DNA of 64,000 bases from a candidate division WOR-3 bacterium UBA6260 (GTDB lineage Bacteria; Hydrothermota; 32-111): positions 35,377 through 99,376 of the forward strand of contig DJVI01000028.1 of assembly GCA_002441125.1 (NCBI GenBank), in the 5' to 3' direction. Position numbers and translations under genes: made by a program. Positions within the stretch are counted from its first letter, which is position 1, and each line of letters starts with the position of its first letter. The notes under the pieces were generated by a model. The model saw only the letters and a list, made by a program, of their open reading frames with translations. It was not told the DNA's origin and did no database searches. This document shows positions 1 to 64,000 of this stretch, piece after piece.

Positions 1-244
1 TTATTATTATTATAGAAACATCAGGGTAAAAATGTTTAAGCTCAGGCAGATACTCTAATCCAGTTCTGTCAGGTAATTTAACATCAAGTAAAATAAGGTC
101 TATCGAATTTTTTTCTAAAATTTGAAACATCTCTTTTCCATTTGACGATTTAAAAACATTGTACCTGTTTTCAAGAAGTATCTCTCCAACAGATTCAAGA
201 ATGAAAGGATCATCGTCAACTATCAAAACATTCTTCATATTCAT
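1..244 (-). CDS. Response regulator receiver-domain protein. The N-terminus is in the window; the gene runs off the window start.
   Basis: The reverse complement of 1-244 translates as MNMKNVLIVDDDPFILESVGEILLENRYNVFKSSNGKEMFQILEKNSIDLILLDVKLPDRTGLEYLPEL... with the receiver DD and phospho-acceptor-like D in LDV. A GGAGG RBS lies 4-10 nt upstream of the ATG at 244/238. The reading frame stays open to position 1. Confidence 0.7.
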   Translation of the reverse strand, partial: MNMKNVLIVDDDPFILESVGEILLENRYNVFKSSNGKEMFQILEKNSIDLILLDVKLPDRTGLEYLPELKHFYPDVSIIII

Positions 245-252
245 AAGACCTC

Positions 253-1311
253 CTATATCGTAGGCAAAGGAAGAACAACTTTTATTTCGGTTCCGTTTTC
301 ATAATCTTTCATCAACAATTTTCCAGAAACATTTTCAATATCGAATTTTATAGAGTTAACAGTCAGAAGGTCAGACCTGCTATTTTCATCATCTTGCTCT
401 GCAAGTCTCTCAATATCTGTTTTAAAATTTGTGTTGAAAATTAAATTTATGTTATCATCGAAAAGAGAAAAACTTATCGATACTTTGTTCCCTTTAACTT
501 TTTCACTTCTGTGAAAAAGAAGAAGCATCAGTTCAAGGAAAATATATTTCAAAAATCCATGTGGTAACTTTACAGGCGGGATCTTTTTGTCATAAGAGTA
601 TTCAATTTCAACATTATGGTTTATAAAATAATCTTTTATTATAGGTAAAAATTTTACAGTTTCATCCTCGATGTTGACAAGTTCCATCCTTTCAGAGATA
701 CCGAGTTTAAGTTCCCTTACAGTTGATACTATAGAAACTATCCTATCAACATTCTGCTCGATCATATCTATCTTTTTATGCAACTCCTTTGGGCAACTCT
801 TATCCAATCTCAACATATCGAGTTGAAGGATTATAGATGTAACAGGGTTATTTATCATATGACTTATACTTGATATCAATTCCCCAGCTACTGAAAGTTT
901 TGAAATTTTCCCAATTTCATGTTGTAAAGAGGACATACTCTCACAGGAAAATATATAATTTCTGATTCCAACCAATTTTTCACTCTTATATTCAAACTCT
1001 CTCTCAAAATCCTCTTCACTTATAAAATCTAAATAGGGAAATTCAAAAAGTTTTTCATACTCGTAAATATCCTCATCTTTTTTTAAAATTACAAGAATAG
1101 GGATCTTCAAATAAAAAAACTTTTTTAAAAGATTTGTATTTTCTAAAATTTTTCCGTTTTCAGATGAAGTTAAAATTATGTCTATTTTCACCTCACTACA
1201 AATCTTATCTATTTGACTGAAATCATCTTCAAATATTAAGTTGTTTTCACCCAATTTTTTAGATTTTAATATATTATCCTGCTGTACATTGAAAAGTATT
1301 ATCTGTTTCAT
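253..1311 (-). CDS. Histidine-kinase-like signalling protein. Degenerate N-terminal receiver-like domain, a HisKA H-box, and a divergent ATP-binding region.
   Basis: The H-box is SISHMINNPVTSI (compare AHEINNPL). The C-terminal region has the length of HATPase_c, but the N box lacks Asn (LELMLLLFHRS) and the G1/G2 Gly motifs are degenerate. The N-terminal 100 aa are receiver-like without the DD pair. It overlaps its neighbour by 4 nt. Confidence 0.6.
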   Translation of the reverse strand: MKQIILFNVQQDNILKSKKLGENNLIFEDDFSQIDKICSEVKIDIILTSSENGKILENTNLLKKFFYLKIPILVILKKDEDIYEYEKLFEFPYLDFISEEDFEREFEYKSEKLVGIRNYIFSCESMSSLQHEIGKISKLSVAGELISSISHMINNPVTSIILQLDMLRLDKSCPKELHKKIDMIEQNVDRIVSIVSTVRELKLGISERMELVNIEDETVKFLPIIKDYFINHNVEIEYSYDKKIPPVKLPHGFLKYIFLELMLLLFHRSEKVKGNKVSISFSLFDDNINLIFNTNFKTDIERLAEQDDENSRSDLLTVNSIKFDIENVSGKLLMKDYENGTEIKVVLPLPTI

Positions 1312-2573
1312 AAAATTCCCTCCTCTATTTCACTTTCAGCTATATACCTTATCATATCTTTTGAAATGTCATTTGTATACAATTTTGGTAAATAGGAATC
1401 GTTACGATCTATAAGTTCAACTATCCTTTTAAAATTTTCTTTCGAAGATTTTTTCTTCCCTTCCATTTTATCTATAAGAGCAATATAGTAGAGAGAATAT
1501 ATATTGTTTGGGTTTTGTGCTAATGTTTTTTGAAAATAGAGTTTCGCTATAGAATAGTTCAATCTGTTAAAGTAATATGTACCAAGAATAAAATCGAAAT
1601 CAGGGTCTTTTATCCCATTCAATTCTAACTGTTTTTCAAGAAATTCTATTTTCATAATATCGTTCTGTCTTGTAAATATAAGAAGCATCAATTTTAAAAT
1701 TTCAACACTCATCAGATCATCTTTTCCCAAAAGTGCCTGTAAAATACCTAAAGATTCATTGTATTTTTTCTCCTTGAAAAAATTTAAAGCATCCTCAAAA
1801 GTATAATCTGATACTAAAAATTCATCACTCTCTGGTTTTTTGAAGTAGAATAACCCTTCAGAACCCACCTGCTCGAACAAACCGGTTGAAAAGATGTTCA
1901 TCTCCTTAAAATCCGATACAATATAACCACCACCTTTCAGCAACCTGTAACTCTCTTTTGAAAAATTTACCAACCTATCTTTCAAAAATATTTTGGCAAA
2001 ATTGTTTACAATAATCATATCAAAAAATTCACTCTTTATAGAGTTATTAAAGGGATTTGAGACTATAAAATTTATTCTGTTTAAAAGGTCTGTTCTTATA
2101 GTGTAATTTTCTATCATATCAATAAAATACTTAAGTTCATCATCGTTTGCTTTTATAAGTTGTTGGTATTCTATCTTCCCATTTTTTATCCTATCAACAA
2201 TAAAAAATGATGGATAAACTGCAAAATAGTTTACATTTTTCCTTTTCTTTAGGTTCTTTAAAATCAGTTCACAATCTATTACGAATGAAAGCAAAGAACT
2301 ACCTATATCTGATGAGAAAATGAGGATGTTCAAATTATCCTTTTCAAGATTTTCAAAAATATTTTTTGTAACTTTTTTGATATCCTCATTTTCAAAAAAG
2401 AGGTTTTGATAATTGTAAAGTGCGAAAAGTATCTTTTCAAAATCTTCTTTTGTCTGTATCTTTCCGAGGTTGTAAAGATCATGGATTTTAACATTCAAAG
2501 ATGTTGTTATGTTTATATTGAAAGAGTTCTGTAAAATATCTATTATCTCAATAACAGTTTTGGGAATCAACAT
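1308..2573 (-). CDS. CheR-like SAM-dependent methyltransferase with C-terminal TPR repeats
   Basis: MTase-fold motifs are LNILIFSSDIGSS (compare RIWSAGCSTGEE), FDMIIVNNFAKIFL (compare FDLIFCRNVLIYF) and YRLLKGGGYIVSDFKE (compare LKPGGYLFLGHSE). The C-terminus has TPR-like repeats (AKLYFQKTLAQNPNNIYSLYYIALI). It overlaps both neighbours. Confidence 0.6.
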   Translation of the reverse strand: MLIPKTVIEIIDILQNSFNINITTSLNVKIHDLYNLGKIQTKEDFEKILFALYNYQNLFFENEDIKKVTKNIFENLEKDNLNILIFSSDIGSSLLSFVIDCELILKNLKKRKNVNYFAVYPSFFIVDRIKNGKIEYQQLIKANDDELKYFIDMIENYTIRTDLLNRINFIVSNPFNNSIKSEFFDMIIVNNFAKIFLKDRLVNFSKESYRLLKGGGYIVSDFKEMNIFSTGLFEQVGSEGLFYFKKPESDEFLVSDYTFEDALNFFKEKKYNESLGILQALLGKDDLMSVEILKLMLLIFTRQNDIMKIEFLEKQLELNGIKDPDFDFILGTYYFNRLNYSIAKLYFQKTLAQNPNNIYSLYYIALIDKMEGKKKSSKENFKRIVELIDRNDSYLPKLYTNDISKDMIRYIAESEIEEGIL

Positions 2574-4672
2574 TTCCCCCTTTTTAAGATATTTTTAACT
2601 CTCAACAAAACCTTCTGAGGATCGATAGGTTTTGTTATATAGTCATCAGCACCTTTTGTAAGTCCCTCTATTTCATTTTCAGAATCAGATTTTGAAGTGA
2701 GAACAACAACAGGGATATTGGATAGATTTTCATCATTTTTAATCCTTTCGAGAAGTTCAAATCCTCCCATCTGGGGCATAGACAAGTCTGTGATAACAAG
2801 ATCAACATTTTTGCTGTTCAATATTTCTAAAGCCTCTTTACCATTTTCAGCTTCTAATGTTAAAAAACCTTCAGATTTAAAAAGTGCACTAATTACTGTT
2901 CTTATCGTTTTTACATCATCAACAACAAGAATACTCTTTCCCTTTTCACCCCTTTCTTTTTTTTCTACACAGTAAGAGATTTCATCCTCAACAAGAAACC
3001 TGTCCACATCAAGAACCCTTTCAATTTCGCTGAAAGTCGTTATACCTTTTTTTACTTTATCGAGTCCATCATTAAAAACAGTTTTATAATTTATACTCTT
3101 GAGATAAGAAACTATCTCATTCAAATTTGTTCCCTTCTCAATAAGTTCTCTCAACTTCTGATCTATTTCTAAAACTCCAAAAATTCCAATTATCCCTGAA
3201 AATCCGGTATAGTTACATTTTTCACATCCATTTTTGTTCTCTTCAAAGATTTCAAAATTCTCATCCACTTTTAAAATCTTTCTTACCTTTTCATCAGGCT
3301 TGATTTTATGTGAACAAAATTTACAAACTTTTCTGACTATCCTCTGTGCTATAACAACAAGTAAAGCGTCAGCTATAAGATATGGCTCAACACCTAAATC
3401 TTTCAACCTTATTAGAGTTGATACTTCACTGTTTGTGTGAAGAGTTGAAAGTAAAAGATGACCTGTGATAGCCCCTTTGAATGCGGTTTGTGCTGTTTCA
3501 GTATCTCTTATTTCACCTAGCAGTATAACATTTGGATCCTGCCTTAACAGAGTTCTTAAAGCTGAAGAGAAAGTAACATTGTTTTTAGGATCTATCTGTG
3601 TCTGATTTATACCTTTAATAGTGTACTCTATGGGGTCCTCAATAGTTGTGATGTTTAAATGTTTATAGTCAAGTTCCTGTAAAATAGAATACAGTGTAGT
3701 TGTTTTCCCACTTCCAGTTGGACCTGTGACAAGAATTATTCCCTGCGATTTTGCCGTGTTTTTCCTGATGATTTTAATATTCTCTTCTGTTAATCCAAGT
3801 TGTTCTAACGAAACTTTTATTTTACTTTTATCAAGAATCCTAATAACTACTTTTTCCCCATCCATTATTGGAATTGTAGAAACCCTTAAAGAGATATCTT
3901 TCTGGGAAACAACTATCTGTATATTTCCATCCTGTGCTTTTCTTGTAATAGTTATATCCATTTTAGCCATAATTTTTATTCTTGAAATTACTCTTTTTTC
4001 TATCTTTTTTGGTAACCTCAAGTGCTCCTGTAAAAATCCATCTATCCTGTATCTAACGATAAGGTTACTTGCCTGTGGTTCAAAATGTATATCTGAAGCG
4101 TTCAACTTTATAGCATCTATAATTATAGAGTTTATAAGTCTAACTATAGGTTTAGCACTTATTTCATCATCCTCTACTACCTCTTCTTCAATATTTTCAT
4201 AATCATCTATTTTAAGTATATTCTCATCAAGTTCATAAGAGAATTTTTCCTGTCCAAAAATTTCAACAAATTTGTTTTCAATGTTTTCTGAAGTAGTTAC
4301 ATAAATGTCTACATCAAGACCTGTTATAAACTGAATATCTTTAATGAGTTCAAGATTAAAAGGATTATCAGAAACTATCTTTAAAGTTTTTTGGGAAAGT
4401 TCAAAAGGAATAAATCTATTTTTCTTAATGTAAGAAGGTATGAAAAGAGATAATAAACCTTCAGTTATTTGAACTTCTTTCAAATCAACATAACCTACCT
4501 TAAAATTCTCCTCAATTAACTTTGCGAGTTTTTCATCTACCTTTAACTTTCCCTCATATAAAAGGTTTGTAAAAAATTTTATCTGATCAAAACTTTTTGA
4601 TTCACTCTCTTTCTGATAGAGTTTAAATATTTCAGGAAAGTTTTTTAAATAATCAATTATTTGTTCTTTCAT
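2567..4672 (-). CDS. GspE/PilB-family type II/IV secretion ATPase, with an N-terminal T2SSE_N domain and a C-terminal response-regulator receiver domain
   Basis: Walker A is LVTGPTGSGKTTTLYSIL. The Asp box is NITTIEDPIEY. Walker B is ILLGEIRDTETA. The His box is GHLLLSTLHTN. The tetracysteine motif is CKFCSHK...CEKCNYTGF. The C-terminal 120 aa read ILVVDDVKTIRTV...VDLVITDLSMPQMGG...VVVLTSKSD...ADDYITKP, a canonical receiver domain. Confidence 0.85.
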   Translation of the reverse strand: MKEQIIDYLKNFPEIFKLYQKESESKSFDQIKFFTNLLYEGKLKVDEKLAKLIEENFKVGYVDLKEVQITEGLLSLFIPSYIKKNRFIPFELSQKTLKIVSDNPFNLELIKDIQFITGLDVDIYVTTSENIENKFVEIFGQEKFSYELDENILKIDDYENIEEEVVEDDEISAKPIVRLINSIIIDAIKLNASDIHFEPQASNLIVRYRIDGFLQEHLRLPKKIEKRVISRIKIMAKMDITITRKAQDGNIQIVVSQKDISLRVSTIPIMDGEKVVIRILDKSKIKVSLEQLGLTEENIKIIRKNTAKSQGIILVTGPTGSGKTTTLYSILQELDYKHLNITTIEDPIEYTIKGINQTQIDPKNNVTFSSALRTLLRQDPNVILLGEIRDTETAQTAFKGAITGHLLLSTLHTNSEVSTLIRLKDLGVEPYLIADALLVVIAQRIVRKVCKFCSHKIKPDEKVRKILKVDENFEIFEENKNGCEKCNYTGFSGIIGIFGVLEIDQKLRELIEKGTNLNEIVSYLKSINYKTVFNDGLDKVKKGITTFSEIERVLDVDRFLVEDEISYCVEKKERGEKGKSILVVDDVKTIRTVISALFKSEGFLTLEAENGKEALEILNSKNVDLVITDLSMPQMGGFELLERIKNDENLSNIPVVVLTSKSDSENEIEGLTKGADDYITKPIDPQKVLLRVKNILKRGKC

Positions 4673-6068
4673 ATTCTCCTATAAAATTTATAAATTTTTC
4701 AACTAAATCTTTTTGAAAATATTTGTCAGATAACTTTTGCAGATTTTCAAAAGCGTTGTTTTTCCCAACACCATCTCTATAATTCTTATTCTCTGTGAGA
4801 AGTATATAAGTATGAACAAGTTTAATTATCTGTGACTCGATTGGGATCTGGGCACCTTGCAATCTTTTTGGGAAACCAGTGCCATCATAATTTTCACTTA
4901 TAGATCCGATTATAGGTTCAAGTTCCTTTAAAAACTCTATATCCTCAATAACATTTTTGAATTTTTCTGAAACCTCTTTTGAACTACTCTTTTTATCTTT
5001 CCCAAAAGATTGTATTATATCAAAAAGAATAGATGAATATTTTATCTTTTCTATAATTTCCTCATCTAATTTCAAAAAAGAAGAAAAATCTTCACAATAT
5101 TTAGATTTTTTCTCTATTAACCTTTTTTGATTGCTATCCGATAAACCTGTAAGAGTAAGCATAGTGTATATAATACCATACCTTGTTGACTTCAACTTTT
5201 TGTTTAATTTTATTTCATAGTATTTGTGTGATAAAACAAAAGATAAAACTTCTGCGATTTCAAGATCCGTATCAAGAAAATCATTTTCCCTTTTTAAGTA
5301 AACAACTCCCAAAATATCATTCTCATAACTCATAACTGATGTCATAGATTTTGAACCAGCAAAAATACAACCAATATTGTTTTTTACCGGTATGAAAAAT
5401 ATTGGTAACTTTGGATCCACTTTTTCACCAACTTTAAATTCACCAACAGAAGGACCAACTATCTCTTTAAAAAAGTCATCCTCTTTTACAAAAAAATATA
5501 TAAACTGTGTTAAAAAAATTTTTGAAAATTCAAGGTAAGATATTTTAAATAGAGTTTCTATATCATCTATCTTAGAAATCTTTTTTTGGAACCGTTTCAA
5601 AAGTATCAACCTCTCAATAACTTTTCTCGATTCATCACTCTCCGGATTTTTTTCCTTCTTGTTAATAATATCTGCAATTATTTTTTTATTCTCAAGCAAA
5701 CTGTTCCTCTTGTTGATAGCACTTTTCAATGCGTTCATAACCTGATTAACATGTAAAGGTTTGGGGATATAATCGAAAGCGCCATATTGCAAAGCTTCAA
5801 TAGAAGTTGAGAGGGAAGCGTATGCAGTCATAACTATTACCTGAATATCACTATCAATCTCCTTAACATTTTTTAAGATATTAAGACCTGAAATGTCTGG
5901 AAGTATTATATCTGTAAATACAATATCTGGTGGATTGTTTGTTATATAATTCATAGCCGAAGTACCATCATAAAAAGCAAGACATTCATAATCTGAAGAA
6001 TAGTTGTTCAAAGCATCCTTTAAAGAGTTTGCAAGATCTTTGTTGTCATCAATAATCAAAACCCTCAT
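4653..6068 (-). CDS. Response-regulator protein with an N-terminal receiver domain and a C-terminal HD-GYP-like domain (GYP half conserved, HD motif degenerate)
   Basis: The receiver domain reads MRVLIIDDNKD...DIVFTDIILPDISG...VIVMTAY...FDYIPKP. The C-terminus carries ENYDGTGFPKRLQGAQIPIESQIIKLVHTY plus a distal AFENLQKLSDKYFQKDLVEKF, matching the HHERxDGSGYPxGLxGExIPLxxRI part of HD-GYP. In the upstream half, LHDIGK is replaced by ILFDI. Start chosen at the ATG (MRV) preceded by GGAGG. The ORF-track start at 6191 adds an unlikely 41-aa leader. Confidence 0.6.
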   Translation of the reverse strand: MRVLIIDDNKDLANSLKDALNNYSSDYECLAFYDGTSAMNYITNNPPDIVFTDIILPDISGLNILKNVKEIDSDIQVIVMTAYASLSTSIEALQYGAFDYIPKPLHVNQVMNALKSAINKRNSLLENKKIIADIINKKEKNPESDESRKVIERLILLKRFQKKISKIDDIETLFKISYLEFSKIFLTQFIYFFVKEDDFFKEIVGPSVGEFKVGEKVDPKLPIFFIPVKNNIGCIFAGSKSMTSVMSYENDILGVVYLKRENDFLDTDLEIAEVLSFVLSHKYYEIKLNKKLKSTRYGIIYTMLTLTGLSDSNQKRLIEKKSKYCEDFSSFLKLDEEIIEKIKYSSILFDIIQSFGKDKKSSSKEVSEKFKNVIEDIEFLKELEPIIGSISENYDGTGFPKRLQGAQIPIESQIIKLVHTYILLTENKNYRDGVGKNNAFENLQKLSDKYFQKDLVEKFINFIGEYERTNN

Positions 6069-6256
6069 CTTCCTTTGCACAATTCCTCCTTTTACACCTA
6101 TTATATACAAAAAAAATGCCAAATATAAGTGTAACAATTTCATTATGTTATGATTATATGACATTCTGGATTTTTTTAAATTGAGAATCATTTACAATTA
6201 AGTATTTGTTTTTATAGACTTATAGTTTGTAAAAAGAATTTGCAAAAGTCATAATT

Positions 6257-6973
6257 TTATGACACATTCAAAGTTTCAGAAACAAGATAACATTTTCTTA
6301 ATACTAAAGATTTCAAAAATGTATTTGTTTCGCAACTTTTTTTAAGTTCATCAATGTTTAAATTCGTTTTCAATATTAATTTTTTATTTTGTGGTAAACT
6401 TTCTAACTTCTTTATTATCAAGAAGTTATTAAAAATATTTAAAGTTTCAATTTGGATGTAACAATTTGTTCCATCCATTTTTTCAAAATCGATATTTTCA
6501 AGATCTTCAATTTTTATCTTTTTTAAACTTTTAAAAATTTTGATTTCTGGGATTTTGGTTAAAAGTAAAATATTCTTTTCCATCCTGCCATCATTCAAAA
6601 AATTTTCAATTATAAATTTATACTCCTCTATCTCTTTAAGTATCCTATCAAGTTGTTCATAATGAAAAGGTTTCTCTATTATATAATTTACATTAAGTTC
6701 TTTTAAAAGATCCTTTATTTTTTGATTCGGACTTGCGGTAACAACAATAAAAGTTAAAAATAGTTCCATCCTTTTTAACTGATTTATTATATTTATACCA
6801 TAGTTCGAACCCAAGAAGATATCTATTATAAGAACATCAAGAGTTTCAATCTCGTTAGACTTTATGAAAAGAGGATGTTTATTCAAAAGGTAAACTTCAT
6901 GTTTTTTTAAAATAAGAATATCTTTTAAAGCGTTTGCAAAAGTTTCATTATCCTCAATTAATCCTATCTTCAT
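6257..6973 (-). CDS. Response regulator receiver protein with an uncharacterised C-terminal domain
   Basis: The sequence MKIGLIEDNETF...LDVLIIDIFLGSNYG...FIVVTAS...NYIIEKP is a receiver domain. An AAGGAG RBS lies 5 nt upstream of the ATG at 6973. The C-terminal ~120 aa have no motif I can assign. Confidence 0.6.
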   Translation of the reverse strand: MKIGLIEDNETFANALKDILILKKHEVYLLNKHPLFIKSNEIETLDVLIIDIFLGSNYGINIINQLKRMELFLTFIVVTASPNQKIKDLLKELNVNYIIEKPFHYEQLDRILKEIEEYKFIIENFLNDGRMEKNILLLTKIPEIKIFKSLKKIKIEDLENIDFEKMDGTNCYIQIETLNIFNNFLIIKKLESLPQNKKLILKTNLNIDELKKSCETNTFLKSLVLRKCYLVSETLNVS

Positions 6974-7090
6974 AATTACTCCTTTTTTTTCTAATTCAGT
7001 TAAACACATTATTTGTGCCAAACTAAATTATTATTTTTTATAACTTAAAGTTAATAAAAAGTTATGAACACATTACAAATGTTTAAAATG

Positions 7091-7118
7091 TTGACAATTT
7101 GGTTTTAAAGTTTATTAT
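7091..7118 (+). promoter_or_regulatory. Sigma-70-type promoter (TTGACA-16 nt-TATTAT) that abuts the transporter start codon, possibly producing a leaderless mRNA
   Basis: TTGACA at 7091-7096 and TATTAT at 7113-7118. The ATG is at 7126, with no RBS in between. Confidence 0.4.
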
Positions 7119-7125
7119 CCTAATT

Positions 7126-8031
7126 ATGACAGGAGTAATTTTTCTTTCTATTTCGGTTCTACTATTTTCAACGATGGAGATAAGTTCTAAATTTATTTCT
7201 AAAGATTTCAACTTTTTACAGTTAACTTTTTTGAGATTTTTTTTTGGTATTTTCATATTCATATTTTTTATTCTCTTAAATAAAGATTTAAAGAAAGAGC
7301 TGGGAAATTTAAAAATAAAAAATTTTTTAAAAATATCCTCTTTGGGTTTTATAAATGTTTTTCTTTCAATGGTTCTCCTCCAGTATTCTGTTGAGAAAGG
7401 AAACGCTTCGGTTGCAGCTGTTCTTATAGGAAGCCATCCTATATTCGTATACATTTTAAATTTAATATTTTTAAAAGAGTTTGATAAAGTTAAACTTTTT
7501 AAAATATTAATTGGTATATTGGGGATATCTTTTCTTTTAATATTTTTTAAAAAACTCAACAGGATAGATTATCTATCATATTTTGCTGGGCTTTTATCAT
7601 CATTTTTCTTTGCACTTTTTACCTTCCTTTCAAAAAGATTTTTAAAGGATAACTCTCCGGTTATAACTAATTTCATATCTTTCTTCTCTGGAATTTTATT
7701 CCTATCCCCATTTTTCTTTTACCAAAAAAATTATCTTTTAAATTTGAACTCTTTTAACATCCCTTTTTTGTTATACCTCGGATTTTTCGTTACAGGATTT
7801 GGATACCTTTTATATTATGAAGGTTTCAAAAGGTTGAATGTTGTTGATGGTTCTATGCTATTCTTTTTAAAGCCATTTATAGCAACATTACTTTCAATCA
7901 TCCTTTTAAAAGAAAAATTGACCTCAAGTCAGATTTTTGGAATATTTTTGATAATCTTATCCTTAACAGATTTTAAAAAGGGAATTAAAATTGAAAGCTA
8001 TAACAGAATCAAAAAAGATAATCATAGTTGA
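7126..8031 (+). CDS. EamA/DMT-family (drug/metabolite transporter) permease
   Basis: About ten hydrophobic segments with the two-fold EamA-like architecture. The track start is TTG at 7099; I prefer the ATG at 7126 (MTGVIFLSISVLL). Confidence 0.65.
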   Translation: MTGVIFLSISVLLFSTMEISSKFISKDFNFLQLTFLRFFFGIFIFIFFILLNKDLKKELGNLKIKNFLKISSLGFINVFLSMVLLQYSVEKGNASVAAVLIGSHPIFVYILNLIFLKEFDKVKLFKILIGILGISFLLIFFKKLNRIDYLSYFAGLLSSFFFALFTFLSKRFLKDNSPVITNFISFFSGILFLSPFFFYQKNYLLNLNSFNIPFLLYLGFFVTGFGYLLYYEGFKRLNVVDGSMLFFLKPFIATLLSIILLKEKLTSSQIFGIFLIILSLTDFKKGIKIESYNRIKKDNHS

Positions 8032-8584
8032 AAAAAATTCTACATTTATAGGTAGAGGATTTTTCGTAAAAGATAAGAATGATGTTGAAAAGTTTATTTC
8101 ATCATTAAGAAATGAGGAGAAGGGATATACACATATAGTTTATGCTTACAGATTAACATCTAACGAATTCTATTATACTGATGACAGAGAGCCTAAAAAT
8201 TGTGCGGGTCTTCCTGTTTACAATGTTATCGAAAAGAATGAACTTTTCTTTTCACTAATCACTGTAATAAGATTTTTTGGCGGGATAAAACTCGGTGCAT
8301 CAGGCCTTGTTAGAGCATATTCAAAATGTGCTATAGAAACTTTAAAAAATTCTATTATAAAGGAACTTGAGAATTTTTATCTTTTAGAGATTTCAGCTGA
8401 CTACAACGAATACAACAAAATTTTACATCTGATAGAAAGGACAAAACATAAAATTTTATTTGAAGATTTCAAAGAAAAGGTTAAAGCAAAAATTTATGTT
8501 AACGATGAAACTTTATCAAAGATAGAAAAGATCTATCCAGACTCTTTTGAAATTTTGGATAAAGATATTCTTCTTCCCTACTGA
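7991..8584 (+). CDS. yigZ: YigZ/IMPACT-family protein (UPF0029)
   Basis: STFIGRGFFVKD...YTHIVYAYRL...DDREPKNCAGLPVYNVI...VIRFFGGIKLGASGLVRAY matches the IMPACT N-domain signature (xVxRYFGGxKLGxGGLxRAY). The TTG start overlaps the upstream transporter by 41 nt. Confidence 0.8.
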   Translation: MKAITESKKIIIVEKNSTFIGRGFFVKDKNDVEKFISSLRNEEKGYTHIVYAYRLTSNEFYYTDDREPKNCAGLPVYNVIEKNELFFSLITVIRFFGGIKLGASGLVRAYSKCAIETLKNSIIKELENFYLLEISADYNEYNKILHLIERTKHKILFEDFKEKVKAKIYVNDETLSKIEKIYPDSFEILDKDILLPY

Positions 8585-9615
8585 TTCATCTTTTTCAAAA
8601 GTGAAAGTATAGATCTCCTTGAAAATGGCTTTTTTAAAAGAGGTATTTTAAACTCTCTGATTATCCTTTTCACTTCAGCTGGTATAGAATAACCTGTTAT
8701 AAAAACGAATTTTATTTCTGGATAACTTTTTCTGACAAGATGGAAAACTTCTGATCCTGATTCGTTCTTAATCCTTATATCACAGAATATTATAGAAATC
8801 CTCTCTTTTCCTTTTTCTATGATTTCGATAGCATCCTTTATATTTTCAGATTGTATTGTTTCTATACCTTCCTCATTCAAAACATCTATTATAGACTCTC
8901 TAACCTCATCTTCATCATCTATAATAAGAACCTTTTCAGATGTTGCTGATGGAGGTAGTTTTAGCATTTTCGAATCATCAGTGTATGGAACAAGCTCAGG
9001 GTCATGTTCATGTAAAACAGCGAACCTTTTTAGTATATCGTTTATCTTGTTCAAACTATTCTTTATCCTCTCTATCAGTTTCTTCTCTTTGTCTGTTAAC
9101 TTGTTTCCCATTCTTTTTTCAAGCATCTCTGTAGATAGAAGTATTACTGAAAGTGGTTGGTTCAATTCGTGATGCATCGTTATGACCGATGCTTTTATTA
9201 TGTTCATCTTAGCAAGTTTTACACTATCCTTCATATCCTCTATCATCTTTAAAATTATTCTTATCCTTGAATCGAGTTGGTTTATATCTATAGGTTTGTA
9301 TATGTAATCAACAGCACCAGCTTCAAGACCTTCAGCAACAGTTGCTGTATCTGTTAGGTGTGAAAGGAAAATTACAGGGATCTCTTTTAACTGTTCATCT
9401 TCCTGTATATCCTTGCAGATATCTATTCCGTTGAATTCATTAAGATCTATATCCAAAATTATTATGTCAGGTAAAAACTCTTTGATCCTTTTTATGCATT
9501 TGTTTGGGTCATTATCTGCATAAACTACATAGCCTAAAGAACTGAGAGATTTGCTAACAAAGGTTGTAACAGTTATACTGTCATCGAGAAGATAAACCCT
9601 AATTTTATTTTTCAT
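8578..9615 (-). CDS. REC-HisKA-REC phosphotransfer protein: two receiver domains flanking a HisKA-like dimerisation/phospho-His domain, with no ATPase domain
   Basis: N-terminal receiver: VYLLDDS...IIILDIDLNEFNG...FLSHLT...VDYIYKP. H-box: ITMHHELNQPLSVI. C-terminal receiver: VLIIDDEDEV...IIFCDIRIKNESG...FVFITGYS...LLKKP. There is no HATPase_c between them. Confidence 0.7.
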   Translation of the reverse strand: MKNKIRVYLLDDSITVTTFVSKSLSSLGYVVYADNDPNKCIKRIKEFLPDIIILDIDLNEFNGIDICKDIQEDEQLKEIPVIFLSHLTDTATVAEGLEAGAVDYIYKPIDINQLDSRIRIILKMIEDMKDSVKLAKMNIIKASVITMHHELNQPLSVILLSTEMLEKRMGNKLTDKEKKLIERIKNSLNKINDILKRFAVLHEHDPELVPYTDDSKMLKLPPSATSEKVLIIDDEDEVRESIIDVLNEEGIETIQSENIKDAIEIIEKGKERISIIFCDIRIKNESGSEVFHLVRKSYPEIKFVFITGYSIPAEVKRIIREFKIPLLKKPFSRRSILSLLKKMNQ

Positions 9616-9965
9616 TTTCCCCCCCTTAATATGTTTATAACTTCATTCAGATTCCTCTTTATCTCCCCTTTTAAATAATTCTTTTCATTTTCGAAATCAA
9701 GGTTTAACTGAACAATTTCAACTTTTGAATTCATAACTTCATTAGCTCCTTTTATTGTATATTTTTTTTCATAAAGCAGTTCTTTGATTTTTTTTACAGT
9801 TTCTATATCCTTTTCAGTATACATCCTTCTTCCATTTACAGAATGTTTCAGAGGTTTTAACTTAGGGAAGACTGTCTCCCAATACCTCAAAACATAACTT
9901 CTAAGACCTGTCATCTGCGAAACTTCCTTTATTGAATAGTATCTTTTTTTATATTCTGTTTTCAT
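9612..9965 (-). CDS. MerR-family HTH transcriptional regulator
   Basis: YSIKEVSQMTGLRSYVLRYWETVF matches the MerR N-terminal HTH (helix-turn-helix, then RYWE). It is 117 aa and overlaps the upstream gene by 4 nt. Confidence 0.75.
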   Translation of the reverse strand: MKTEYKKRYYSIKEVSQMTGLRSYVLRYWETVFPKLKPLKHSVNGRRMYTEKDIETVKKIKELLYEKKYTIKGANEVMNSKVEIVQLNLDFENEKNYLKGEIKRNLNEVINILRGGK

Positions 9966-10569
9966 TTCCCTTAATCAATCTCTCAATGTTACTTTTATGT
10001 TTTAAAATTATAAAAGCAACAACAAGGATTATTAATAAAAAATCTATATTTGAAAATTTTTTAAAAGGAAAAGTAATATTTAAAAGTTTTCCCATAACGA
10101 AGTAAACTATTGGAAAGAAGAAAGCTGAAATAATAGTTCCAACAGCAACAATCCTTGTTGTTATAACAGAAATCAAAAAAAATATTGCACAAACTAAAAT
10201 TTCGAATGGAAAGAGAACGATAAAACTTCCAAAGGAAGTTGCAGCACCTTTCCCACCTTTGAATTGTAGGTATGGTGTAAACATATGACCTAAAACGGTT
10301 GATATCGCAACTATTGTTGATATTTCAAGATTTTTATCAAAATAGAAAACTGAAATCAAGGTTGGGATAAAACCTTTCATAAAATCAAGAACAAATACAG
10401 GTATACCATACTTCCATCCACCTATCCTGTAAACATTTGTGGCTCCAACATTACCACTACCAACCTTTCTGATGTCTGTCTTCAAAAAAAATTTCGAAAC
10501 GATAAAAGCAAAAGGAATACCTGAAAATAGATATGATAAAAGACAAAATATTATTATCTTAACTATCAT
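9949..10569 (-). CDS. plsY: Glycerol-3-phosphate acyltransferase PlsY
   Basis: SGNVGATNVYRIGGWKYGIPVFVLDFMKG matches the PlsY signature. Five TM segments, ~200 aa. Confidence 0.9.
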   Translation of the reverse strand: MIVKIIIFCLLSYLFSGIPFAFIVSKFFLKTDIRKVGSGNVGATNVYRIGGWKYGIPVFVLDFMKGFIPTLISVFYFDKNLEISTIVAISTVLGHMFTPYLQFKGGKGAATSFGSFIVLFPFEILVCAIFFLISVITTRIVAVGTIISAFFFPIVYFVMGKLLNITFPFKKFSNIDFLLIILVVAFIILKHKSNIERLIKGNENRI

Positions 10570-11872
10570 TTTTACCCCTTAATTCAACATCGAAAGGAAT
10601 CTCGGACAAGTTCAATACCTCTCTTATTTTATTAATTATATATCTTCTATAATTTCTGTCAATATTCTCTGGGTCATTAACTCTCAAAATAAATATTATC
10701 GGGTCTTGAGATTTTTGTGTCAAACTATAGAATCTTGGCCTTTTTCCACTCTTTAAAAGAGGATGTTTAAAGTTTGGTATTATTCTTTCAAAAAGGATCG
10801 TGTTGAGTAAACTATTTTTAAATTTTGCCGGTAATTTACTTTTTAGTTCATAAGATTTTTCAAGTATTTTATATATATGTTTTTTTTCTTTTGCAGATAT
10901 GAAGAGTTTTGGCAAAAAATCGCCAAATTCAAGGTTATCAAGTACCTCTTTATAAAACTTTGTTTTCTCAATTTCAGTTACAAGATCGGTTTTGTTAAAA
11001 ACTATTATTGTTGGTTTTAAAAGAGATAAAGATTCTCCAAGAATTTTTTTATCCTGATGTGTAACTTTCTCCATTATATCCATAACAACTACAACAACAT
11101 CAGACCTTTCCATAGCGAGTTTGCTTCTCAAAATTGTATAGTATTCTGTTGGTTCTTTAATCTTAGATGCCCTTCTAATTCCAGCTGTATCTATAAGAAT
11201 GAAAGGTTTATTTTCATACTCAAGGTAAGAATCTACAGAATCTCTCGTTGTCCCGGGTATGGGAGAGACTATCATTCTGTTTTCATTAAGAAGAGAGTTG
11301 ACTATCGTAGATTTGCCAGTATTAGGTTTACCAACTATCGAAATCTTAAGCCCCTCTTTAAAAAACTCATCTTTTCCCTTGTCCTTATACCTTTCAACCA
11401 TCATCTCTTTTAATGTTGAAAGGTTTAATTTATGCTCAGCTGAAATTTGTATAAATGTATCAAAACCGAGTTTAAAAATATCAGGATCAGGTAAATTATC
11501 ATATTCATCACATTTGTTAACAACCAAAATTACATCCTTTTTCCTTTTCCTTAATTTCTCTGCTATATAATAATCATCAGCGTTAACACCGTTTCTGTTG
11601 TCTATAACAAAAAGTATTATATCTGACTGGTTTATCGCTATATCAACCTGCTGTTCTACAAGGTCACTGAAAGTTACATTTTTTGGATTTTCCTCTATTC
11701 CTCCTGTATCTATAATAACAAAATTTTTATTATCTATAGATATTCTTTCATAATGCCTGTCCCTTGTAAGGTTTGGTGTTGAATGAACAACAGCTTTTCT
11801 TTTCCCTAAAAGGGAGTTGAAAAGTGTTGATTTACCAACATTTGGTTTTCCTATTATAGATACAACATTCAT
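10559..11872 (-). CDS. der: Ribosome-associated GTPase Der/EngA
   Basis: Two tandem G domains (GKPNVGKSTLFN...DTGG...NKCD and GKPNTGKSTIVN...DTAG...NKTD) plus a C-terminal KH-like domain. Confidence 0.92.
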   Translation of the reverse strand: MNVVSIIGKPNVGKSTLFNSLLGKRKAVVHSTPNLTRDRHYERISIDNKNFVIIDTGGIEENPKNVTFSDLVEQQVDIAINQSDIILFVIDNRNGVNADDYYIAEKLRKRKKDVILVVNKCDEYDNLPDPDIFKLGFDTFIQISAEHKLNLSTLKEMMVERYKDKGKDEFFKEGLKISIVGKPNTGKSTIVNSLLNENRMIVSPIPGTTRDSVDSYLEYENKPFILIDTAGIRRASKIKEPTEYYTILRSKLAMERSDVVVVVMDIMEKVTHQDKKILGESLSLLKPTIIVFNKTDLVTEIEKTKFYKEVLDNLEFGDFLPKLFISAKEKKHIYKILEKSYELKSKLPAKFKNSLLNTILFERIIPNFKHPLLKSGKRPRFYSLTQKSQDPIIFILRVNDPENIDRNYRRYIINKIREVLNLSEIPFDVELRGKNDS

Positions 11873-13089
11873 AAAAGATACCTTTTAATATCAATATTTT
11901 TTTCCAAAACTATAAGTTTTTTCCCACTCCTTTTAATAATATCTTTTTTTGTGAAATTATCAAGTGTTAAACCATCAATGTTAAAAACACTTTTATAGAT
12001 AAGGTAATTCTTATAATCTGTTTCTCTCATAATTTTTATAATATCGGAAGCTGTTAAAAGTCCTGTTACCGTAACCATATCTCCAAAAAATGTGTTAACT
12101 GATGGCAGAATACCTTCAGATTTAAAATAAAAATTTTTTATCAAAAAATCTCCAAAACTTTTTCCTGTAATGATGGCATAACCTTTTTTAAGTTTTTTAT
12201 CTTTGAATTTTACAGTTTCTTCAATAAAGTTTCTGACCATACCTATCCCATTTTCATACTGTGGGAAAGAATGATAATAACTTTTTGGAGGGATTTTCAT
12301 CTGAGCTTTCAGAAAAAATTCATCGGCTATATAAACTTTTTTGTATCCAATTTTTTCTTTTAAATTCTCTACAATATCGATAAGATTTTTTGCGTAATCT
12401 TTATCAATTGGAGTGAATTTAGTTAAATCTTTTCTATACTTTGTTAAACCTAAAGGGACTATCCCCAAAGACAAGAATCTTTTCTCTTGTGCGTACTTTA
12501 TCGTTTCTTCAAGGTATTTACCATCATTTATATTCCTCATAAGAACAACCTGACCATGTATCCTTATTCCTCCATTTAACAACTTTTCAATTTTTTCGAT
12601 TCCATTTTCTATTCCAAAAATTCTTCTCCTTAAACTATTATCGACAGAATGAACTGAAATGTAAAGTGGTGATATTTTATGCTCAATTATATTTAGAAGT
12701 AACTTGTTATTCAAATTGGATAGTGTTATAAAATTACCATACTCAAAAGATTCCCTATAATCGTCATCTTTAAAATATAAACTTTTTCTTAGTCCTTCCG
12801 GGTTCTGATCAACAAAACAGAAAATGCATCTATTGTTACATCTTCTTCTTTCAAACTCATCAAACTGAACTTTTATTTTACCATAATCTTTTTTCAAGAC
12901 CTCAAATTCTGTCAAACCACCAGTTTTCTTTTTTATAATGAAACGCATCCTTTCAAAAGATGTTTCGTAAAGAACACCAAGAAAATCGAAAATCTCTCTC
13001 CCATTAATTGAAACTATTCTATCACCTTCAGATACTGAGTACTTTTTAAATATAGAACCTTTTTCTATCTTTGAAATTTTTACTGACAT
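11869..13089 (-). CDS. PDZ-domain radical-SAM protein (DUF512 family)
   Basis: N-terminal PDZ-like segment (KGSIFKKYSVSEGDRIVSINGREI), then CNNRCIFC (CxxxCxxC). Sits in the conserved DUF512-der-plsY arrangement. Confidence 0.7.
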   Translation of the reverse strand: MSVKISKIEKGSIFKKYSVSEGDRIVSINGREIFDFLGVLYETSFERMRFIIKKKTGGLTEFEVLKKDYGKIKVQFDEFERRRCNNRCIFCFVDQNPEGLRKSLYFKDDDYRESFEYGNFITLSNLNNKLLLNIIEHKISPLYISVHSVDNSLRRRIFGIENGIEKIEKLLNGGIRIHGQVVLMRNINDGKYLEETIKYAQEKRFLSLGIVPLGLTKYRKDLTKFTPIDKDYAKNLIDIVENLKEKIGYKKVYIADEFFLKAQMKIPPKSYYHSFPQYENGIGMVRNFIEETVKFKDKKLKKGYAIITGKSFGDFLIKNFYFKSEGILPSVNTFFGDMVTVTGLLTASDIIKIMRETDYKNYLIYKSVFNIDGLTLDNFTKKDIIKRSGKKLIVLEKNIDIKRYLL

Positions 13090-13676
13090 TATTTTAAAAA
13101 GAGATTGTTTAATCTATAAAAAAATTTTATCAACTCATACCCTGAGATTGTGTTATAAGGATTGAAATATCCATCAGCGACATCCATAATCCCCAAAAAT
13201 ACTACATTTGAAATAGGTTTGTATGCGAAAAATTTCTCATCAACATCCTTAATATCTACAACATTCATTTTAAAATTAGAAAGGAAACCGTTGCTCAAAA
13301 TAAAGTTATAAAAAAATACTGCAAGTTGGTATCTTAAAACAGGAGTATCAGGTTTAAATGTACTATCTGGAAGTGGTGTGAAAATTCCCCTTTTTACCTG
13401 TGCATACAGAATCTCACTTTTGGGAAACATTTTTATATCGAATGGTATTTCATTTTTATAAACAAAAATCTCTTCTGGGAAATATATTCCAAAAAGGTAA
13501 GCTACATCACTTTTAGTAACAACATCCTTTTTTTCTAAACCTTTCAAAAATTGATACTCTTTATCAGCTTTACTAATAAATAATGAAAGGTATCTGTCAT
13601 TTTTTGGGAAACAACCGGAAAGTATAATTAAAAAAATTAAAATGATAAAAGGATAAAATTTTTTCTTTAAATACAT
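13089..13676 (-). CDS. Lipoprotein of unknown function
   Basis: The start at MYLKKKFYPFIILIFLIILSGC gives a signal peptide plus lipobox Cys. The longer ORF in the track (to 13889) would read through the tRNA genes, so I rejected it. Confidence 0.5.
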   Translation of the reverse strand: MYLKKKFYPFIILIFLIILSGCFPKNDRYLSLFISKADKEYQFLKGLEKKDVVTKSDVAYLFGIYFPEEIFVYKNEIPFDIKMFPKSEILYAQVKRGIFTPLPDSTFKPDTPVLRYQLAVFFYNFILSNGFLSNFKMNVVDIKDVDEKFFAYKPISNVVFLGIMDVADGYFNPYNTISGYELIKFFYRLNNLFLK

Positions 13677-13685
13677 ATTTATAAG

Positions 13686-13771
13686 TGCCGGAGGCCGGAC
13701 TCGAACCGGCACGGGATTGAAGTCCCAGCGGATTTTAAGTCCGCTATGTCTACCAATTCCATCACTCCGGC
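13686..13771 (-). tRNA. tRNA-Leu (anticodon TAA), with a long variable arm
   Basis: Reverse complement: GCCGGAG-TG-ATGGAATTGGTAGACAT-A-GCGGA-CTTAAAA-TCCGC-TGGGACTTCAATCCCGTG-CCGGTTCGAGTCCGG-CCTCCGGC-A. A 7-bp acceptor stem, an anticodon loop with TAA, and a long extra arm. Confidence 0.85.
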
Positions 13772-13774
13772 ATA

Positions 13775-13846
13775 AGGCGGCATCCGGATTTGAACCGGAG
13801 AATAACGGTTTTGCAGACCGTCGCCTTACCGCTTGGCTATACCGCC
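13775..13846 (-). tRNA. tRNA-Cys (anticodon GCA)
   Basis: Reverse complement: GGCGGTATAGCCAAGCGGTAAGGCGACGGTCTGCAAAACCGTTATTCTCCGGTTCAAATCCGGATGCCGCCT. Anticodon loop CTGCAAA, discriminator U. Confidence 0.85.
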
Positions 13847-13859
13847 AAGAAAAAAATGG

Positions 13860-13932
13860 AGCGGGAAACGGGACTTGAACCCGCGACACTCACCTTGGCA
13901 AGGTGACGCTCTACCAACTGAGCTATTCCCGC
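13860..13932 (-). tRNA. tRNA-Gly (anticodon GCC)
   Basis: Reverse complement: GCGGGAATAGCTCAGTTGGTAGAGCGTCACCTTGCCAAGGTGAGTGTCGCGGGTTCAAGTCCCGTTTCCCGCT. Anticodon loop TTGCCAA. Confidence 0.88.
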
Positions 13933-13978
13933 TCTTTGAAAAGATTTTATATCAAATTTATAAAAAATGTCAATACTT

Positions 13979-15187
13979 TTATATAGTTTTAAAAACTTTT
14001 TCAATCTTTGCAAAAGCCCAATCAATATCTTTTTTAGTTATAACAAGTGGTGGAGCGAACCTTATAATGTTTTCATGTGTCTCTTTGCAAAGGAGCCCCT
14101 CTTTCATCAAAGCTTCACAAAATCTCCTTGCACCACCTGCGTTTTCATTCAATTCAACACCGATAAGAAGTCCTTTTCCTCTCACTTCCTTTATGTAATC
14201 AGATTTTATTGATTTCAAAAGTTTCATAAAATAGTTACCCATCTTCAAAGCGTTCTTATCGAGTTTCTCTTTTACAAGTATATCGAGAGAAGCAACAGCG
14301 ATAGCACTTGCCAAGGGGTTTCCACCAAATGTTGAACCATGATCACCAGGTTTGAATACATCCATAACCTCTTTCTTTGCAAGGAATGCACTAACAGGAT
14401 AGTATCCTCCGGAGAGAGCTTTTCCGAGTATAAGTCCATCAGGTTTCACTCCATCTTCCCAATGGTGTGCAAAAAGTTTTCCGGTTCTGCAAAGACCAGT
14501 TTGTATCTCATCTAAAACGAAAAGAATGTTATTCTTTCTACATATTTCCTGTGCCCTTTTCAAAAATCCATCAGGTGGTATTATGATTCCACCCTCTCCC
14601 TGTATAGGTTCTGTTAAAAAAGCAACAGTGTTTGGTGTTATAGCTTTTTCAAGGGCATCCGTATCTCCAAAAGGTATCTCAACGAAACCTTGTGTTAAAG
14701 GACCAAATCCATCTTTGTATTGGAATTCAGAAGAGAAGGAGATTATTGTAATAGTTCTACCATGGAAGTTGTTTTTTGATACTATTATCTCAGCTTTATC
14801 CTTTTCAACACCTTTAACAGTGTAACCCCATTTTCTTATCGCTTTTAACGCTGTTTCAACAGCTTCAGCACCAGAGTTCATCGGCAACATTTTATCCATC
14901 TTCGCAAGTTTGCAAAGTTTTTCATAAAACAACGGGAGCTGATCGTTATGGAAGGCTCTGCTTGTCAATGTTAGTTTTTTCATCTGTTTTATTGCTGCTG
15001 ATGCGATTTTTGGATTACAATGCCCCTGATTCACAGCAGAATATGAGCTCAAAAAATCCAAATACTTCTTCCCTTCAGTATCCCATACCCATATACCTTT
15101 TCCTTTTGTTAAACAAACATCGAGTGGATGATAATTGTTTGCTCCATACTTTTTTTCGATTTCAAAAAGTTTATTTGATTTTTTCAT
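13979..15187 (-). CDS. rocD: Ornithine aminotransferase (class-III PLP aminotransferase)
   Basis: EKKYGANNYHPLDVCLTKGKGIWVWDTEGKKYLDFLSSYSAVNQGHCNPKI...KLTLTSRAFHND is almost colinear with the eukaryotic and bacterial OAT N-termini. Confidence 0.85.
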   Translation of the reverse strand: MKKSNKLFEIEKKYGANNYHPLDVCLTKGKGIWVWDTEGKKYLDFLSSYSAVNQGHCNPKIASAAIKQMKKLTLTSRAFHNDQLPLFYEKLCKLAKMDKMLPMNSGAEAVETALKAIRKWGYTVKGVEKDKAEIIVSKNNFHGRTITIISFSSEFQYKDGFGPLTQGFVEIPFGDTDALEKAITPNTVAFLTEPIQGEGGIIIPPDGFLKRAQEICRKNNILFVLDEIQTGLCRTGKLFAHHWEDGVKPDGLILGKALSGGYYPVSAFLAKKEVMDVFKPGDHGSTFGGNPLASAIAVASLDILVKEKLDKNALKMGNYFMKLLKSIKSDYIKEVRGKGLLIGVELNENAGGARRFCEALMKEGLLCKETHENIIRFAPPLVITKKDIDWAFAKIEKVFKTI

Positions 15188-15254
15188 AAAAACTCCTTTT
15201 TTTGAATTTATAAAATATCATATTAAAAATTAAAGTCAAGAGTTTAAAAACTTG

Positions 15255-15282
15255 TTGATTATTTTTTAAATGTTGTTAAAAT
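15255..15282 (+). promoter_or_regulatory. Candidate extended -10 promoter (TTGATT-16 nt-TGtTAAAAT) ending 10 nt before the ATG, so possibly leaderless
   Basis: TTGATT at 15255-15260 and TGTTAAAAT at 15274-15282. The ATG is at 15292 with no RBS. Confidence 0.3.
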
Positions 15283-15291
15283 TCTTAAATT

Positions 15292-16395
15292 ATGAAAAGT
15301 ATTGCGATATTCTCAACTGTACATAAAGTTTACGATGTAAGGATATTCCATAAAGAGATAAAAGCACTAAAAGAATCATACAAAATTTTTTATTTTAACC
15401 CATATATAGAAGAAGAGAAAAAGGAGGATGAAAATCTTTACCTGAAAAAATTAAAAAGAAGAAAAAACAGATTTTTAAGGATCATTTTCTCACCTTTTGA
15501 TACCTTCTTTCAACTTGTAAAAACAGATTATTCTCTTTACCATTTCCATGACCCTGAACTTTTAATTACCGGTATCCTTCTTAAAATTTTTGGGAAAAAA
15601 GTAGTTTTCGATTCACATGAGAACAATTTTGGTTTGATAATTGAAAAAACATATTTAAAACCATATTTCCTAAAATTTTTTATAGCGAAATCTGTAAGAT
15701 TTTTTGAACTTGCAACATCCCATTTTTTCGATGGAGTTATTGTAGCAAGACCTGACCTTGAAAAACTTTATAGAAACAAAAATATCCTTGTATTCAGAAA
15801 TTTCCCCGATATAGATTTCAAAATAGAAAATGGTGTAAAAAAAGTTAACGAAAAACCTATAATAGTCTATTCAGGCGGATTGACCTATATAAGGGGTATA
15901 ACACAACTCGTTGATGCTGTTGGACTTTTGGATGGTAAAGTTGAACTCCATCTTTTAGGTGAATGGCAGGATAAAGGATTGAAAGAGGATTGTGAAAAAA
16001 GGAAAGGGTTTAGATATACGAAGTATTTAGGGAACTTCCCTTATGGAGAACATTTCAAATACATCAAAAATGGTGATATTGGAATAGTTCCATTTTTGCC
16101 AGCACAAAACCATCTTACAACACTGCCAAACAAACCTTTCGAATATTTTCTGTGCAAAATCCCAGTTCTTATGTCAGATTTCCATTACTGGAGATACACT
16201 TTCAAAGATATAGCATTATTTTTTGATCCATTATCACCAGATGATATTAAGGAAAAAATATTGTATTTAATTGAAAACAAAGAGATTTCAAAAAAACTTG
16301 TTGAAAACGCTTATGAAAAACTTCTCAATGAATTCAACTGGAACAAAGAGAAGAAAAAACTTGAAGATTTTTATCAAAAACTGCTCAAAAGCTGA
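15292..16395 (+). CDS. Glycosyltransferase, group 1 (GT4-like)
   Basis: C-terminal half: PNKPFEYFLCKIPVLMSDF...FFDP, with the EX7E-like region typical of GT4 retaining enzymes. 367 aa. Confidence 0.55.
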   Translation: MKSIAIFSTVHKVYDVRIFHKEIKALKESYKIFYFNPYIEEEKKEDENLYLKKLKRRKNRFLRIIFSPFDTFFQLVKTDYSLYHFHDPELLITGILLKIFGKKVVFDSHENNFGLIIEKTYLKPYFLKFFIAKSVRFFELATSHFFDGVIVARPDLEKLYRNKNILVFRNFPDIDFKIENGVKKVNEKPIIVYSGGLTYIRGITQLVDAVGLLDGKVELHLLGEWQDKGLKEDCEKRKGFRYTKYLGNFPYGEHFKYIKNGDIGIVPFLPAQNHLTTLPNKPFEYFLCKIPVLMSDFHYWRYTFKDIALFFDPLSPDDIKEKILYLIENKEISKKLVENAYEKLLNEFNWNKEKKKLEDFYQKLLKS

Positions 16396-17476
16396 ATCTC
16401 TCTATTAATTCTTTCAATCTTGAAAGTTCATTCTCATTGTTGAAAATATGGAAAGCGAATCTGACCATCCCATCTCTGAAAGATACTCTGACATTCTTTT
16501 CGATAAGGTAGTTGAAAAAGTTTTTTGTATTTTTCGTTTTGAAAGAAATTATAGGAGTTTTTATCTCTATAATATTTTGGGAAAGAAAACCAAAATTTTC
16601 AAGCATATGCCCTATATTTTTTATTCCTTCAAGATTATGAGAATATATTTCTTCTTTTCCTACACTGTTTAAAAATTTTAAATTCTCACCCATCATCGTA
16701 ATACCTAAAAAGTTTCTCGTTCCACCTTCTATACCTGAACCATTCATCCTGTATTCAGGTAAATTTTCAAAAGAATCAAAATTTTTATAATCCAAAGAAA
16801 GCCATCCACAATTCCTTTTAACAATTCTATCTATATGTTGTTCATCAATATATAAAAATCCTATACCTTGAGGACCTAAAAGCCATTTTGAGGCACCAGC
16901 GAAAAGAAAATCTACAGGTGTTTTCCCAATATCTATCGGAACTGAACCTGCCGCCTGTATGGCGTCAACAGCAATTATAGAATTTCTGTTATGAACTATC
17001 TCAAGCAAAATGTTTAAATCAACAATATCTCCTGTAAGGTAATCCACAAGGTCAATGAAAACCAAACTCTTTTTATATTTAGATAATTCCCTATCAAGAT
17101 TGTTCGGATTCTTGGCTATAACCTCAACAGAATATCTGTCATCTTTTAAAAATGGGATTAAAGTGCATGGAAAAGTTTTTCCATAAATAATAATTTTCTT
17201 TATTTCAGAAAATCCATTTTTTATTATATGAACAGAGGATGTAGTGTTCTGAACAAGCCCTATACTGCTTTGTTTACAGTTTATAAGTTTTGCTATTTCC
17301 TTTCTGCAATTCTCTATTGTGGAAAAATAAGTTTCAAGTGGTATATCTCCTTCGAAAGAAAGTTTTTCAAGTAACTTTTGTGCTTTAAGAACACTCTCTT
17401 TTGTAGGAATCCCTGATGATGCTGAGTTGAAATATAAAACATCCCTTTGATTAAAATATGTTGAATAATCTTTCAT
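16385..17476 (-). CDS. Class-V aminotransferase fold PLP enzyme (cysteine-desulfurase/epimerase-like)
   Basis: FAGASKWLLGPQGIGFLYI matches the PLP-Lys motif SxHKxxGPxGxGxLY. 363 aa. Confidence 0.65.
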   Translation of the reverse strand: MKDYSTYFNQRDVLYFNSASSGIPTKESVLKAQKLLEKLSFEGDIPLETYFSTIENCRKEIAKLINCKQSSIGLVQNTTSSVHIIKNGFSEIKKIIIYGKTFPCTLIPFLKDDRYSVEVIAKNPNNLDRELSKYKKSLVFIDLVDYLTGDIVDLNILLEIVHNRNSIIAVDAIQAAGSVPIDIGKTPVDFLFAGASKWLLGPQGIGFLYIDEQHIDRIVKRNCGWLSLDYKNFDSFENLPEYRMNGSGIEGGTRNFLGITMMGENLKFLNSVGKEEIYSHNLEGIKNIGHMLENFGFLSQNIIEIKTPIISFKTKNTKNFFNYLIEKNVRVSFRDGMVRFAFHIFNNENELSRLKELIERFSF

Positions 17477-17530
17477 AAGCCCACCTTTTTAATAATAAAT
17501 ATTTTATCATAAAAAATTACACATTCAAGA

Positions 17531-17605
17531 TGGCGCCCGAAGGGAATCGAACCCCCAACCTCTTGATCCGTAGTCAAGTGCTCTATCCAATTGAGCTACG
17601 GGCGC
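17531..17605 (-). tRNA. tRNA-Arg (anticodon ACG), with CCA encoded
   Basis: Reverse complement: GCGCCCGTAGCTCAATTGGATAGAGCACTTGACTACGGATCAAGAGGTTGGGGGTTCGATTCCCTTCGGGCGCCA. Confidence 0.85.
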
Positions 17606-17614
17606 GCAATTTTA

Positions 17615-18268
17615 TTATATACTTTCCTCTTTGGAATTCAATTCGAACTCATGCCTTATTGAAAAACCTATAAATAATTTTTTCGCTTGATCAGAGAATG
17701 GATATGTTACATCTATCTGGAAAGATTTTGGGATAAAAATGTTAACAAAAAAATCTGGAACTTTATGTTTGAAAAGGTCTCCCCTTTCAATATCAAGAGT
17801 CAAAAATAACTCGTTTTTTATCTTCTCTGTAAAATGAAGATAAGTTGAAAGACCCGTTGTGAAAGATATGTTTCTGTTTATGTGGTAACTCATTATTCCC
17901 GAGAATATCGGATAAACTAAAACATTTGAGACATTAGTGTAAAGATCTGTTTGGAGAGCAAACCTTAAAGGAATTTTAAAATCTGGAGAGTATTTGAGAC
18001 CAAAACCCGCAGAATTACTCTGGTATCCAACTATAAGGTCAAGATATTGTGCAAGTCCATAGTTGAAAGAAAAACCCCAATAACCTTTACTCTCTTTCAA
18101 AGAATCAGCCAAGTTTTTATCCTTTTCAGAAAAATATCCGGCATAGGCAAGATTGTATTGAAAATGAATATTACCGGTGTAGACAGGATCAGCAATCTGG
18201 TTTGATGGAAAAAGTTTAACAATAAAAAGAAAAAGGAAAATTAAAAAAAGTTTGAGATTCTTTTTCAT
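17615..18268 (-). CDS. Secreted protein, possibly a small beta-barrel outer-membrane protein
   Basis: Signal peptide MKKNLKLFLIFLFLFIVKLF. Rich in aromatics with an alternating pattern. No assignable family. Confidence 0.35.
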   Translation of the reverse strand: MKKNLKLFLIFLFLFIVKLFPSNQIADPVYTGNIHFQYNLAYAGYFSEKDKNLADSLKESKGYWGFSFNYGLAQYLDLIVGYQSNSAGFGLKYSPDFKIPLRFALQTDLYTNVSNVLVYPIFSGIMSYHINRNISFTTGLSTYLHFTEKIKNELFLTLDIERGDLFKHKVPDFFVNIFIPKSFQIDVTYPFSDQAKKLFIGFSIRHEFELNSKEESI

Positions 18269-18288
18269 AAAAAACCCCTTTAATTGAT

Positions 18289-19365
18289 TTATAAAAATTT
18301 TTCTAATATTTTTGAAATCCTTTCAGATGTTTTTCCATCCCAATATTTGATTCTATTACATCTCACTCTCTCAGAAATCCTGAAAATCTTTTCAACATTT
18401 TCAATATCAGGTTCCAAAAGAGTATTGGTTCCTTCTGTAACTGTAACAGGTCTTTCAGTGTTCTTTCTCAATGTAAAACAAGGTATATTAAGAAATGTAG
18501 TTTCCTCCTGAATACCACCAGAATCGGTTAAAACGAATTTTGAGTTCATCTCTAAAGCAACAGATTTAAGATATGAGACTGGTTTTACAACATATATTTT
18601 TTCTGAAATATATCTTTTTAAATTGAAAAGTTCTATCATTTTCTCTGTTCTTGGATGAAGTGGAAATATCACAGGGTAATCTTTTGAAAGAGTGTTAACA
18701 AAATTCAAAATTTTTATAAACCTTTTTCTGTCATCAACATTTGAAGGTCTGTGTAATGTTAGATAGATGAAATTTTTTCTTTTAACGGAAAATTCCCTAC
18801 ATATATCGATACTTTTTATTTTATCAAAATTTTCTTTTAAAGTATCAATCATTATGTTCCCTACAAGAAAAATATTTTCCTTCTCCCTGCCCTCTTTTAA
18901 AAGGTTTGAAATAGCATCTGATGATGGGGCGAAAAGAAAATCTGAAAGAGAATCTGTAACAATTCTATTTATCTCTTCAGGCATACTTTTATCAAAACTC
19001 CTTAAACCTGCCTCAACATGTGCAACTTTCAAATAGAGTTTTTTCGCCGCAATCGTAGCTGCCATAGTTGAGTTGACATCTCCAAAAACAACACAAAGGT
19101 TAGGTTTTCTTTTCAAAAGTAGTCTCTCATACTCAACCATTATCTTAGATGTTTGGTAAGCATGTGTTCCACTTTTAACATCAAAAGAATACTCTGGTCT
19201 TGGAATTGAAAGATCCTTAAAGAATATATCTGACATCTCCTTTGTGTAATGCTGACCTGTGTGTATCAACCTAACATTAAACTTTTCTCTTAAAATTCTG
19301 TTAAGTTTTACAACTTTTATAAAATTTGGTCTTGCTCCTATTATAAGGTCAACAGTTTTTTTCAT
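18289..19365 (-). CDS. wecB: UDP-N-acetylglucosamine 2-epimerase (non-hydrolysing)
   Basis: IIGARPNFIKVVKL...HVEAGLRSFD...HRPSNVDD...LTDSGGIQEE match the WecB/MnaA signatures. Confidence 0.88.
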   Translation of the reverse strand: MKKTVDLIIGARPNFIKVVKLNRILREKFNVRLIHTGQHYTKEMSDIFFKDLSIPRPEYSFDVKSGTHAYQTSKIMVEYERLLLKRKPNLCVVFGDVNSTMAATIAAKKLYLKVAHVEAGLRSFDKSMPEEINRIVTDSLSDFLFAPSSDAISNLLKEGREKENIFLVGNIMIDTLKENFDKIKSIDICREFSVKRKNFIYLTLHRPSNVDDRKRFIKILNFVNTLSKDYPVIFPLHPRTEKMIELFNLKRYISEKIYVVKPVSYLKSVALEMNSKFVLTDSGGIQEETTFLNIPCFTLRKNTERPVTVTEGTNTLLEPDIENVEKIFRISERVRCNRIKYWDGKTSERISKILEKFL

Positions 19366-20291
19366 AGATAAAATTCCATTGATCTTTTTAAACCTTCTTT
19401 TACCTTCACAAGAACTTCATATTTCAATATTTTTCTTATCTTTTCTATATCAGCCAAAGAATCCCTTACATCACCTGCTCTTGGTGGGAGATACCTTTTC
19501 TCTATTTTATAACCTGTTATATTTGAAACATAATCTACGAGTTCATTTACAGAGATCCTTTCTCCACACGCCACATTGAAAGTTTCTCCAAAAGCTTCAT
19601 CAGGTGCTTTGAGTGAAAGGATGTTAGCATAAACTACATTTGAAACATAAGTGAAATCTCTTGTCTGGTTTCCATCACCAAAAATAGTGATGTAAGTTTT
19701 GTTTTTAACAGCTGAAAAAACTTTCGGAATAAAAGCGGAGTACTGTGACATTGGGTCCTGATTCTCACCAAAAACATTAAAATATCTGAGTGAAATAGTT
19801 TTCAAACCGTAAATTTTATAGAAAATTGAAGAGTAGTATTCGCCAGTCAACTTTGTCAGAGCGTATGGTGATTTTGGTTTGGGTTCAAGTGTTTCGACTT
19901 TAGGAATTAAAGGATTATCACCGTAAATTGAAGAAGATGATGCGAAAATAAACCTTTTAATATTCATATCTTTACTGCATTGGAGAAGGTTCAAAGTTCC
20001 AACAATATTAACATCGTTAGTCGTAATTGGATCGTTAATTGACCTTGGAACTGAAGGAAGTGCTGCCTGATGGAAAACATAATCTATATCTTTCAGAGAG
20101 AGCATAACTGTATGGTAACTCCTTATATCACCTTCAACAAGTTCTATCCTATCAATAAAAGGAAGAATGTTTTCCCTTTTACCTGTTGAAAAGTTATCAA
20201 GAACCCTAACTTGATTGTTATCCTCAAGTAGTGCTTTTACAAGATTGCTTCCGATAAATCCAGCACCACCTGTAACAAGAATTTTAGCCAT
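19362..20291 (-). CDS. NAD-dependent nucleotide-sugar epimerase/dehydratase (UDP-sugar 4-epimerase-like SDR)
   Basis: ILVTGGAGFIGSNL Rossmann motif. YALTK catalytic YxxxK. 309 aa. Overlaps wecB by 4 nt. Confidence 0.8.
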   Translation of the reverse strand: MAKILVTGGAGFIGSNLVKALLEDNNQVRVLDNFSTGKRENILPFIDRIELVEGDIRSYHTVMLSLKDIDYVFHQAALPSVPRSINDPITTNDVNIVGTLNLLQCSKDMNIKRFIFASSSSIYGDNPLIPKVETLEPKPKSPYALTKLTGEYYSSIFYKIYGLKTISLRYFNVFGENQDPMSQYSAFIPKVFSAVKNKTYITIFGDGNQTRDFTYVSNVVYANILSLKAPDEAFGETFNVACGERISVNELVDYVSNITGYKIEKRYLPPRAGDVRDSLADIEKIRKILKYEVLVKVKEGLKRSMEFYL

Positions 20292-20343
20292 CCTTTCTCC
20301 TTTTTAAAAAAGCATTATACCATAAACTTTTCCATTTACAATC

Positions 20344-21936
20344 TCAATTTATCTTTAAAATAGATAGAAAAACACCTTCCCTGTTTTCAAAAATATCAAA
20401 ATTCCCAAAATAGAGAGAATCATCATCGGTAAAATATTCGAATGTTAAAATATCACCTTTTTCAATCTTAACTATTCCATTTCCACTCAAATTTATAAAA
20501 TTCCCTCTTTCTATTGTCCCTTTATAACCAGAGTTTAAGTGAGCAACTTCTCTACCATCAATTTTTACTCTCAAAAACAGATCCGTTTTTTCTTTTTTCG
20601 AAGAGAAAGTTACTTTATAGGAAATGTTATAAAAACCGCTTTTCAAAAAATATAAACTACTGACATCCTTTTCTGAAACTTTAAAATATTCAGAGTTGTT
20701 CTCTAAAACTACTTTTTGAAAATTGAAATTTTTGAAAATATTTTTTTTACTACTATTCTCATTCAAAGTGAAAATTTTCAAGGGAGTGTTTAGATTAACT
20801 TCAAGAAAAGGTAAATTGGGATCAACAAAAATATTTCTTCTAAAAATTATATTGTTTGAACTATCCTCAAATAAAGAGAGATCATTTATTTTATCAAGAT
20901 TTGAAAATCCCCATCTAATATTCTGATTTTTCCCATTGTTGTATCTAAATATCAAAGGTTGATCTAAAAAATTTGTTAAATTTTTTGTGTAAATCTCAGA
21001 AGTATAAAGTTTTACATTTTTCATATCCAACCTGTTATCTTTGAATGTAATAGTGTCCCTTATGCTTGAAACAAATGAAAGAATACCATCACCTGAAAGA
21101 TTTAATTTAACTTTATTACCAACACTTATTTCTTTTCCAACATTCAGATTCCCTGAAACTGTAAAAGAGCCATCTTCTTTTTTGAAAAATATTGAATCCT
21201 TTTCACTTTTGACCTTCATTTCACCATTTATTTGCATAAAAGATGCTGCATATATAGAAGAATCAACAAAATTTTTTGCTATGTATCTATCTTTTGCTAT
21301 TATTCCACCTTCCATCTGCAAAAGATTGTGTATATCATCCTTCTCCTTCAAAATAAGAATATTCTGTTTTTTATTTCCATATATTATGAAACTATCTCCG
21401 TCTGTCTCGTGAAGTAAAGATTTTATTCCCCAGAAATTTGTACCTACATATTTGCCCTGACTTGCTGCAAGATAACCGTTTGAAAGCCATTTGAAACTAT
21501 TTGATATCTCGCATCCAAAAATATCTGAAAATTTTACTAACTTCTCATTTACCAAATTCTCACACATACAAAAAAACATTGCAAAATAATCAATCCCACC
21601 CTGATTTATAAAAGATTTAAAAGTCAGATTCTCCATCTGAACTGTAACATCTTCAGATCTGTTTATTATTACACTTCCATCAAGATCACAATTGGATGGA
21701 GTGTTCATACCAAAAATTACTAACTTTTTTATAGGTTCATTGATAACAATACTATCATATTCTAAATTTGAAATTATGTTGATTTTAATATCTTTTAAAT
21801 CATTTTCTGAAGCATAATCTAAAAGATCCGATATATTTTTAAAACTATCTGAAGGGATATTGTAAATCTTTTGTTCAAAAGCGGATATTTTCAGGAAAGA
21901 TAACAAAAAAACAAAATAAAAAAATTTTCTACCCAT
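20344..21936 (-). CDS. Secreted protein of unknown function
   Basis: N-terminal signal peptide MGRKFFYFVFLLSFLKISAF. 530 aa, rich in N/S/G/K. Motif-free by eye. Confidence 0.4.
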   Translation of the reverse strand: MGRKFFYFVFLLSFLKISAFEQKIYNIPSDSFKNISDLLDYASENDLKDIKINIISNLEYDSIVINEPIKKLVIFGMNTPSNCDLDGSVIINRSEDVTVQMENLTFKSFINQGGIDYFAMFFCMCENLVNEKLVKFSDIFGCEISNSFKWLSNGYLAASQGKYVGTNFWGIKSLLHETDGDSFIIYGNKKQNILILKEKDDIHNLLQMEGGIIAKDRYIAKNFVDSSIYAASFMQINGEMKVKSEKDSIFFKKEDGSFTVSGNLNVGKEISVGNKVKLNLSGDGILSFVSSIRDTITFKDNRLDMKNVKLYTSEIYTKNLTNFLDQPLIFRYNNGKNQNIRWGFSNLDKINDLSLFEDSSNNIIFRRNIFVDPNLPFLEVNLNTPLKIFTLNENSSKKNIFKNFNFQKVVLENNSEYFKVSEKDVSSLYFLKSGFYNISYKVTFSSKKEKTDLFLRVKIDGREVAHLNSGYKGTIERGNFINLSGNGIVKIEKGDILTFEYFTDDDSLYFGNFDIFENREGVFLSILKIN

Positions 21937-22158
21937 ATTTTAATTCTCCTTATTTTAAATTTTATCATAGTATAAGAGTAATTCAATGGTAGAATTGTGA
22001 GATTTTTATTAACTATTGTTCAAAATGAATAAAATAAAGGTAATAAGAATATATCAAAAAAGTATAAGAGACAAAAATATTTTTCTTAAAAATAATTTTT
22101 TTAATTTATACTACTTTTTTAAACTATTTGGATAGATTTTTGATTGAAGATAGTTATA

Positions 22159-22186
22159 TTGACAAAAAAGATTTTTTTGTTAATAT
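22159..22186 (+). promoter_or_regulatory. Promoter for tRNA-Leu (TTGACA-16 nt-TAATAT)
   Basis: TTGACA at 22159-22164 and TAATAT at 22181-22186. The tRNA 5' end is at 22196. Confidence 0.45.
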
Positions 22187-22195
22187 TCTTTCTAT

Positions 22196-22279
22196 GCCGA
22201 AGTGGTGGAATTGGTAGACACGTCGGTCTCAAAAACCGATGATGGCAACATCATGCCGGTTCGACTCCGGCCTTCGGCA
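22196..22279 (+). tRNA. tRNA-Leu (anticodon CAA), with a long variable arm
   Basis: GCCGAAG-TG-GTGGAATTGGTAGACAC-G-TCGGT-CTCAAAA-ACCGA-TGATGGCAACATCATG-CCGGTTCGACTCCGG-CCTTCGGC-A. Confidence 0.88.
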
Positions 22280-22280
22280 T

Positions 22281-22988
22281 TTAAGATCTCGCGAAAGTAA
22301 TTCCTAAAACTTTTTCTATTTTGAAATGTGATTTTAAGACTCTTGCAGCATCAGACATAGTTTTGCCTGTGGTGAAAACATCATCAACAACAAGAATTGA
22401 AAAACAGGTAAAATCTTTTTTTGATGGATAAAATATTTCTCCTCTTTTTTCCCTTAAAAATCTTGGTAGAACTGCCTGATTTACAATTCTTTCTTTCTGT
22501 TTTAAAATGTTTTCGGCGATCGGGATCCCTGTCAGTTCAGATAGATCTTTTGCCAAAATAAAAGATTGGTTGTAATACCTGTTGTAACTTTTGAAAAAAC
22601 TCTGTGGTATATAGGTTATGAATTCTACATTTTGAAAATTAACATCCTCCTGTAATTTCATATAAAGAGAATTCGAAATAAATGAACTCAAAGATTTTAT
22701 GTTATAGTACTTGAAATTTTTTATGATCGTTGAAGTTATTTTATCATAATAGTAAACTGACCTGACATAATCAAAATCATATACATTATCTTTACATTTG
22801 TCACACAAAATTTCATCCTCATCTATATTTTTTCCACAAATATTACATAAACTACCTCCAACCCTTTTTAAACCAACAAAACAATCTTTACACAAAGGTA
22901 TATCCTTAATGAACCTTTCTTTTTTACATACTATACAGTTATCAGGAAAAAGTAGTTTGAAAGGGTTACCAATATCTATCCCTCTCAT
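22281..22988 (-). CDS. comF: ComF-family protein (zinc-ribbon plus phosphoribosyltransferase domain)
   Basis: N-terminal CxxC...CxxC pairs (CIVCKK...CKDCF; CNICGK...CDKC). C-terminal PRTase motif ILVVDDVFTTGKT. Confidence 0.75.
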   Translation of the reverse strand: MRGIDIGNPFKLLFPDNCIVCKKERFIKDIPLCKDCFVGLKRVGGSLCNICGKNIDEDEILCDKCKDNVYDFDYVRSVYYYDKITSTIIKNFKYYNIKSLSSFISNSLYMKLQEDVNFQNVEFITYIPQSFFKSYNRYYNQSFILAKDLSELTGIPIAENILKQKERIVNQAVLPRFLREKRGEIFYPSKKDFTCFSILVVDDVFTTGKTMSDAARVLKSHFKIEKVLGITFARS

Positions 22989-24168
22989 CGATACCTCTAT
23001 TTATTATAGCGAACATTATAAATGTTGTTAAGTATGATGAACCACCATAGGAAAATAAAGGTAAGGGAACACCAACTATCGGGATCAAACCACAAGACAT
23101 GCTTATATTCAAAAAGTATTCAACTATAATAAATATTGTGAAAGAGTAAACTACGAGTTTCGTGTATTTTGATTTTATCCTGTTAACATTATATAGGACT
23201 CTAAGCAAAATTATTGAAAGCATCGTAAGTATAAAAAGATAACCTAAAAAACCGAACTCCTCACCAACAGCTGAAAAGATAAAATCTGTGTGTTGTTGTG
23301 GAACAAAATTTAAACCTTTTTGCGTTCCATTCAAAAATCCTTTTCCAAAAATTCCTCCAGAACCTATACCTATTTTCGATTGTAAGAGATTCCATCCATA
23401 ACCATGAATATCCTTTTGTGGAGAAAGGTAAGAAATTATTCTATTCTTCTGATAATCTCTCAAACTGTTCCAAACAACCGGTGCCAATCCTCCAAATATT
23501 ATGTTTGCAAAAAATACTTTGAGAAGTTTAATAAAATCTACTTTTGAAAAATATAGAACAAAAGCTATGAAAAAAAGATAAAAGATCCAAAATATAGGGA
23601 AAAAAGAAAAAATTATCGAAAGGATTGGTGTAAAAAGTATAAACAGATTTATAAATTTTATACCGTAAAGATATAAAATAAGAAAGAGGATTATTATAAA
23701 AAGAATAGATGTTCCAAGATCAGGTTGAAAAAATATAAGGAAGAATGGAATAAGAACAATGATGTATGAGACGAAAAGTGTTAGAAAGCTGTCCTTTTTT
23801 TCCTTTCTTGATAACAAAAATCTTGGCAGTGTCAGAATAAGAGATACTTTTGCGAATTCAGAAGGTTGAATGTATGCTATACCAAAATCAAACCACCTTT
23901 CTACTGGAGCTTTATTTACAACTTTTAAAAAAACAAGTAAAGATATAGAAAAGAAATAAAGAAGGTAAGCACTTATGTAAAAAATTTTTATAGGTATAAA
24001 TTGGATACCAACAAAAAGAATCAATGATATAAAAAACCAAATAAGCTGTTTATAGAATATAGAGATACTATCATTATGGACAACAGAGAACAAAACCAAA
24101 AGTCCAAAAATTGAAAGTGCTAACAGAGGTAAAACTATAAAAGGATCCAACTTTTTTTTAAAATCCAT
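22966..24168 (-). CDS. rodA: Rod-shape-determining SEDS protein RodA (FtsW/RodA/SpoVE family)
   Basis: A 10-TM SEDS protein with GSSYLTTFIMFAIINRG near the C-terminus. It lies immediately downstream of PBP2-mreDCB. Confidence 0.85.
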   Translation of the reverse strand: MDFKKKLDPFIVLPLLALSIFGLLVLFSVVHNDSISIFYKQLIWFFISLILFVGIQFIPIKIFYISAYLLYFFSISLLVFLKVVNKAPVERWFDFGIAYIQPSEFAKVSLILTLPRFLLSRKEKKDSFLTLFVSYIIVLIPFFLIFFQPDLGTSILFIIILFLILYLYGIKFINLFILFTPILSIIFSFFPIFWIFYLFFIAFVLYFSKVDFIKLLKVFFANIIFGGLAPVVWNSLRDYQKNRIISYLSPQKDIHGYGWNLLQSKIGIGSGGIFGKGFLNGTQKGLNFVPQQHTDFIFSAVGEEFGFLGYLFILTMLSIILLRVLYNVNRIKSKYTKLVVYSFTIFIIVEYFLNISMSCGLIPIVGVPLPLFSYGGSSYLTTFIMFAIINRGIDERDRYW

Positions 24169-25930
24169 TTTTAATCCTTAAATACTTTTCAACTATCATT
24201 TTTGTTATCTTTGCTGGGTCATCACCACCATGTCCACCATTCTCAATTACAACAACAATAACCAACCTGTCATTACCATCTTTATCAGTATAGATTGAAC
24301 CAAACCATGCATGAGGTTCACCTGATGAATTTTCTGCTGTTCCGGTTTTACCACTTATATATCCCAAATTTTTATCTATCCTTGCAAGAAGAGCAGTACC
24401 ATTATCAGAATTTACAACATTGTACAAAGAATTTTTTAAAAGTTTTAAATATTTTTTTTCAAACTTTACTTCCCTTTGAATTTTTTTTGTGTATTCGAAT
24501 ATTTTTTCACCATTTTTCGTTTTGACTGAATCGACAACATGTGGTCTTATAACTTTTCCATCATTCGCTATTATCAAAAACATTGATGCAACCTGTATTG
24601 GTGTAACAAGAATATCTCCCTGCCCTATTGAAAGATTTGCAATCTGTCCCATCCCCCACATATTTTTCCCATATTTTTTGTTAAGAAATTTTGAATCTGG
24701 AATTATCCCTCTACTCTCTTCAAATATATCTACTCCCGTTAAATCTCCAAAACCAAGTTCGGTTGCTCCTCTGTAAATAGCATCAACACCAACCTTCATT
24801 CCCAGTTGATAGAAATATATATCACATGAATTTATCAAAGCATCGAAAAGGTTTAGTTCATTGTGAACTTTCCAACATTTAAAAATTCTGTTTGAAATCA
24901 TTATGCTACCATAGCATGGTTGGAAAAATGTATTAGAGTCAGCTTTTTCATCCTGAAGTGCTGTAAGGAATGTGACTATTTTAAAAACTGAACCTGGTGG
25001 ATACAATCCATTCGTAGCCCTATTAAGAAAAGGTGAAAAAATGTTTGTTCTCAAATACTCCCAAACATCATTCCTTATACCTGTTATAAAAATATTCGGG
25101 TCAAAAGATGGCTTAGAATAAAGAGATAATATACCCCCACTCTTGCAATCCAAAACTATCGCTGTTCCACTTTGAAAATCTTTGAAAATAGTATCTATAT
25201 AACTTTGTAACTTGTGATTTATACTTAAAAAAATATCATCCCCATTTATTTTTTTTAAAGAATTTTTTTGTTCAACCTCTCTTACAATATCTCCCGTTAC
25301 ATCAACCTCATAATATTTAATTCCATTTCTTCCTTTCAGGAAACTCTCATAACTTTTTTCAACTCCAGTTTTACCAACAAAATCTGAAATACTGTAACCT
25401 TTCATCTTCAACTCATAGAGTTCATTCCCCGTGATCTTTCCAACATAGCCAACAATATGAGAGTATAAATATTCATAAGGGTAATATCTTTTTGGCTGAT
25501 ACCTTATATCGAATTCCGGGAAGTGATTTCTATTCTCCTCTATGAATGTTACATCATCAATATTCAAATTGTTTTTAAGACATATCTCCTTTTCATTGTT
25601 TCTTTTTGCATCACCTATCATCTGATTTATGGAGTCAGGATCAACCTCTATAATTTTGGAAATGTTAAGAATATTATCCGCTGTTATATCGAATTTATCA
25701 AGGTTGCAGAACAAAGAAAAATATTTTTTAGATGTAGCTATAACTACAGAATCTGAACTTATTATGTTACCCCTGACAGCTGGAACAATAACCTTTCTAT
25801 AACTGTTACCCTCTGATAAAGTTTTGTAATAACGATTTTCAAAAAATTGTAAATCGATAATAAAGATAACCTGTATGAAAAAAAGTAATACTATAAGAAA
25901 TATGAAATTTGTGTATCTATCTTGTGACAT
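24158..25930 (-). CDS. mrdA: Penicillin-binding protein 2 (class B transpeptidase)
   Basis: N-terminal TM, dimerisation domain, transpeptidase motifs SVFK (SxxK), SNR-like and KTGTA. Confidence 0.88.
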   Translation of the reverse strand: MSQDRYTNFIFLIVLLFFIQVIFIIDLQFFENRYYKTLSEGNSYRKVIVPAVRGNIISSDSVVIATSKKYFSLFCNLDKFDITADNILNISKIIEVDPDSINQMIGDAKRNNEKEICLKNNLNIDDVTFIEENRNHFPEFDIRYQPKRYYPYEYLYSHIVGYVGKITGNELYELKMKGYSISDFVGKTGVEKSYESFLKGRNGIKYYEVDVTGDIVREVEQKNSLKKINGDDIFLSINHKLQSYIDTIFKDFQSGTAIVLDCKSGGILSLYSKPSFDPNIFITGIRNDVWEYLRTNIFSPFLNRATNGLYPPGSVFKIVTFLTALQDEKADSNTFFQPCYGSIMISNRIFKCWKVHNELNLFDALINSCDIYFYQLGMKVGVDAIYRGATELGFGDLTGVDIFEESRGIIPDSKFLNKKYGKNMWGMGQIANLSIGQGDILVTPIQVASMFLIIANDGKVIRPHVVDSVKTKNGEKIFEYTKKIQREVKFEKKYLKLLKNSLYNVVNSDNGTALLARIDKNLGYISGKTGTAENSSGEPHAWFGSIYTDKDGNDRLVIVVVIENGGHGGDDPAKITKMIVEKYLRIKNGF

Positions 25931-26399
25931 AAAATTTCTTTAACAAATTCCTAAAAGAATGTAAAAGAAAGTATAAAAAAACTGTGTAAAATGGAATAAG
26001 AATGATGAAAACAAAAACCGTTACTATACTTTTTGATTTTTGAAAATTTATAACAAGTAGAATAATCCTATAAAAAAGATCGGAAATTAAAACCAAAAGA
26101 ACTCTGTTGAAAAATTTTTCTTTATAAAAAAAGTTTCCAAATCTTGAAGTAAAATATGAGATTATAAGAAAAACTGATGAATGGAAACCAAGGTATGTTC
26201 CCAAAATTGCATCACAGAAAAAACCTATAATAAAAGAGAAAAGGTAAGTAAATATTTCATTGAAGTTCAAACAGACAAAGATGAGAAGTATTATTATAAG
26301 ATCCGGTTGTATAACGCCATTTATTGAAAGAAAAGGAGGAACCGTTGAAACAAAATAAATGAAAATAAGAGAAAGAATAGTTAAAAGGAAATATTTCAT
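25917..26399 (-). CDS. mreD: Rod-shape-determining protein MreD
   Basis: A 160-aa polytopic membrane protein at the mreC-mreD-mrdA position. Overlaps both neighbours. Confidence 0.7.
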   Translation of the reverse strand: MKYFLLTILSLIFIYFVSTVPPFLSINGVIQPDLIIILLIFVCLNFNEIFTYLFSFIIGFFCDAILGTYLGFHSSVFLIISYFTSRFGNFFYKEKFFNRVLLVLISDLFYRIILLVINFQKSKSIVTVFVFIILIPFYTVFLYFLLHSFRNLLKKFYVTR

Positions 26400-27241
26400 T
26401 CAAAAGTCCTTTTGTAAACAGTATACCAACCAAATTTTGTTATTTCTCTCTTTTGTACCTTTTCGAATCTGTTTCTATAAAACCCTTTATCCATTTTAAC
26501 AATAAAAACATATTTTAAAGATAAAATATTTTCAAAAGGTTTTATAACATAAAAAAAATCACCATCTTCAAGCATTTCAATCTTCATTACTTTTCCAACA
26601 GGAATATTTTCGGGAAAAATTTTACCGAATCCACTTGTAAAAATCGAGTCCCCAATCTTTAATTTAGAGTCATATTGAATATTTTCAACTTTCAAAAGCC
26701 CGGTTCTATAAAAATAACATAATAAAAACTGTTTTTTTTCTCTATCCATTACACCAACTCTGAAATTCGAGTTGTTGAATGTCTCAACAACAGAGCTGTA
26801 TTTATCAGCTGAAACTATTTTTCCTACAATACCTTGCAAAGATAAAACAGGCATCCCTTCTTCAACACCATCAACTTTCCCTTTATCTATAGTTAAAAAT
26901 TCACCTGCTACCTTATCCTGTGCTATAACTTCAGAGAATATCAACTCCTCTTTGAACCTCTCTTTCATCATTAAAAGATTCTTCAGATTTTCATTTTCAT
27001 ATTCAAGATATTTTAATCTGCTTATCTGCAGGTTCTTTTGAAATATTGTTACCATTTCATCCTTCAATATCTTTCTATCCTGAAAAGTGAATCCGATATA
27101 ATCGACAATGAAATTGAAAGGTTTTAAAGGATAAACAAGGATATTTTTAAAAGAATAGAATGTGAACCTGTTTGAAAGAATCATAAATAGAAATGAGATA
27201 AACAAAAGGGAAAAGAAAAAAATTTTTGATCTTGATTTCAT
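26396..27241 (-). CDS. mreC: Rod-shape-determining protein MreC
   Basis: N-terminal TM, coiled-coil (LKYLEYENENLKNLL), C-terminal beta domains (GDSIFTSGFGKIFPENIPVGKV). Confidence 0.85.
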   Translation of the reverse strand: MKSRSKIFFFSLLFISFLFMILSNRFTFYSFKNILVYPLKPFNFIVDYIGFTFQDRKILKDEMVTIFQKNLQISRLKYLEYENENLKNLLMMKERFKEELIFSEVIAQDKVAGEFLTIDKGKVDGVEEGMPVLSLQGIVGKIVSADKYSSVVETFNNSNFRVGVMDREKKQFLLCYFYRTGLLKVENIQYDSKLKIGDSIFTSGFGKIFPENIPVGKVMKIEMLEDGDFFYVIKPFENILSLKYVFIVKMDKGFYRNRFEKVQKREITKFGWYTVYKRTFE

Positions 27242-27242
27242 T

Positions 27243-28289
27243 TTATCTTGATGTTTGAATTATGATCTTTTCATAAAAAGAGAGATTCTCAAGGATCTTT
27301 CCACTTCCTCTGACAACACATTCTATAGGATTCTCAGCTATGGTTACCCTAAGTCCAGTCTCTTTTGAAACGAGTTTATCAAAATTTTTTAAAAGAGACC
27401 CACCACCTGTCATAACTATACCCTGATCTATTATATCCGATGCAAGTTCTGGTGGAGTTTTTTCAAGTGCCTGTTTGATAGCTGAAACAATCATATAAAC
27501 TGGCTCTCTTAAAGCTTCCCTTATCTCCTCAGAAGTCAACTTTATAGTTTTGGGAATTCCCTCAACAAGGTCTATTCCTTTTATTTCAAGTTCAAGTTCT
27601 TCATCAAGTTTATATGCAGAACCTATTGTAGTTTTTATCTTTTCAGTTGTTTGCTCCCCTATTAGAAGGTTGTAGTTTTTCTTAACATACTGTATTATAG
27701 CTTCATCCATCTCATCGCCACCAACTCTTATTGAGTTGTTAGTTACTATACCGTTCAAAGCTATAACAGCTATTTCACTTGTTCCACCTCCTATATCTAT
27801 AACCATACTTCCCTTTGGTTTATCAACTGGAAGACCAACTCCAACTGCAGCAGCAACAGGTTCTGAAACAAGGAAAACATCCCTAACTCCAGAGTGCTCA
27901 ACAGAATCTCTTACAGCCCTCATTTCAACAGCTGTTATTCCAGATGGAACGCAAACTATTACCCTTGGTCTTATTATTATCTTCGATTTTTCAACTTTTG
28001 TTATAAAATATCTCAACATCTCTTCTACAACTTCAAAATCAGCTATAACACCATCCTTCATAGGTCTTACCGCTTTAATCTCCTGTGGTGTCTTTCCAAG
28101 CATCTCTTTTGCCTGAAAACCAACAGCCAAAGGTTTGTTTGTCCTAAGATCTATCGCTACAACTGAAGGTTCGTTCAAAACTATCCCCTCATCCTTCATA
28201 TAAATTAAAGTTGATGCTGTTCCTAAATCTATAGCTATATCATTTGAAATAAATGAATTGAAAAGGGATTTGATATTGAATGGTTTCAT
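27243..28289 (-). CDS. mreB: Rod-shape-determining actin homologue MreB
   Basis: DIAIDLGTASTLIY (phosphate-1), VIDIGGGTSEIAVI (phosphate-2), GIVMTGGGSLLKN (adenosine motif). Confidence 0.95.
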   Translation of the reverse strand: MKPFNIKSLFNSFISNDIAIDLGTASTLIYMKDEGIVLNEPSVVAIDLRTNKPLAVGFQAKEMLGKTPQEIKAVRPMKDGVIADFEVVEEMLRYFITKVEKSKIIIRPRVIVCVPSGITAVEMRAVRDSVEHSGVRDVFLVSEPVAAAVGVGLPVDKPKGSMVIDIGGGTSEIAVIALNGIVTNNSIRVGGDEMDEAIIQYVKKNYNLLIGEQTTEKIKTTIGSAYKLDEELELEIKGIDLVEGIPKTIKLTSEEIREALREPVYMIVSAIKQALEKTPPELASDIIDQGIVMTGGGSLLKNFDKLVSKETGLRVTIAENPIECVVRGSGKILENLSFYEKIIIQTSR

Positions 28290-28307
28290 TTTTCCTCCAG
28301 AGAGTAA

Positions 28308-28952
28308 TCAGGCGATACTTAAAAGATATATAGAGTTTTCAAGTTCTTCCAAAGAATCATCGAAAAGATCTTTTCTTTTTATCTTGTAATTTGGAATATC
28401 TTCAAGAAATTTAGAAACTGGCTCTATTGGAAAATCAATGAATTCAGTTTTGTAATGCATAGGGAAAACAAAAAGCGGAGAAATATTTTCTATTATCTTT
28501 TTAGCATCATTATGATCTATAGTAAAATATCCACCAACAGGGATCATTATAGCGTAAGGGTCGGAGAGTTTTTTAAAAGTTTCAGGTGAAGGTAGATGTC
28601 CTAAATCACCAAAATGTATTATTTTACCTTTTTCGGTATGAACTATAAATATTAAATTCTCCCCTCTTTTTTTTCCTTTTTCCTGATCATGGAAAGTTTT
28701 TACACTTTCTATTTTAATTTCACCAAAATCATATATACCCTCTTTGTCTATTATTTTTGGTGAATTCTTAAAATCTCTGAAATTATGGTCAGAGTGGTTA
28801 TGAGAAATTAAAACAATATCTGGATCTTCAAAATTCCCTTTATACCTAAAAGAAGACCCGTATCCATCTTTCTGATACGGGTCAAAAATTATTTTTTTAT
28901 TTTCTATATTAAGTTGAAAAGATGCGTGGCCATACCACACAATTTTCATCAT
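28308..28952 (-). CDS. MBL-fold metallo-hydrolase (UPF0173-like)
   Basis: [10 protein letters not shown] (HxHxDH), a later H and D, 214 aa. Confidence 0.7.
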
Positions 28953-29206
28953 TCCTTCCCTTCAACAAATACCCTTTTTCTAAACTTTCCATACTTATGA
29001 AATTTAACTACTCCATCTATCAAAGCAAAGAGAGTATTATCAGAACCTATCCCAACATTTGTTCCAGGATGAAAAACTGTTCCCTTTTGTCTCACAAGAA
29101 TGGTTCCAGCTTTAACAAACTCTCCCTCAGATCTTTTTACACCTAAATATTTTGGGTTCGAATCTCTTCCGTTCCTCGATGACCCTACTCCTTTCTTGTG
29201 TGCCAT
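28949..29206 (-). CDS. rpmA: 50S ribosomal protein L27
   Basis: [24 protein letters not shown]...[29 protein letters not shown] is a near-consensus L27. Confidence 0.95.
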
Positions 29207-29215
29207 AACTCCTCC

Positions 29216-29536
29216 TTAGGGGGTAACTATTTTTTCTATTTTTGCAATAGTATAATTGTCCCTATATCCTTTAATCCTTTTATAGTTTGATCTTCTTCTG
29301 AATTTCATAACCTCAATCTTTTTTCCTTTTTCTTCTTCAACAAGTTCAAGAACTACCTTTGCACCTTTAACATAAGGTTTACCTATGTTGAACCCTTTAT
29401 CATTAGAAACCAAAAGTACCTTATCGGTTTCAATCTTTTTACCTTTTTCAAAATTATCAACTTTGGTCAATTTTATAGTTTGATTTTCCTCAACCTTGTA
29501 TTGGAAACCGTTGATCTCTACTATAGCAAACATCAT
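29216..29536 (-). CDS. rplU: 50S ribosomal protein L21
   Basis: [22 protein letters not shown]...[10 protein letters not shown] is the L21 signature. Confidence 0.92.
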
Positions 29537-29895
29537 TTTCCTCCTTCATTTGTGGGTAAATTATTTAATGGTATTGTTGGATTCTGCTGTTGTGTATTTT
29601 GATCTGGAGTACTTTGTGGAACATTGTTCTGGACAGGTATCCTGTTCTCAATATTTACACTCCTGTTAGATTTACTTGTCATAATTGCCAAAGAAAAACT
29701 TGTTAGCATGAAAACAACTGCAAGTATTGCTGTAGCTTTAGTAAGAAAATTTTCAGTACCAAATCCAGATAAAAGATTTTCCTGTCCTCCACCACCAAAC
29801 ATTTCTGACATCCCGCCTTTTGACTGTTGTAAAAGTATCAGTACTACAAGCAGAACTGATACTAAAATATGGATTATTAAAATCAAAGTAAACAA
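29533..29895 (-). CDS. secG: Preprotein translocase subunit SecG (with a Q/N/P-rich C-terminal tail)
   Basis: LVSVLLVVLILLQQSKGGMSEMFGGGG...TKATAILAVVFMLTSFSLAI: two TM helices flanking the Gly-rich loop. Confidence 0.85.
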   Translation of the reverse strand: MFTLILIIHILVSVLLVVLILLQQSKGGMSEMFGGGGQENLLSGFGTENFLTKATAILAVVFMLTSFSLAIMTSKSNRSVNIENRIPVQNNVPQSTPDQNTQQQNPTIPLNNLPTNEGGK

Positions 29896-29907
29896 TTTAA
29901 AAACCTC

Positions 29908-30659
29908 CTAAATTAAACTTTTATCAACTATCTCTATTATCTTTTTAAATTTATCACATTTCAACGATGCACCACCTACTAAAACACCGTCAACATCATC
30001 TTCTCTGAAAAGATCTTTTACATTCTCTTCGTTGACACTTCCACCATACAATATGGAAATATCAAAAGCTATATTCTTCCCAAATAAAGAAGAAAGTTGC
30101 TCTCTTATAAAAGAGTGCATCTCCTGTGCATCATAAGGTGTAGCATTTTTTCCTGTACCTATAGCCCACACAGGTTCATAAGCAATTATAATGTTTTTGA
30201 AATTATTTTCAATACCCCCAAGAGAGATTTTTAATTGGTTCTCTACAACGAATTTTTGTTTGTTTAAACTCCTTTCTTCCTCTTTTTCTCCAACGCAAAG
30301 TATCGGTTTAATATTTGTTGAAAGTATCTTTTTGATCTTCAAAGATACCAATTCATCACTTTCTTTAAATATGTTTCTCCTTTCAGAATGACCTAATATA
30401 ACATATTCACATCCAAACTCTTCAAGAAATCTACAAGAGATTTCACCGGTGAAAGCACCTTTATCCTCATAGAAAACATTCTGGGCACCAACTTTTATTT
30501 TACTATCTTTTAAAATCTCCCGATATCTTTGAAGATGAGTGAAAGGTGGGAAAACTATAACCTCCAAATCATTTTTAACATATTTTGAAAAATCTTTTAA
30601 AGGAAGAATATCATCTATAAGATTCATCTTCCAATTTCCGGCAACATAAACCTTTCTCA

Positions 30660-30663
<4 letters not shown>
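29908..30663 (-). CDS. tpiA: Triosephosphate isomerase
   Basis: RKVYVAGNWKMN...ILGHSERR...AYEPVWAIGTG...GGSV motifs. Confidence 0.95.
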
Positions 30664-32866
<2,203 letters not shown>

Positions 32867-34357
32867 TTAAAATACATAAGCGATTTTTTCAAGTTTATTC
32901 AAAGAGTATATTTCAAATCCTGTTTTTGAAAATTCTATCTTTTCAATCTTAATGTTAACTTTATAATCTTTCATCAAACTTTCGAAATACTTGTAAAGAT
33001 CTTTTTCAATAACTTCAGATAATTCTTTATTACAGTTTATAACAAGTGTATCGTTTGAGTAATTTTTTATATTCTCTTTTATCCATCTTATAAGTTTCAT
33101 ACCTAAGAATATCGGCTTTGCAGTATAACCTCTTCCATCACAACATTCACATTTTTCAACAAAATTCATCGTAACAGATGGACCTATCTTTTTTCTTGTC
33201 ATCTCAACTAAACCGAACTGTGAGAGTTTCAAAGTTTTCGTTGTTGAACGATCATTTTTCAAACATTTTTTTAGGTAGTTAAAAACCTCTTTCCTCGATT
33301 GTTCATCCTCCATATCAATAAAATCGATAACTATGAGACCTCCTATATCCCTTAACCTTAACTGTCTTGCTATCTCTTCAGCAGCCATAAGATTTATATC
33401 TTTCACAAGATTAACATCATCCCTGCTTTTAGATATCTTTCCGGAGTTCACATCTATTGCTGTTAAAGCTTCGGTTGTCTCAATAACTATGGAGACTCCA
33501 CCTTTAAGATAAACTTCAGGTTTTGTCATCTTATCTATCTCTTTATCTATATCAAAATAGGCAAGCATCGGTATTTTGAATTTGTAAAGGTTAACCTTAT
33601 TTTTCAGGATAGGGTTGAAAAAAGTTAAATAGTTTGTTACCTCATTGAAAATCTCCCTCGTATCAATATAAATAGCATCAAGGTTTCTTTTCATAAGGTT
33701 TCTTATAGTTTTTATAACGAGTGAGGATTCCCTGTAAAGTAATGTAGGGGATTTCTTTTTATCAATATTTTTTACAATCTTGTCCCATATTTTTAGAAGT
33801 TCATAAAATTCTTTTTTCAAAAGAGAAGGTTTCGCATCAATAGCTGCAGTCCTAACTATAACTCCCATATCTGAGGATAAAAAAGAGTATATGAAAGATT
33901 TTACAGATGATTTGAAATCTCTATCTTTTATCTGTTTTGAAACACCAACGAAATGGACGAAGGGAACAAGTATAAGATAGTTACCTGCTATTGAAATATA
34001 AGATGTCAGTTTAGCACCTTTCGCATTGATCTCATCCCTGACAACCTGAACAAGTATCTCATCACCCTCCTTTATCTCCATGTAATTTTCAATATCCTCA
34101 TCTATCTCTCCAAAATATTCAAATTTCACCTTTCCATCCGGAGTGTTCAAAGGAAGGAAAGCTTTTTTCTTCTCTCCTATATCAACAAAGGCTGCCTGTA
34201 TACCTCCAGCGATATGCTCTATCCTCGCCTTGTATATATTACCTACAAGAGAACTTTTCGTTGTATCATCAACAGATATTTCGACGAGTTTTGAGTCCTC
34301 TTTTAATGCTATAATTATACTGTTTTCCAACTTAGAAATAAAAAGTTCATTCATCAA
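32867..34357 (-). CDS. rng: Ribonuclease E/G-family endoribonuclease
   Basis: N-terminal S1 domain (GNIYKARIEHIAGGIQAAFVDIG). DNase-I-like catalytic region (GGLIVIDFIDM, EALTAIDVNSGK). Zn-link CxxC (CECCDGRG). 496 aa, i.e. RNase G size. Confidence 0.85.
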   Translation of the reverse strand: MMNELFISKLENSIIIALKEDSKLVEISVDDTTKSSLVGNIYKARIEHIAGGIQAAFVDIGEKKKAFLPLNTPDGKVKFEYFGEIDEDIENYMEIKEGDEILVQVVRDEINAKGAKLTSYISIAGNYLILVPFVHFVGVSKQIKDRDFKSSVKSFIYSFLSSDMGVIVRTAAIDAKPSLLKKEFYELLKIWDKIVKNIDKKKSPTLLYRESSLVIKTIRNLMKRNLDAIYIDTREIFNEVTNYLTFFNPILKNKVNLYKFKIPMLAYFDIDKEIDKMTKPEVYLKGGVSIVIETTEALTAIDVNSGKISKSRDDVNLVKDINLMAAEEIARQLRLRDIGGLIVIDFIDMEDEQSRKEVFNYLKKCLKNDRSTTKTLKLSQFGLVEMTRKKIGPSVTMNFVEKCECCDGRGYTAKPIFLGMKLIRWIKENIKNYSNDTLVINCNKELSEVIEKDLYKYFESLMKDYKVNIKIEKIEFSKTGFEIYSLNKLEKIAYVF

Positions 34358-36834
34358 ATAACCTCTATAACCTTTCCATTTTCAACTATGAAAAATTTTT
34401 CTCTATAAACGGAGACATCTTTTAGCTCCTCTATACAAAGAACTTTTCTATACAATTCTTCGAATTTAATATTACCATCTTTTCCCAAAATCAAAACAAC
34501 TTTAACATAACCTTTTCCAACTTCTATTATATCAACATATTTTCTAATATCAACTTCCTCTTCCTTTTGGTTTATATTCCTAACCACCTTAAACTTTTCA
34601 CTATCAAGAAAATTCTTTATACATTCTACATTTTCCTTCCCAACATCAAATTCGAAAACCATCTTTGCTCTGTTCACTCTGGATATTATAGAATCCTTTT
34701 CACTTAAAAGTTCCTTAGCGTAAAAAAATCTTATCCCTTCAGGGAAAGATGAGTTTAAAGTATCTAAAATATTTTGAACGAATAAACCTTCAAGATAAAC
34801 TTCAACCATCTCCATCTGTGAATAAACGAAAACAGGTTTTGGGAATCCCAAATTCATCTTAATTCTGGGATTGAAACCCTGTGTATAGATGAAAGGGAGT
34901 TTAGATCTTCTGAAACCTGTGTTCAAAATATTTATCATAGTAAGATGTGATAAATACTGTAAATTCTGATCAACAGAGTATAACAAAAGTATCTTTGTTT
35001 TTTTTATCAGAGGGTTTATCAATTTTTTCTGTTTCCTTCTAACAAAATCGTTCACACTTGAAAACTGTTCCACATTATTTTTTATAAGCTCCCCAGCTAT
35101 ATCTCCCTTACAGGCAGAACAACCTGTACAACTATCCCTTCTGCAATCTTCAGTAAAAATCTCTTTCTGTGATGCCAAAAATTCCTTTTCAAGATAACTT
35201 TTTGAAACTTTGCAATTTATAAAATCCCATGGTAGAGGTTCATCTATTGCTCTTTCCCTTAGATAATCTTTAAGTTCTATACCCAAATCTTTTGCAACCT
35301 CTTCCCACTTTTTAAAATCAAAAAATTCACTCCATTCATCAAGTCTGCATCCCTTTTTATAAGCGTTAAAAACAAGATTGTTAAGTTTTTCGTCTCCCCT
35401 TGCAAAAACTCCCTCAAGAAAAGATATATCAGGATCCCTGTATGTTATAGATACATTTTTACTTTTAACACCATCAACTATTCTTTCTATCTTCCTTTTA
35501 GTTGTATCAATATCATCCTGCTTTACCCACTGGAAAGGAGTGAAAGGTCTCGCTACAAATGGAGAAAATGAAACATTCAAAACAATATCTTTGAATCTTC
35601 TACCAAGTTCGTTTAAAAGTTTTACAGTTTCATCTAAATCACTTTCATCTTCATATGGAAGTCCAACCATAAAATATAATTTAACATGTTTCCAGCCGAG
35701 TTTTTTCCCTCTCTCTATAGTTTCAAAAATTTCCTCTGTGGAAATATTTTTATTTATTACTTTTTTCAATCTTTCAGAACCTGTTTCCACAGCTATTGTT
35801 AAACCTGATTTCCTTATATCAGATATTTCTGTTAAAAGATCACTTTTAATTTCTCCTATTCTTAAAGATGGTAAAGATATTGATATCTTGTTTTTGGAAA
35901 GGTTTTTGTTCAGACTCTTCAAAAGAGGAAAAAGTTCCCTGTAATCTGTCGCTGAAAGGGATAGAAGGGTTACCTCATCGTAGCCGGTATTTTTTACAAT
36001 CTCTGTACAATCTGAAACAACTATCTCTTTTTTCTTTTCTCTTAAAGGTCTATAAATATAACCTGCTTGACAGAATCTACAACCTCTCGTGCATCCTCTG
36101 CTTATTTCAACAACATCCCTTTCGTAAACTGTTCTTGCTATTGGGACTAAAGGTTTTTGAATACTTTTTCTTTCAAAAAAATTTTCGTCAACTTTTTGGA
36201 AAACATCCTTATTTTTACCTGAAAGTTGTGGAATGTATGTATAATCGAGTTGATCAAAAAGTTGAAGTGCCTGATATCTTGTTATCTCTCCCCATTTCAA
36301 CTTTCTCATTATTAAAACAATATCCTCAACCATACCTTCACTTTCACCTATAAAGAAAACATCTATAAAATCTTTTATTGGAAGAGGATTGTAAGTTACA
36401 GTTCCACCAGCAATAACTATTGGAGAGTTTTCATCTCTATCTTTTGAAAATAAAGGTATCCGACCAAGTTCAAGTATCTGAAGGATATTTGTGAAAGTTA
36501 ATTCGTATTCAACTGTAAAACCAACAAGATCGAATTCTTTAAGTGGTGTTCCAGTTTCAAGTGAAAGAAGAGGTATTTGGTCCTTTCTTAAAAATTCCTC
36601 CATATCATTTTCAACAGCGTAAACTCTTTCTGCGTAAACATCATCGTAAGAGTTGAAATAATGGTAATTCAGAAGGTGCCCATATGATGACATCCCAATA
36701 GAGTAAAGATCAGGGAAAGAAAGAAGAACCCTGATTTTATTTTCACCATCCTTTTTAATAACATTGAATTCATTTCCTATGTACTGTAAAGGATTTTTAA
36801 CCTTTCTTAATAAACTATCAGGATATTTCTTCAT
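34354..36834 (-). CDS. Fused radical-SAM protein (TIGR03960-like B12-binding radical-SAM) plus DUF2344/TIGR03936-like C-terminal domain
   Basis: The radical-SAM cysteine triad is CTRGCRFCQAG. The N-terminal B12-binding-like region and the ~250-aa C-terminal extension correspond to the pair of genes usually found just upstream of rng. Here they form one 826-aa ORF. Confidence 0.65.
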   Translation of the reverse strand: MKKYPDSLLRKVKNPLQYIGNEFNVIKKDGENKIRVLLSFPDLYSIGMSSYGHLLNYHYFNSYDDVYAERVYAVENDMEEFLRKDQIPLLSLETGTPLKEFDLVGFTVEYELTFTNILQILELGRIPLFSKDRDENSPIVIAGGTVTYNPLPIKDFIDVFFIGESEGMVEDIVLIMRKLKWGEITRYQALQLFDQLDYTYIPQLSGKNKDVFQKVDENFFERKSIQKPLVPIARTVYERDVVEISRGCTRGCRFCQAGYIYRPLREKKKEIVVSDCTEIVKNTGYDEVTLLSLSATDYRELFPLLKSLNKNLSKNKISISLPSLRIGEIKSDLLTEISDIRKSGLTIAVETGSERLKKVINKNISTEEIFETIERGKKLGWKHVKLYFMVGLPYEDESDLDETVKLLNELGRRFKDIVLNVSFSPFVARPFTPFQWVKQDDIDTTKRKIERIVDGVKSKNVSITYRDPDISFLEGVFARGDEKLNNLVFNAYKKGCRLDEWSEFFDFKKWEEVAKDLGIELKDYLRERAIDEPLPWDFINCKVSKSYLEKEFLASQKEIFTEDCRRDSCTGCSACKGDIAGELIKNNVEQFSSVNDFVRRKQKKLINPLIKKTKILLLYSVDQNLQYLSHLTMINILNTGFRRSKLPFIYTQGFNPRIKMNLGFPKPVFVYSQMEMVEVYLEGLFVQNILDTLNSSFPEGIRFFYAKELLSEKDSIISRVNRAKMVFEFDVGKENVECIKNFLDSEKFKVVRNINQKEEEVDIRKYVDIIEVGKGYVKVVLILGKDGNIKFEELYRKVLCIEELKDVSVYREKFFIVENGKVIEVI

Positions 36835-37702
36835 CTGTTATAATCTTGTAAATTTTTTTATAGATCTGTGAAGTCTTTTGAACTATCTCATCTGAAAGTT
36901 GTGGTGGCTGAGACTTCCTGTCCCAATCTGTTGAAAGTAGATAGTTTCTTATAAGCTGTTTATCGAATGGTTCCTGCTTCTTTCCAGCCTGATAAGTTTC
37001 CGTTGACCAGAATCTCGAAGAATCTGGTGTGAAGATCTCATCTATGAGCAGAAGATTACCTTCAATCAAACCGAATTCAAATTTTGTATCAGCCAAAATT
37101 ATATTTTTTTCTTGAAGGAATTCTGAACCGAACCTGTAAAGTTGTAAAGAAACATCTTTAATCTTATTTGCAAGTTCATCACCAAGTTTTTCTCTCATAT
37201 AGTCGAAAGAAACTGTTTCATCATGCCCTTTCTCTGCTTTTGTTGTTGGTGTAAAAAGTGGTTCATCAAACTTTTCAGATTCAACATAACCACCCCTGAT
37301 ATAATTACCACCAACAGTTTGAGTTTTCAAATATTCACTCCAAGCGCTACCTGTTATATAACCTCTTACAATACACTCGAAAGGTATAGGTTTCGCTTTC
37401 TTAACAACCATGAATCTATCTTTTAGAAAATCATACTTTTTTAAATCTTTAGGCAAAGCATCAAAATCATCGTAAAGAAAATGGTTTGGTACAATATTTT
37501 TAGTTAAATCAAAAAAGAATTTGGATATTTTGTTCAAAACTTTTCCTTTTGAATCTATACCATTTTCAAGAACATAATCGAATGCTGATATTCTGTCTGT
37601 TGTAACTATCAAGAGTTTATCATCTTCAAATTCGTAAATGTCTCTAACTTTTCCCTTTGAAATCATCCTTAATTCTTTTATGTTTGTTTCCTTTACTACC
37701 AT
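36818..37702 (-). CDS. purC: Phosphoribosylaminoimidazole-succinocarboxamide (SAICAR) synthase
   Basis: SKGKVRDIYEFEDDKLLIVTTDRISAFDYVL, LADTKFEFG. An AAGGAG RBS lies 7 nt upstream of the ATG at 37702. Confidence 0.9.
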   Translation of the reverse strand: MVVKETNIKELRMISKGKVRDIYEFEDDKLLIVTTDRISAFDYVLENGIDSKGKVLNKISKFFFDLTKNIVPNHFLYDDFDALPKDLKKYDFLKDRFMVVKKAKPIPFECIVRGYITGSAWSEYLKTQTVGGNYIRGGYVESEKFDEPLFTPTTKAEKGHDETVSFDYMREKLGDELANKIKDVSLQLYRFGSEFLQEKNIILADTKFEFGLIEGNLLLIDEIFTPDSSRFWSTETYQAGKKQEPFDKQLIRNYLLSTDWDRKSQPPQLSDEIVQKTSQIYKKIYKIITDEEIS

Positions 37703-38162
37703 TTTTTTCTCCTTTATTCAAAAGTGAATTTAATTCATCTATAAACTCGTTCATATCTTTGAACTGCCTGTAAACGGATGCGAACCTTACATAGGAAATC
37801 TCATCAACCTCTTTTAAATGTTCCATAACAATCTCTCCGATAACCTTTGACTCAACCTCATCAGATTCTTTTGCAAAAAGTTTTCTTTCAACATCTTCAA
37901 CTATTCTGTTTATTATTTCATTCGAGACAGGCCTTTTCCTACAAGCTGTTCTTATACCTTCAATAAGTTTATCCCTCGCATAAGGTTCCCTTCTACCATC
38001 CCTTTTTATAACAAGGAGAGGTGTTTTTTCAACATACTCATATGTTGTGAACCTTTTTTTACATTGAAGGCACTCTCTTCTTCTTCTAACACTTTGCCCA
38101 TCTTTACTTGCCCTCGAATCTATAACTCTATTTTCTTCAAAACCACAGTATGGACATTTCAT
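37644..38162 (-). CDS. nrdR: Transcriptional repressor NrdR (with a Lys-rich C-terminal extension)
   Basis: MKCPYCGFEENRVIDSRASKDGQSVRRRRECLQCKKRFTTYEYVE: zinc ribbon plus ATP-cone. The 3' end overlaps purC by 59 nt. Confidence 0.9.
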   Translation of the reverse strand: MKCPYCGFEENRVIDSRASKDGQSVRRRRECLQCKKRFTTYEYVEKTPLLVIKRDGRREPYARDKLIEGIRTACRKRPVSNEIINRIVEDVERKLFAKESDEVESKVIGEIVMEHLKEVDEISYVRFASVYRQFKDMNEFIDELNSLLNKGEKNGSKGNKHKRIKDDFKGKS

Positions 38163-38644
38163 ATCTTTTTCATCTTTTTTGATGCGTCAAGGATTATCGT
38201 GTTTGAACAACTAACCAAATTCCCATTTTCATCTTTCCCATAATATGTCTCATAAATCCTTGCTAAAGGGTAATTACCTGTTGTGAAAAGTGCATTTTCT
38301 TCTTTTATGTAACTACCACCTTCAACATTTAAAGTTCCAAACCAATTTCTGACTTCACTTTCATCATAGTAATAGGTTTCTATTATGTTACCATTAACTA
38401 TAATCTGTCCATAACAACAACATCCATTTGGTCCATAGTTTCCGAGAGCCACAGAAATGTTATTCTTTTCTCTTATAATTACATCAGAGTAAAAGGACCA
38501 ACCATTGTTGGCATCATAATAAGCATCTGTAACAGGATTTGGATTAAAGGTAAGTTCAAGTTCAGCAATTTTAGGCACAGGAAGTAAGACACAGGATGAA
38601 AAAAATAAAACAAATAATACCAATAAAAACAGGGATTTTTTCAT
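38159..38644 (-). CDS. Lipoprotein of unknown function
   Basis: Signal peptide with lipobox (LVLFVLFFSSC). 161 aa. Contains GPNGCCCYGQ. AAAGGAG RBS. Confidence 0.5.
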   Translation of the reverse strand: MKKSLFLLVLFVLFFSSCVLLPVPKIAELELTFNPNPVTDAYYDANNGWSFYSDVIIREKNNISVALGNYGPNGCCCYGQIIVNGNIIETYYYDESEVRNWFGTLNVEGGSYIKEENALFTTGNYPLARIYETYYGKDENGNLVSCSNTIILDASKKMKKI

Positions 38645-38655
38645 AACTCTCCTTT

Positions 38656-38682
38656 TATAAAAAGGGGGAAAATCCCCCTTTA
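38656..38682 (-). terminator. Rho-independent terminator after the aldehyde dehydrogenase gene
   Basis: On the minus strand: TAA-AGGGGG-ATTTT-CCCCCTT-TTTAT. A 7-bp GC-rich stem (38662-38668 / 38674-38680) followed by a T-run. It overlaps the stop codon. Confidence 0.5.
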
Positions 38683-40176
38683 CTTTTCTATACTCACATC
38701 TATCTGTGCTTTCTGCAATTTACCTGAATAATCGATGTAAACAGTTTTCTGTTCTGTGAATATTTCATAAACTGTCCATCCACCCTCTCTATGTCCATTT
38801 CCTGTATTCTTTGTTCCTCCGAATGGCAGATGACATTCGGCACCTATAGTTGGGCCATTAACATAAGTTATTCCTGTATCTATATCTTCAACTGCTTTAA
38901 AAGCTAAATTCACATTTTTAGTATAAATTGAACTTGAGAGTCCATACTCAACATCGTTTAAAACATCTATCGCTTCTTCAAAACTTTTTACCTTAATGAC
39001 AGATAGGACTGGGCCAAATATCTCTTCCTGCTCTATTCTCATTTTAGGTTTAACATCAACAAAAATAGTTGGTTTTACGAACCATCCATTTTTGCAAACA
39101 CCTTCTTCATACCTGTAACCACCTGTTACAAGTTTTGCTCCCTCTTCCTTTCCAATCTTTACATATTCCAAAATCTTTTTCATAGAAGCTTCATTGATTA
39201 CCGGACCAACATCAACACTCTCATCCCATGGATAGCCCAATTTCAAATCTTCAGTTCTTTTTACAAGTTTTTCGATGAAAAGGTCATGTATCTTTTCATG
39301 TAGGATCAACCTTGATGTAGCTGTACATCTCTGTCCCGCTGTTCCAAAAGCACCGAAAAGAACACCATCAACAGCGAGATCAATATCAGCATCATCCATA
39401 ACTATTTGAGCATTCTTTCCACCAAGCTCAAGAGAAACTCTTTTCAATGTCTTTCCACAAACTGATGCTATATGTCTTCCAATCTCAGATGAACCTGTAA
39501 AGGATACTACACCAATATCTTTGTGCTCAAGTATTGCGTTACCAACAGCACTACCTGGACCGTGAACAAGGTTCACAACTCCCTTTGGAAATCCTGCCTC
39601 TTCCATTATCTCAACAAGTTTGGTTGCAAGAGCAGGTGTATCAGATGCTGGTTTCAAAACAACAGTGTTCCCAGAAAGTAATGCGGGAAACATTTTCCAT
39701 GTTGGTATCGCTATAGGGAAATTCCATGGAGTTATAAGACCTGCAACACCGATAGGTCTTAAAAATGTTATAGCAACTTTGTTTGGTAATTCTGATGGGG
39801 ATGTTCTTCCAAAAAATCTTCTACCTTCACCGAAAGCGTAATAGGCTGTATCTATACCTTCCTGTGTATCACCTCTCGCTTCCTTCATAATCTTTCCCAT
39901 CTCTTCGGTCATAAGTTTTGCTATCTCTTCTTTCCTTCTCACCATTATATCACCAACTTTACCGAGCAGTTCACCCCTTTTGGCTGCTGGGACCTTTCTC
40001 CAACTTTTAAACGCTTCCTTAGCAGCTTTAACTGCAAGGTCAACATCCTCTTTATTTGATTTTGGGAAAACACCTACTATTTTACTCCAATCGGCTGGCA
40101 TTCTGCTTTCAAAAGTTTCTTTTGTAACAGAATCAACCCATTCACCGTTAATGTAATTCTTAAATTTTTGAGTCAT
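38680..40176 (-). CDS. NAD(P)-dependent aldehyde dehydrogenase
   Basis: YINGEWV...ITPWNFP..., the ELGGK-type motif LELGGKNAQIV, and catalytic Cys in GQRCTATSR. 498 aa. Confidence 0.85.
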   Translation of the reverse strand: MTQKFKNYINGEWVDSVTKETFESRMPADWSKIVGVFPKSNKEDVDLAVKAAKEAFKSWRKVPAAKRGELLGKVGDIMVRRKEEIAKLMTEEMGKIMKEARGDTQEGIDTAYYAFGEGRRFFGRTSPSELPNKVAITFLRPIGVAGLITPWNFPIAIPTWKMFPALLSGNTVVLKPASDTPALATKLVEIMEEAGFPKGVVNLVHGPGSAVGNAILEHKDIGVVSFTGSSEIGRHIASVCGKTLKRVSLELGGKNAQIVMDDADIDLAVDGVLFGAFGTAGQRCTATSRLILHEKIHDLFIEKLVKRTEDLKLGYPWDESVDVGPVINEASMKKILEYVKIGKEEGAKLVTGGYRYEEGVCKNGWFVKPTIFVDVKPKMRIEQEEIFGPVLSVIKVKSFEEAIDVLNDVEYGLSSSIYTKNVNLAFKAVEDIDTGITYVNGPTIGAECHLPFGGTKNTGNGHREGGWTVYEIFTEQKTVYIDYSGKLQKAQIDVSIEK

Positions 40177-40188
40177 AAAACCTCCAAT

Positions 40189-41103
40189 CTATTTTAATAT
40201 TTTTTCAAGTTCTAAATCTGAAGGGTATCTCTCTTCAAAAAGTGTAACTACTTCAGATTCATAATTTATTATCCTTCCAAAATCATCCACAAAAAGGGTC
40301 AATTTATCAAAACTTGAAAGTTCTCCATATCCTTTCATAATAATTGTATGATTTAAAGGTGTTTCGATAGCATTTCTTAAACCAATCCCATCGAATCCAC
40401 CAAGCATAATATCTATTCCTTCAACATTTTCCGCAATTATCCTATCATGTTCAAGACCAACGGATGTAAGACCTATTATAATTGAACATCTGTTTTTTTT
40501 CAATATATCAACAACCTCTTTAGTTTTCTCAATCTCTTTTTCAATAATGTAATATTTAGCTACCTCTTCATCCATATTCAATGTAGCATACTCTGAAACT
40601 AACCCAAAAATTCCAATTCTGATACCTTCCTTTTCCATTATAACATATTTTTGTGGTTGTATCTGGGAATCAACTATCTTCAGGTTAGATGATATCAGTT
40701 TTGGATTAAACAAATTAAAGGCTTCATTTAAAAATTTAGGACCAGCGATTATTTCATCAACACCTATATTTACAACATCGTAACCCATATAATTAAAGTA
40801 TAGGGAAGGTTTAGTAAAATCTGTTGAATCTAAATCTACAGATTTGTAAACAAAATTCCCAGAATCAAAGAGGAGAAATATCTGATTCTTTTTGTTAGCT
40901 AGCTCCCTTTCATATTTTACAGCTGTTGAAAGTGAATATATCCCACCAAGAACAGGTGGAAACTCAGGGTTTATAAATGTAGCTTCCCTTCTTTCAAGTA
41001 CATTCCTTATATCGTTCGTGTGTAATATAACTATCTCTTTTGAAAAAAGGGAAATAACAGTAAGAAAAAATGATAAGAAGAAAAAATTTTTTTTCATTTT
41101 CAC
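40189..41103 (-). CDS. Secreted 5'-nucleotidase-like (calcineurin-fold) protein with degenerate metal/catalytic motifs, probably non-catalytic
   Basis: Signal peptide. ILHTNDIRN replaces ILHTNDHHG. FDSGNF replaces LDAGD. GVDEII replaces GNHEFD. GGFDG replaces GGHSH. There is no C-terminal nucleotide-binding domain (304 aa). Confidence 0.55.
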   Translation of the reverse strand: MKMKKNFFFLSFFLTVISLFSKEIVILHTNDIRNVLERREATFINPEFPPVLGGIYSLSTAVKYERELANKKNQIFLLFDSGNFVYKSVDLDSTDFTKPSLYFNYMGYDVVNIGVDEIIAGPKFLNEAFNLFNPKLISSNLKIVDSQIQPQKYVIMEKEGIRIGIFGLVSEYATLNMDEEVAKYYIIEKEIEKTKEVVDILKKNRCSIIIGLTSVGLEHDRIIAENVEGIDIMLGGFDGIGLRNAIETPLNHTIIMKGYGELSSFDKLTLFVDDFGRIINYESEVVTLFEERYPSDLELEKILK

Positions 41104-41106
41104 CTC

Positions 41107-41676
41107 TTAGAAAACTGTTATTCTGTCAACAGATTTTTCAAGAATCTTTGTGAAATAACTTTCATAGATTTTACCTAAAGTATCCGATTTAATCAGAACT
41201 GAAGCTTCATTGTTTTTATCAAGAGCATGGTAACTCCAGTTCGTTGAACCAACTATTACAAAGATAGAATCAATTATCATCGTTTTTGCATGAAGGGTTG
41301 CTTCAGGATCATCATAGAAAACCTTAACTCCTCCACTTTTCAAAAAATCTCCAAGATCTTTATTCCTCGTGCTCTGATTTGGATTGAAACCTGACTGATC
41401 TAGAACTATTTTAACATCAACTCCCCTTTTTACAGCATCGAAAAGGGATTCATAAATTTTCTGGTTCACTCCATCCTTTCTTTCAGGATAGTAACCACCT
41501 TCAAGCATCATTATGTGAATAGTTTTAGATGAATTTTTTATAAGTTTTATAAGATTTTTTGAATACTCTCTGTTATTCATTGTAATAGCACCATCAGCCT
41601 GAAGAAAATTTAAACTGTCTGAAAAAATAAGTTTGAAAGTTAACAAAAATATAATTAGAAAAAATTGTTTTTTCAT
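41107..41676 (-). CDS. Secreted PLD-family protein with a single HKD motif (Nuc-like nuclease or phospholipase fold)
   Basis: Signal peptide. LHAKTMIIDSIFVIVGSTNWS matches HxKx4Dx6GSxN. 189 aa. Confidence 0.75.
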   Translation of the reverse strand: MKKQFFLIIFLLTFKLIFSDSLNFLQADGAITMNNREYSKNLIKLIKNSSKTIHIMMLEGGYYPERKDGVNQKIYESLFDAVKRGVDVKIVLDQSGFNPNQSTRNKDLGDFLKSGGVKVFYDDPEATLHAKTMIIDSIFVIVGSTNWSYHALDKNNEASVLIKSDTLGKIYESYFTKILEKSVDRITVF

Positions 41677-41684
41677 ACCAACTC

Positions 41685-42260
41685 CTAAGGTGTAATTGTT
41701 AAAGTATCTGATCTGAACTCATAAATCTTTTCAAAAAAATCCTCATACTTTAAAGATATATCTTTTGATTTCAAAGCTACCGCACATTCATCATTTTTTG
41801 CAAGAGCATAGAAACTCCAGTTTGTTGAACCAACAACCGTTATAGAAGAATCTATAACTATAAATTTCGCATGGGTTGTTATGTCTGGCATATCAAAGTA
41901 AACCTCAACACCAAATTTTCTCATATATTGTGCATACTCGTTATTTTTTACCGAAAGGGATGGATTCCATGATGACTGGTCAACAATTAAAACAACCTTC
42001 ACACCTCTTTTTACAGCATCAATCAAAGAGTTCTGAAGTTCAGTAGGTTCCCCTTCTGGATAATCCGGATAATAGCCAACCTGATAGATAACAGCATGAA
42101 TAGTTTTTTGTGCATTGTTAAAAAGTTTTATCAGAGTTGGAGTGTAATCCCTGTTGTTCATAGGGATTACTCCATCAACTGGAAGTAAATTTATCTTTTC
42201 TTGGGAGATTAAAAACAGAAAGAATATAAAAACGAATAAAGTTAAAAATATCTTTTTCAT
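41685..42260 (-). CDS. Secreted PLD-family single-HKD protein (paralogue of 41107-41676)
   Basis: Start at MKKIFLTLFVFIFFLF (AGGAG RBS 5 nt upstream). THAKFIVIDSSITVVGSTNWS. Same length and layout as its neighbour. Confidence 0.75.
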   Translation of the reverse strand: MKKIFLTLFVFIFFLFLISQEKINLLPVDGVIPMNNRDYTPTLIKLFNNAQKTIHAVIYQVGYYPDYPEGEPTELQNSLIDAVKRGVKVVLIVDQSSWNPSLSVKNNEYAQYMRKFGVEVYFDMPDITTHAKFIVIDSSITVVGSTNWSFYALAKNDECAVALKSKDISLKYEDFFEKIYEFRSDTLTITP

Positions 42261-42267
42261 AATACTC

Positions 42268-43428
42268 CTAAAATTTAACTGAAACATCACCAACAAATTT
42301 TAAAACTCTGTCAGTATAGTAAACATCTTCCTTCTCATAGTTAACATTCTTATAGTTTAAGGCAAGTGTAAAATCTGTCATACCGATTTTGTAAGTTAAA
42401 CCTGTTGTAAAACCTATATCAACCAATCTGTTGTCCTTCCTGTAAGGTTCATACATAAAACCATACATCATATCTATATTTTTATTCAGTTGATGTAAAA
42501 CTCCTATGTTGTATTTTATAAGATCATTGTAATCTATAAATTGACCGTTTAATTCACTCCACCTTTCATAAGTTATTGAAGAATAGAATACGGCAGGTGC
42601 AACATTTTTAGCCCTGTATTCCAAACCAAATGAGAATATGTCTGGAATTATGTAATAAACGGTTTCAGTCAAAAGGTTGGTGTCAGAAGCTATAACATCG
42701 GTGACCCTGTTAACTGTAATGTATGTTCTGATATTGTAAACGAAAGAAAGTTTAAGATCATCTTTATAATTATATGAAAGGCCAAAATTACCTCTTATCC
42801 CAGAATAATTCTCTTTCGCTGAAGAAGTTGAGTCTGTGTATGAAGGATCAACGAAAAGTTTTGAGTAATCATCTGAACCATCACCCTGCATAATCGAAAA
42901 GTTTGTTCCAAGGGTAAAACCCAAAATCTTGTAATTCAAGCTCAAAAAATATGTGTTCACATTCCCAATCCTAATCTGACTCTCATCGTATAAAAGAACA
43001 TAGTTATCGTTTCTATATATCTGTCTGTATGTATAATCGTTGTTTATATAATTTTCATAACCTATGTATAAACCAAAATCAGATATTGGCATATAACCTA
43101 AAATGTATGCAGGTTCACCATAAAGGAAACTGTTATCGTAAACATTCTTTTTGGCAACACTGTTTTCATAGGAATCAAAAATATATTTTGATCTCGTTTC
43201 TCTGGTCTGGAGTCCATAGAATCCGAGTGAAACAAAATAGTTTTGGGTTTTACATTCAACGGTTGGGTTTAAAAGTGGGTTGAAAAAGAAATCGTTGTTA
43301 CCTAATGCAGCACCCTTACTGAAAAGTGATGTGTTAAAATCACCAAGTCCAGTTCTATAAAGTGAAGTGTAAGGGAAAAGAGTTAAAGAGAAAAGAAAGA
43401 TTAAAATAATATAAAAAAACTTTTTCAT
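42268..43428 (-). CDS. Predicted beta-barrel outer-membrane protein
   Basis: Signal peptide MKKFFYIILIFLFSLTLF. Alternating aromatic/hydrophilic pattern. C-terminal ...VSVKF (terminal Phe). Confidence 0.5.
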   Translation of the reverse strand: MKKFFYIILIFLFSLTLFPYTSLYRTGLGDFNTSLFSKGAALGNNDFFFNPLLNPTVECKTQNYFVSLGFYGLQTRETRSKYIFDSYENSVAKKNVYDNSFLYGEPAYILGYMPISDFGLYIGYENYINNDYTYRQIYRNDNYVLLYDESQIRIGNVNTYFLSLNYKILGFTLGTNFSIMQGDGSDDYSKLFVDPSYTDSTSSAKENYSGIRGNFGLSYNYKDDLKLSFVYNIRTYITVNRVTDVIASDTNLLTETVYYIIPDIFSFGLEYRAKNVAPAVFYSSITYERWSELNGQFIDYNDLIKYNIGVLHQLNKNIDMMYGFMYEPYRKDNRLVDIGFTTGLTYKIGMTDFTLALNYKNVNYEKEDVYYTDRVLKFVGDVSVKF

Positions 43429-43436
43429 TTTTCCTC

Positions 43437-45857
43437 CTACCATCTGATATCTATCTGACAAGATAAACCAATAAGGTTTTTGTATTCATCAAAATCTGAT
43501 ATAACCTGAAAATCTGAATCTATGTAACGGTATTTGTTATTATAAACAGATATACCTGAAAATGTAGTTTCCTGATTTTTTAAGGATAGTTTCATCCTCA
43601 TAGAAAGAAGATCAGATATCCTATCAACAAAACTCAAGTACATCTTATCACCTTTTCCATAAAGGAAATCTATCCCATTATCCTCAAGTATCCATTGACT
43701 CATACCGTTAGTATTCCATGTCGCAAAACCACCAAGAACGGAAAAGAAATCGGTTATCCTCTTTTCATAGGAGAGGTTTACAAAAGAACCATCTATGAAA
43801 TTATTATCCGTGTTTCCTCCTGTTGTTAATTTAACCATTCCATACCTTGCTTCAAAATTAAGATAATCGTTGTTGGAAAGAACGGTGAATATCCTCAAAG
43901 TTGTTTCGTTAGTTACAGAGTTTGTTGAAACAATATTTTTATAAATGTTCTTTTCCTGTATTTTGTATTTTAACCTTATCCTAACAGGGAAAACAGGTCT
44001 TAACTCTATTTCGCTCTGGAATCTATAGTTAAGAAGGTTATAATCGAGAGTTCTCCAAATATCAAGGTATGTGTAGTTTAGTGTTAAATTTGATAAAATC
44101 CTATACCTTGTTTCAAGATATATACCCTCCTCAGGTCTTGGCCTTGGGTCATCGAGAATGTATGTGAAAAGCGGATCTATAAGTCTATAGGTTTTTTCAA
44201 ACTCCGTATCATCATATCTTGACTGCTCATAGAAAGGTCTCGAATAAAAATTTGTGTAACCAACATCGTACCTTCTTAAAAGACCTACAAAATAAAAATC
44301 ACTGTAAACCAATCCGCTTTTTATAACATAAGCTTTACTTTTATCCTGTAAAGCGAACTCCCCTTGTAAAAATAGATTTTTGTAAGCAGTTTGGAAATTA
44401 AATCCGTAAACATTCAACCTATCATTTTTAAATTCGTTAAGGTAAACAGGTATTTTCAGGTTGTCTTTATCGAAAGGTATATCCAAATTTAAACTATCCT
44501 GTTTGAAATCTTTGTCAAATAAAGAGTTGAAACCTGAAAATCCGATTTGTGTCACAAGTGGAAGGTTAAGGATCCCACCTATATTTAAAGCTACTTTCCC
44601 ACCTAAAGTTTTTTCACCATAAACATCTGTAAACTGATCTATATAAGTTTTTGTTAAAAGTGGTAGATTTACGGTTGAATCCCTGTTTAAAATTCCATCC
44701 CTTTTCATCTGAGACAAAAATAAAAGGTAGTATAATCTTTTAACATTTCCTTCCAAAGCTATACCGAAAAGGTTGTTTGCAAAAGATTCATTTAAATCAA
44801 CGAAAAGCCCGGAACTCCTGTCATATGTTCTTGAGCTCTTCTCATCAGTATTATCGAATATTAAACCTTCATTCAGAGTTACCCTATAATTCCCAAATAT
44901 CAAATTTTTTATAAAAGGTATATCTCTTACCTGAAAATATCCTTTAATATTTCTTTCTCCGATTGTTGAATAATCTGAAAACAATGTCCCAAAAGAAAGA
45001 TTGTTCCCAACATTCAGGATTATTTTGTTGTAAAGGTTTGAACCTATCTTTCTTTTCTGTAACTGCGAGTACTCACTTTCAATTCTACTTTTCAAAGAAT
45101 CAACTTCCTCTGAAGTGTAACCTGCCTTTAAAAGAGTATTCCTCAAATTTACCGAATCAGGATTTACTACCTCAAGTTGACTCAACCTGTATGATAGTTC
45201 ATTAGCGAGAGCAGAAAATGATGAGTATCCATAAGTATCATCGTTGGAATATTTCATCTTCGTTCTTATATAACCTGAGAGGTCAAAAAAACTTCTCTTT
45301 TCATCTTTGAAGGAAATATAGTTTTTCAAATTGGAATAGGCATAATAGGTCAGATTAGGTGTTCTTCTAAGATCTGTAAGGTATCTGTATGTTCTTGATT
45401 TTTTCCCCTGCATTATAGCTTCAACATCAGTTAACCTTACTCCATATATCTGTAAAAGTTCTTCAAAGCCAACCCTGTTAACATTGAGTTTCTCAACAAG
45501 CAGCCTTTCCCATAGATCTATAGCACCTCTTGAAGGGTTTTCCTCTCCAGCCAACCTGTCTTGAATTCTTAGGATGTAAATTGAGGTTGAATCTATAGTA
45601 GTGTCAGGTTTTATCATAATCTTTTCTTTCAATATTGAAAAGATCTCATAATCAACACCTTCTATATTCATAAGTTCATATATAGATTTAATCTCTCCAT
45701 GATTTTTTATATAAACTTTGATGTTGTTTATAACTTCATCAGGGATAAAGAGAGTATCAAGTGCAGATGGGTCTTGATTGTTTATATCTATCTTATCCTG
45801 AGAGAAAGTTATAGAAAAGATGACAAGGATTAAAAGAAAAATATATATCCTTTTCAT
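43437..45857 (-). CDS. Large outer-membrane protein with N-terminal ComEA-like helix-hairpin-helix modules and a C-terminal beta-barrel-like region
   Basis: Signal peptide. INNQDPSALDTLFIPDEVINNIKVYIKNHGEIKSIYELMNIEGVDYEIFSILKEKI follows the ComEA HhH pattern (IN..s...L..LPGIG...A..I..YR..nG.F.S.EEL..V.GIG.K.fe.lk). A second weaker copy reads VGFEELLQIYGVRLTDVEAI. The ~650-aa remainder is Y/N/S-rich and ends ...IDIRW. Confidence 0.5.
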   Translation of the reverse strand: MKRIYIFLLILVIFSITFSQDKIDINNQDPSALDTLFIPDEVINNIKVYIKNHGEIKSIYELMNIEGVDYEIFSILKEKIMIKPDTTIDSTSIYILRIQDRLAGEENPSRGAIDLWERLLVEKLNVNRVGFEELLQIYGVRLTDVEAIMQGKKSRTYRYLTDLRRTPNLTYYAYSNLKNYISFKDEKRSFFDLSGYIRTKMKYSNDDTYGYSSFSALANELSYRLSQLEVVNPDSVNLRNTLLKAGYTSEEVDSLKSRIESEYSQLQKRKIGSNLYNKIILNVGNNLSFGTLFSDYSTIGERNIKGYFQVRDIPFIKNLIFGNYRVTLNEGLIFDNTDEKSSRTYDRSSGLFVDLNESFANNLFGIALEGNVKRLYYLLFLSQMKRDGILNRDSTVNLPLLTKTYIDQFTDVYGEKTLGGKVALNIGGILNLPLVTQIGFSGFNSLFDKDFKQDSLNLDIPFDKDNLKIPVYLNEFKNDRLNVYGFNFQTAYKNLFLQGEFALQDKSKAYVIKSGLVYSDFYFVGLLRRYDVGYTNFYSRPFYEQSRYDDTEFEKTYRLIDPLFTYILDDPRPRPEEGIYLETRYRILSNLTLNYTYLDIWRTLDYNLLNYRFQSEIELRPVFPVRIRLKYKIQEKNIYKNIVSTNSVTNETTLRIFTVLSNNDYLNFEARYGMVKLTTGGNTDNNFIDGSFVNLSYEKRITDFFSVLGGFATWNTNGMSQWILEDNGIDFLYGKGDKMYLSFVDRISDLLSMRMKLSLKNQETTFSGISVYNNKYRYIDSDFQVISDFDEYKNLIGLSCQIDIRW

Positions 45858-45866
45858 AAAAAACTC

Positions 45867-46745
45867 CTAAAAGGAATAGGACAGCTGGATATGGTTTCTT
45901 GAAGGAAGGTTAACAACTGTTGTGTAACCATAATCTATAGATAGATTTTTTATTTTCATTTCAAATCCTATTCCAAGATTTGTTGGATAACTTCTTACTC
46001 CGGAATATATTGTGAACAGATTCTTTATTAACTGGTATTTCAATGAAAAACCGAAAGAAGTAGGTTCACCACTGACTTTTGAAATATCAAAATTTGTGGT
46101 CAAACTCTCATAAGGTAAGTAAGTCAAACCAGCAGAGACCTTTCTTGTTATATAGTATCTTTGGTTACTCATAGCACCAACAATATATGTGTCTGTGAAA
46201 TTCGAAACCGCAAGCCCAATAAACCATCTATCATAAACTTTACCTATCATTCCTAAATCAGCTGTATAGAATATATTGTTGTTAGCATCAACACCTTCCA
46301 TCTTCTGTTCGATAAAAAGAAAGTTCAAATTTGTTCCAAAAAATATTAGATCGTTGAATCCAAGACCGTATGTTAACTGGACAACTCTTTCTGTCTGCAA
46401 TCTCGTGTTAGTACTTAATAAAGAGTCACCGTTTGAATAATCACCGATTACGAAAAGTTCAGAATACTTTAAACCAATGTTACCATAATCTGAAAAGTAT
46501 CCTCCCGATAGAGAAGCAGCATGTATGAACCTGTAAAGATTCTCATAAGAAACTGATACCTGATATTTATCAAGCCCCATTATAGACGCTGGATTTACTG
46601 TGATATTATCTATTCCAGAGATCATACCGGTTGTTGCGTAGGCCATACTTTTTGTCTGAACATTACCGGGTATATATTCGAAAGCAGCATAAGAATAGAT
46701 AAAAGTCAAAAAAGAAATTATGAAAATTAAAATAATCTTCTTCAT
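45867..46745 (-). CDS. Beta-barrel outer-membrane protein, PorP/SprF-like (tentative)
   Basis: Signal peptide. N-terminal GIDNITVNPASIMGLDKYQVSVSYEN resembles the PorP/SprF NPAxxG...YRxQW start. C-terminal ...LSYSF. Sits immediately downstream of a T9SS-CTD cargo gene. Confidence 0.4.
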   Translation of the reverse strand: MKKIILIFIISFLTFIYSYAAFEYIPGNVQTKSMAYATTGMISGIDNITVNPASIMGLDKYQVSVSYENLYRFIHAASLSGGYFSDYGNIGLKYSELFVIGDYSNGDSLLSTNTRLQTERVVQLTYGLGFNDLIFFGTNLNFLFIEQKMEGVDANNNIFYTADLGMIGKVYDRWFIGLAVSNFTDTYIVGAMSNQRYYITRKVSAGLTYLPYESLTTNFDISKVSGEPTSFGFSLKYQLIKNLFTIYSGVRSYPTNLGIGFEMKIKNLSIDYGYTTVVNLPSRNHIQLSYSF

Positions 46746-46756
46746 CTTTTACCTCA

Positions 46757-48730
46757 TCATTTTAATTTTGTTGATATAACAACAGGTTTTGTTATAGAAT
46801 AACTGTAACCTTTACTATCTATCTTGGTTACATTTAAAATATAGATGCCCAAATTACATAATGCACCATTTTTATCCTTACCATCCCAAAGGTATATACC
46901 TGAACCAGGTTGGTTTTCACCTATAGTTTTTATATGTTTTCCATTTATATCGTAAATCTTCAATGTGAACCTTTCATCATTCAAACCTTTCACCTCTATC
47001 CTTAAAACCTGTCCATAATCTGGTGAAAATGGATTCGGGAAAAGTGAAACGGAAGATGTTGAATCTTCAGGTAAACTCAAAATATTTATATCAGATTTTT
47101 TCCTAACCTGTAATTGATAGCCTGATGTATATGGTGATTGACTGTCATATTGGCCACCTATTCCAATAACATCAACTATCTTACCGGGAACTATAGAACC
47201 CATTATTTCATCTTCATAAAGACCTGTTGATTTGTTTATTCTAACATCTATAACAGAGTATCCATTCTGAATCTGGAAATTTTTACCTGTTCCCGCATCG
47301 ACAGGATATGTTAAAATCTTACCATAAACTACTTTCAAAAGTTTTCCTTCAACAAGCTCCGATATACCCTGAGAGTTTTTAAGTTCTTCTGGTTGTACAT
47401 AAGCGAAAGTATCATTTAAAATGTAAACATCGGTATCGGGTGATGAGTACTTTATCTCAGTTAAACCGTTATACTCTGTAACAACTCCCCTGACCATCAC
47501 CTCAACACCTTCTTTGAATTTTTGATTCGCAGGATCTGATGATGAGTATATATCAACACCACCAGTTTTATCCTGAATGAAAAATCCTGTCGATGTTGCG
47601 GTCGGAGAAAAAATACTCGATGATCCTATAACAACTCCTTTAACTGAAACAACCTGATTAACATACTTTGAATTGTAACCATCATTTGTAGATTGAACTT
47701 CAGAGATATCCATAAGGTTTGAAAAAGGTGTTTTCTTCATTATGAAAAATGGTGAAACAGGTAAAAGTTGTGTTTGGCTAACACCGGTATAAAGTTTCAC
47801 AGTATCACTGTTTGTGAAGTAATAATTTTTAACATAAATTTTTATAGAGTCCTTGAAAATAATATTGTTTATATTAACTGTTGTTGTAGTTGATGTTGTA
47901 TCTATTGTTATCTTAGAAGAGTCAAACAAGATAAAGGATGAGTCACAAAGAACCTTTATTGAATCTTTTAACAACTTTTTGTTAAAAACGAGTTTTAAAT
48001 ACTTAATGGTTCCATATATAGTGTCAACATTTGGAATAAGATCAACCCTTATATCGTTATAGGATGAATCGTTGAAAAATTTAGGATTAACATTTACCAA
48101 ACCACTACCATCAATAGTTTTTAAAACATCATCGTTACCATAAGGTTTTAACTCATATTTCCCGTTGTATTCATCCATACAACCTCTTATGAAAATAAAA
48201 GTATCGTTGAGAGCTTCAACAGTTACAGGGTAAGAATTATCTTCATAGATTATCATAGGCCCAGACCCATCATCGACTTGCCATTCCCTTGCTGATGTTA
48301 TCTGTGTAACAGCGCAATTTTCAACCTGTATAAACATACCTTCATACTTTTCTTTCCCAGCATCACCTGTTTTCACAATAACTGGACCTGGGACTTTTAC
48401 ACCCTTTGCAAGAACTGTTAGAGTTGTTGGGTTTGATATTTCAGTTTTTCCATTATATTCTACAACCTGACCAGTAACAATTATAGAATCACCAACTTCA
48501 ACAGGTGTTGGAGGATTGTAAACTAATATTCCGTGCCAAGGTAAAGTATCATCCTGAATGTAAACATTAACACCGAAAACTCTTGTAACTATTCCAGAGA
48601 TTGTAACGGTTTGTCCAGCATAAGGTGATGCTCCTGAAATATTTTCAGTGTATTGAACATCATAAATTGTAAGCCCAAATGAAACTATAAAAAGAGAAAC
48701 TACTGAAAAGAATAAGAATAGATATTTCAT
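46757..48730 (-). CDS. Secreted multi-domain protein with two OB-fold-like repeats and a T9SS type-A C-terminal sorting domain
   Basis: Signal peptide. Repeat 1: IYDVQYTENISGASPYAGQTVTISGIVTRVFGVNVYIQDD...GILVYN...VGDSIIVTGQVVEYNGKTEI. Repeat 2: ISEVQSTNDGYNSKYVNQVVSVKGVVIG...GFFIQDKTGGVDIYSS...GVEVMVRGVVTEYNGLTEI. The C-terminus SLFPNPFSPDYGQVLRIEVKGLNDERFTLKIYDINGKHIKTIGENQPGSGIYLWDGKDKNGALCNLGIYILNVTKID...KPVVISTKLK fits the Por_Secre_tail / TIGR04183 pattern. Confidence 0.6.
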   Translation of the reverse strand: MKYLFLFFSVVSLFIVSFGLTIYDVQYTENISGASPYAGQTVTISGIVTRVFGVNVYIQDDTLPWHGILVYNPPTPVEVGDSIIVTGQVVEYNGKTEISNPTTLTVLAKGVKVPGPVIVKTGDAGKEKYEGMFIQVENCAVTQITSAREWQVDDGSGPMIIYEDNSYPVTVEALNDTFIFIRGCMDEYNGKYELKPYGNDDVLKTIDGSGLVNVNPKFFNDSSYNDIRVDLIPNVDTIYGTIKYLKLVFNKKLLKDSIKVLCDSSFILFDSSKITIDTTSTTTTVNINNIIFKDSIKIYVKNYYFTNSDTVKLYTGVSQTQLLPVSPFFIMKKTPFSNLMDISEVQSTNDGYNSKYVNQVVSVKGVVIGSSSIFSPTATSTGFFIQDKTGGVDIYSSSDPANQKFKEGVEVMVRGVVTEYNGLTEIKYSSPDTDVYILNDTFAYVQPEELKNSQGISELVEGKLLKVVYGKILTYPVDAGTGKNFQIQNGYSVIDVRINKSTGLYEDEIMGSIVPGKIVDVIGIGGQYDSQSPYTSGYQLQVRKKSDINILSLPEDSTSSVSLFPNPFSPDYGQVLRIEVKGLNDERFTLKIYDINGKHIKTIGENQPGSGIYLWDGKDKNGALCNLGIYILNVTKIDSKGYSYSITKPVVISTKLK

Positions 48731-48731
48731 T

Positions 48732-50135
48732 TTACCTCCTGAGAGTCCCTTTCCTCTTTGAGGAAGGGAGAATATTTAAATTTTCTCTGTATTTAGCAAC
48801 CGTTCTTCTTGCAATTTTAATAGAATATTTTTCTTCAAGTATTTTAACAAGATCTAAATCTGAGTAAGGATTGTTTGGGTCCTCTTTTTCAATCTCCTCT
48901 TTGATTATATTCATAATATTCTTGTTTGAAACCTCAAAACCTGAATTGTTTTTAACTCCTTTTGAAAAGAAAAATTTTAAAGGAAAAATACCTGAAGGAG
49001 TATCCATATATTTATTCTCTATAGCTCTTGAAACTGTTGCTTCATGCATTCCTATATGACCTGCTATATCGCTTAAAGTTAAAGGTTTCAACGAAGAGAT
49101 ACCGTTAAAGAAAAAATCTTTTTGAACAGCGATAATTCTTTCAGATATCTTTAAAAGTGTATTGTTCCTTCTATATATCCCTTCTAAAAGGAATAACGCC
49201 GCATTGAATTTATTTTTTAAAAATCTTTTTTCTTCCTGTGAAAGGTTTTCTTTGTTTTTGTACATATCAAAATAACTTTTGCTAAGATGAACTTCCGGAA
49301 ATGATTGAAGGTTCAAAGATACATAAAGTTCTTCTCCCCTCTGCTCTACAATAACATCTGGTATTATGTAATCAGTACTCTTCCCCCAAACCCCATTAGC
49401 AGGCTTTGGATTTAGACTTTTTATTGACTCTAAAGCTTTTTCAAGTTTACTTCTTGTTATTTTGAGTTTATTTTCTATTATATACAATTTGTTTGTTAAA
49501 AACTCCTCATAGAACTCTTTTATAATTCTGTATTCCAATGTTTCTTCTTTCTTTTGGTTTTCGAGTTGGGTAAGTAAAACTTCTTGAACACTCCTGCTTC
49601 CTATTCCAACAGGTTCAAAAAACTTGTACTTTGAGTGAACATACTCAACCTTTTCAAGCGGAAGTTTTAGATTCTCAGCTAATTCAGACAAAGAGATTTC
49701 CAAAAGTCCATCATCGGAAAGTGAAAAAGTTATCTCTTCTGCAATTTTTATCTCATCTGGATCATCGAAAAAAATATGTGATTGTGTCAGAAGATAATCT
49801 TGCAAATTTTCAGGCTCCTCAACATTCGAAATCGGATCGAACTCTTCATCCTCTCTGTTATACCTCTCAGATGGCAGAGAAGCTTTTTTCCACTCATCAT
49901 GAAAAAAATACTCATAATCTATCTCATCCTTTAAAGGGAGCTCAGGTTCAACCTCCTCATAGGAGACATCTTCCTCCTCAAGTATATCATCAGTTAAAAA
50001 CGGATTCTGTTCTATTTCATTTGTTATAACCTGTTGTAATTCAAGTAATGGCAGTTGCAATATCTTTACAAGAGTTAGAAGTTGAGGGGTTAATTTAATC
50101 TCCTGTCTTAAAGAGGTTTCAAGTTTTTGTTTCAT
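48732..50135 (-). CDS. rpoN: RNA polymerase sigma-54 factor
   Basis: N-terminal Gln/Leu-rich activator-interaction region (LTPQLLTLVKILQLPLLELQQ). C-terminal RpoN box ARRTVAKYRE. Confidence 0.92.
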   Translation of the reverse strand: MKQKLETSLRQEIKLTPQLLTLVKILQLPLLELQQVITNEIEQNPFLTDDILEEEDVSYEEVEPELPLKDEIDYEYFFHDEWKKASLPSERYNREDEEFDPISNVEEPENLQDYLLTQSHIFFDDPDEIKIAEEITFSLSDDGLLEISLSELAENLKLPLEKVEYVHSKYKFFEPVGIGSRSVQEVLLTQLENQKKEETLEYRIIKEFYEEFLTNKLYIIENKLKITRSKLEKALESIKSLNPKPANGVWGKSTDYIIPDVIVEQRGEELYVSLNLQSFPEVHLSKSYFDMYKNKENLSQEEKRFLKNKFNAALFLLEGIYRRNNTLLKISERIIAVQKDFFFNGISSLKPLTLSDIAGHIGMHEATVSRAIENKYMDTPSGIFPLKFFFSKGVKNNSGFEVSNKNIMNIIKEEIEKEDPNNPYSDLDLVKILEEKYSIKIARRTVAKYRENLNILPSSKRKGTLRR

Positions 50136-50851
50136 AATCTGAATCTTTCTCCGAGATAGAGTTGTCTGGCTTTTTCATCATTTATCAACTGGTGGGCATC
50201 GCCAGATAGGAGTATCTTTCCTTCATATATTATATGAGCGATATCAACTATTTCAAGTGTTTCCCTGACATTATGATCCGTTATCAAAATCCCAATACCT
50301 TCCTTTGCAAGTTCTTTTACCATATTCTGTATCTCTTCTTTAACTTTTGGATCTATTCCGGTAAAAGGCTCATCAAGAAGCAAAAATTTTGGATTGGAAG
50401 TTAAAGCTCTCGCAATTTCAACTCTCCTTCTTTCACCTCCAGAAAGTTTGTAAGCTGGAAGATCTTTCAAGTGGGAAACCTTGAATTTTTCAAGAAGTTC
50501 AAAAGTCCTTTCTTTATTTTTCTTTTTATCTTTGTAAAGCATCTCAAGAATAGAGTAGACATTCTCATATACTGTCAGTTGCCTGAAAATTGAACTCTCC
50601 TGTGGCAAATATCCTATCCCCAACCTTGCCCTTCTGTACATAGGCAGATTTGTTATATCCTTTTCATCAAGAAATATATTCCCTGAAGATACCTGAACAA
50701 CTCCAACCATCATGTAAAATGTTGTAGTTTTACCAGCACCGTTTGGACCCAAAAGCCCAATGATTTTCCCATTTTCAACTTCTATTGAAAGTCGATCAAC
50801 AACTTTTCTTTTACCATAAAACTTCACAAGGTTTTCACTTCTCAGTTTCAT
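50132..50851 (-). CDS. lptB: LPS export ABC transporter ATP-binding protein LptB
   Basis: GLLGPNGAGKTTTF (Walker A), LSGGERRRVEIARAL (signature), LLLDEP (Walker B). 239 aa. Directly upstream of rpoN. Confidence 0.88.
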   Translation of the reverse strand: MKLRSENLVKFYGKRKVVDRLSIEVENGKIIGLLGPNGAGKTTTFYMMVGVVQVSSGNIFLDEKDITNLPMYRRARLGIGYLPQESSIFRQLTVYENVYSILEMLYKDKKKNKERTFELLEKFKVSHLKDLPAYKLSGGERRRVEIARALTSNPKFLLLDEPFTGIDPKVKEEIQNMVKELAKEGIGILITDHNVRETLEIVDIAHIIYEGKILLSGDAHQLINDEKARQLYLGERFRL

Positions 50852-51746
50852 CTTTTTCCTTTTTCACAAGTTCACTCTCTTTAATTTTATAAAATTTAAG
50901 AATATCAACTTTTGATGATTTAAAACTACCATCAAGTGAATCACAAACTATTATAACAATATTATCATCTTCATTTTTAAATACAATATTATTTTTCCCA
51001 ACCATCCTTTTTAAACTGTCATTCTCAAAATAGAAAAAGAAAGTGTCTCCCTGAAAGGAAGAGTTCTTTGCAACTATATCTCCCCTTTTCAAAGTTTTAA
51101 AAAAGGGTTCTTTTCTATAATAATTCACTGAATCAGATTTTATCGTGAAACTATCGTTAAAAATTTCAACTCCATTTGAAAAAATATTAACAGAATCTTT
51201 ATCATCTATCACAATGTTACCAGATCTTATAGAATATGAAGAGTCATACTTTTGAAGGAAAGAGTTACCTTTAAAATAAATCCTTTCAACATTTTTCAAA
51301 TATTCAACTCTATCTCCAAAAATTTTTAACTTCTCTTCAACATTATCAAAACAAGGTTTTCCGGTAAAAATAAAAAGAGAATCATCAAGAAAAATTTTTA
51401 AAGTTTCACTCTCAATCGAAAATCTATTCTCTTTTTCAGTTCTTTGAAAATTAATATAGAATCTTTTTTCCTTTATAAAATAGACTCCATATTTTGCAAA
51501 GATTTTAACAGAATCCTTTCTCTCCAAAATAAAACTTTTGGGGAAAAAGATCAAAGAATCCTTCTTCAAAATGAAAGACGAATCAGTTTTAAGGGAGTAA
51601 TCGTCAGATTTGAAATCAACATTTTTAAAGAAAAATATAGTATCCCCAATTATGGATGCTTTTTCAGAATAGAGTGTATAAGCATAGAAAATTTCTGGTA
51701 AAAAAAACAATATGATAAAAGCCAAAGTTTTATTTATTTTCATCAT
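50835..51746 (-). CDS. lptA: LptA/OstA-family periplasmic protein
   Basis: Signal peptide. Repetitive beta-jellyroll-like sequence with OstA_N character. Its position between the lptC-like gene and lptB. Confidence 0.55.
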   Translation of the reverse strand: MMKINKTLAFIILFFLPEIFYAYTLYSEKASIIGDTIFFFKNVDFKSDDYSLKTDSSFILKKDSLIFFPKSFILERKDSVKIFAKYGVYFIKEKRFYINFQRTEKENRFSIESETLKIFLDDSLFIFTGKPCFDNVEEKLKIFGDRVEYLKNVERIYFKGNSFLQKYDSSYSIRSGNIVIDDKDSVNIFSNGVEIFNDSFTIKSDSVNYYRKEPFFKTLKRGDIVAKNSSFQGDTFFFYFENDSLKRMVGKNNIVFKNEDDNIVIIVCDSLDGSFKSSKVDILKFYKIKESELVKKEKDETEK

Positions 51747-52242
51747 ATATCAAAACTGGCGAAAGGAATAGAGTTTTTTTAAAATTATCAAAACAGATAA
51801 AACCTTTTGTTAACATCCTATCATCCTTCTTTTCTATCATTATCGAATCGTCAGTTCTTAAGGTATCAGTGTTTATATCGTAAAGAAGATGGTTAGTGTA
51901 AAGAACCATAGAGTCAGAAAAAATAACTCGAACATTCTTAAAATATTCTATCCTTTTTTCAAAAACATTTGAACTTTCCGCAACAATCTTAACTTTTTCT
52001 CCATCCTCCCTATCATACTCAACATTTTTAAGAATATACATATTCATAGAATCTATATAGTAACCTGTATCAGATTTTATTGAATAAATTTTTACATCTT
52101 TTTGAAAATATTCTGATTTGAAACCTGTAACAATATCTTCCTGATATTTTTCTATCTTTTCTGTATTCTCTCTTCCACAGAATAAAAGAAAGAAGAAAAT
52201 ACTAACCGTTACTATCCTGAAATATCTTACTGAAGAAATCAT
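51730..52242 (-). CDS. lptC: LptC-like membrane-anchored protein
   Basis: A single N-terminal TM (IVTVSIFFFLLFCG), ~170 aa, upstream of lptA-lptB. Confidence 0.45.
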   Translation of the reverse strand: MISSVRYFRIVTVSIFFFLLFCGRENTEKIEKYQEDIVTGFKSEYFQKDVKIYSIKSDTGYYIDSMNMYILKNVEYDREDGEKVKIVAESSNVFEKRIEYFKNVRVIFSDSMVLYTNHLLYDINTDTLRTDDSIMIEKKDDRMLTKGFICFDNFKKTLFLSPVLIYDENK

Positions 52243-53020
52243 ACTGGAATATATCCTTTTTTATTTCCTTTTCGAAAAATCTATATATCTTTTCATATGA
52301 AAAGCCGTAAGCATCATAGAAGTAAACTTTATGTTTTCCTTTTTCAAATCTTGTTACCATCAAAACTGGATGTAATTTGAACTTCTCAATCACTCTATAC
52401 CAACCGTAAGGTAAATTCTGAACAATTCCTAAAAAGTTAACATTTTTTGTTGTTAGGTTGTTCAATTTTTGATCTATTAAAAAAGAAAGAATCCTTCCAT
52501 TTTCTATATGTCCTTTATAAACAGATAAAGGAGAACTCTTTTCTATGAGTTTAATTCCATATTTGACTCTGATAGCATCCAAATAATCATAAAACCATTC
52601 ATCCCTTTTCTGATAAACGACAGAAATGTTGAAACCTTTTCTTTGCAAAATCTGACCAACAACCTCCCAACTCCCGTAATGGACCGAAATTATAGATACC
52701 TTTTCATTTTTCATAACCAAATTTTTGAGTAATTCAAGGTTTTGGAATTCGTATCTATCTTCAGAAGGGTGATGGTGAAGAAGATAAAGGTTTTCTACTA
52801 AAAATGTTGCATTATTAAGGTATATTTTTATGGAAAATCTTATATGACATTTTTTTAAATTTTCCTTCACCCTCTTTTTGCTTTTTATTCCAAAATTGTA
52901 AAAAAGTATGGAGATCAATTTTGCCAAGATAACCAATACTTTTAACGGAAAATATTTTAGTAGAAAAAGTGAAATTTTAACAACTGGGTCATTTTTTGAA
53001 TTTTTCATACCAGTTTTCAA
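52202..53020 (-). CDS. Lipid A late acyltransferase (LpxL/HtrB family, LPLAT superfamily)
   Basis: N-terminal TM. VHYGSWEVVGQ matches the HxGNWE acyltransferase motif. Confidence 0.65.
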   Translation of the reverse strand: MKTGMKNSKNDPVVKISLFLLKYFPLKVLVILAKLISILFYNFGIKSKKRVKENLKKCHIRFSIKIYLNNATFLVENLYLLHHHPSEDRYEFQNLELLKNLVMKNEKVSIISVHYGSWEVVGQILQRKGFNISVVYQKRDEWFYDYLDAIRVKYGIKLIEKSSPLSVYKGHIENGRILSFLIDQKLNNLTTKNVNFLGIVQNLPYGWYRVIEKFKLHPVLMVTRFEKGKHKVYFYDAYGFSYEKIYRFFEKEIKKDIFQYDFFSKIFQDSNG

Positions 53021-54098
53021 GAATACTCTTCTTAACTTTTATTGATTTGTATTGGCAAACTTCTACACAACAATAACAGGTTATGCACAACCTTTCCCTT
53101 ATGTGTGGGTACCCATCAACAAGATTTATTGCACCAGCAGGGCAAGATTTATAACATCTGTAACATTTCTTGCATTTTTCAGTAATTATCTGAGGGAAAT
53201 TGGATGTGAAATGTTTTACAAATTTTTGTTTTGCAAAATTTAAAGATAATGAGAAATTGTTTTTATCCGGCATCCTCATTTCAAGTTTATGGAATGATCC
53301 TAAAACCTCATATCTGCCATCATAGAAACCATTCCTTTTAGCCATTTTCAAAAAAGGTATATCGGAAGTTTTTAAACCTAAAAGTGATGCTATAAAATCA
53401 TCCAAAGCGAACCCATCCTCTGAAGCTAAAAGTAGTTCAGTTTTAGCATAATCTCCACCACCCGGCCCATTCCCTTGCATTCCAACTATTCCATCAACAA
53501 TGTTTAATTCAGGTTTTACAGAGTTGTAAAGTTTTGATAAAAAATCTGAAAAACTTTCCGGATCAGGAAACCTCGTATGATAGTAAAGTTTACTTTCACC
53601 GGGAATGAGACCATAAAGATTTTTAACAGATAAGGTTAACTTTGTAAGCATGTGTGTTTTCAACTTCGCTATGTTTACTATATGTGGTTCATCTTTAATA
53701 AAATCACTTACCTTAATCCTGTCTTTTATAAAGTATTTTGTCCTGTTAAGATTAACAAGCTCTATACCATACTTTTCGGATAGTTCCGAGAAACCTGTCT
53801 GTTTAAAAATCTGCTCCATATCTTTATGTATCGCAGATGACCCATCAGCTATAAATATTTTTTCTTTCTCAATTCCACCTGAAAGCAGAATTTTTATTAC
53901 AGATTCAACTACTATTGGATTCGTTGTTATTATGTTTAAAGTAGAATTAGGTTTTGTGAGAAGGTTAGGTTTTAAAATTATCTTTTTTCCATCTGAAAAT
54001 TTTTTTATAAGATCTAAACTATCGAATACTTTTCTTAAAGATTCATCTATATTTTCAATGTTATAATCTGATATTTCAAAAGAGAATACTTTTTTCAT
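52989..54098 (-). CDS. DUF362-domain protein with C-terminal 2x[4Fe-4S] ferredoxin domain
   Basis: KKIILKPNLLT...TTNPIVVESVI...IADGSS...AKLKTH (DUF362). CKKCYRCYKSCPAGAI...CITCYCCVEVCQYKSI (two CxxCxxCxxxCP clusters). Confidence 0.7.
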   Translation of the reverse strand: MKKVFSFEISDYNIENIDESLRKVFDSLDLIKKFSDGKKIILKPNLLTKPNSTLNIITTNPIVVESVIKILLSGGIEKEKIFIADGSSAIHKDMEQIFKQTGFSELSEKYGIELVNLNRTKYFIKDRIKVSDFIKDEPHIVNIAKLKTHMLTKLTLSVKNLYGLIPGESKLYYHTRFPDPESFSDFLSKLYNSVKPELNIVDGIVGMQGNGPGGGDYAKTELLLASEDGFALDDFIASLLGLKTSDIPFLKMAKRNGFYDGRYEVLGSFHKLEMRMPDKNNFSLSLNFAKQKFVKHFTSNFPQIITEKCKKCYRCYKSCPAGAINLVDGYPHIRERLCITCYCCVEVCQYKSIKVKKSILENWYEKFKK

Positions 54099-54526
54099 TT
54101 TATAAAATATATTTTCACCTTTCTATCAAAAACATTGCATTCAACAGGTTGTGTTTTAGAGTTAACTATCTTTTCATAATCTTCCACAAGTTCTTTCAAA
54201 ACCCTTTCATCGTAAACGATAAGGTATTTTGGTTTTACTATCTCAAACTCCTCTTCAAGATACCTTCTACACCTTTTCTTGGCTTCCTCCGTCAAATCAC
54301 CATGTATTATAAGTGAACATCTGTAAAGATAGGTTATGTAAGCACCATATTTCACCTCAGTTTCATAAAGAGTCAAAAGTGAAGATGCTTTTGCAATCAA
54401 TTTCGAATCTATTGAAAAATTGTGACTTTCAGGTTCATACCCTATTATCATTATTTCCTGTAAAATATTACCTGAGAATACAGGCTCTCCATAACTTCTC
54501 ATAGGGCAGCCTTCGCAATCTTCCAT
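54095..54526 (-). CDS. Uracil-DNA glycosylase superfamily protein (family 4/5-like)
   Basis: MEDCEGCPM (CxxC near the N-terminus)...IMIIGYEPE (compare GEAPG)...AYITYLYRCS (compare VYITNVVKCRP)...KPKYLIV. Start chosen at the internal Met (54526). The track ORF begins at GTG 54592 and overlaps queH. Confidence 0.45.
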   Translation of the reverse strand: MEDCEGCPMRSYGEPVFSGNILQEIMIIGYEPESHNFSIDSKLIAKASSLLTLYETEVKYGAYITYLYRCSLIIHGDLTEEAKKRCRRYLEEEFEIVKPKYLIVYDERVLKELVEDYEKIVNSKTQPVECNVFDRKVKIYFIK

Positions 54527-54542
54527 CTTTTTAAGGAATTTT

Positions 54543-55097
54543 TTAAATTTTAACTCTCTGTCCACATTTCCCCCTTGAAAATATACAACCACAATAATTC
54601 TGCCTGTAAAGGTTCAACTCCTTAGAAATCTTTACTGACTCTTTAAAACCATCATTTTTTCTGAGATTCTCTTTAATAAAAATTATACCAAACTCTTTAG
54701 CTACATTTTCTCCAATACTGTTAATAAGTTCAACATTCTTATGTGGACTTATCGTAAGAGTAGTGGAAAAATAATTGTAGTTATTCTCTTTGCAAAATTT
54801 AGCAACCTTTCTAAAATTCGTTAGGTGACAGACTTCACATCTTTTTCCCATCTCAGGTTCATTTTCAAGTCCAACAACATTTTCCAAAAAATTTTTACTC
54901 TCATATTTTAATTTCTTACTTTCAAAACCAAAATGTCTTGCTACCTTCAAAACCTCTTCATACCTTTTTTCAAACTCATCTTCAGTATCAATATTATCAT
55001 TCACAAAAAGAGAGATAACATTATATTTTTTACTGAAAAATTTATAGGAGTAAGTTAAATCTGGACCACAACATGTATGCAAAATTAAATTTTCCAT
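54543..55097 (-). CDS. queH: Epoxyqueuosine reductase QueH (DUF208)
   Basis: LILHTCCGPDLTYS (N-terminal CC...C)...NYCGCIFS at the C-terminus. 184 aa. Confidence 0.75.
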   Translation of the reverse strand: MENLILHTCCGPDLTYSYKFFSKKYNVISLFVNDNIDTEDEFEKRYEEVLKVARHFGFESKKLKYESKNFLENVVGLENEPEMGKRCEVCHLTNFRKVAKFCKENNYNYFSTTLTISPHKNVELINSIGENVAKEFGIIFIKENLRKNDGFKESVKISKELNLYRQNYCGCIFSRGKCGQRVKI

Positions 55098-55143
55098 AAA
55101 TTAATTATACAATATAAAAGTAAATATTCAAGGATTGTAAATA

Positions 55144-55172
55144 TTGACATAGAAAAAAAACAAAAGATAATT
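55144..55172 (+). promoter_or_regulatory. Sigma-70-type promoter (TTGACA-17 nt-ATAATT) for the cupin gene
   Basis: TTGACA at 55144-55149, ATAATT at 55167-55172, GGAGG at 55179-55183, ATG at 55188. Confidence 0.5.
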
Positions 55173-55187
55173 ATTTTTGGAGGTATT

Positions 55188-55517
55188 ATGAATATTTTTG
55201 AAGATATTCCATTTCAGGAGGAAAATTTTGGCTACAGAAAACTTGTTGAAAACAACTATTGTTTGATATTGCAGATAGCGTTGAACCCAAAACAATCGGT
55301 TAAGGAACATTTCGCAAACTCATATCTTACAATAATACCTATTTTAGGAGAGGTTGAGATAACTGTAAATGGAGTAAAGACAAGTTTGAAGGAAGGTTCT
55401 ATATTTTTGGTGAATCTCAATGACAGAATGTTTATTGAAAATACTTCTGAAAGAAAGAGCTCCTTACTTGTTTTTAAATCACCACATCCGGATACTTTTA
55501 AAAAAGACCTTCAGTGA
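55188..55517 (+). CDS. Cupin-domain protein
   Basis: 109 aa. Two-motif cupin-like pattern (...HFANSYLTIIPILGEVEITVNG...GSIFLVNLNDRMFIEN). Strong RBS. Confidence 0.5.
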   Translation: MNIFEDIPFQEENFGYRKLVENNYCLILQIALNPKQSVKEHFANSYLTIIPILGEVEITVNGVKTSLKEGSIFLVNLNDRMFIENTSERKSSLLVFKSPHPDTFKKDLQ

Positions 55518-56637
55518 AATAACTGTTTTTATAAGGTTGTTTAAATATTTCAATTACTTTTTCATCATAGGTGTAATCTCTTTCAATTAATTTTTTCAAT
55601 TTCTCTTCAAGATTGTAAATTTCAGATTTGTTAAGAGTTTCTCCTATATTGTATTTTTTTACGAATTTGAATACCTCACTTTCAGGGCCAACATACAATA
55701 TCTTTTTTTTGAATTTTATTCCATCAAGAAGTTTAGATGAAAAAATAGAGTTACCATCTTTCAGGTCGAAAGGATGCATTATAAGAAAAATGTCAGATGA
55801 AAAAATGTAATCAGTAGTTTTTTCATAATCCATTTCACCTAATATTTTTATATACTCTTTTCCTTCAAGATAATTTTTTATCTTCTCTTCAACTTTCCCT
55901 ACGATAAAAATATTTAAACCGAATTTGGAATAGATCTTTTCAAACTCTTCAAAAAAATCCTTGTTGAATCTGTATCTGTCAAGTTTTCCAGCATAAAGTA
56001 AAAACTTACCTTTAAAATCTAAATCATCCCTTTTATCTTTTTCTTCAACTAAAGAATTTAAAATAAGATCAACCCTTCTTTTTTTATATCTATTTTTTAT
56101 CAATGAAACAAATTGTGGTATATTCGTTGTTATTCTATCAAATTTTTTGAAAATTATCCTGTCAAAAATATAATCGATAAATTTGATGAAAATTATTTTA
56201 TATTCTCTTAAAGTCCCATTATAGTAAATATCTCTTACATCAAGAACAAATCTATCAAGATCAGATTTTTTTAGTTTCAAGGATAGGATCAAAGGCAATG
56301 AGAATGGAGGTGAAGTTATTATGATTCTTTCATAATCATCTTTGTTTTTAATAATGTATTTAAAGACTTCAAAAGACCATAAAAACATAGAATCTGGAAG
56401 AGGGTTAAAATATCTTAAAAATGACTCTTTTCTATCAACCTTTTTACCTTTGATAAAGGGATCTTTTATAAAAAGGATCTTTTCTTTTTGAAAAGTTTTA
56501 AAAGATGAAGTTATAACAAGATAATCTATTTTTGAATTTTTATAATAATCTATAAGAGAAATAAATCTTCTACCACCACCATAGTTATAATAGGGATAAA
56601 GATAGTATGAAACTAATAAAACTTTTTTTCTATCCAT
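55498..56637 (-). CDS. Glycosyltransferase-like protein (GT4/group-1-like, divergent)
   Basis: The N-terminal VLLVSYYLYPYYNYGGGRRF resembles the GT4 N-domain start. C-terminal Rossmann-like half. 379 aa. Confidence 0.4.
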   Translation of the reverse strand: MDRKKVLLVSYYLYPYYNYGGGRRFISLIDYYKNSKIDYLVITSSFKTFQKEKILFIKDPFIKGKKVDRKESFLRYFNPLPDSMFLWSFEVFKYIIKNKDDYERIIITSPPFSLPLILSLKLKKSDLDRFVLDVRDIYYNGTLREYKIIFIKFIDYIFDRIIFKKFDRITTNIPQFVSLIKNRYKKRRVDLILNSLVEEKDKRDDLDFKGKFLLYAGKLDRYRFNKDFFEEFEKIYSKFGLNIFIVGKVEEKIKNYLEGKEYIKILGEMDYEKTTDYIFSSDIFLIMHPFDLKDGNSIFSSKLLDGIKFKKKILYVGPESEVFKFVKKYNIGETLNKSEIYNLEEKLKKLIERDYTYDEKVIEIFKQPYKNSYFTEGLF

Positions 56638-57598
56638 CTATCCTTTTCTTTAAAATTTCTCCCTTCCTGTAAAACTCTTTAACTTTTCTGTTATCACTTG
56701 ACAACATATATACCTTGTTTAGTTTTCTAAGATAGAGTTTCGCTTTTTCAAAATCTTTCAGTTCGGTATATACCAAAGTTAGATTGTAATAAACGAAAGA
56801 TAGATTCACATAAGTTTTTGGTTGATTTGTTTCAACCTCATCTCTCAGCTTTTCAAGTAAAGGTAGAGTTTCTTTAAATTTGTTCTGCTCAAGAAGTATC
56901 TTTATATGTGTAAAAAGAAACATCCTGTTTTCAGGATATATTTCTCTCAACTTCTCACAAACCTTTTCAGCTTCCTTATAATTTTTATCCATCTGATAAA
57001 GAATAGATAGAACATTGTATGCTGGATACTGAACAAAAATACCTGAGTCTGCAGCAAATTTTATCAACTTTATTTCATCATCATTACCTGAAACAAAAGG
57101 TAACTTATCTTTAAATTTATTAACGAAATAAGTGACAACACCCTTCCCAAGATAACTATCATACATTCTTTTATCTATATCTATTGACCTGTTAAAAAAT
57201 TTTAATGCCGATAAACCGTTATTAATTACTTTTGTATAATTTCCTTTATCTACATAGTAATAAGTTTTGTAAAGAAAAACTCCACCAACAAAAAAGTTAT
57301 CATAAGAATCTTTCAGATCAGCGTATTTTAAAACTGAATCTGAACTTGAAAAAAGTAAATATGATAAAGAATCGGTTTCAAAATCACTCATATAAGTTGA
57401 AATGATAGTTGCTTTAAGAAAATGATAAAGAACTGGTGAATATTTGTTTTTTATACTCTCATTGTATTTTAAAGCTTTTTCATAATCCTGTTTATACAAA
57501 AGATTAACTATAGTATCTACATCATCCTTATATAAAGGATAGGAGAAAAGAGATATAGAAAAAAATGATAGAAAAATTATCAGAATAAATTTTTTCAT
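56630..57598 (-). CDS. Secreted TPR-like repeat protein
   Basis: Signal peptide MKKFILIIFLSFFSISLFS. Helical repeats with a TPR-like spacing of Y/L/A (e.g. YEKALKYNESIKNKYSPVLYHFLKA). Confidence 0.45.
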   Translation of the reverse strand: MKKFILIIFLSFFSISLFSYPLYKDDVDTIVNLLYKQDYEKALKYNESIKNKYSPVLYHFLKATIISTYMSDFETDSLSYLLFSSSDSVLKYADLKDSYDNFFVGGVFLYKTYYYVDKGNYTKVINNGLSALKFFNRSIDIDKRMYDSYLGKGVVTYFVNKFKDKLPFVSGNDDEIKLIKFAADSGIFVQYPAYNVLSILYQMDKNYKEAEKVCEKLREIYPENRMFLFTHIKILLEQNKFKETLPLLEKLRDEVETNQPKTYVNLSFVYYNLTLVYTELKDFEKAKLYLRKLNKVYMLSSDNRKVKEFYRKGEILKKRIDG

Positions 57599-58527
57599 AT
57601 TATATTATATTTGAACCTTTCTTTATAGTATATTATCGAAATTACTAAAGTGAGAGCACATAAGATAAGAAAATATGGGAAAATTATACCAAGTGAAAAA
57701 GAAACGAACGGTGATGTGTACATAACGGACCATTTTATAAATTTTTCTTTTCTAAATATCAAGGATATTATGAAGAAAATAAGTGAATATGATGTTGTTA
57801 TAATTGCGAGAAAATCTTTATAGTAAAAACCAAAGATGAACGCTAAGAGCATAAAAATAGTTGATAGTATAAGAGAACTTTTAATTCCAAGAAAAATCCC
57901 GGTTGTTTTCAAACCAACTATTTTATCACCTTCATAATCAAGAATCGTTGTATTTATAAAGATCGCAGCCATAGAAAATATATAAGGTAAAAAGATTGTA
58001 AAATTTGGTATACTGTCGTTTACCGAAAGATAACCTATAAGAGAAGCTACAAAAGCGTATCCAACAACATTTGAAAAAAGGTCAAGGAATGGTCTGCTTT
58101 TGAAATAGAAAGGTTTTGCAGAATACAAATATCCCATAATAAAAGATATTATAAAAAGAACTATAATAGTTTTCTGAACTCTGAAATTGAAAAAAACCAT
58201 AGTAAAACCTACAAGAACTACTATAACGAAAGTGATGTAAGCATTTTTTACACTTATTATTCCCTCTGGTAAAAGAAAAAGTTTTTTGTTCAACCTATCA
58301 GTTTCAATATCCGTTATCTGGTTTAGTATGTAAATACCACCCATAAGAAGTGAGTAAGCAAATAGAACATAGTAAACTTTAAAATCAAAATTGAAATTTA
58401 ATACTTTCAACTCTTTATAATCTCTATATCCCAAATAAACACCTATAAAATAAAAAGTCCATAGAGCAACCTGTATAGTTGGTCTTAAAAGAAAAAGATA
58501 ATCTATAAAAATACTTTTCTTTTTCAT
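57595..58527 (-). CDS. UbiA-family prenyltransferase (polytopic membrane)
   Basis: LNQITDIETDRLNKK matches the NxxxDxxxD first Asp-rich motif. Eight to nine TM segments. Confidence 0.65.
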   Translation of the reverse strand: MKKKSIFIDYLFLLRPTIQVALWTFYFIGVYLGYRDYKELKVLNFNFDFKVYYVLFAYSLLMGGIYILNQITDIETDRLNKKLFLLPEGIISVKNAYITFVIVVLVGFTMVFFNFRVQKTIIVLFIISFIMGYLYSAKPFYFKSRPFLDLFSNVVGYAFVASLIGYLSVNDSIPNFTIFLPYIFSMAAIFINTTILDYEGDKIVGLKTTGIFLGIKSSLILSTIFMLLAFIFGFYYKDFLAIITTSYSLIFFIISLIFRKEKFIKWSVMYTSPFVSFSLGIIFPYFLILCALTLVISIIYYKERFKYNII

Positions 58528-59366
58528 AATTTTATAACAGGTGAAAATCTACCGAACCAGTTTGTTACCCTTCCCTTCATATCAAAATGGCCGAAAAGAA
58601 ATAGTGGTTTTTTGAAAAGAAGAGTTTTTAAAGTTATATTTCCATCGATTATGTATAGGGTGTTTCTTGGAATCTCGTAAGGATCAAATTTTTCTTTATC
58701 AGTGTAAGATGTGAAGGCACCCTTATAACCCGCACTTTTTACTTTTCTTTTAACTCTTTCGTTTGTTAAACCATAAGGATAAAGAAAATATTCTATTTTT
58801 CTTTTAAGAGACTTTTCAAGTATCTCTTTTGAAACAAAAATTTCAAGATCAAGTTTCTCAGAATTGAGTTTTCTTAAATCCTTATGTGAAAAAGAATGTG
58901 AAATTATCTCGAAACCATAATCTCCCATCTCTTTCAACATTCCTAAATCCATATGTTTGAACTTTCCAGTCTTAGCATCCCAAACATTTCTTTTTCCAAT
59001 ATAACCTGCAACAGGGGATAATACACCTGTAAAAGAATATTTCTTCATTATAGGAAAAGCATACCTGTAAACATTTTCATAAGCATCATCAAAAAAAATC
59101 AAAATTTTTCTTTCTTCTTTGGATTTTAAAAAATCATCTATAGTTGTAGTTTCAAAACCATTCTCTTTTAAAAACTTCAAATAGTTTTCAAATTGGAACA
59201 ATAGGTTGGTTGTTCCTCCAAATTCTGGATATTTTGAAACTTTATGAAAAGAGATTATATTCTCTGCATAGATTCTCTTTTTGTAAAATTTAAAATACCA
59301 ATAAATCCAACCATAAATGTAAAGTAAAAAAACGAAAATTACAGGCAAAATATATTTTAAAACCAT
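58524..59366 (-). CDS. Polysaccharide deacetylase (NodB-homology domain) with N-terminal TM
   Basis: IFFDDAYENVY (motif 1 DD), ISHSFSHKDL (motif 2 HSxxH). 280 aa. Confidence 0.7.
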   Translation of the reverse strand: MVLKYILPVIFVFLLYIYGWIYWYFKFYKKRIYAENIISFHKVSKYPEFGGTTNLLFQFENYLKFLKENGFETTTIDDFLKSKEERKILIFFDDAYENVYRYAFPIMKKYSFTGVLSPVAGYIGKRNVWDAKTGKFKHMDLGMLKEMGDYGFEIISHSFSHKDLRKLNSEKLDLEIFVSKEILEKSLKRKIEYFLYPYGLTNERVKRKVKSAGYKGAFTSYTDKEKFDPYEIPRNTLYIIDGNITLKTLLFKKPLFLFGHFDMKGRVTNWFGRFSPVIKL

Positions 59367-60562
59367 TTTCTCAATCTATTATGTTTGTTGTTATTTTTTT
59401 GCTCAATCTTTCTGTAATAGAAATCCAATATCTCATCAGAAACATTTTCCCATGAGAATCTCTTAACGAATTCAAGTCCATTCTTTCTAAGTTGCTCTCT
59501 CAACTCTCTATTCTTCAAAACCTCTATTATTCCATCAGCGAGATCTTTTGGATCTTTAGGTTTTACAAGGTATCCATTATATTTATGTTTTATAACCTGT
59601 CTATATCCCCTTATATTACTTGCAACAACTGGGGTTCCAGATGCCATCGCTTCAAGCAGTACAATACCAAAACTCTCACCACCAGTTGCCGGTGAAACAA
59701 AGATATTAGCAGTGTTATAGTACAATGGTAAAAGTGACCAATCAACATAATCTTCAAATATTATGTGTTCTTTAGATTTATCACTTATAGAAAGCTCATA
59801 ATATTTTTTCAAAAATCCTTTTCCAACTACTATCAATCTAACATCAGTTATCTCATCAACGATATAATCCATCGCTTTATACAAGAATTTGATCCCTTTC
59901 CTTGGATCCTGTCTCCCAACGAACAGTAGATTTATCCTTCCATCAATATAGTTTTCAAGTTTAGGATTATTTGGAGAGAATCTTTTAAGGTCAACACCAT
60001 TTGGAATAATAGTATATTCTCCTGGGAAATATCTATAAACGGACCTTTTCGCTTCTTCTGAAACAGCTATAACTCCATCTATCCTTTCAAAAAATTTCTT
60101 AAGAGGAGATCTTAAAGCTTCATAACCTATAGATCTGTCAAACGCAGCATGGAATGTTATAATGTTTGTTGAGTTAGAAAAGAAAAGAGTAATTAAAGGC
60201 AAAGTTGGAGCTAAAGCTCCATGTATATGAATAATATCGTATTTTTCCCTTTCAAGAAGATTTTTTATATCGAATATCATTTTCAAACCTACAGAAACCT
60301 GAGCGAAAGATTTGTTAGCTGGAATTGAGATAGAGTATCCAACCCTCTTTATATCACTACCTTCATTTTTAACACTCTTAAAAAGAGGATTCCCGGTTAG
60401 TATGTGAACAGTGTGACCTTTTCTCTTCATCTCTATATAAAGATGGTGTATATGTTCAGAGATACCACCTGGAAGAGGATAATACATATCTGAAACCATC
60501 AAAATTTTTAATTTTTTTCTTTCAGCCATTTTCACTCCCATCTCATAGAAAATGCAAACCAC
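59357..60562 (-). CDS. Glycosyltransferase family 4 (PimA-like retaining GT)
   Basis: KILMVSDMYYPLPGGISEHIHHL (GT4 N-terminus)...ESFGIVLLEAMASGTPVVASNIRGYRQVI...GYLV (EX7E region). Confidence 0.8.
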   Translation of the reverse strand: MVCIFYEMGVKMAERKKLKILMVSDMYYPLPGGISEHIHHLYIEMKRKGHTVHILTGNPLFKSVKNEGSDIKRVGYSISIPANKSFAQVSVGLKMIFDIKNLLEREKYDIIHIHGALAPTLPLITLFFSNSTNIITFHAAFDRSIGYEALRSPLKKFFERIDGVIAVSEEAKRSVYRYFPGEYTIIPNGVDLKRFSPNNPKLENYIDGRINLLFVGRQDPRKGIKFLYKAMDYIVDEITDVRLIVVGKGFLKKYYELSISDKSKEHIIFEDYVDWSLLPLYYNTANIFVSPATGGESFGIVLLEAMASGTPVVASNIRGYRQVIKHKYNGYLVKPKDPKDLADGIIEVLKNRELREQLRKNGLEFVKRFSWENVSDEILDFYYRKIEQKNNNKHNRLRKWF

Positions 60563-61356
60563 TCTTCTGGTTTATTCTCAATAACTTCATAAAGTTTATT
60601 TAATCCGTTGTTAGCATATTTTCTTAAATTTTCATCTCTTTCAATCTCATAGATTTTTATCTTATATCTGAACCTTTCATTTTTTTCATAGTAAATAACT
60701 GCGAACAAAATCTTTCTCGAATACTTTTTAGAAAAATAGAAAGGACCTTTTGGAATATAAACTTTAGATTTTCCAAAATCTGATAAACTTCCTGTTTTAT
60801 TAATATCCCTATCAAAAAGAAGAACAGGAATGTATCCTTTCTGTATCAATTCTTCTATTTTAGCTCCGGTAGATAGGTCTTCAAGAGGCAAAACTTTCAT
60901 TCCTGTTCTACCCCTGAACCTTTTTAAAATCTCATACCTCTTTTCACCAACTCCTTCAAATTCTGCTACTGTAACACTTTTCTCCACAAGAAAACCAAAA
61001 ATCATTCCGCCAAGTTCCCAATTACCATAATGTGCTGTAACAAGAACATATTTATCATTTTGGATCTCTTTTAGAGAGACTTCAGAAAAATCTGTTAATT
61101 TGAGAAGATAATTTTTATTCATATAATAAAATTTCAAAAGATCCAAATGGTTTCTTGTCATGTTGATAAAAACTTTTTTAACATCAAAATTTTCTATTCC
61201 TATCCTTTTAAGGTTATCACTTATACTTTTAACCCTCCAGTTGTTTGAAAGAAAAATAATGTTTCCAACAATCATAGATATAAAATCTATTACCTCAAAT
61301 GGAACAAAATATAAAAAGATAGTCATTATCCTAAAATAGTAATATAAAAGCATCAT
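60532..61356 (-). CDS. Lysophospholipid/lipid-A-type acyltransferase (HtrB/PatA-like, LPLAT superfamily)
   Basis: N-terminal TM. AHYGNWELGGMIFG matches HxGNWE. 274 aa. Overlaps the upstream GT4 by 31 nt. Confidence 0.65.
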   Translation of the reverse strand: MMLLYYYFRIMTIFLYFVPFEVIDFISMIVGNIIFLSNNWRVKSISDNLKRIGIENFDVKKVFINMTRNHLDLLKFYYMNKNYLLKLTDFSEVSLKEIQNDKYVLVTAHYGNWELGGMIFGFLVEKSVTVAEFEGVGEKRYEILKRFRGRTGMKVLPLEDLSTGAKIEELIQKGYIPVLLFDRDINKTGSLSDFGKSKVYIPKGPFYFSKKYSRKILFAVIYYEKNERFRYKIKIYEIERDENLRKYANNGLNKLYEVIENKPEEWFAFSMRWE

Positions 61357-61775
61357 CCAGTATGGCCAAACCCGCCATCCCCTCTTTCCGTATCATCTAT
61401 TTTATCTTCAACAAAATTAGCTTTTTCAACTTTGGCAACAACCATCTGTGCTATCCTGTCACCTCTTTTTATACAAAACTTCTCTCTGTTAAGGTTGAAC
61501 ATTATAACTTTTATTTCACCTCTATAATCTGAATCTATAGTTCCAGGCGTGTTTAAAATCAATATTTTATTTTTCAAAGAGAAACCGCTTCTTGGTCTTA
61601 TCTGGATCTCATAACCTGAAGGTATCTGAACTCTTATACCAGTTGGTACCAAAGAGACATCAAAAGGTTCAATACAGATATCAGATGAAGAGTATATGTC
61701 TGCACCAGAAGAGCCATCAGTCATATATTTAGGCAAAAATCCTGTTTCTGAAATTTCAATTTTTATATCAATCAT
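61353..61775 (-). CDS. dut: dUTP diphosphatase
   Basis: GSSGADIYS (motif 1), RPRSGFS (motif 2), NTPGTIDSDYRGEIKV (motif 3), GDRIAQMV (motif 4), GGFGHTG (motif 5). Confidence 0.92.
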   Translation of the reverse strand: MIDIKIEISETGFLPKYMTDGSSGADIYSSSDICIEPFDVSLVPTGIRVQIPSGYEIQIRPRSGFSLKNKILILNTPGTIDSDYRGEIKVIMFNLNREKFCIKRGDRIAQMVVAKVEKANFVEDKIDDTERGDGGFGHTG

Positions 61776-63028
61776 ATCTTAAAATCTTTTTTGTTCCCGA
61801 CAACTGAGATGTTCAATTTATCGAATTTGAAATATTTTTTAGCTACTTCTATTATATCATCTGGATTTACATTTTTGAATTTTTTTATCACAGAGTTTAC
61901 ACTCTCTATTCTTTTTTTATATAGACAAGATTTCGCGTTAAATCCCATCCTGCCGGAAAGGGAATCATAACTCATTACAACATTTGCCAAGATCTGATTT
62001 TTTACTTTCTCCATCTCATCCTTTTTAACACCTTTCTTTATTATATCGGCCATCTCTTTTTCAATAAGTCCCATCGTCTTTTTGTAGTTATCAGGTGAAC
62101 AAACAAAATAAACTCCACCCATACCTGACTCTTTGAAAATATCAACAAAAGAGTAGACTGTGTAAACGAGTCCTCTTTCCTCTCTCAACTTTTTAAAAAG
62201 TCTTGAAGACATCCCTATTCCCAAAATAGCGGAGAGTATAGTTAGTGGGAACCTTTCATCAGAACTGTAATTTTGAGTTTTGAATCCTAAAGCAACATGG
62301 AACTGTTGTAAAGAATTTTTGTAAACATAAATTTTTTGGGAGAAGTTATCCTTAACTTTTTGATCAAAAATTTTAGAATTAACTTCACCTTTTCTAAAAA
62401 ACTTATTATCTATAAGATCTTTAACTTTTGAAATTCTTAGAGGTCCTATGTAAGAATAGAAGGAATTGTTACTAACATAATTTTTTTCAATAAAATCTAT
62501 AACATCTTTCCTCTTTATAGATTTTATTATCTCCTCACTTCCAAGAATAGTTTTTTCAAAAGGTGAACCTTTGAAAATTATCCTGTTTAAATTCTCAAAA
62601 ACAAGGTCCTCTGGATCATCCTCAGCTGATCTTATCTCTTCTATGACAACATTTTTTTCCTTTTCAAGTTCTTCTTCAGGTATAAGAGGTTCAAAAAGCA
62701 TCTCTTGGAATATTGGAAGTATCCTTTTAAAATTGTCAGGTAAACATTTGAAATAAAACGATGTGTGATCTCTTGAAGTGTATGCGTTTATACTTCCACC
62801 ATAATGTTCTATCAGTCTTGAAATTTCATCAGATTTTCTTTTTTTCGTTCCTTTAAAGACAAGATGTTCTGTAAGGTGGCTTATGCCGTTTAACTTTTCA
62901 CTCTCATAATCTGACCCAACTCTAACATAATAACCAAAAATCAGAGAATGGAATATTTTTATCTGCTCTCCAACAAAATTTACTCCATTCTCCAATTTTT
63001 CTATAGATACATTCTGTTTAAGATCCAT
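61772..63028 (-). CDS. M16-family (pitrilysin/insulinase-like) zinc peptidase
   Basis: The inverted zinc motif HLTEHLVFKGT (HxxEH) sits ~60 aa from the N-terminus. Start chosen at MDLKQN (AAGGA RBS). The track's GTG start at 63079 overlaps pnp by 62 nt. Confidence 0.8.
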   Translation of the reverse strand: MDLKQNVSIEKLENGVNFVGEQIKIFHSLIFGYYVRVGSDYESEKLNGISHLTEHLVFKGTKKRKSDEISRLIEHYGGSINAYTSRDHTSFYFKCLPDNFKRILPIFQEMLFEPLIPEEELEKEKNVVIEEIRSAEDDPEDLVFENLNRIIFKGSPFEKTILGSEEIIKSIKRKDVIDFIEKNYVSNNSFYSYIGPLRISKVKDLIDNKFFRKGEVNSKIFDQKVKDNFSQKIYVYKNSLQQFHVALGFKTQNYSSDERFPLTILSAILGIGMSSRLFKKLREERGLVYTVYSFVDIFKESGMGGVYFVCSPDNYKKTMGLIEKEMADIIKKGVKKDEMEKVKNQILANVVMSYDSLSGRMGFNAKSCLYKKRIESVNSVIKKFKNVNPDDIIEVAKKYFKFDKLNISVVGNKKDFKI

Positions 63029-64000
63029 CTTTTTTGTAATCCTTTCTTCCAAATTTTCTGTAATGGTGTTTTTGTTCACCCTCGTTCTGATTCGGATTGT
63101 TGTTTTCTATTAAAACTTTTCTTGAAACATTAACTTTACCATTATCATCAACATTGATCACTTTTACTGATACCTTATCTCCCACCTTTAGATGCTCGTT
63201 AAGATCATTCACCCTTTCGTGTGAGAATTGTGAAATGTGCATCAAAGCTTCTTTACCAGGTAAAAGTTCAATGAATGCACCGAAGTTTGTGATCTTCGTT
63301 ACCTTTCCTTCATATATTTCACCCATTTCAATATCTTTGACCAAAGAATCTATCATTCTTTTAGCTTCATCACCACTTGCAAGATCGGTTGATGCGATTG
63401 TTACCTTTCCACTATCATCTATATCAACTTTAACTCCGGTCTTTTCTATTATGGACCTTATCATCTTTCCACCGGGACCGATAACAAGTCCTATCTTGTC
63501 CTTATCTATAGTGAACTGGATCAACCTTGGAGCATACTGTGACAACTGCTCTCTCGGTTTTGATATAGTTTTTTCCATAATGCTCAGTATGAATTCTCTT
63601 CCCTCTTTTGCCTGATAGAAACCTTTTCTCAAAATGTCAATTGTTATTCCTTCAATCTTTGTATCAAGCTGTAAACCGGTTATTCCTTCTCTTGTCCCGG
63701 CAACTTTAAAATCCATATCTCCATAATGATCCTCTTCACCCATTATATCAGAAAGAACAACAGGTTCATGATCTTTTTCAACTATAAGTCCCATAGCGAT
63801 GCCTGCGACATGACATTTGATCGGGACTCCCGCATCCATCAAAGATAAAGAACCAGAGCATACTGAAGCCATACTCGATGAACCGTTAGATTCGAGTATT
63901 TCAGAAACTATCCTTATAGTGTATGGGAAAATCTCTTCTGAAGGTATGACAGCTTGAAGGGATTTCTCCGCAAGGAATCCATGCCCTATCTCTCTTCTAC
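63018..64000 (-). CDS. pnp: Polyribonucleotide nucleotidyltransferase (PNPase), C-terminal part. The N-terminus lies beyond the window end.
   Basis: ...ESNGSSSMASVCSGSLSLMDAGVPIK (second RNase PH core), KH domain (IGLVIGPGGKMIRSI), S1 domain (GEIYEGKVTKITNFGAFIEL). The reading frame stays open to position 64000. Confidence 0.92.
   Translation of the reverse strand, partial: RREIGHGFLAEKSLQAVIPSEEIFPYTIRIVSEILESNGSSSMASVCSGSLSLMDAGVPIKCHVAGIAMGLIVEKDHEPVVLSDIMGEEDHYGDMDFKVAGTREGITGLQLDTKIEGITIDILRKGFYQAKEGREFILSIMEKTISKPREQLSQYAPRLIQFTIDKDKIGLVIGPGGKMIRSIIEKTGVKVDIDDSGKVTIASTDLASGDEAKRMIDSLVKDIEMGEIYEGKVTKITNFGAFIELLPGKEALMHISQFSHERVNDLNEHLKVGDKVSVKVINVDDNGKVNVSRKVLIENNNPNQNEGEQKHHYRKFGRKDYKKDGS

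What the first reader, a model, noticed from the sequence alone, without database searches (positions are those of the whole stretch)
1..7021. Six-gene operon of receiver-domain signalling proteins built around an orphan GspE/PilB-type ATPase
Six consecutive minus-strand genes are packed with stop/start overlaps at 1308-1311, 2567-2573 and 4653-4672, so they are almost certainly co-transcribed. In order of transcription they encode:
- REC plus an unknown C-terminal domain.
- REC plus a degenerate HD-GYP.
- GspE/PilB ATPase plus REC.
- CheR-like methyltransferase plus TPR.
- Pseudo-receiver plus HisKA plus a degenerate ATPase domain.
- A stand-alone REC, cut by the window edge.

Four or five receiver domains, one H-box protein, a methyltransferase and a secretion-type hexameric ATPase appear together. 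No MCP, CheA or CheW genes are present. No PilC/GspF platform, PilM/N/O, pilin or secretin genes occur anywhere in the 64 kb. I do not recognise this combination as a described system. It looks like a phosphorelay that gates a mechano-ATPase, or one that uses the ATPase as an output or sensor.
Basis: partly seen in the sequence, partly recalled or inferred. Interest (0 to 1): 0.75.

Follow-up and report, generated by a model that had tools for sequence, protein, structure and literature searches.

The report
Phosphorelay operon containing a receiver-fused PilB ATPase
An uncultured WOR-3 bacterium carries a conserved signalling gene cluster, apparently switched on by its own sigma-54 activator, whose unusual member is a pilus/secretion-type motor ATPase with a built-in phosphorylation switch; that fusion is widespread in nature but I found no description of it.

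Summary
Window 1-7021 (minus strand) carries six packed genes with the stated overlaps and mostly the stated domains.

- The window is 100% identical to a longer contig. There the edge-cut "stand-alone REC" is an NtrC-type sigma-54 activator, followed by a membrane hybrid kinase (PAS-PAS-HisKA-HATPase-REC-REC, no Hpt).
- This seven-gene block recurs in five WOR-3 lineages. One has 40% GC and different flanks.
- Conserved -24/-12 sigma-54-like elements precede genes 1 and 2. rpoN lies in the window.
- Several domains are degenerate: the HD-GYP, the kinase ATP-binding domain, the MshEN c-di-GMP motifs and the CheR-like domain, which lacks the catalytic Arg.
- The ATPase keeps all its catalytic motifs and an intact receiver.
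- MshEN-T2SSE-REC proteins occur in many phyla. Three lineages place them in type IV pilus operons; six others, plus WOR-3, place them among kinases only.

Best reading: a sigma-54-autoregulated phosphorelay. The kinase-dead DHp protein passes phosphate to four receivers, one of which gates a PilB-type motor whose pilus genes lie elsewhere. I could not check whether the genome has those genes.

Verdict: a new variant of a known kind, of moderate interest.

The parts
7005..7020 (-). Sigma-54-type -24/-12 promoter-like element upstream of gene 1 (TGGCACAAATAATGTG)
   Evidence: It is the only match to its pattern in 64 kb (pattern chosen post hoc). The same element sits at the same position in four other orthologous loci: TGGCACATATAATGTA (L001), TGGCATAAATAATG (L093), TGGTATAAATTATGTT (L004) and TGGTATCAATTATGCA (L005). 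The -12 dinucleotide is GT in the window and GC in the higher-GC relative L005.
6257..6973 (-). Gene 1: response regulator, REC plus a lineage-specific alpha/beta C-terminal domain of about 100 aa with unknown function (238 aa from ATG 6973)
6146..6163 (-). Imperfect palindrome TGTCAT-N6-ATAACA about 25 nt upstream of the -24 element; candidate binding site for the enhancer-binding protein
   Evidence: TGTCAT and TAAC are invariant blocks in the five-locus alignment of an otherwise 68%-identical AT-rich spacer. The function is inferred.
6106..6121 (-). Sigma-54-type -24/-12 promoter-like element upstream of gene 2 (TGGCATTTTTTTTGTA)
   Evidence: It is a unique match in the window. TTGGCA and the -12 T.G are invariant, with fixed spacing, in five orthologous loci; L005 has TCGC at -12.
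4653..6080 (-). Gene 2: REC + middle domain + degenerate HD-GYP (475 aa from GTG 6080)
   Evidence: Pfam gives REC (E = 1.6e-26) and HD_5 covering profile positions 73-166 only. In alignment with a canonical REC-HD-GYP, HD is SD, HHE is SEN and GYP is GFP.
2567..4672 (-). Gene 3: MshEN - T2SSE (PilB/GspE-family hexameric ATPase) - C-terminal REC, 701 aa
   Evidence: Pfam gives T2SSE at 418 bits, REC at 107 bits and MshEN at 54 bits. Walker A, Walker B, His box, the cysteine cluster and the receiver residues D586/D629/T659/K681 are conserved in a 26-sequence alignment. It scores 512 bits against TIGR02538 PilB and 504 bits against TIGR02533 GspE, both below cut-off. The MshEN_N c-di-GMP motifs are degenerate.
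1308..2573 (-). Gene 4: divergent CheR-like domain (probably inactive) + TPR, 421 aa
253..1311 (-). Gene 5: pseudo-receiver + DHp (HisKA, H151) + ATP-binding-dead CA-like domain, 352 aa; candidate histidine phosphotransferase
   Evidence: Pfam finds HisKA only. H151 in SHMINNP is invariant. There is no N-box Asn, no G1 DxGxG and no G2, and the acceptor Asp of the N-terminal REC-like domain is absent in all four orthologues.
1..238 (-). Gene 6 (N-terminus only in the window): NtrC-type sigma-54 enhancer-binding response regulator, 459 aa in full
   Evidence: L089 is 100% identical to the window. It shows REC + Sigma54_activat (240 bits) + AAA_lid + HTH_8, with GAFTGA at residue 217. Gene 7, the hybrid kinase, lies beyond the window (L089 12450-15425).
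48732..50135 (-). rpoN (sigma-54), the trans-acting factor needed by the predicted promoters and by gene 6
   Evidence: Pfam gives Sigma54_AID, Sigma54_CBD and Sigma54_DBD. It lies next to an LptB-like ABC ATPase gene.

Best explanation
The locus is a conserved, WOR-3-specific signalling module of seven genes. A monocistronic response-regulator gene is followed by a six-gene operon, and each unit sits behind a sigma-54-type promoter.

**Proposed flow** (anatomy shown; direction of phosphate inferred)
1. A membrane hybrid kinase senses a signal and autophosphorylates. Its architecture is 5-6 TM segments, PAS-PAS, an intact HisKA/HATPase and two receivers. It has no Hpt.
2. The kinase passes the phosphate to its own receiver.
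3. The 352-aa protein keeps the DHp histidine but has lost every ATP-binding motif. It acts as the histidine phosphotransferase (ChpT/Spo0B-like), or possibly as a phosphatase.
4. It distributes phosphate to four receivers:
   - the NtrC-type activator, which with sigma-54 drives the module's own promoters (positive feedback) and probably other targets;
   - the PilB/GspE-family ATPase, whose C-terminal receiver gates hexamer activity or recruitment;
   - the REC-degenerate HD-GYP protein;
   - the REC-unknown-domain protein.
5. The last two, and the CheR-TPR-derived pseudo-methyltransferase, act as non-catalytic adaptors or phosphate sinks.

The ATPase is most likely the extension motor of a type IV pilus-like filament whose structural genes lie elsewhere in the genome. 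Pilus assembly would then be switched by phosphorylation in cis. Other bacteria do this in trans with PilG/PilH or PixG.
For: **The block is a conserved unit**
- The same seven genes, in the same order, occur in L001-3, L093, L004 and L005.
- Protein identities to L005 fall to 29-70%.
- L005 has 40% GC and different flanking genes.

**Packing**
- Genes overlap by 20, 7, 4 and 4 nt, or are separated by a 14-nt gap. No minus-strand terminator is predicted.

**Sigma-54 control**
- GG-N10-G(C/T) elements are conserved in position and spacing upstream of genes 1 and 2 in five loci.
- The activator has GAFTGA.
- rpoN is in the window.

**Relay logic**
- The hybrid kinase has intact H, N, G1 and G2 boxes and two receivers, but no Hpt.
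- Gene 5 has an invariant His and no ATP-binding motifs.

**The ATPase looks functional and phosphorylatable**
- All catalytic motifs and the receiver residues D/D/T/K are conserved.

**Link of the ATPase family to pili**
- REC-fused homologues head T4P operons in L006/7, L095 and L096. These operons carry PilD, PilC and pilins; L006/7 and L096 also carry a secretin and PilT, and L096 carries PilM/PilO.
- Unfused intermediates exist: REC-REC-REC-PilB-PilC-pilin-REC in L062 and PilQ-HK-REC-PilB in L053.

**Link of the family to two-component signalling elsewhere**
- L008, L010, L091 (Hpt gene immediately upstream) and L092 (hybrid HK-Hpt, REC-GGDEF, REC-HD-GYP).

**Precedent for receiver control of PilB in trans**
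- Only phosphorylated PixG binds PilB1 (PMC11181946).
- PilG and PilH bias PilB localisation (PMC11656802).
Against: - No PilC, PilD, pilin, PilM/N/O, secretin or PilT lies in the 64 kb window, or within 10 kb of the cluster, in any of the five WOR-3 lineages. Whether these genomes have such genes at all was not testable here.
- The ATPase falls below the NCBIfam cut-offs for both PilB and GspE.
- The direction of phosphotransfer, the role of gene 5 (transferase or phosphatase) and the effect of phosphorylation on the ATPase are all inferred.
- The -12 element reads GT rather than the canonical GC in the low-GC genomes, and the search patterns were chosen after seeing the sites.
- Many genes in this genome overlap, so co-transcription is plausible but not shown.
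Confidence: 0.5

Rival explanations
1. The ATPase has been uncoupled from any filament or secretion machine. It works inside the phosphorelay as a signalling or nucleotide-sensing hexamer, either as an output that remodels protein partners or as an energy-state sensor. Most of its partners are pseudo-enzymes kept as scaffolds.
For: - No machine genes lie near the cluster in five WOR-3 lineages.
- The same lack of nearby machine genes holds in six other lineages: L008, L010, L073, L091, L092 and L094.
- The degenerate HD-GYP, CA, CheR-like and MshEN_N modules suggest a scaffold-type assembly.
- The PilB review has a section on motor-dependent signalling pathways (PMC11656802).
Against: - All catalytic motifs, and the N-terminal domains typical of machine-docking PilB/GspE, are retained.
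- Relatives with the same architecture are plainly pilus motors.
- Motor genes are often unlinked from pilus structural genes, so absence from 10-64 kb says little.
Confidence: 0.2
2. The cluster is a reduced descendant of an "alternative cellular function" chemosensory pathway. Such pathways typically combine CheR-TPR with multidomain response regulators. This one would have lost MCP, CheA and CheW and been rewired to a conventional hybrid kinase. On this reading the CheR-like protein is a relic.
For: - CheR-TPR genes lie predominantly in clusters with multidomain REC proteins (PMC3447774).
- The nearest sequence outgroup of gene 4 is a canonical CheR-TPR.
- The best non-TPR fold matches are CheR structures.
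- L008 has a weak CheR_N-type gene and a methyltransferase gene near its ATPase-REC gene.
Against: - No MCP, CheA or CheW lies in the window or in any orthologous locus.
- The gene-4 family is conserved over 35-90% identity and has invariant residues, so it is under selection and is not decaying.
- This is a statement about history more than a rival mechanism.
Confidence: 0.12
3. The ATPase is a type II secretion GspE rather than a pilus PilB, and the relay controls protein secretion.
For: - NCBIfam scores against GspE (504 bits) and PilB (512 bits) are nearly equal.
- The organism looks diderm: lipid A acyltransferase and LptB-like genes are in the window.
Against: In the operons that contain REC-fused relatives, the neighbours include PilT (L006/7, L096) and PilM/PilO (L096), which mark type IVa pili rather than T2SS.
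Confidence: 0.08
4. The genes are merely neighbours in a compact genome. They belong to several independent two-component circuits that happen to be adjacent.
For: - Nearly all genes in the 64 kb are co-oriented and overlapping, whatever their function.
- Another DHp-only protein (REC-HisKA-REC) sits 1.5 kb upstream in an unrelated-looking operon.
Against: - The seven-gene order is kept at 29-70% protein identity and moves as a block into a different genomic context.
- Three of the families (genes 1, 4 and 5) were seen only with this block.
- The kinase lacks an Hpt, and the cluster supplies a kinase-dead DHp protein.
Confidence: 0.1

Closest known systems
PilB type IVa pilus extension ATPase / GspE (T2SSE, PF00437; TIGR02538, TIGR02533)
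   Same: It shares the MshEN_C/N1 domain, the N2 domain and a C-terminal ATPase with Walker A, Asp box, Walker B, His box and a cysteine cluster. Identity to REC-fused PilBs that head full T4aP operons is 36-39%.
   Different: It carries a C-terminal receiver domain. It scores below both equivalog cut-offs. Its neighbours are signalling genes, not PilC or pilins. Its c-di-GMP motifs are degenerate.
Response-regulator control of PilB in trans: Synechocystis PixG/PixH-PilB1 (PMC11181946) and P. aeruginosa Pil-Chp PilG/PilH (PMC11656802)
   Same: In both, a phosphorylated receiver domain decides whether and where the extension motor acts. Antagonistic extra receivers act as sinks.
   Different: Here the receiver is fused to the motor. 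The input is a hybrid kinase plus a DHp-only protein rather than an MCP-CheA-CheW array. Nothing has been shown experimentally.
Multistep phosphorelays with a kinase-derived phosphotransferase: CckA-ChpT-CtrA/CpdR (Caulobacter) and Spo0F-Spo0B-Spo0A (Bacillus). This comparison rests on my own knowledge.
   Same: Both combine a hybrid kinase lacking an Hpt with a separate DHp + CA-like protein that has lost ATP binding and serves several receivers.
   Different: Gene 5 has an additional N-terminal pseudo-receiver. There is no detectable sequence relationship to ChpT or Spo0B beyond the HisKA fold. The activity is untested, and the residue after the His (M) together with the N at +4 would also fit a phosphatase.
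PilS-PilR and other NtrC-type sigma-54 two-component systems
   Same: Both have a REC-AAA+(GAFTGA)-HTH activator encoded next to its kinase, together with sigma-54 promoters.
   Different: The predicted targets are the module's own genes. No pilin gene is present. The best NCBIfam hits are AtoC, NtrC and the PEP-CTERM regulator, all below cut-off.
CheR-TPR methyltransferases (FrzF, WspC; PMC3447774, PMC2535941)
   Same: Both have an N-terminal helical domain, a class I methyltransferase fold and C-terminal TPRs, and both are encoded among multidomain response regulators.
   Different: The catalytic Arg98 equivalent is Glu. The SAM-binding motif and the acidic residue after beta-2 are lost. There is no MCP, CheA or CheW. 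The family is tiny, at 9 clusters among 1.84 billion representatives.
MshEN c-di-GMP receptor domain and HD-GYP phosphodiesterases (PMC5013675)
   Same: Pfam MshEN and HD_5 hits are present. Wang et al. list REC among the domains found together with MshEN. Deeper relatives (P0004/6/7, P0065/69/75, P0084/89/92) keep both 24-residue motifs.
   Different: In the window's sub-clade the tandem motifs score at most 7 of 11 and lack the canonical spacing. The HD-GYP metal ligands and the Tyr of GYP are replaced. The c-di-GMP link therefore appears to have been lost.

Membership tests
T2SSE secretion/pilus ATPase (PF00437) | Pfam hit above the gathering score; Walker A, Asp box, Walker B, His box and cysteine cluster | tested here: met
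   418 bits against a cut-off of 24.9. GPTGSGKTT, EDPIE, LLGEIRD, HLLLSTLHTN and C453/C483/C486 are conserved in the 26-sequence alignment.
Type IV-A pilus assembly ATPase PilB (TIGR02538 equivalog) | Score at or above the curated cut-off | tested here: not met
   512.4 bits against a cut-off of 675.65.
Type II secretion ATPase GspE (TIGR02533 equivalog) | Score at or above the curated cut-off | tested here: not met
   504.2 bits against a cut-off of 630.25.
Type IV pilus / T2SS machinery | Platform protein (PilC/GspF), prepilin peptidase and pilins encoded in the same genome | not testable with these tools
   They are absent from the 64 kb window and from the 10-kb flanks in five WOR-3 lineages. 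Whole genomes could not be scanned.
MshEN c-di-GMP receptor | Two 24-residue motifs RLGxx(L/V/I)(L/V/I)xxG(L/V/I)(L/V/I)xxxxLxxxLxxQ separated by a 5-residue linker | tested here: not met
   The best windows score 6 and 7 of 11 at the wrong spacing. Relatives P0004/6/7, P0065/69/75 and P0084/89/92 score 9-11 with a 29-residue spacing. The Pfam MshEN hit (54.5 bits) covers only the C-terminal subdomain.
Response regulator receiver (PF00072), ATPase C-terminus | Acidic pair, phospho-acceptor Asp, Thr/Ser and Lys | tested here: met
   106.7 bits. D586, D629 and K681 are invariant; T659 is nearly invariant.
HD-GYP c-di-GMP phosphodiesterase | HD and HHE metal ligands and the GYP motif | tested here: not met
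   HD is SD, HHE is SEN and GYP is GFP. The Pfam HD_5 hit covers only profile positions 73-166 of 170.
CheR glutamate methyltransferase (PF01739) | Pfam gathering score | tested here: not met
   15.7 bits against a cut-off of 27. The hit is sub-threshold in 7 of 9 family members.
CheR glutamate methyltransferase (PF01739) | CheR fold: N-terminal helical domain plus class I methyltransferase | tested here: inconclusive
CheR glutamate methyltransferase (PF01739) | Catalytic Arg98 (FFR motif) and the SAM-binding motifs; Tyr235 was not examined | tested here: not met
   FFR is FFE in the window clade and is not conserved across the family. WSAACSxGxEPY is FSSDIGSSLLSF, and ASDI is YPSF. The catalytic residues are taken from PMC3447774.
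Chemosensory (Che/Pil-Chp/ACF) pathway | MCP, CheA and CheW genes in the cluster | tested here: not met
   None was found in the window or in the orthologous loci.
Sensor histidine kinase (HisKA + HATPase_c), gene 5 | H box plus N, G1 and G2 ATP-binding boxes | tested here: not met
   The H box is present (H151 invariant). The N-box Asn, G1 DxGxG and G2 are absent in all four orthologues, and there is no HATPase_c hit.
Kinase-derived histidine phosphotransferase (ChpT/Spo0B type) | DHp His with a CA-like domain unable to bind ATP, partnered with a hybrid kinase that lacks an Hpt | tested here: met
   The hybrid kinase has two REC domains and no Hpt. Phosphotransfer activity itself is not testable here.
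NtrC-type sigma-54 enhancer-binding protein, gene 6 | REC + AAA+ with a GAFTGA loop + HTH_8 | tested here: met
   Sigma54_activat at 240 bits and HTH_8 at 21.3 bits, just below its 22-bit cut-off. GAFTGA lies at residue 217 and Walker A reads GESGTGKE.
Sigma-54 promoter | -24 GG and -12 GC with fixed spacing, in a genome that has rpoN | tested here: inconclusive
   The -24 TGGCA is perfect and the spacing is fixed. The -12 reads TGT in the low-GC genomes and GC in L005. The elements are conserved in five loci, and rpoN is present. There are no transcript data.

The most novel reading that the evidence does not exclude
A PilB/GspE-family hexameric ATPase has been taken out of the pilus machine altogether. 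It serves as a phosphorylation-gated signalling ATPase inside a phosphorelay assembled largely from pseudo-enzymes: a dead HD-GYP, a dead CheR, a dead kinase ATP-binding domain and a dead MshEN site. On this reading the recurrent kinase-embedded MshEN-T2SSE-REC genes in WOR-3, Omnitrophota and other phyla would be a previously unrecognised class of two-component output.
Probability: 0.2. Interest if true: 0.8.

Novelty: new variant of a known kind. Interest (0 to 1): 0.45.

Why it matters
How bacteria decide when the pilus extension motor fires is an active question. Known controls act in trans, through c-di-GMP, PilZ/FimX, PilG/PilH or PixG.

A motor with its own receiver domain would be the most direct coupling of two-component signalling to a secretion-superfamily ATPase. 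The architecture turns out to be common in uncultured phyla, yet it is absent from a 2024 review of PilB regulation.

The WOR-3 cluster offers a compact test case. It has one kinase, one kinase-dead transfer protein, four receivers and a sigma-54 feedback loop. All of these can be tested in vitro with purified proteins from a thermophile-like, low-GC organism.

It also illustrates how catalytic signalling domains are recycled as scaffolds.

Tried and rejected
1. **Genome-contig scan.** I ran it with the 26-sequence ATPase alignment. It was useful only as a positive control for PilC linkage and for a few extra contexts.
4. **PDB sequence search for gene 4.** It gave TPR hits and one marginal SAM-dependent methyltransferase hit (1vlm, E = 0.16), but no CheR.
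5. **Literature searches.** Searches for WOR-3 pili and for T2SSE as a response-regulator output found nothing relevant.
6. **Ideas considered and dropped.**
   - Gene 5 as an active kinase: it has no ATP-binding motifs.
   - Gene 2 as an active phosphodiesterase: the metal ligands are lost.
   - The ATPase as a c-di-GMP receptor in this sub-clade: the motifs are lost.
   - The cluster as a Che-type pathway: there is no MCP, CheA or CheW.
7. **Terminator and sigma-70 promoter scans.** These were uninformative in 29% GC DNA: 47 promoter-like sites were found against 40 expected.

Full report
**1. What is in the sequence**

The window is about 30% GC, and almost all of its genes lie on the minus strand and are tightly packed.

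Pfam assigns the following:
- gene 1 (6257-7021): REC only;
- gene 2 (4653-6191): REC plus the C-terminal two thirds of HD_5;
- gene 3 (2567-4672): MshEN + T2SSE (418 bits) + REC;
- gene 4 (1308-2573): weak Methyltransf_11 plus TPR;
- gene 5 (253-1311): HisKA only.

Reading the DNA puts the likely starts at ATG 6973 for gene 1 (238 aa, behind AAGGAG) and GTG 6080 for gene 2 (475 aa, behind AAAGGAGGA). These match the gene calls in relatives. They leave a 176-bp AT-rich spacer between genes 1 and 2.

**2. The cluster runs past the window edge**

A public contig (L089) is 100% identical to window 1-11311 and continues for another 9.7 kb.

The gene cut by the edge is not a stand-alone receiver. 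It is a 459-aa REC-Sigma54_activat-AAA_lid-HTH_8 protein with a GAFTGA loop and a Walker A motif.

A 991-aa hybrid kinase overlaps it by 4 nt. The kinase has:
- five to six N-terminal hydrophobic segments;
- two PAS domains;
- HisKA with SHEIRTPL;
- an HATPase_c with intact N, G1 and G2 boxes;
- two receivers, and no Hpt.

**3. Organism and conservation**

Gene 4's product is 100% identical to a UniRef entry from a candidate division WOR-3 bacterium.

The same seven genes, in the same order, occur in at least four further lineages:
- L001-3: ATPase 91% identical;
- L093, on a 1.39-Mb contig: 86%;
- L004: 66%;
- L005: 56%.

L005 has 40% GC and entirely different flanking genes. Its seven-gene order is nonetheless intact, with protein identities of 29-70%.

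This is much better evidence of a functional unit than the overlaps, because overlaps are the rule throughout this window.

Genes 1 and 4 belong to small families seen only in this clade: 7 and 12 hits among 5.8 billion sequences. The N-terminal domain of gene 4 matches only 9 clusters among 1.84 billion representatives.

**4. Promoters**

Upstream of gene 1 (7005-7020) lies TGGCACAAATAATGTG. Upstream of gene 2 (6106-6121) lies TGGCATTTTTTTTGTA. Both have a perfect -24 element and the right spacing for sigma-54 promoters.
- Each is the only match to its pattern in 64 kb. The patterns were chosen after seeing the sites, so the statistics are soft.
- More telling, both elements sit at the same positions, with invariant TTGG.A and fixed spacing, in all five orthologous loci. 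This holds although the spacers are otherwise only 58-68% identical. In the higher-GC L005 the -12 dinucleotide is the canonical GC.
- An imperfect palindrome, TGTCAT-N6-ATAACA (6146-6163), is also conserved upstream of the gene-2 element. It is a candidate activator site.
- rpoN lies in the window at 48732-50135.

I infer that the module is transcribed from sigma-54 promoters, probably under its own NtrC-type activator.

**5. State of each domain**

The ATPase looks functional.
- It keeps Walker A, Asp box, Walker B, His box and the cysteine cluster.
- Its receiver keeps D586, D629, T659 and K681 in a 26-sequence alignment.
- It scores almost equally against the PilB and GspE equivalogs, and below both cut-offs.

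Several other modules are degenerate.
- **MshEN c-di-GMP motifs.** The two 24-residue motifs of MshEN (PMC5013675) score at most 7 of 11, with the wrong spacing, in the window protein and its closest relatives. They score 9-11 of 11, with the canonical 29-residue spacing, in the deeper WOR-3 relatives and in two other lineages.
- **HD-GYP.** HD is SD, HHE is SEN and GYP is GFP.
- **Gene 5.**
  - It keeps an invariant His (SHMINNP).
  - It has no N-box Asn, no G1 and no G2.
  - Its N-terminal REC-like domain lacks the acceptor Asp.
- **Gene 4.** It is distantly CheR-like:
  - Pfam CheR is sub-threshold in 7 of 9 family members;
  - one of its nine remote relatives is a canonical CheR-TPR.

  However, the catalytic Arg98 (PMC3447774) is Glu, and the SAM motifs are altered. 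It is therefore probably not an active glutamate methyltransferase.

**6. Absence of machine and chemotaxis genes**

Three checks found no PilC, PilD, pilin, secretin, PilM/N/O, extra PilT, MCP, CheA or CheW in the 64 kb:
- Pfam scans of nearly all ORFs of 120 aa or more;
- tblastn with a T4P gene set;
- a prepilin-signal scan.

The tblastn set found PilC in 55 of 80 generic PilB loci, so the test has power. None of these genes appears within 10 kb of the cluster in the other WOR-3 loci either.

I could not scan whole genomes. The single genome-collection scan was swamped by generic PilBs.

**7. The ATPase-receiver fusion elsewhere**

MshEN-T2SSE-REC is not rare. Dozens of clusters at 33-42% identity come from Omnitrophota, Nitrospirota, Planctomycetota, Acidobacteriota and others, and some are annotated by JGI as PilB-like/CheY-like.

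Their neighbourhoods fall into two groups.
- **Pilus operons (three lineages).**
  - L006/7: PilD, PilC, pilins, secretin and PilT.
  - L096: the same set plus PilM and PilO.
  - L095: PilC and a pilin, followed by PAS kinases.
- **No machine genes within 10 kb (six other lineages).**
  - Four lie among kinases, receivers and Hpt, GGDEF or HD-GYP proteins: L008, L010, L091 (an Hpt gene directly upstream) and L092 (hybrid HK-Hpt, REC-GGDEF, REC-HD-GYP).
  - L073 has only one neighbouring REC-containing ORF.
  - L094 is isolated.

Unfused intermediates also exist: REC-REC-REC-PilB-PilC-pilin-REC (L062) and PilQ-HK-REC-PilB (L053).

The family is therefore best seen as a PilB-type motor that has captured its regulating receiver. 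It recurrently migrates into two-component clusters.

**8. Mechanism**

The kinase has two receivers and no Hpt. The only other His-bearing protein in the block cannot bind ATP. The economical reading is therefore a multistep relay: kinase His, then kinase Asp, then gene-5 His, then the Asp of four receivers.

The outputs would be:
- transcription, through the NtrC-type activator and sigma-54, including feedback on the module itself;
- the motor ATPase, gated by its receiver;
- two further receivers, on a dead HD-GYP and on an unknown domain. These, together with the CheR-TPR-like protein, would serve as adaptors or sinks.

What is shown:
- the gene content and its conservation;
- the state of the motifs;
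- the promoter-like elements;
- the family's link to pili.

What is inferred:
- the direction of transfer;
- the role of gene 5, where a phosphatase role also fits the M after the His and the N at +4;
- the effect of phosphorylation on the ATPase;
- the existence of a filament.

The nearest experimental precedents act in trans. Only phosphorylated PixG binds PilB1 in Synechocystis (PMC11181946). PilG and PilH bias PilB localisation in Pseudomonas (PMC11656802).

**9. Comparison with what is known, and novelty**

Each part belongs to a known superfamily, and the logic (hybrid kinase, transfer protein, several receivers, sigma-54 feedback) is familiar.

New here:
- the specific, conserved seven-gene WOR-3 module;
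- its reliance on degenerate catalytic domains;
- attention to a widespread ATPase-receiver fusion.

On that fusion, the MshEN paper notes only that MshEN is found associated with REC among other domains. A 2024 review of PilB regulation never mentions a receiver-fused PilB. My text searches found no description of it.

I class the finding as a new variant of a known kind. But the idea of an orphan mechano-ATPase is weakened by relatives that are ordinary pilus motors, and it is unproven without a whole-genome check.

**10. Verdict**

Interest is 0.45.

The most novel reading still open is a pilus-independent signalling ATPase. I give it about 0.2. It would be worth about 0.8 if true, and one HMM scan of the available near-complete MAGs would largely settle it.

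Noticed in passing
window 48732-50135 (-), with 50132-50851 (-): rpoN (sigma-54: AID, CBD and DBD domains) lies directly downstream of an LptB-like ABC ATPase gene. This shows the organism has sigma-54 and bears on the predicted promoters.
   Followed up: partly
window 8578-9615 (-): This is a second DHp-only signalling protein, REC-HisKA-REC with no HATPase_c. Its gene overlaps a MerR-family gene (9612-9965) and follows PlsY and Der/EngA. It is conserved beside the cluster in L001, L004, L089 and L093 but is not seen in L005. It may be another phosphotransfer node of the same network.
   Followed up: partly
L089 15438-16487 and window 52989-54098 (-): Two DUF362 + 4Fe-4S ferredoxin-domain paralogues are present. 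One starts 12 nt after the hybrid kinase gene and overlaps a 654-aa TPR protein gene. These may be co-transcribed with the signalling operon in this sub-clade, but they are not adjacent in L005.
   Followed up: no
window 22281-22988 (-): This 235-aa protein has a double zinc ribbon (DZR_2) and resembles ComF-type proteins of DNA-uptake systems. If it really is ComF, it would hint at competence-pilus genes elsewhere in the genome. It is flanked by tRNA-Leu and by the RodA-PBP2-MreDCB block (22966-28289).
   Followed up: no
window 42268-46745 (-): Three consecutive ORFs of 397, 806 and 292 aa have no Pfam match at E <= 1e-6. They lie just upstream of two tandem PLD-like (PLDc_2) genes at 41107-42296.
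   Followed up: no
window 13089-13889 (-) versus tRNAs at 13685-13932: The mechanical ORF 13089-13889 runs through a tRNA-Leu/Cys/Gly cluster. The real gene is probably the 197-aa version (13089-13682) called in relatives, which has a faint SLH-domain hit on record.
   Followed up: partly
proteins P0008-P0057: A large set of T2SSE proteins about 1,000 aa long, with no receiver domain, scored above most REC-fused relatives. Only one carries a source name (Patescibacteria). Their length suggests an unusual extended or duplicated architecture.
   Followed up: no
L062 7561-14881; L053 5191-12662: Unfused arrangements occur in other phyla: REC-REC-REC-PilB-PilC-pilin-REC (Omnitrophota) and PilQ-HK-REC-PilB (Planctomycetota). 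They look like intermediates between trans-acting receivers and the fused form.
   Followed up: partly
L091 9675-18363: In a genome with an 8.16-Mb contig, the MshEN-T2SSE-REC gene lies between a stand-alone Hpt gene and a 2,036-aa Ser/Thr-kinase-GAF-PAS-histidine-kinase gene. Its MshEN motifs are intact.
   Followed up: no
window 7099-8584 (+): The only plus-strand genes near the cluster are an EamA-family transporter gene and a UPF0029/IMPACT-family (YigZ-like) gene. This divergent pair separates the cluster from the REC-HisKA-REC operon. The EamA ORF overlaps a 158-aa minus-strand ORF (7083-7559), which is probably spurious.
   Followed up: no

What the first reader, a model, noticed from the sequence alone, without database searches (positions are those of the whole stretch)
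2567..4672. Catalytically complete GspE/PilB ATPase with a C-terminal receiver domain
The protein has every GspE hallmark: Walker A (GPTGSGKTTT), Asp box, Walker B (ILLGEIRD), His box (LSTLHTN) and the tetracysteine zinc site. After these comes an extra ~120-aa canonical receiver domain with DD, the phospho-acceptor D in VITDLSMP, T/S and K all present. Secretion/pilus ATPases are normally regulated through their N-terminal domains or by partner proteins. A covalently attached C-terminal receiver implies direct phosphorylation control of the motor. The N-terminal domain is T2SSE_N-like, the fold that binds c-di-GMP in MshE. I could not confirm the c-di-GMP-binding motif here.
Basis: seen in the sequence. 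Interest (0 to 1): 0.65.

Follow-up and report, generated by a model that had tools for sequence, protein, structure and literature searches.

The report
Pilus motor ATPase with fused receiver
This gene encodes an apparently active type IV pilus/type II secretion motor ATPase with a phosphorylatable two-component receiver domain fused to its C-terminus; the layout is widespread in uncultured bacteria but I found no experimental study of it, and it suggests kinases switch the motor directly.

Summary
ORF 2567..4672 (-) encodes a 701-aa protein with three Pfam domains: MshEN (58-143), T2SSE (172-552, 418 bits) and Response_reg (581-692, 107 bits). Every ATPase motif and the receiver's catalytic residues are intact. 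The canonical MshEN c-di-GMP motif is absent.

The fusion is not an assembly artefact and it is not rare. Among the 120 best database hits, 63 divergent clusters carry the same C-terminal receiver. So do 31 of the 148 nearest 50%-identity representatives found with the ATPase core alone. The phospho-acceptor Asp, Lys, Thr/Ser and aromatic switch residue are conserved in 64 of 64 fused proteins.

In two distant lineages the fused gene heads a pilus-type operon with PilC/GspF and pilins, in one case also a secretin and PilT. In the candidate division WOR-3 clade that holds this window, it sits in a conserved, tightly packed signalling operon. No pilus genes were found among the window ORFs scanned.

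Wang et al. 2016 catalogued N-terminal REC-MshEN-T2SSE but not this C-terminal form, and I found no experimental study of either. The most likely mechanism, phospho-control of the motor in cis, is inferred and not shown. Stand-alone receivers acting on PilB (DrdR, PixG) are the known counterparts. Verdict: a real, uncharacterised variant of a known kind, of moderate interest.

The parts
2567..4672 (-). Whole gene: 701-aa PilB/GspE-family ATPase with a C-terminal receiver (MshEN - T2SSE - REC)
   Evidence: ORF found; Pfam and NCBIfam domains; AGGAG ribosome-binding site before the ATG
4502..4672 (-). [quoted passage not shown]
   Evidence: AlphaFold2 secondary structure, pLDDT about 80; motif tests negative
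4244..4501 (-). Residues 58-143: MshEN / T2SSE_N1 alpha-beta domain
   Evidence: Pfam PF05157, 54.5 bits
3017..4159 (-). Residues 172-552: T2SSE ATPase core (N2 plus CTD) with Walker A 317-326, Asp box 345-349, Walker B 383-390 and His box 408-414
   Evidence: Pfam PF00437, 418 bits; motifs located; conserved in 62-64 of 64 fused proteins; Foldseek match to Geobacter metallireducens PilB 5tsh, TM 0.93, rmsd 1.8 A
3215..3325 (-). Residues 450-486: tetracysteine (CxxC...CxxC) zinc-binding element
   Evidence: Located; C453, C483 and C486 are invariant and C450 is Cys in 59 of 64 (His in 5)
2936..3016 (-). Residues 553-579: helix plus flexible tether between the ATPase and the receiver
   Evidence: pLDDT below 50 at residues 567-576; tether length ranges from 19 to 103 aa across the family
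2597..2932 (-). Residues 581-692: receiver (REC) domain with D585, D586, D629 (phospho-acceptor; codon 2786..2788), T659, Y678 and K681
   Evidence: Pfam PF00072, 106.7 bits; (beta-alpha)5 fold in the model; D629 and K681 in 64 of 64, T or S at 659 in 64 of 64, aromatic at 678 in 64 of 64
4653..6191 (-). Upstream gene whose end overlaps the ATPase start by 20 nt: REC + HD-GYP (HD_5) response regulator, a putative c-di-GMP phosphodiesterase
   Evidence: Pfam and NCBIfam; same position in WOR-3 relatives L001-L004
6257..7021 (-). First gene of the same-strand run: REC domain protein (254 aa) with an unassigned C-terminal half
   Evidence: Pfam REC, 40.8 bits; conserved in L001-L004
1308..2573 (-). 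Downstream gene overlapping the ATPase stop by 7 nt: 421-aa protein with a weak SAM-methyltransferase signal and C-terminal TPR repeats
   Evidence: Pfam hits weak; TPR at 265-391 from PDB sequence matches; conserved in L001-L004 only
253..1311 (-). Next gene (4-nt overlap): 352-aa protein with a HisKA (DHp) domain but no detectable HATPase_c domain
   Evidence: Pfam HisKA, 40.3 bits, and no HATPase_c hit; conserved in L001-L004
1..244 (-). Start of the next gene, which runs off the window: receiver domain of an NtrC/AtoC-type sigma-54 activator. In relatives a PAS hybrid histidine kinase follows.
   Evidence: Translation; full gene in L001

Best explanation
The gene encodes a working hexameric PilB/GspE-class assembly ATPase, the motor that drives type IV pilus or type II secretion pseudopilus assembly. 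Its output is gated in cis by aspartate phosphorylation of a flexibly tethered C-terminal receiver domain.

Proposed mechanism:
1. A histidine kinase or phosphorelay phosphorylates D629. The best candidate is the PAS hybrid kinase encoded at the end of the same operon in relatives. The two DHp-only HisKA proteins nearby may act as intermediates or phosphatases.
2. The T659/Y678 switch changes the alpha4-beta5-alpha5 surface of the receiver.
3. The tethered receiver then docks on, or releases, the ATPase ring or its partners (PilC/PilM-type platform proteins), or it pairs with a neighbouring receiver.
4. This turns ATP-driven fibre assembly up or down.

In this WOR-3 organism the motor is one of several receiver-bearing outputs of one signalling operon. 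The others are an HD-GYP c-di-GMP phosphodiesterase and a sigma-54 activator. The structural genes of the machine it drives lie elsewhere in the genome.

Shown: domain content, intact catalytic residues, family-wide conservation, genomic associations.
Inferred: phosphorylation itself, its sign and effect, the kinase, and the identity of the machine.
For: - All three domains score far above their Pfam cut-offs, and all catalytic motifs are intact.
- Across 64 C-terminally fused proteins with 33-91% identity, the ATPase motifs are conserved (62-64 of 64). The receiver's D629, K681, Thr/Ser659 and aromatic 678 are conserved in 64 of 64. That pattern is expected only if both catalysis and phosphorylation are under selection.
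- The fold model gives a PilB-like core (TM 0.93, rmsd 1.8 A to Geobacter metallireducens PilB 5tsh) and a canonical (beta-alpha)5 receiver on a low-confidence tether.
- In two distant fused relatives the gene directly precedes PilC/GspF and N_methyl pilin genes. One of these (L005) also has a prepilin peptidase, a secretin and a PilT-like ATPase; the other is L090. The fused form therefore serves as the motor of real pilus-type machines.
- Fused genes are repeatedly flanked by two-component parts: Hpt, hybrid kinases, REC-GGDEF and REC-HD-GYP.
- Unfused pairs, a CheY-like gene immediately next to a plain PilB-like gene, occur in Omnitrophota, Planctomycetota and Deltaproteobacteria. This supports a functional receiver-to-motor link.
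- Known counterparts acting in trans: the REC-only protein DrdR binds PilB and PilT and raises their ATPase activity (PMC13507683). PixG interacts with PilB1, the interaction is lost in the non-phosphorylatable D326A variant, and the authors conclude that only phosphorylated PixG binds (PMC11181946).
- The genes overlap by 20, 7 and 4 nt, indicating one operon.
- A cultured WOR-3 strain is diderm and carries pili (PMC12285271).
Against: - No pilus or T2SS component was found among the roughly 36 window ORFs scanned, nor within 10 kb in WOR-3 relatives. The machine it powers here is unknown.
- It scores below NCBIfam's equivalog cut-offs for both PilB (512 against 675.65) and GspE (504 against 630.25).
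- The model's pTM of 0.60 and the variable 19-103 aa tether give no defined docking geometry.
- No phosphorylation, ATPase or binding data exist for any member that I could find.
- Conserved receiver residues fit a phosphate-sink or localisation role equally well.
Confidence: 0.6

Rival explanations
1. The receiver does not regulate the ATPase allosterically. It acts instead as a phosphate sink or phosphorelay node for the neighbouring two-component proteins, or as a phosphorylation-dependent targeting or oligomerisation tag that places the motor at a site in the cell.
For: The tether is long and variable (19-103 aa) and the inter-domain geometry is undefined, with pTM 0.60. The island holds four other receiver domains and two DHp-only proteins, which is typical of branched relays. 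In Synechocystis, PixH is proposed to act as a phosphate sink, and PilG/PixG phosphorylation controls localisation (PMC11181946).
Against: A pure sink would not need to be fused to an ATPase and retained with it across several phyla. Nor would it be expected at the head of pilus operons. DrdR shows that a receiver can directly change PilB ATPase activity.
Confidence: 0.2
2. In the WOR-3 lineage the protein has left the pilus or secretion machine and acts as a signalling ATPase. The ATPase is the output or sensor of a regulatory circuit, as proposed for Myxococcus PilB in exopolysaccharide control, and it does not power fibre assembly.
For: The gene is embedded in a seven-gene signalling operon with no structural pilus genes within 10 kb in four WOR-3 genomes. 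It scores below the PilB and GspE equivalog cut-offs. The title and abstract of PMC5544727, listed but not read in full, report a signalling role for Myxococcus PilB.
Against: All residues needed for hydrolysis and zinc binding are retained, and the N1 partner-binding domain is kept. Motor genes are often unlinked from structural genes. Pili are seen on a cultured WOR-3 strain.
Confidence: 0.12
3. The machine is a type II secretion system (the protein is a GspE), so the receiver couples protein secretion, and not pilus extension, to two-component signalling.
For: The sequence is about equally close to GspE and PilB: NCBIfam 504 against 512 bits, and PDB 4pht at 373 against 5zfr at 380 bits. 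The organism appears diderm, with a lipid A acyltransferase gene at 60532..61356.
Against: Best fold matches are to PilB and PilF cores. The one fully resolved fused operon (L005) contains a PilT-like retraction ATPase, which is typical of type IVa pili and not of T2SS. No GspL, GspM or GspC genes were seen in any context examined.
Confidence: 0.2
4. The fusion is an artefact: a frameshift or mis-assembly has joined a PilB gene to a downstream CheY-like gene.
For: Unfused adjacent CheY-like and PilB-like genes exist in other lineages.
Against: The same continuous ORF occurs in independent assemblies at 91, 86, 66 and 54-59% identity. P0001 alone is carried on 13 contigs from NCBI and JGI samples. 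There are 63 C-terminally fused clusters among the top 120 hits. In the unfused pairs found, the receiver gene lies mostly upstream, not downstream.
Confidence: 0.01

Closest known systems
PilB type IVa pilus extension ATPase (Geobacter metallireducens/sulfurreducens PilB, PDB 5TSG/5TSH/5ZFR; Thermus PilF)
   Same: Same ATPase core, with about 44% identity over 385 residues, TM 0.93 and rmsd 1.8 A. Same Walker A, Asp box, Walker B, His box and tetracysteine motifs, and the same N-terminal MshEN/N1 domain.
   Different: Characterised PilB proteins end after the CTD. This protein adds a tether of about 27 aa and a 120-aa receiver. It scores below the TIGR02538 equivalog cut-off and is not next to pilC or pilT in this genome.
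GspE/EpsE type II secretion ATPase (Vibrio, PDB 4PHT, 1P9R, 4KSR)
   Same: Equally similar in sequence (361-373 bits), with the same zinc-binding tetracysteine element and N1 domain.
   Different: No GspL/M/C context and an added receiver domain. It scores below the TIGR02533 cut-off.
REC-MshEN-T2SSE (Geobacter metallireducens Gmet_3473) and MshEN-T2SSE-cNMPbind (Desulfotalea DP2226), catalogued in Wang et al. 2016, Supplementary Table 4
   Same: These are PilB/GspE-type ATPases fused to a signalling input domain. Six N-terminal-REC proteins also appear among this protein's top 120 hits.
   Different: In Gmet_3473 the receiver is N-terminal. The C-terminal-REC order is not in that table, and no entry of this kind there carries an experimental reference.
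Stand-alone receivers acting on PilB in trans: Xanthomonas DrdR; Synechocystis PixG/PixE (PATAN-REC); Pseudomonas PilG/PilH
   Same: A phosphorylatable receiver controls the extension motor. DrdR binds PilB and PilT and raises their ATPase activity. PixG binds PilB1 and the non-phosphorylatable D326A variant does not. Unfused CheY-PilB gene pairs occur in relatives of this protein.
   Different: Those receivers are separate polypeptides, often with an extra adaptor domain (PATAN) or with indirect action. Here the receiver is covalently attached at one per subunit.
MshE / MshEN c-di-GMP receptor ATPases (Vibrio cholerae MshE, PA14_29490)
   Same: The Pfam MshEN domain is present, and the N-terminus has four predicted helices like the MshEN_N bundle.
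   Different: The two 24-residue RLGxx(L/V/I)(L/V/I)xxG... motifs are absent, as in XpsE, which does not bind c-di-GMP. Some other fused-family members (P0065, P0066, P0069, P0075, P0076, P0100) retain the motifs.

Membership tests
PilB/GspE-type T2SS/T4P assembly ATPase (Pfam T2SSE, PF00437) | Profile match above the Pfam gathering score | tested here: met
   418.1 bits against a cut-off of 24.9, covering profile positions 4-370 of 370
PilB/GspE-type T2SS/T4P assembly ATPase (Pfam T2SSE, PF00437) | Walker A, Asp box, Walker B and His box all intact | tested here: met
   GPTGSGKTTT 317-326, EDPIE 345-349, ILLGEIRD 383-390, LSTLHTN 408-414; conserved across the fused family
PilB/GspE-type T2SS/T4P assembly ATPase (Pfam T2SSE, PF00437) | Tetracysteine zinc-binding motif of the extension-ATPase subgroup | tested here: met
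   CKFC 450-453 and CEKC 483-486
PilB/GspE-type T2SS/T4P assembly ATPase (Pfam T2SSE, PF00437) | PilB-like N2 plus CTD fold | tested here: met
   Foldseek match to 5tsh, TM 0.93-0.94, rmsd 1.8 A, on a model with mean pLDDT 83.8
PilB/GspE-type T2SS/T4P assembly ATPase (Pfam T2SSE, PF00437) | Hexamer formation and ATP hydrolysis | not testable with these tools
   Needs biochemistry or multimer modelling
Type IV-A pilus assembly ATPase PilB, equivalog (TIGR02538) | Score at or above the curated equivalog cut-off | tested here: not met
   512.4 bits against a cut-off of 675.65
Type II secretion ATPase GspE, equivalog (TIGR02533) | Score at or above the curated equivalog cut-off | tested here: not met
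   504.2 bits against a cut-off of 630.25
T4P or T2SS gene cluster membership | Linked PilC/GspF platform, pilins, prepilin peptidase or secretin | tested here: not met
   None found among the window ORFs scanned, and no prepilin motif. None within 10 kb in WOR-3 relatives. The feature is met for fused relatives L005 and L090.
Two-component response-regulator receiver (Pfam Response_reg, PF00072) | Profile match above the gathering score | tested here: met
   106.7 bits against a cut-off of 30.2, covering profile positions 1-110 of 111
Two-component response-regulator receiver (Pfam Response_reg, PF00072) | Catalytic set: acidic pair, phospho-acceptor Asp, Thr/Ser, Lys, plus the aromatic switch residue | tested here: met
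   D585, D586, D629, T659, K681 and Y678. D629, K681, T/S659 and aromatic 678 are conserved in 64 of 64; D586 in 63 of 64; D585 is D or E in 64 of 64.
Two-component response-regulator receiver (Pfam Response_reg, PF00072) | (beta-alpha)5 fold | tested here: met
   Five strand-helix units at residues 580-698, pLDDT about 85-90
Two-component response-regulator receiver (Pfam Response_reg, PF00072) | Phosphorylation by a cognate kinase or a small-molecule donor | not testable with these tools
   Needs a phosphotransfer assay. Candidate donors are encoded nearby.
MshEN c-di-GMP receptor domain (Wang et al. 2016) | Pfam MshEN (PF05157) match | tested here: met
   54.5 bits against a cut-off of 23.1, residues 58-143. 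[quoted passage not shown]
MshEN c-di-GMP receptor domain (Wang et al. 2016) | Two tandem 24-residue motifs RLGxx(L/V/I)(L/V/I)xxG(L/V/I)(L/V/I)xxxxLxxxLxxQ separated by about 5 residues | tested here: not met
   No strict or relaxed match. Best tandem score is 10 of 22, and the RLG triplet is replaced by KFF.
MshEN c-di-GMP receptor domain (Wang et al. 2016) | c-di-GMP binding | not testable with these tools
   Needs DRaCALA or ITC. Predicted negative from the motif.

The most novel reading that the evidence does not exclude
C-terminal receiver fusions mark a large, unrecognised class of pilus or secretion motors in uncultured phyla (WOR-3, Omnitrophota, Desulfobacterota, Actinomycetota, Nitrospirota). 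In this class, two-component phosphorylation switches the extension ATPase directly, with no adaptor protein. In at least one clade (P0065, P0069, P0076) the same polypeptide also keeps an intact c-di-GMP-binding MshEN motif, so it would integrate two second-messenger-type inputs. In WOR-3, one phosphorelay would coordinate three outputs from a single operon: the motor, c-di-GMP hydrolysis and sigma-54 transcription.
Probability: 0.35. Interest if true: 0.6.

Novelty: new variant of a known kind. Interest (0 to 1): 0.4.

Why it matters
How cells switch type IV pilus extension on and off is an active question. Known inputs reach PilB through separate proteins (PilG, PixG, DrdR, FimX-PilZ) or through c-di-GMP binding at the N-terminus.

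A natural covalent receiver-motor fusion works as a Rosetta-stone argument that receivers act directly on the extension ATPase. It also offers a simple one-protein system in which to measure how phosphorylation changes a PilB-type hexamer.

The fusion is widespread in poorly studied phyla, so it may be a common mode of pilus or secretion control that model organisms do not show. For this window specifically, it identifies a conserved WOR-3 signalling operon that links a motor ATPase, an HD-GYP phosphodiesterase and a sigma-54 activator.

Tried and rejected
- **Pilus or T2SS partners in the window.** A prepilin-signal regex over all ORFs of 40 aa or more found nothing. Pfam scans of 30 further ORFs between 14 and 64 kb found only housekeeping genes: MreB, PBP2, RodA, PGK, RNase G, RpoN, glycosyltransferases and others.
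- **Promoter and sigma-54 scans around the operon.** Matches were no more frequent than in shuffled sequence: 53 against 43.6 ± 6.8 for sigma-70, and 10 against 12.2 for sigma-54. A weak sigma-54-like site at 6106-6121 is not significant.
- **Organism names.** Cluster look-up returned no names for ten fused proteins.
- **One origin for the fusion?** A core-only neighbour-joining tree rejected a single clean clade. It needs 20 state changes, against about 70 for shuffled labels, so the trait is strongly clustered but not monophyletic at this resolution. The tree is distance-based and sampling was biased towards REC-bearing hits.
- **Island partners outside WOR-3.** tblastn against all 90 fetched loci found the methyltransferase/TPR protein, the HisKA protein and the 254-aa REC protein only in L001-L004.
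- **PilR identity for the NtrC-like neighbour.** NCBIfam gives only generic AtoC/NtrC similarity.
- **Receiver census papers.** The PMC ids I recalled for Galperin's response-regulator papers (PMC1482966, PMC3086570) are not held in the library. I could not check whether those censuses list the architecture.

Full report
**1.

The window carries a 701-codon ORF at 2567..4672 on the minus strand. It starts with ATG, and AGGAG lies five bases upstream. Pfam places three domains on it, all far above their curated cut-offs:
- MshEN, residues 58-143: 54.5 bits (cut-off 23.1).
- T2SSE, residues 172-552: 418.1 bits, E = 3e-125, covering essentially the whole profile.
- Response_reg, residues 581-692: 106.7 bits (cut-off 30.2).

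The receiver has D585/D586, the phospho-acceptor D629 in TDLSMP, T659 and K681. The aromatic switch residue Y678 is also present.

An AlphaFold2 model built on a 52-sequence alignment has mean pLDDT 83.8. It shows:
- four N-terminal helices (residues 1-57) and an alpha/beta N1 domain;
- a disordered linker at 142-172;
- the ATPase core;
- a helix followed by a low-confidence tether (567-576);
- a textbook (beta-alpha)5 receiver at 580-698.

The core superimposes on Geobacter metallireducens PilB (5tsh) with TM 0.93 and rmsd 1.8 A at 44% identity. pTM is only 0.60, so the arrangement of the domains relative to each other is not defined.

**2. The N-terminal domain is not a canonical c-di-GMP receptor.**

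Wang et al. 2016 define c-di-GMP binding by two tandem 24-residue motifs, RLGxx(L/V/I)(L/V/I)xxG(L/V/I)(L/V/I)xxxxLxxxLxxQ (PMC5013675). They also give a relaxed search pattern. Neither pattern matches this protein. The best single window satisfies 5 of 11 constrained positions, with KFF in place of RLG. The best tandem arrangement satisfies 10 of 22. A PA3740 fragment used as positive control scores 11 of 11 on motif I. This resembles XpsE, which has the fold but does not bind.

Six other members of the fused family (P0065, P0066, P0069, P0075, P0076, P0100) score 18-19 of 22. They may still bind c-di-GMP, and P0069 sits next to a REC-GGDEF gene.

**3. The fusion is real, old and common.**

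The nearest relatives (91, 86, 66 and 54-59% identity) have the same architecture. The sources label them candidate division WOR-3 or unclassified MAGs. P0001 alone is carried on 13 contigs from NCBI and JGI samples. This excludes an assembly artefact.

Counts of the architecture:
- Among the best 120 hits to the full protein, 63 have a C-terminal receiver and 6 have an N-terminal one.
- When I removed the receiver and searched 1.84 billion cluster representatives with residues 1-565 only, 31 of the 148 newly retrieved nearest representatives still had a C-terminal receiver. Four had an N-terminal one, 14 were tandem double ATPases and 99 were plain.
- A sample of GTDB species representatives contains true C-terminal fusions in a deltaproteobacterium (L007), an Omnitrophota genome (L008), a Frankiaceae genome (L009) and a Mycobacteriales genome (L011).

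On a neighbour-joining tree of ATPase cores the fused state needs 20 changes, against about 70 when labels are shuffled. It forms pure clades of 19, 9, 8 (the query's WOR-3 clade), 7 and smaller. The fusion is therefore stably inherited within lineages but is not a single clean clade at this resolution.

**4. Both halves are under selection for activity.**

In 64 fused proteins spanning 33-91% identity:
- Walker A Lys, Walker B Glu, the His-box His and three of the four cysteines are invariant. The fourth cysteine position is Cys in 59 and His in 5.
- The receiver's D629, K681 and P682 are invariant.
- Position 659 is Thr in 59 and Ser in 5.
- D586 is present in 63 of 64.
- Position 678 is always aromatic.

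The tether between the domains ranges from 19 to 103 residues. This points to a flexibly tethered domain that docks reversibly, and not to a rigid joint.

**5. Genomic context.**

Here the gene lies in a same-strand run with overlapping stops and starts. In order of transcription:
- REC protein, 6257..7021.
- REC-HD-GYP, 4653..6191; its end overlaps the ATPase start by 20 nt.
- The ATPase-REC gene.
- A 421-aa protein with a weak methyltransferase signal and TPR repeats, 1308..2573; 7-nt overlap.
- A 352-aa protein with HisKA but no detectable HATPase_c, 253..1311; 4-nt overlap.
- The start of an NtrC/AtoC-type REC-sigma-54 activator, 1..244, which runs off the window.

In WOR-3 relatives the same order continues into a PAS-rich hybrid histidine kinase of the BarA/TorS type. 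The order holds even in a genome whose ATPase is only 56% identical (L004). The island-specific partners were found only in this clade.

No PilC/GspF, pilin, prepilin peptidase or secretin was found in the window ORFs scanned. None lies within 10 kb in the relatives.

Elsewhere the picture differs:
- In L005 (39% identity) the fused gene heads an operon with prepilin peptidase, T2SSF, N_methyl pilins, a secretin and a PilT-like ATPase.
- In L090 it precedes T2SSF and a pilin, followed by PAS kinases.
- In L088 and L006 it is flanked by hybrid kinases, Hpt and REC-GGDEF.
- In L087 and L089 it stands alone.
- Six of the 80 species-representative loci have a separate CheY-like gene next to a plain PilB-like gene (within 1.5 kb, same strand; five upstream, one downstream). 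Examples are L048 and L082. These are the unfused form of the same pairing.

**6. What it most likely is and does.**

The best-supported reading is a working PilB/GspE-class assembly motor whose output is gated in cis by phosphorylation of D629.

Shown:
- the domain content and intact catalytic residues;
- family-wide conservation of both catalytic sets;
- use of the fused gene as the motor of pilus-type operons in some lineages;
- persistent association with two-component genes.

Inferred:
- that D629 is phosphorylated;
- by which kinase (the operon's hybrid kinase is the obvious candidate, possibly through the DHp-only proteins);
- that phosphorylation changes ATPase activity, ring assembly or platform binding;
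- the direction of that effect.

Published systems show that stand-alone receivers can do this in trans. DrdR binds PilB and PilT and raises their ATPase activity (PMC13507683). PixG interacts with PilB1, the non-phosphorylatable D326A variant does not, and the authors conclude that only phosphorylated PixG binds (PMC11181946).

Which machine this motor drives in WOR-3 is open. The protein is equidistant from PilB and GspE and falls below both NCBIfam equivalog cut-offs. A cultured WOR-3 strain is diderm and piliated (PMC12285271). The one complete fused operon includes PilT. I therefore lean towards a type IVa-like pilus.

**7. Rivals.**

- The receiver may be a phosphate sink, relay node or targeting tag and not an allosteric switch. 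The long variable tether and the receiver-rich island allow this.
- The WOR-3 protein may have become a signalling ATPase detached from any fibre machine.
- The machine may be a T2SS.
- An artefactual fusion is excluded.

**8. Comparison with what is known, and novelty.**

Supplementary Table 4 of Wang et al. 2016 lists REC-MshEN-T2SSE (Gmet_3473), GAF-MshEN-T2SSE and MshEN-T2SSE-cNMPbind. It does not list MshEN-T2SSE-REC, and it gives no experimental reference for any of these. Automatic JGI annotation already labels some members 'PilB-like protein/CheY-like'.

Four full-text searches found no paper that describes or tests the C-terminal fusion. No PDB chain covers both the ATPase and a receiver. 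The library lacks most subscription journals, and the ids I recalled for the response-regulator census papers were not held. Absence from the literature is therefore provisional.

I rate the finding as a new variant of a known kind. The parts and the logic (a receiver controlling PilB) are established, but the covalent C-terminal arrangement is uncharacterised. Interest is moderate. A specialist would not be astonished, because receivers are fused to many outputs. The family is nonetheless large, conserved and a clean experimental handle on motor regulation.

Noticed in passing
Proteins P0008-P0057 and P0130-P0143: Many of the strongest hits are proteins of about 1000 aa with two complete T2SSE ATPase cores in one polypeptide. 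65 of the 277 proteins fetched have this tandem architecture by my local classification. One related partial hit is labelled Patescibacteria. I did not check whether both halves keep their catalytic motifs or whether this form has been described.
   Followed up: partly
window 253..1311 (-): A 352-aa protein has a HisKA (DHp) domain with the His box SISHMINNP but no detectable HATPase_c domain. Its N-terminal 120 residues resemble a degenerate receiver. It may be a pseudokinase, phosphotransferase or phosphatase. It is conserved next to the ATPase in WOR-3 relatives only.
   Followed up: partly
window 1308..2573 (-): A 421-aa protein is translationally coupled to the ATPase. It has a borderline Methyltransf_11 hit (21.1 bits against a cut-off of 21.2) and clear TPR repeats at 265-391. 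The layout recalls CheR-TPR proteins such as FrzF, but there is no CheR profile hit. Its function is unknown.
   Followed up: partly
window 8578..9615 (-): A 345-aa REC-HisKA-REC protein lacks an ATP-binding kinase domain. It overlaps a MerR-family gene (9612..9965). It lies near the island in the closest relatives (L001-L003) but not in L004. It may be a phosphorelay intermediate.
   Followed up: no
window 4653..6191 (-): The mechanical ORF for the REC-HD-GYP protein is 512 aa, but its receiver starts at residue 42 (MRVLIIDD). Relatives are called at 475-503 aa, so the true start is probably near 6068. A weak sigma-54-like sequence (TGGCAT-N5-TTGTA, 6106-6121) lies just upstream. Such matches are no commoner than chance in this window.
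   Followed up: partly
window 48732..50135 (-) and 1..244 (-): The window encodes sigma-54 (RpoN, all three Pfam domains). The signalling operon ends in an NtrC/AtoC-type sigma-54 activator, so the island probably has a transcriptional output as well.
   Followed up: no
P0065, P0066, P0069, P0075, P0076, P0100; L088: One clade of C-terminal-REC ATPases retains near-canonical tandem MshEN c-di-GMP motifs (18-19 of 22 positions). One member is adjacent to a REC-GGDEF gene. This suggests dual control by c-di-GMP and phosphorylation in those lineages.
   Followed up: partly
P0070, P0072, P0086, P0087, P0090, P0094-P0096, P0103, P0107, P0108: Several REC-bearing PilB-like proteins also carry a double-zinc-ribbon (DZR, PF12773) annotation. 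They are 780-830 aa long and form a further sub-architecture that I did not examine.
   Followed up: no
window 20344..21936, 42268..43461, 55498..56637, 40189..41103, 45867..46745, 50835..51746 (all -): Six sizeable ORFs (292-530 aa) have no Pfam match at E <= 1e-5. I did not investigate them.
   Followed up: no
window 13685..13932 (-), 17532..17605 (-), 22195..22280 (+): There are five tRNA genes, including a tight Leu(taa)-Cys(gca)-Gly(gcc) cluster. Most genes lie on the minus strand and GC skew is negative throughout, consistent with one replichore.
   Followed up: no

What the first reader, a model, noticed from the sequence alone, without database searches (positions are those of the whole stretch)
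40189..48730. Secreted and outer-membrane gene cluster that looks like an extracellular DNA capture, degradation or uptake locus
Seven consecutive minus-strand genes all encode signal-peptide proteins. In transcription order they are:
- A 657-aa T9SS-CTD cargo with two OB-fold-like repeats, which I recall from the N-termini of ExeM/NucH-type extracellular nucleases.
- A PorP/SprF-like barrel.
- An 806-aa barrel protein carrying ComEA-like HhH DNA-binding modules.
- A 397-aa barrel.
- Two tandem Nuc-like single-HKD PLD-family proteins.
- A 5'-nucleotidase-fold protein with dead catalytic motifs.

Each element on its own is ambiguous. Together they point to binding and cleavage of extracellular nucleic acid and handling of the products at the outer membrane. 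I do not know of a described system with this composition, in particular the HhH-barrel fusion. The cluster starts directly downstream of rpoN.
Basis: inference. Interest (0 to 1): 0.75.

Follow-up and report, generated by a model that had tools for sequence, protein, structure and literature searches.

The report
Outer-membrane nucleic-acid capture and breakdown module
Seven adjacent secreted and outer-membrane genes in an uncultured WOR-3/TA06 bacterium are a lineage variant of an undescribed gene module, conserved across several candidate phyla, that probably captures environmental DNA or RNA, passes it through a large outer-membrane barrel fused to ComEA-like domains, and degrades it in the periplasm; no biochemistry exists yet.

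Summary

Comparative genomics defines a real module:
- In about 65 diverged loci from WOR-3, TA06, Fermentibacteria, Aegiribacteria, Cloacimonadota, Edwardsbacteria, Latescibacterota, Krumholzibacteria and Eisenbacteria, the housekeeping flanks (rpoN, lptB, aldh, nrdR) are lost.
- The order cargo (OB/DUF5689/LTD, with T9SS sorting domain) – PorV-like barrel – HhH-barrel – FadL-like barrel – 5'-nucleotidase persists.
- The universal core is g2 plus g3.

g3 is predicted with confidence (pLDDT 88) as two ComEA/EEPD1-like (HhH)2 modules followed by a roughly 24-strand barrel. The barrel has no Pfam model and no close solved relative, and its inferred lumen is basic in all 48 members.

The window lineage carries a derived variant: two Nuc-type single-HKD PLD proteins plus a truncated 5'-nucleotidase that has lost all five catalytic motifs yet remains under purifying selection.

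Best reading: a pilus- and TonB-independent system for acquiring extracellular nucleic acid, functionally analogous to Bacteroides ddbABCDEF but built from different parts. Function is inferred, not shown.

The parts
46757..48730 (-). g1: 657-aa secreted surface protein with two ExeM/NucH-type OB-fold repeats, a C-terminal T9SS type-A sorting domain and no catalytic domain
   Evidence: ExeM_NucH_DNase N-terminal region 6.4e-16 (12/12 orthologs). The ortholog profile hits the N-terminus of the EEP-domain proteins 9sf8/9sf9 (1.8e-8). No EEP domain in any ortholog. DUF5689 is weak here (16.9 bits) but above cutoff in orthologs L018, L024 and L076.
48296..48673 (-). g1 OB repeat 1 (about residues 20-145)
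   Evidence: NCBIfam ExeM_NucH stretch at residues 66-143; the family profile matches 9sf8/9sf9 over profile positions 24-145.
47411..47719 (-). g1 OB repeat 2 (about residues 338-440), with weak DUF5689 similarity
   Evidence: Pfam tRNA_anti-codon at residues 362-426 and DUF5689 at 338-439.
46760..47044 (-). g1 C-terminal sorting domain (residues 563-657)
   Evidence: FlgD_ig 28.1 bits (cutoff 27) and Por_Secre_tail weak. In orthologs TIGR04183 matches 7/12, with further hits to the PorU and PorZ models; the family profile also hits the PorU structure 6za2 near its C-terminus.
45867..46745 (-). g2: 292-aa PorV/PorQ-family FadL-like outer-membrane barrel, the presumed carrier or anchor for the g1 CTD and partner of g3
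   Evidence: PorV_fam 3.5e-7 here (below cutoff); 17/18 orthologs match, best 1e-25. The profile hits PorV 6h3i_F at 4.5e-5. Always directly upstream of g3.
43437..45857 (-). g3: 806-aa fusion of two ComEA-like (HhH)2 modules to a roughly 24-strand outer-membrane barrel
45618..45800 (-). g3 (HhH)2 module 1 (residues 20-80)
   Evidence: HHH_3 at residues 20-79. Family profile versus ComEA 8dss/8dfk 5e-11. The first hairpin lacks the PGIG motif; the second keeps G-I/V-D.
45318..45545 (-). g3 (HhH)2 module 2 (about residues 105-180)
   Evidence: Helices 110-177 in the model. The conserved 'NINxA...' repeat in the family consensus and very weak Tex hits (E 0.4) at profile positions 121-181. EEPD1 itself carries two tandem HhH units, both of which align to module 1 of the profile.
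43440..45281 (-). g3 beta-barrel (residues 193-806): 24 long strands, short periplasmic turns, hypervariable helical loop L1 (205-272), highly conserved aromatic-rich loop L7 (531-575), C-terminal W
   Evidence: DSSP of the model. Phase analysis gives lumen K+R 33 against D+E 15; family median net charge +12; conserved basic ladder R612, R620, R626, K630, K632, K636.
42268..43428 (-). g4: 386-aa FadL/TodX/BamG-like 14-strand barrel (likely start 43428, not 43461)
   Evidence: Family profile versus PDB: BamG 9hjm_F 2.5e-11, TbuX/TodX 4e-7 to 9e-6. Follows g3 in most loci.
41685..42260 (-). g5: single-HKD PLD-family protein of Nuc/NucT type, with signal peptide (likely start 42260)
   Evidence: PLDc_2 1.5e-23; NucT and DrmC 5e-14; Zucchini/MitoPLD and Nuc in the PDB. 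HAKFIVID...GSTN motif intact.
41107..41676 (-). g6: paralogous single-HKD PLD-family protein, 44% identical to g5, a possible heterodimer partner
   Evidence: PLDc_2 3.1e-24; HAKTMIID...GSTN intact; g5 versus g6 BLASTP 8e-60.
40189..41103 (-). g7: 304-aa truncated, catalytically dead 5'-nucleotidase N-domain (pseudoenzyme)
   Evidence: PDB CD73 1.2e-11. Motifs are NDIRN, GN, GVDE, TS and GGF, against NDxHG, GD, GNHD, H and GGHxH in full-length orthologs. dN/dS 0.12-0.16.

Best explanation
This is a cell-envelope module for acquiring extracellular nucleic acid, most likely for nutrition (phosphate or nucleosides).

Proposed mechanism:
1. g1 is exported with a T9SS type-A sorting domain and held at the surface by the PorV-like barrel g2. 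Its ExeM-type OB folds bind DNA or RNA.
2. g2 also docks on g3, as PorV docks on SprA. This places the OB protein over a wide barrel of about 24 strands whose lumen is lined with conserved Lys/Arg.
3. Nucleic acid (polymer or oligomer) passes through g3. The two N-terminal ComEA-like (HhH)2 modules, which by OMP topology lie in the periplasm, hold or ratchet it inward without a pilus or TonB.
4. In the periplasm it is cleaved by the Nuc-type PLD enzymes g5 and g6, which may act as a heterodimer.
5. In most other lineages a full-length 5'-nucleotidase takes the place of these enzymes and releases phosphate and nucleosides, and a UgpB-like ABC importer is often adjacent.
6. In the window lineage that 5'-nucleotidase has become a truncated, inactive but conserved protein (g7), presumably a binding or scaffolding subunit.
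7. g4, a FadL/BamG-like barrel, is an accessory partner of g3 or a channel for small products.

Shown here: gene content, domain homologies, the predicted g3 fold, conservation of the module across phyla, the dead motifs and purifying selection. Inferred: every binding, transport and catalytic step, the topology and the complexes.
For: Module reality: in diverged loci (g3 31-40% identical) the rpoN, lptB, aldh and nrdR flanks disappear, while g1-g2-g3-g4-(PLD)-5'NT stays in the same order and strand. It also holds in Krumholzibacteria and Eisenbacteria.

Nucleic-acid signal from independent parts:
- g1 carries the ExeM/NucH OB region, which is required for ExeM nuclease activity (PMC6085458). 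Its orthologs score above cutoff for DUF5689, the family of DdbD and of the Riemerella transformation protein. Some orthologs carry LTD.
- The g3 HhH modules are homologous to ComEA and EEPD1.
- g5 and g6 are Nuc/NucT/Zucchini-like single-HKD proteins.
- Orthologous positions hold intact Metallophos + 5_nucleotid_C enzymes.
- Neighbours include an Exo_endo_phos gene, PhoU and a PstS-like gene in L084, and UgpB/UgpA-like ABC genes on either side of the module in different lineages.

Channel:
- Confident AF2 model of a barrel of about 24 strands, in the size class of ushers and MtrB.
- The inferred lumen is net basic in all 48 members, with a conserved K/R ladder.

Localisation logic: the PLD proteins and g7 have plain signal peptides and no sorting domain, so they are probably periplasmic, which requires their substrate to enter the periplasm.

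All seven genes are under purifying selection.
Against: - There are no experimental data for any member, and all hosts are uncultured MAG lineages.
- The first HhH hairpin has lost the canonical P-G-I-G DNA-contacting motif, and HhH folds can have non-DNA roles (for example PsbU, a weak hit).
- The commonest form of the module encodes no nuclease, only a 5'-nucleotidase, which fits uptake of nucleotides or organophosphates as well as uptake of polymers.
- LTD and OB domains are not strictly DNA-specific.
- The UgpB-like binding protein belongs to a family better known for glycerol-3-phosphate and sugars, and scores below the equivalog cutoff.
- The periplasmic position of the HhH modules, the g2-g3 complex and the lumen charge are inferred from secondary structure and analogy. 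No coordinates or multimer model were available.
- T9SS core genes were not checked in these genomes.
- No promoter or Pho-type regulatory site was identified.
Confidence: 0.58

Rival explanations
1. Scavenging of nucleotides or organophosphates, not polymer uptake. Nucleic acid is degraded outside the cell by unlinked enzymes, or free nucleotides are the substrate. g3 and g4 then act only as anion-selective channels for mono- or oligonucleotides. The periplasmic 5'-nucleotidase releases phosphate, and the Ugp-like ABC system imports an organophosphate product. On this reading the HhH and OB domains bind short nucleotides or serve structural roles.
For: - The majority form of the module has a full 5'-nucleotidase and no nuclease.
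- UgpB/UgpA-like genes are adjacent in 19 loci.
- PhoU and a PstS-like gene lie near the module in L084.
- The basic lumen resembles phosphate or anion channels.
Against: - A barrel of about 24 strands is far larger than needed for mononucleotides.
- Two (HhH)2 modules and large multi-OB/DUF5689/LTD surface proteins are polymer-binding designs.
- The window-type variant puts nucleases without secretion tags in the operon.
Confidence: 0.2
2. A DNA-uptake machine for natural transformation. g1, g2 and g3 replace the type IV pilus, secretin and ComEA, and deliver DNA to ComEC. The PLD nuclease plays a NucT/EndA-like processing role.
For: - The HhH modules are ComEA homologs.
- DUF5689 proteins and an adjacent OM barrel are essential for transformation in Riemerella (PMC8459023).
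- NucT-like PLD similarity.
- RecJ lies directly downstream of the module in four WOR-3 loci.
- A NamZ/DUF1343 cluster neighbours g1-g3 in three loci, and a DUF1343 gene was a hit in the Riemerella screen.
Against: - No comEC, dprA or comF gene recurs beside the module in about 80 loci.
- The constant partner is a catabolic 5'-nucleotidase or a nuclease, plus an ABC importer. That fits degradation rather than preservation of incoming DNA.
Confidence: 0.1
3. A T9SS-related cargo export or anchoring module with no nucleic-acid role. g3 would be a dedicated translocon or attachment platform for CTD cargo, g2 and g4 carrier barrels, and the HhH domains protein-interaction modules. The hydrolases would be unrelated passengers, for example in lipid or UDP-sugar metabolism.
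For: - g2 is PorV/PorQ-like and g1 has a type-A CTD.
- A PorV-plus-large-barrel pairing mirrors PorV-SprA.
- Other CTD cargo plus PorP/SprF pairs sit next to the module in some loci.
- The g3 barrel has no relative of known function.
Against: - It does not explain why OB/DUF5689/LTD, ComEA-type HhH, 5'-nucleotidase, Nuc-type PLD and EEP functions converge on one module across phyla.
- One subgroup keeps g2-g3-g4-5'NT with no g1-type cargo upstream.
Confidence: 0.1

Closest known systems
Bacteroides thetaiotaomicron ddbABCDEF DNA-utilization locus (Sharan et al., PNAS 2025, PMC12478041) and the related Riemerella anatipestifer natural-transformation genes RA0C_RS04920/04915 (PMC8459023)
   Same: - Same logic: one locus combines a surface OB-like DNA-binding protein (DUF5689 family; g1 orthologs score above cutoff), an outer-membrane barrel transporter and signal-peptide nucleases.
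- Both are pilus-independent and found in the FCB superphylum.
   Different: - The transporter is unrelated. DdbC is a TonB-dependent, SusC-like 22-strand barrel with a plug. g3 is a barrel of about 24 strands with no plug or TonB box, fused to HhH modules.
- The surface protein is tethered by a T9SS CTD and a PorV-like barrel, not by a lipid anchor.
- The nucleases belong to the PLD family, not the families in ddb.
- A 5'-nucleotidase, active or dead, is a constant member.
ComEA (periplasmic DNA receptor and ratchet of competent bacteria; PDB 8dss/8dfk; Vibrio cholerae work in PMC3879209)
   Same: Homologous (HhH)2 DNA-binding fold (family profile E 5e-11), and a predicted periplasmic location at the inner mouth of an OM channel.
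   Different: - ComEA is a small free or membrane-anchored protein that works with the PilQ secretin and a type IV pilus.
- Here two modules are covalently fused to the OM barrel itself.
- The first G-h-G hairpin is degenerate.
ExeM/NucH/Xds extracellular nucleases (Shewanella, Aeromonas, Vibrio; PMC6085458)
   Same: g1 shares the N-terminal OB-fold substrate-binding region (twice); some orthologs also carry the LTD.
   Different: No EEP catalytic domain in any of the g1 orthologs examined; a T9SS sorting domain replaces the GlyGly-CTERM or other anchors.
Nuc / NucT / Zucchini single-HKD PLD-family nucleases
   Same: One HKD motif per chain of about 170 aa, a signal peptide, an intact HxK(x)4D...GSxN motif, and dimer-type architecture.
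   Different: - Only about 30-50-bit similarity, well below NCBIfam equivalog cutoffs.
- Present as a tandem paralog pair (44% identical).
- Activity untested.
T9SS PorV-SprA translocon and PorV/PorQ carriers (PMC10994853)
   Same: A PorV-family 14-strand barrel encoded next to type-A CTD cargo and next to a large barrel.
   Different: - g3 (about 24 strands, 806 aa) is not SprA (36 strands, about 2,400 aa).
- The proposed direction of transport is inward.
- No motor link is known.
UshA/CD73 5'-nucleotidases
   Same: g7 is homologous to the N-terminal metallophosphatase domain, and orthologs in other lineages are complete enzymes.
   Different: g7 lacks the C-terminal substrate-binding domain and has substitutions in all five metal-binding and catalytic motifs.

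Membership tests
Ddb-type DNA-utilization locus | TonB-dependent SusC-like transporter (DdbC: plug, CarboxypepD_reg, 22-strand barrel) | tested here: not met
Ddb-type DNA-utilization locus | DUF5689 (DdbD-like) surface DNA-binding partner | tested here: inconclusive
   Window g1 scores 16.9 bits against a 28.6 cutoff. Orthologs L018, L024 and L076 score 51, 48 and 40 bits, above cutoff.
Ddb-type DNA-utilization locus | Secreted or periplasmic nucleases in the locus | tested here: inconclusive
   Two Nuc-type PLD genes are present, but their nuclease activity is not testable here, and most orthologous modules have no nuclease.
ComEA family | (HhH)2 DNA-binding domain | tested here: met
   HHH_3 in 48/48 members; ComEA structures at 5e-11.
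ComEA family | Canonical G-h-G hairpins contacting DNA phosphates | tested here: inconclusive
   Hairpin 1 has a one-residue deletion and no Gly; hairpin 2 keeps G-I/V-D.
ComEA family | Small stand-alone periplasmic or membrane-anchored protein | tested here: not met
   Fused to a 614-residue beta-barrel.
T9SS type-A cargo (g1) | C-terminal type-A sorting domain (TIGR04183 / Por_Secre_tail) | tested here: inconclusive
   In the window, FlgD_ig scores 28.1 against a cutoff of 27, Por_Secre_tail only 14.7 bits, and there is no TIGR04183 hit. Seven of 12 orthologs hit TIGR04183.
T9SS type-A cargo (g1) | T9SS core machinery (SprA/Sov, PorU, PorK-N) in the genome | not tested
   Only the 64-kb window and +/-10-kb loci were available.
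PorV/PorQ family (g2) | Match to the PorV_fam model at curated cutoff | tested here: not met
   The window protein scores 30.1 bits against a cutoff of 90. The family-level signal is clear (17/18 orthologs, best 1e-25; PorV 6h3i_F 4.5e-5). It is a divergent relative rather than a curated member.
   No Pfam hit; 1/18 orthologs match at 8e-4.
Nuc/NucT PLD-family nuclease (g5, g6) | Single HKD motif HxK(x)4D plus GSxN in a secreted chain of about 155-190 aa | tested here: met
   PLDc_2 at 1e-23/3e-24 over the whole domain; motifs read directly from the sequence.
Nuc/NucT PLD-family nuclease (g5, g6) | Equivalog-level similarity to NucT | tested here: not met
   52.6 and 45.3 bits against a cutoff of 211.
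Nuc/NucT PLD-family nuclease (g5, g6) | Metal-independent nuclease activity | not testable with these tools
   Requires enzyme assays.
5'-nucleotidase/UshA (g7) | Five metallophosphatase motifs (DxH, GD, GNHD/E, H, GxH) | tested here: not met
   All five are substituted here and in every PLD-bearing locus; they are intact in most full-length orthologs.
5'-nucleotidase/UshA (g7) | C-terminal 5_nucleotid_C substrate-binding domain | tested here: not met
   g7 has 304 aa and no Pfam hit. Orthologs L024 and L030 have the domain.
ExeM/NucH nuclease (g1) | EEP catalytic domain | tested here: not met
   Only model positions of about 34-116 of 546 match; none of the g1 orthologs scanned has Exo_endo_phos.
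FadL/TodX/BamG family (g4) | Sequence homology to the 14-strand FadL-type barrel | tested here: met
   Family profile: BamG 2.5e-11; TbuX, TodX and CymD 4e-7 to 7e-5. The single sequence has no Pfam hit.
Usher / LptD / MtrB / TBDT large barrels (g3 barrel) | Specific structural or sequence similarity beyond the generic barrel | tested here: not met

The most novel reading that the evidence does not exclude
The g3 family is a previously unrecognised class of outer-membrane nucleic-acid translocon. It would be a barrel of about 24 strands with a basic lumen and covalently tethered periplasmic ComEA-like ratchet domains. A PorV-like barrel would load it by presenting a T9SS-delivered OB-fold DNA receptor. 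Polymeric DNA or RNA would then cross the outer membrane without a type IV pilus, secretin or TonB, across at least eight FCB-group candidate phyla.
Probability: 0.3. Interest if true: 0.88.

Novelty: new variant of a known kind. Interest (0 to 1): 0.72.

Why it matters
- How DNA crosses the outer membrane is understood mainly for the pilus/secretin/ComEA route. A TonB-dependent route was proposed for Bacteroidota only in 2021-2025. This module suggests a third design, in which the ComEA-like ratchet is part of the channel and the surface receptor is delivered by type IX secretion parts.
- It is conserved in abundant, uncultured sediment and bioreactor phyla (WOR-3, TA06, Fermentibacteria, Cloacimonadota, Krumholzibacteria and others). 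Extracellular DNA is a major phosphorus and carbon pool in those habitats, so the module may mark these groups as nucleic-acid scavengers.
- It offers a compact set of proteins that can be tested by heterologous expression.
- It gives a clean example of a 5'-nucleotidase turning into a conserved pseudoenzyme wherever a PLD nuclease is present in the operon.

Tried and rejected
- The first word-indexed homolog search found only 8 close relatives. Their loci were collinear over the whole neighbourhood and so could not define the module.
- The first AF2 run, with 9 sequences, was unusable (pLDDT 52).
- A 48-sequence alignment was too diverse for the search for related loci. A 16-sequence subset worked.
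- The afdb50 fold library was unavailable.
- No sigma-54 promoter consensus occurs in the window. Sigma-70-like matches were at the level expected by chance (68 found against 66.6 expected), and the only convincing terminator-like hairpin lies after aldh. Transcription-unit boundaries are therefore unresolved.
- Rfam and tRNA scans found nothing related to the cluster.
- I considered whether the Riemerella HhH transformation protein RA0C_RS02645 belongs to the g3 family. The paper places its HhH domain at residues 236-301 and predicts a periplasmic protein, which fits an ordinary ComEA rather than an HhH-barrel. I could not fetch its sequence, so I dropped the link.
- I considered rpoN linkage to be functional and rejected it, because the adjacency is lost in all diverged loci.
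- I considered cardiolipin-synthase identity for g5 and g6. It is unlikely: they have one HKD and no TM helices beyond the signal peptide, and g5 scores highest against nuclease-type PLDs. g6's single best NCBIfam hit is nevertheless a cardiolipin-synthase model, at 52.6 bits against a cutoff of 290.
- Literature searches for this gene combination found no description.

Full report
**1. Observation**

The window (about 30% GC) carries seven consecutive minus-strand ORFs at 40189-48730, exactly as described.
- The ORF listing over-extends g4 and g5. The likely starts are the MKK... ATGs at 43428 and 42260.
- With those starts, every gene from g1 to g6 is preceded by an AGGAG/GGAGG-type RBS, and the gaps are 1-12 nt.
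- All seven proteins have a basic n-region and a strongly hydrophobic h-region. The flanking RpoN, aldehyde dehydrogenase and NrdR do not.
- g2, g3 and g4 end in F, W and F, the usual OMP beta-signal.
- The closest public relative of g3 is 93% identical and comes from 'candidate division TA06 bacterium 32_111'. Others are labelled WOR-3.

**2. What each gene is**

- **g1 (657 aa).** It has two OB-fold repeats that match the N-terminal part of the ExeM/NucH extracellular nuclease model (6.4e-16; 12/12 orthologs). It matches the N-terminus of two solved EEP-domain proteins (9sf8/9sf9, 1.8e-8). Its C-terminal domain belongs to the T9SS type-A/FlgD_ig class (TIGR04183 in 7/12 orthologs; hits to the PorU and PorZ models). 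No ortholog examined has the catalytic EEP domain. Longer orthologs score above the Pfam cutoff for DUF5689 and also carry LTD, Big_5 or fn3 domains.
- **g2 (292 aa).** A PorV/PorQ-family FadL-like barrel (17/18 orthologs, best 1e-25; PorV structure 4.5e-5). It is not PorP/SprF.
- **g3 (806 aa).** HHH_3 matches all 48 family members. The family profile hits ComEA structures (5e-11) and the HhH region of EEPD1 (6e-20).
  - With a 48-sequence alignment, AlphaFold2 gives pLDDT 88 and pTM 0.83. The model has two (HhH)2 modules (residues about 20-180) followed by 24 long strands. Turns on one side are 2-9 residues long and loops on the other side are long. The protein ends in W.
  - By the standard OMP topology rule the N-terminal HhH modules are periplasmic. 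This is an inference; no coordinates were available.
  - Assigning lumen-facing residues by hydrophobicity phase gives 33 K/R against 15 D/E. The family median net charge is +12 (range +6 to +20 across 48 members). There is a conserved basic ladder on strands 16-17.
  - Loop L7 (531-575) is the most conserved long loop in the family and is rich in aromatics. Loop L1 (205-272) is hypervariable.
  - Caveat: the first HhH hairpin has lost the P-G-I-G motif.
- **g4 (386 aa).** A FadL/TodX/BamG-like barrel (BamG 2.5e-11; BamG described in PMC12578637).
- **g5 and g6.** Single-HKD PLD proteins with intact HxK(x)4D...GSxN motifs, 44% identical to each other. For g5 the best matches are NucT, DrmC, Zucchini/MitoPLD and Nuc. 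g6 matches NucT and DrmC too, although its single best NCBIfam hit is a cardiolipin-synthase model far below cutoff.
- **g7 (304 aa).** Only the N-terminal domain of a 5'-nucleotidase (CD73, 1.2e-11), with every catalytic motif replaced.

**3. Is it a module?**

Close relatives (49% identity or more) are collinear over 20 kb, which shows nothing about module boundaries. An exhaustive profile search found 83 family representatives at E<1e-30. A genome scan found 136 species-level genomes with a g3 homolog, and 80 loci were fetched.

In the loci where g3 is 31-40% identical:
- rpoN, lptB, aldh, nrdR and purC are gone.
- g1-g2-g3-g4 persist in the same order and strand, usually with a 5'-nucleotidase directly after g4.
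- The same five-gene order is found in Krumholzibacteria (L083) and Eisenbacteria (L084).

Variants exist:
- Fermentibacteria and Aegiribacteria have a short g1 and a UgpB-like binding protein upstream.
- One WOR-3 subgroup has g2-g3-g4-5'NT without g1. It is often followed by RecJ, or by a CehA/McbA (PHP-like) hydrolase that carries a T9SS sorting domain together with a PorP/SprF barrel.
- Another WOR-3 subgroup has only g1-g2-g3.

The universal core is g2 plus g3.

The UgpB/UgpA-like ABC genes lie upstream of the module in some lineages and downstream in others. That argues for linkage rather than inherited order.

**4. The window's version is derived**

- In loci without a PLD gene, the g7 position holds a 500-600-aa enzyme with Metallophos and 5_nucleotid_C domains. 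All five motifs are intact in most of them; the partial exceptions L029 and L036 are listed under items noticed in passing.
- In every locus with a PLD gene, the g7 homolog is about 300 aa and all five motifs are dead.
- The PLD-bearing loci fall into four groups on a rough g3 NJ tree, interspersed with PLD-free groups. The number of independent events is unresolved.
- g7 has dN/dS of 0.12-0.16, so it is a maintained pseudoenzyme. All seven genes lie between 0.03 and 0.16, but dS is saturated.

**5. Mechanism**

Several independent parts point to nucleic acid: ExeM-type OB and DUF5689 domains, ComEA-type HhH modules, Nuc-type PLD proteins, a 5'-nucleotidase, and a nearby EEP gene and Pho-type genes.

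The PLD proteins and g7 have plain signal peptides and no sorting domain, so they are probably periplasmic. Their substrate must therefore enter the periplasm.

I propose the following sequence (inferred throughout):
1. g1 captures nucleic acid at the surface, held by g2.
2. The nucleic acid passes through the wide, basic g3 barrel.
3. The tethered HhH modules retain or ratchet it in the periplasm.
4. g5 and g6 cleave it there. In other lineages the 5'-nucleotidase dephosphorylates the products instead.
5. Small products are imported.

Supporting literature:
- The ExeM OB region is needed for nuclease activity (PMC6085458).
- PorV binds cargo CTDs and docks on the lateral opening of SprA (PMC10994853).
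- ComEA acts as a periplasmic DNA-binding ratchet in Vibrio (abstract of PMC3879209).

Every functional step remains an inference.

**6. Comparison with known systems**

The closest described systems are B. thetaiotaomicron ddbABCDEF and the related Riemerella transformation genes. ddbABCDEF combines nucleases, the TonB-dependent transporter DdbC and the DUF5689 protein DdbD.
- Shared features: the overall logic and the DUF5689/OB element.
- Differences: the transporter, the tethering mechanism, the nuclease family and the 5'-nucleotidase.
- The window cluster therefore works like a DNA-utilization locus but is not a member of the Ddb family, because the TBDT feature was tested and not met.

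Four literature searches found no description of the HhH-barrel family or of this gene combination. [quoted passage not shown]

**7. Verdict**

- Novelty: a new variant of a known kind (nucleic-acid utilization or uptake loci) that contains what may be a new class of OM translocon.
- Interest is high but tempered. All evidence is computational and the hosts are uncultured.

Noticed in passing
window 40189-41103 (g7) and loci L018, L019, L020, L028, L032, L054, L076 versus L024, L026, L030 and others: Every module that contains a PLD gene has a truncated 5'-nucleotidase of about 300 aa with all five catalytic motifs dead. Most modules without a PLD gene have a full-length enzyme with all five motifs intact. 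One speculative explanation is that the PLD products carry a 3'-phosphate, which would make a 5'-nucleotidase useless; this is untested.
   Followed up: yes
L029:7672-9192 and L036:5524-7035: Exceptions to that rule. These 5'-NT homologs are full length and lie in loci without a PLD gene, yet have partly degenerate motifs (L029: NDIQG, GQYDC, TS, GGYSR; L036: GNNDY, GGRSH).
   Followed up: no
window 38680-40176 and 38665-38678: An aldehyde dehydrogenase follows g7 after 12 nt with its own RBS. The only convincing terminator-like hairpin in the region lies just after it. In this clade the transcription unit may therefore run from the lpt/rpoN genes through g1-g7 to aldh. The adjacency is absent in diverged loci.
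   Followed up: partly
window 38159-38644: A 161-aa protein with a lipoprotein-like signal (…LFFSSC) and no family hit. It overlaps nrdR by 4 nt and is conserved only in the close clade.
   Followed up: no
L047:2403-6535, L057:1814-6109, L082:12492-16643: A cluster of NamZ (DUF1343 exo-MurNAc-ase), an NTP-transferase and a beta-lactamase-like gene lies next to g1-g3 in three WOR-3 loci, in different orientations. A DUF1343 gene was also essential for transformation in the Riemerella screen (PMC8459023). This may be coincidence or a link to the cell wall.
   Followed up: partly
L031, L039, L041, L062 (directly after the 5'-NT); also further downstream in L024, L026, L027: A RecJ-like DHH/DHHA1 ssDNA exonuclease (326.7 bits, below the TIGR00644 cutoff of 396.9) lies downstream of the module on the same strand, usually followed by an RlmI-like methyltransferase. 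This may be lineage collinearity.
   Followed up: partly
L026:14751-16487; also L027, L043, L052, L060, L081: A CehA/McbA (PHP-like) metallohydrolase with a T9SS type-A sorting domain follows the 5'-NT. In L052, L060 and L081 it is followed in turn by a PorP/SprF-family barrel. It is a candidate surface phosphoesterase or nuclease of the g1-less variant.
   Followed up: partly
L024:4102-5757, L028:14940-16710 and 17 further loci: A UgpB-like binding protein is adjacent to the module in 19 loci, joined by UgpA-like permease genes in L024, L026, L028 and L032. It lies upstream of the module in TA06 and Fermentibacteria and downstream in L028 and L032.
   Followed up: partly
L084:15868-22667: In the Eisenbacteria locus an Exo_endo_phos protein, PhoU and a PstS/SBP_bac_1-like gene lie just downstream of the module, which hints at a phosphate-limitation context.
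   Followed up: no
L085:618-2588 (P0150) and P0135, P0141: Shorter proteins of 620-670 aa, with an HhH module and a barrel, match the barrel portion of the g3 profile at E about 1e-13 to 1e-15. They occur in a different gene context (DUF6913, GGDEF). This is a second, smaller branch of the HhH-barrel superfamily whose host taxa are unknown.
   Followed up: partly
window 43437-45857, residues 205-272 of g3: A 68-residue helical insert between strands 1 and 2 is hypervariable across the family (mean column identity 0.10, against 0.40 for the barrel as a whole). Loop L7 (531-575) is the most conserved long loop.
   Followed up: partly
window 13685-13932, 17532-17605, 22195-22280: Five tRNA genes (Leu-taa, Cys, Gly, Arg-acg, Leu-caa). 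They are the only Rfam matches in the window.
   Followed up: yes
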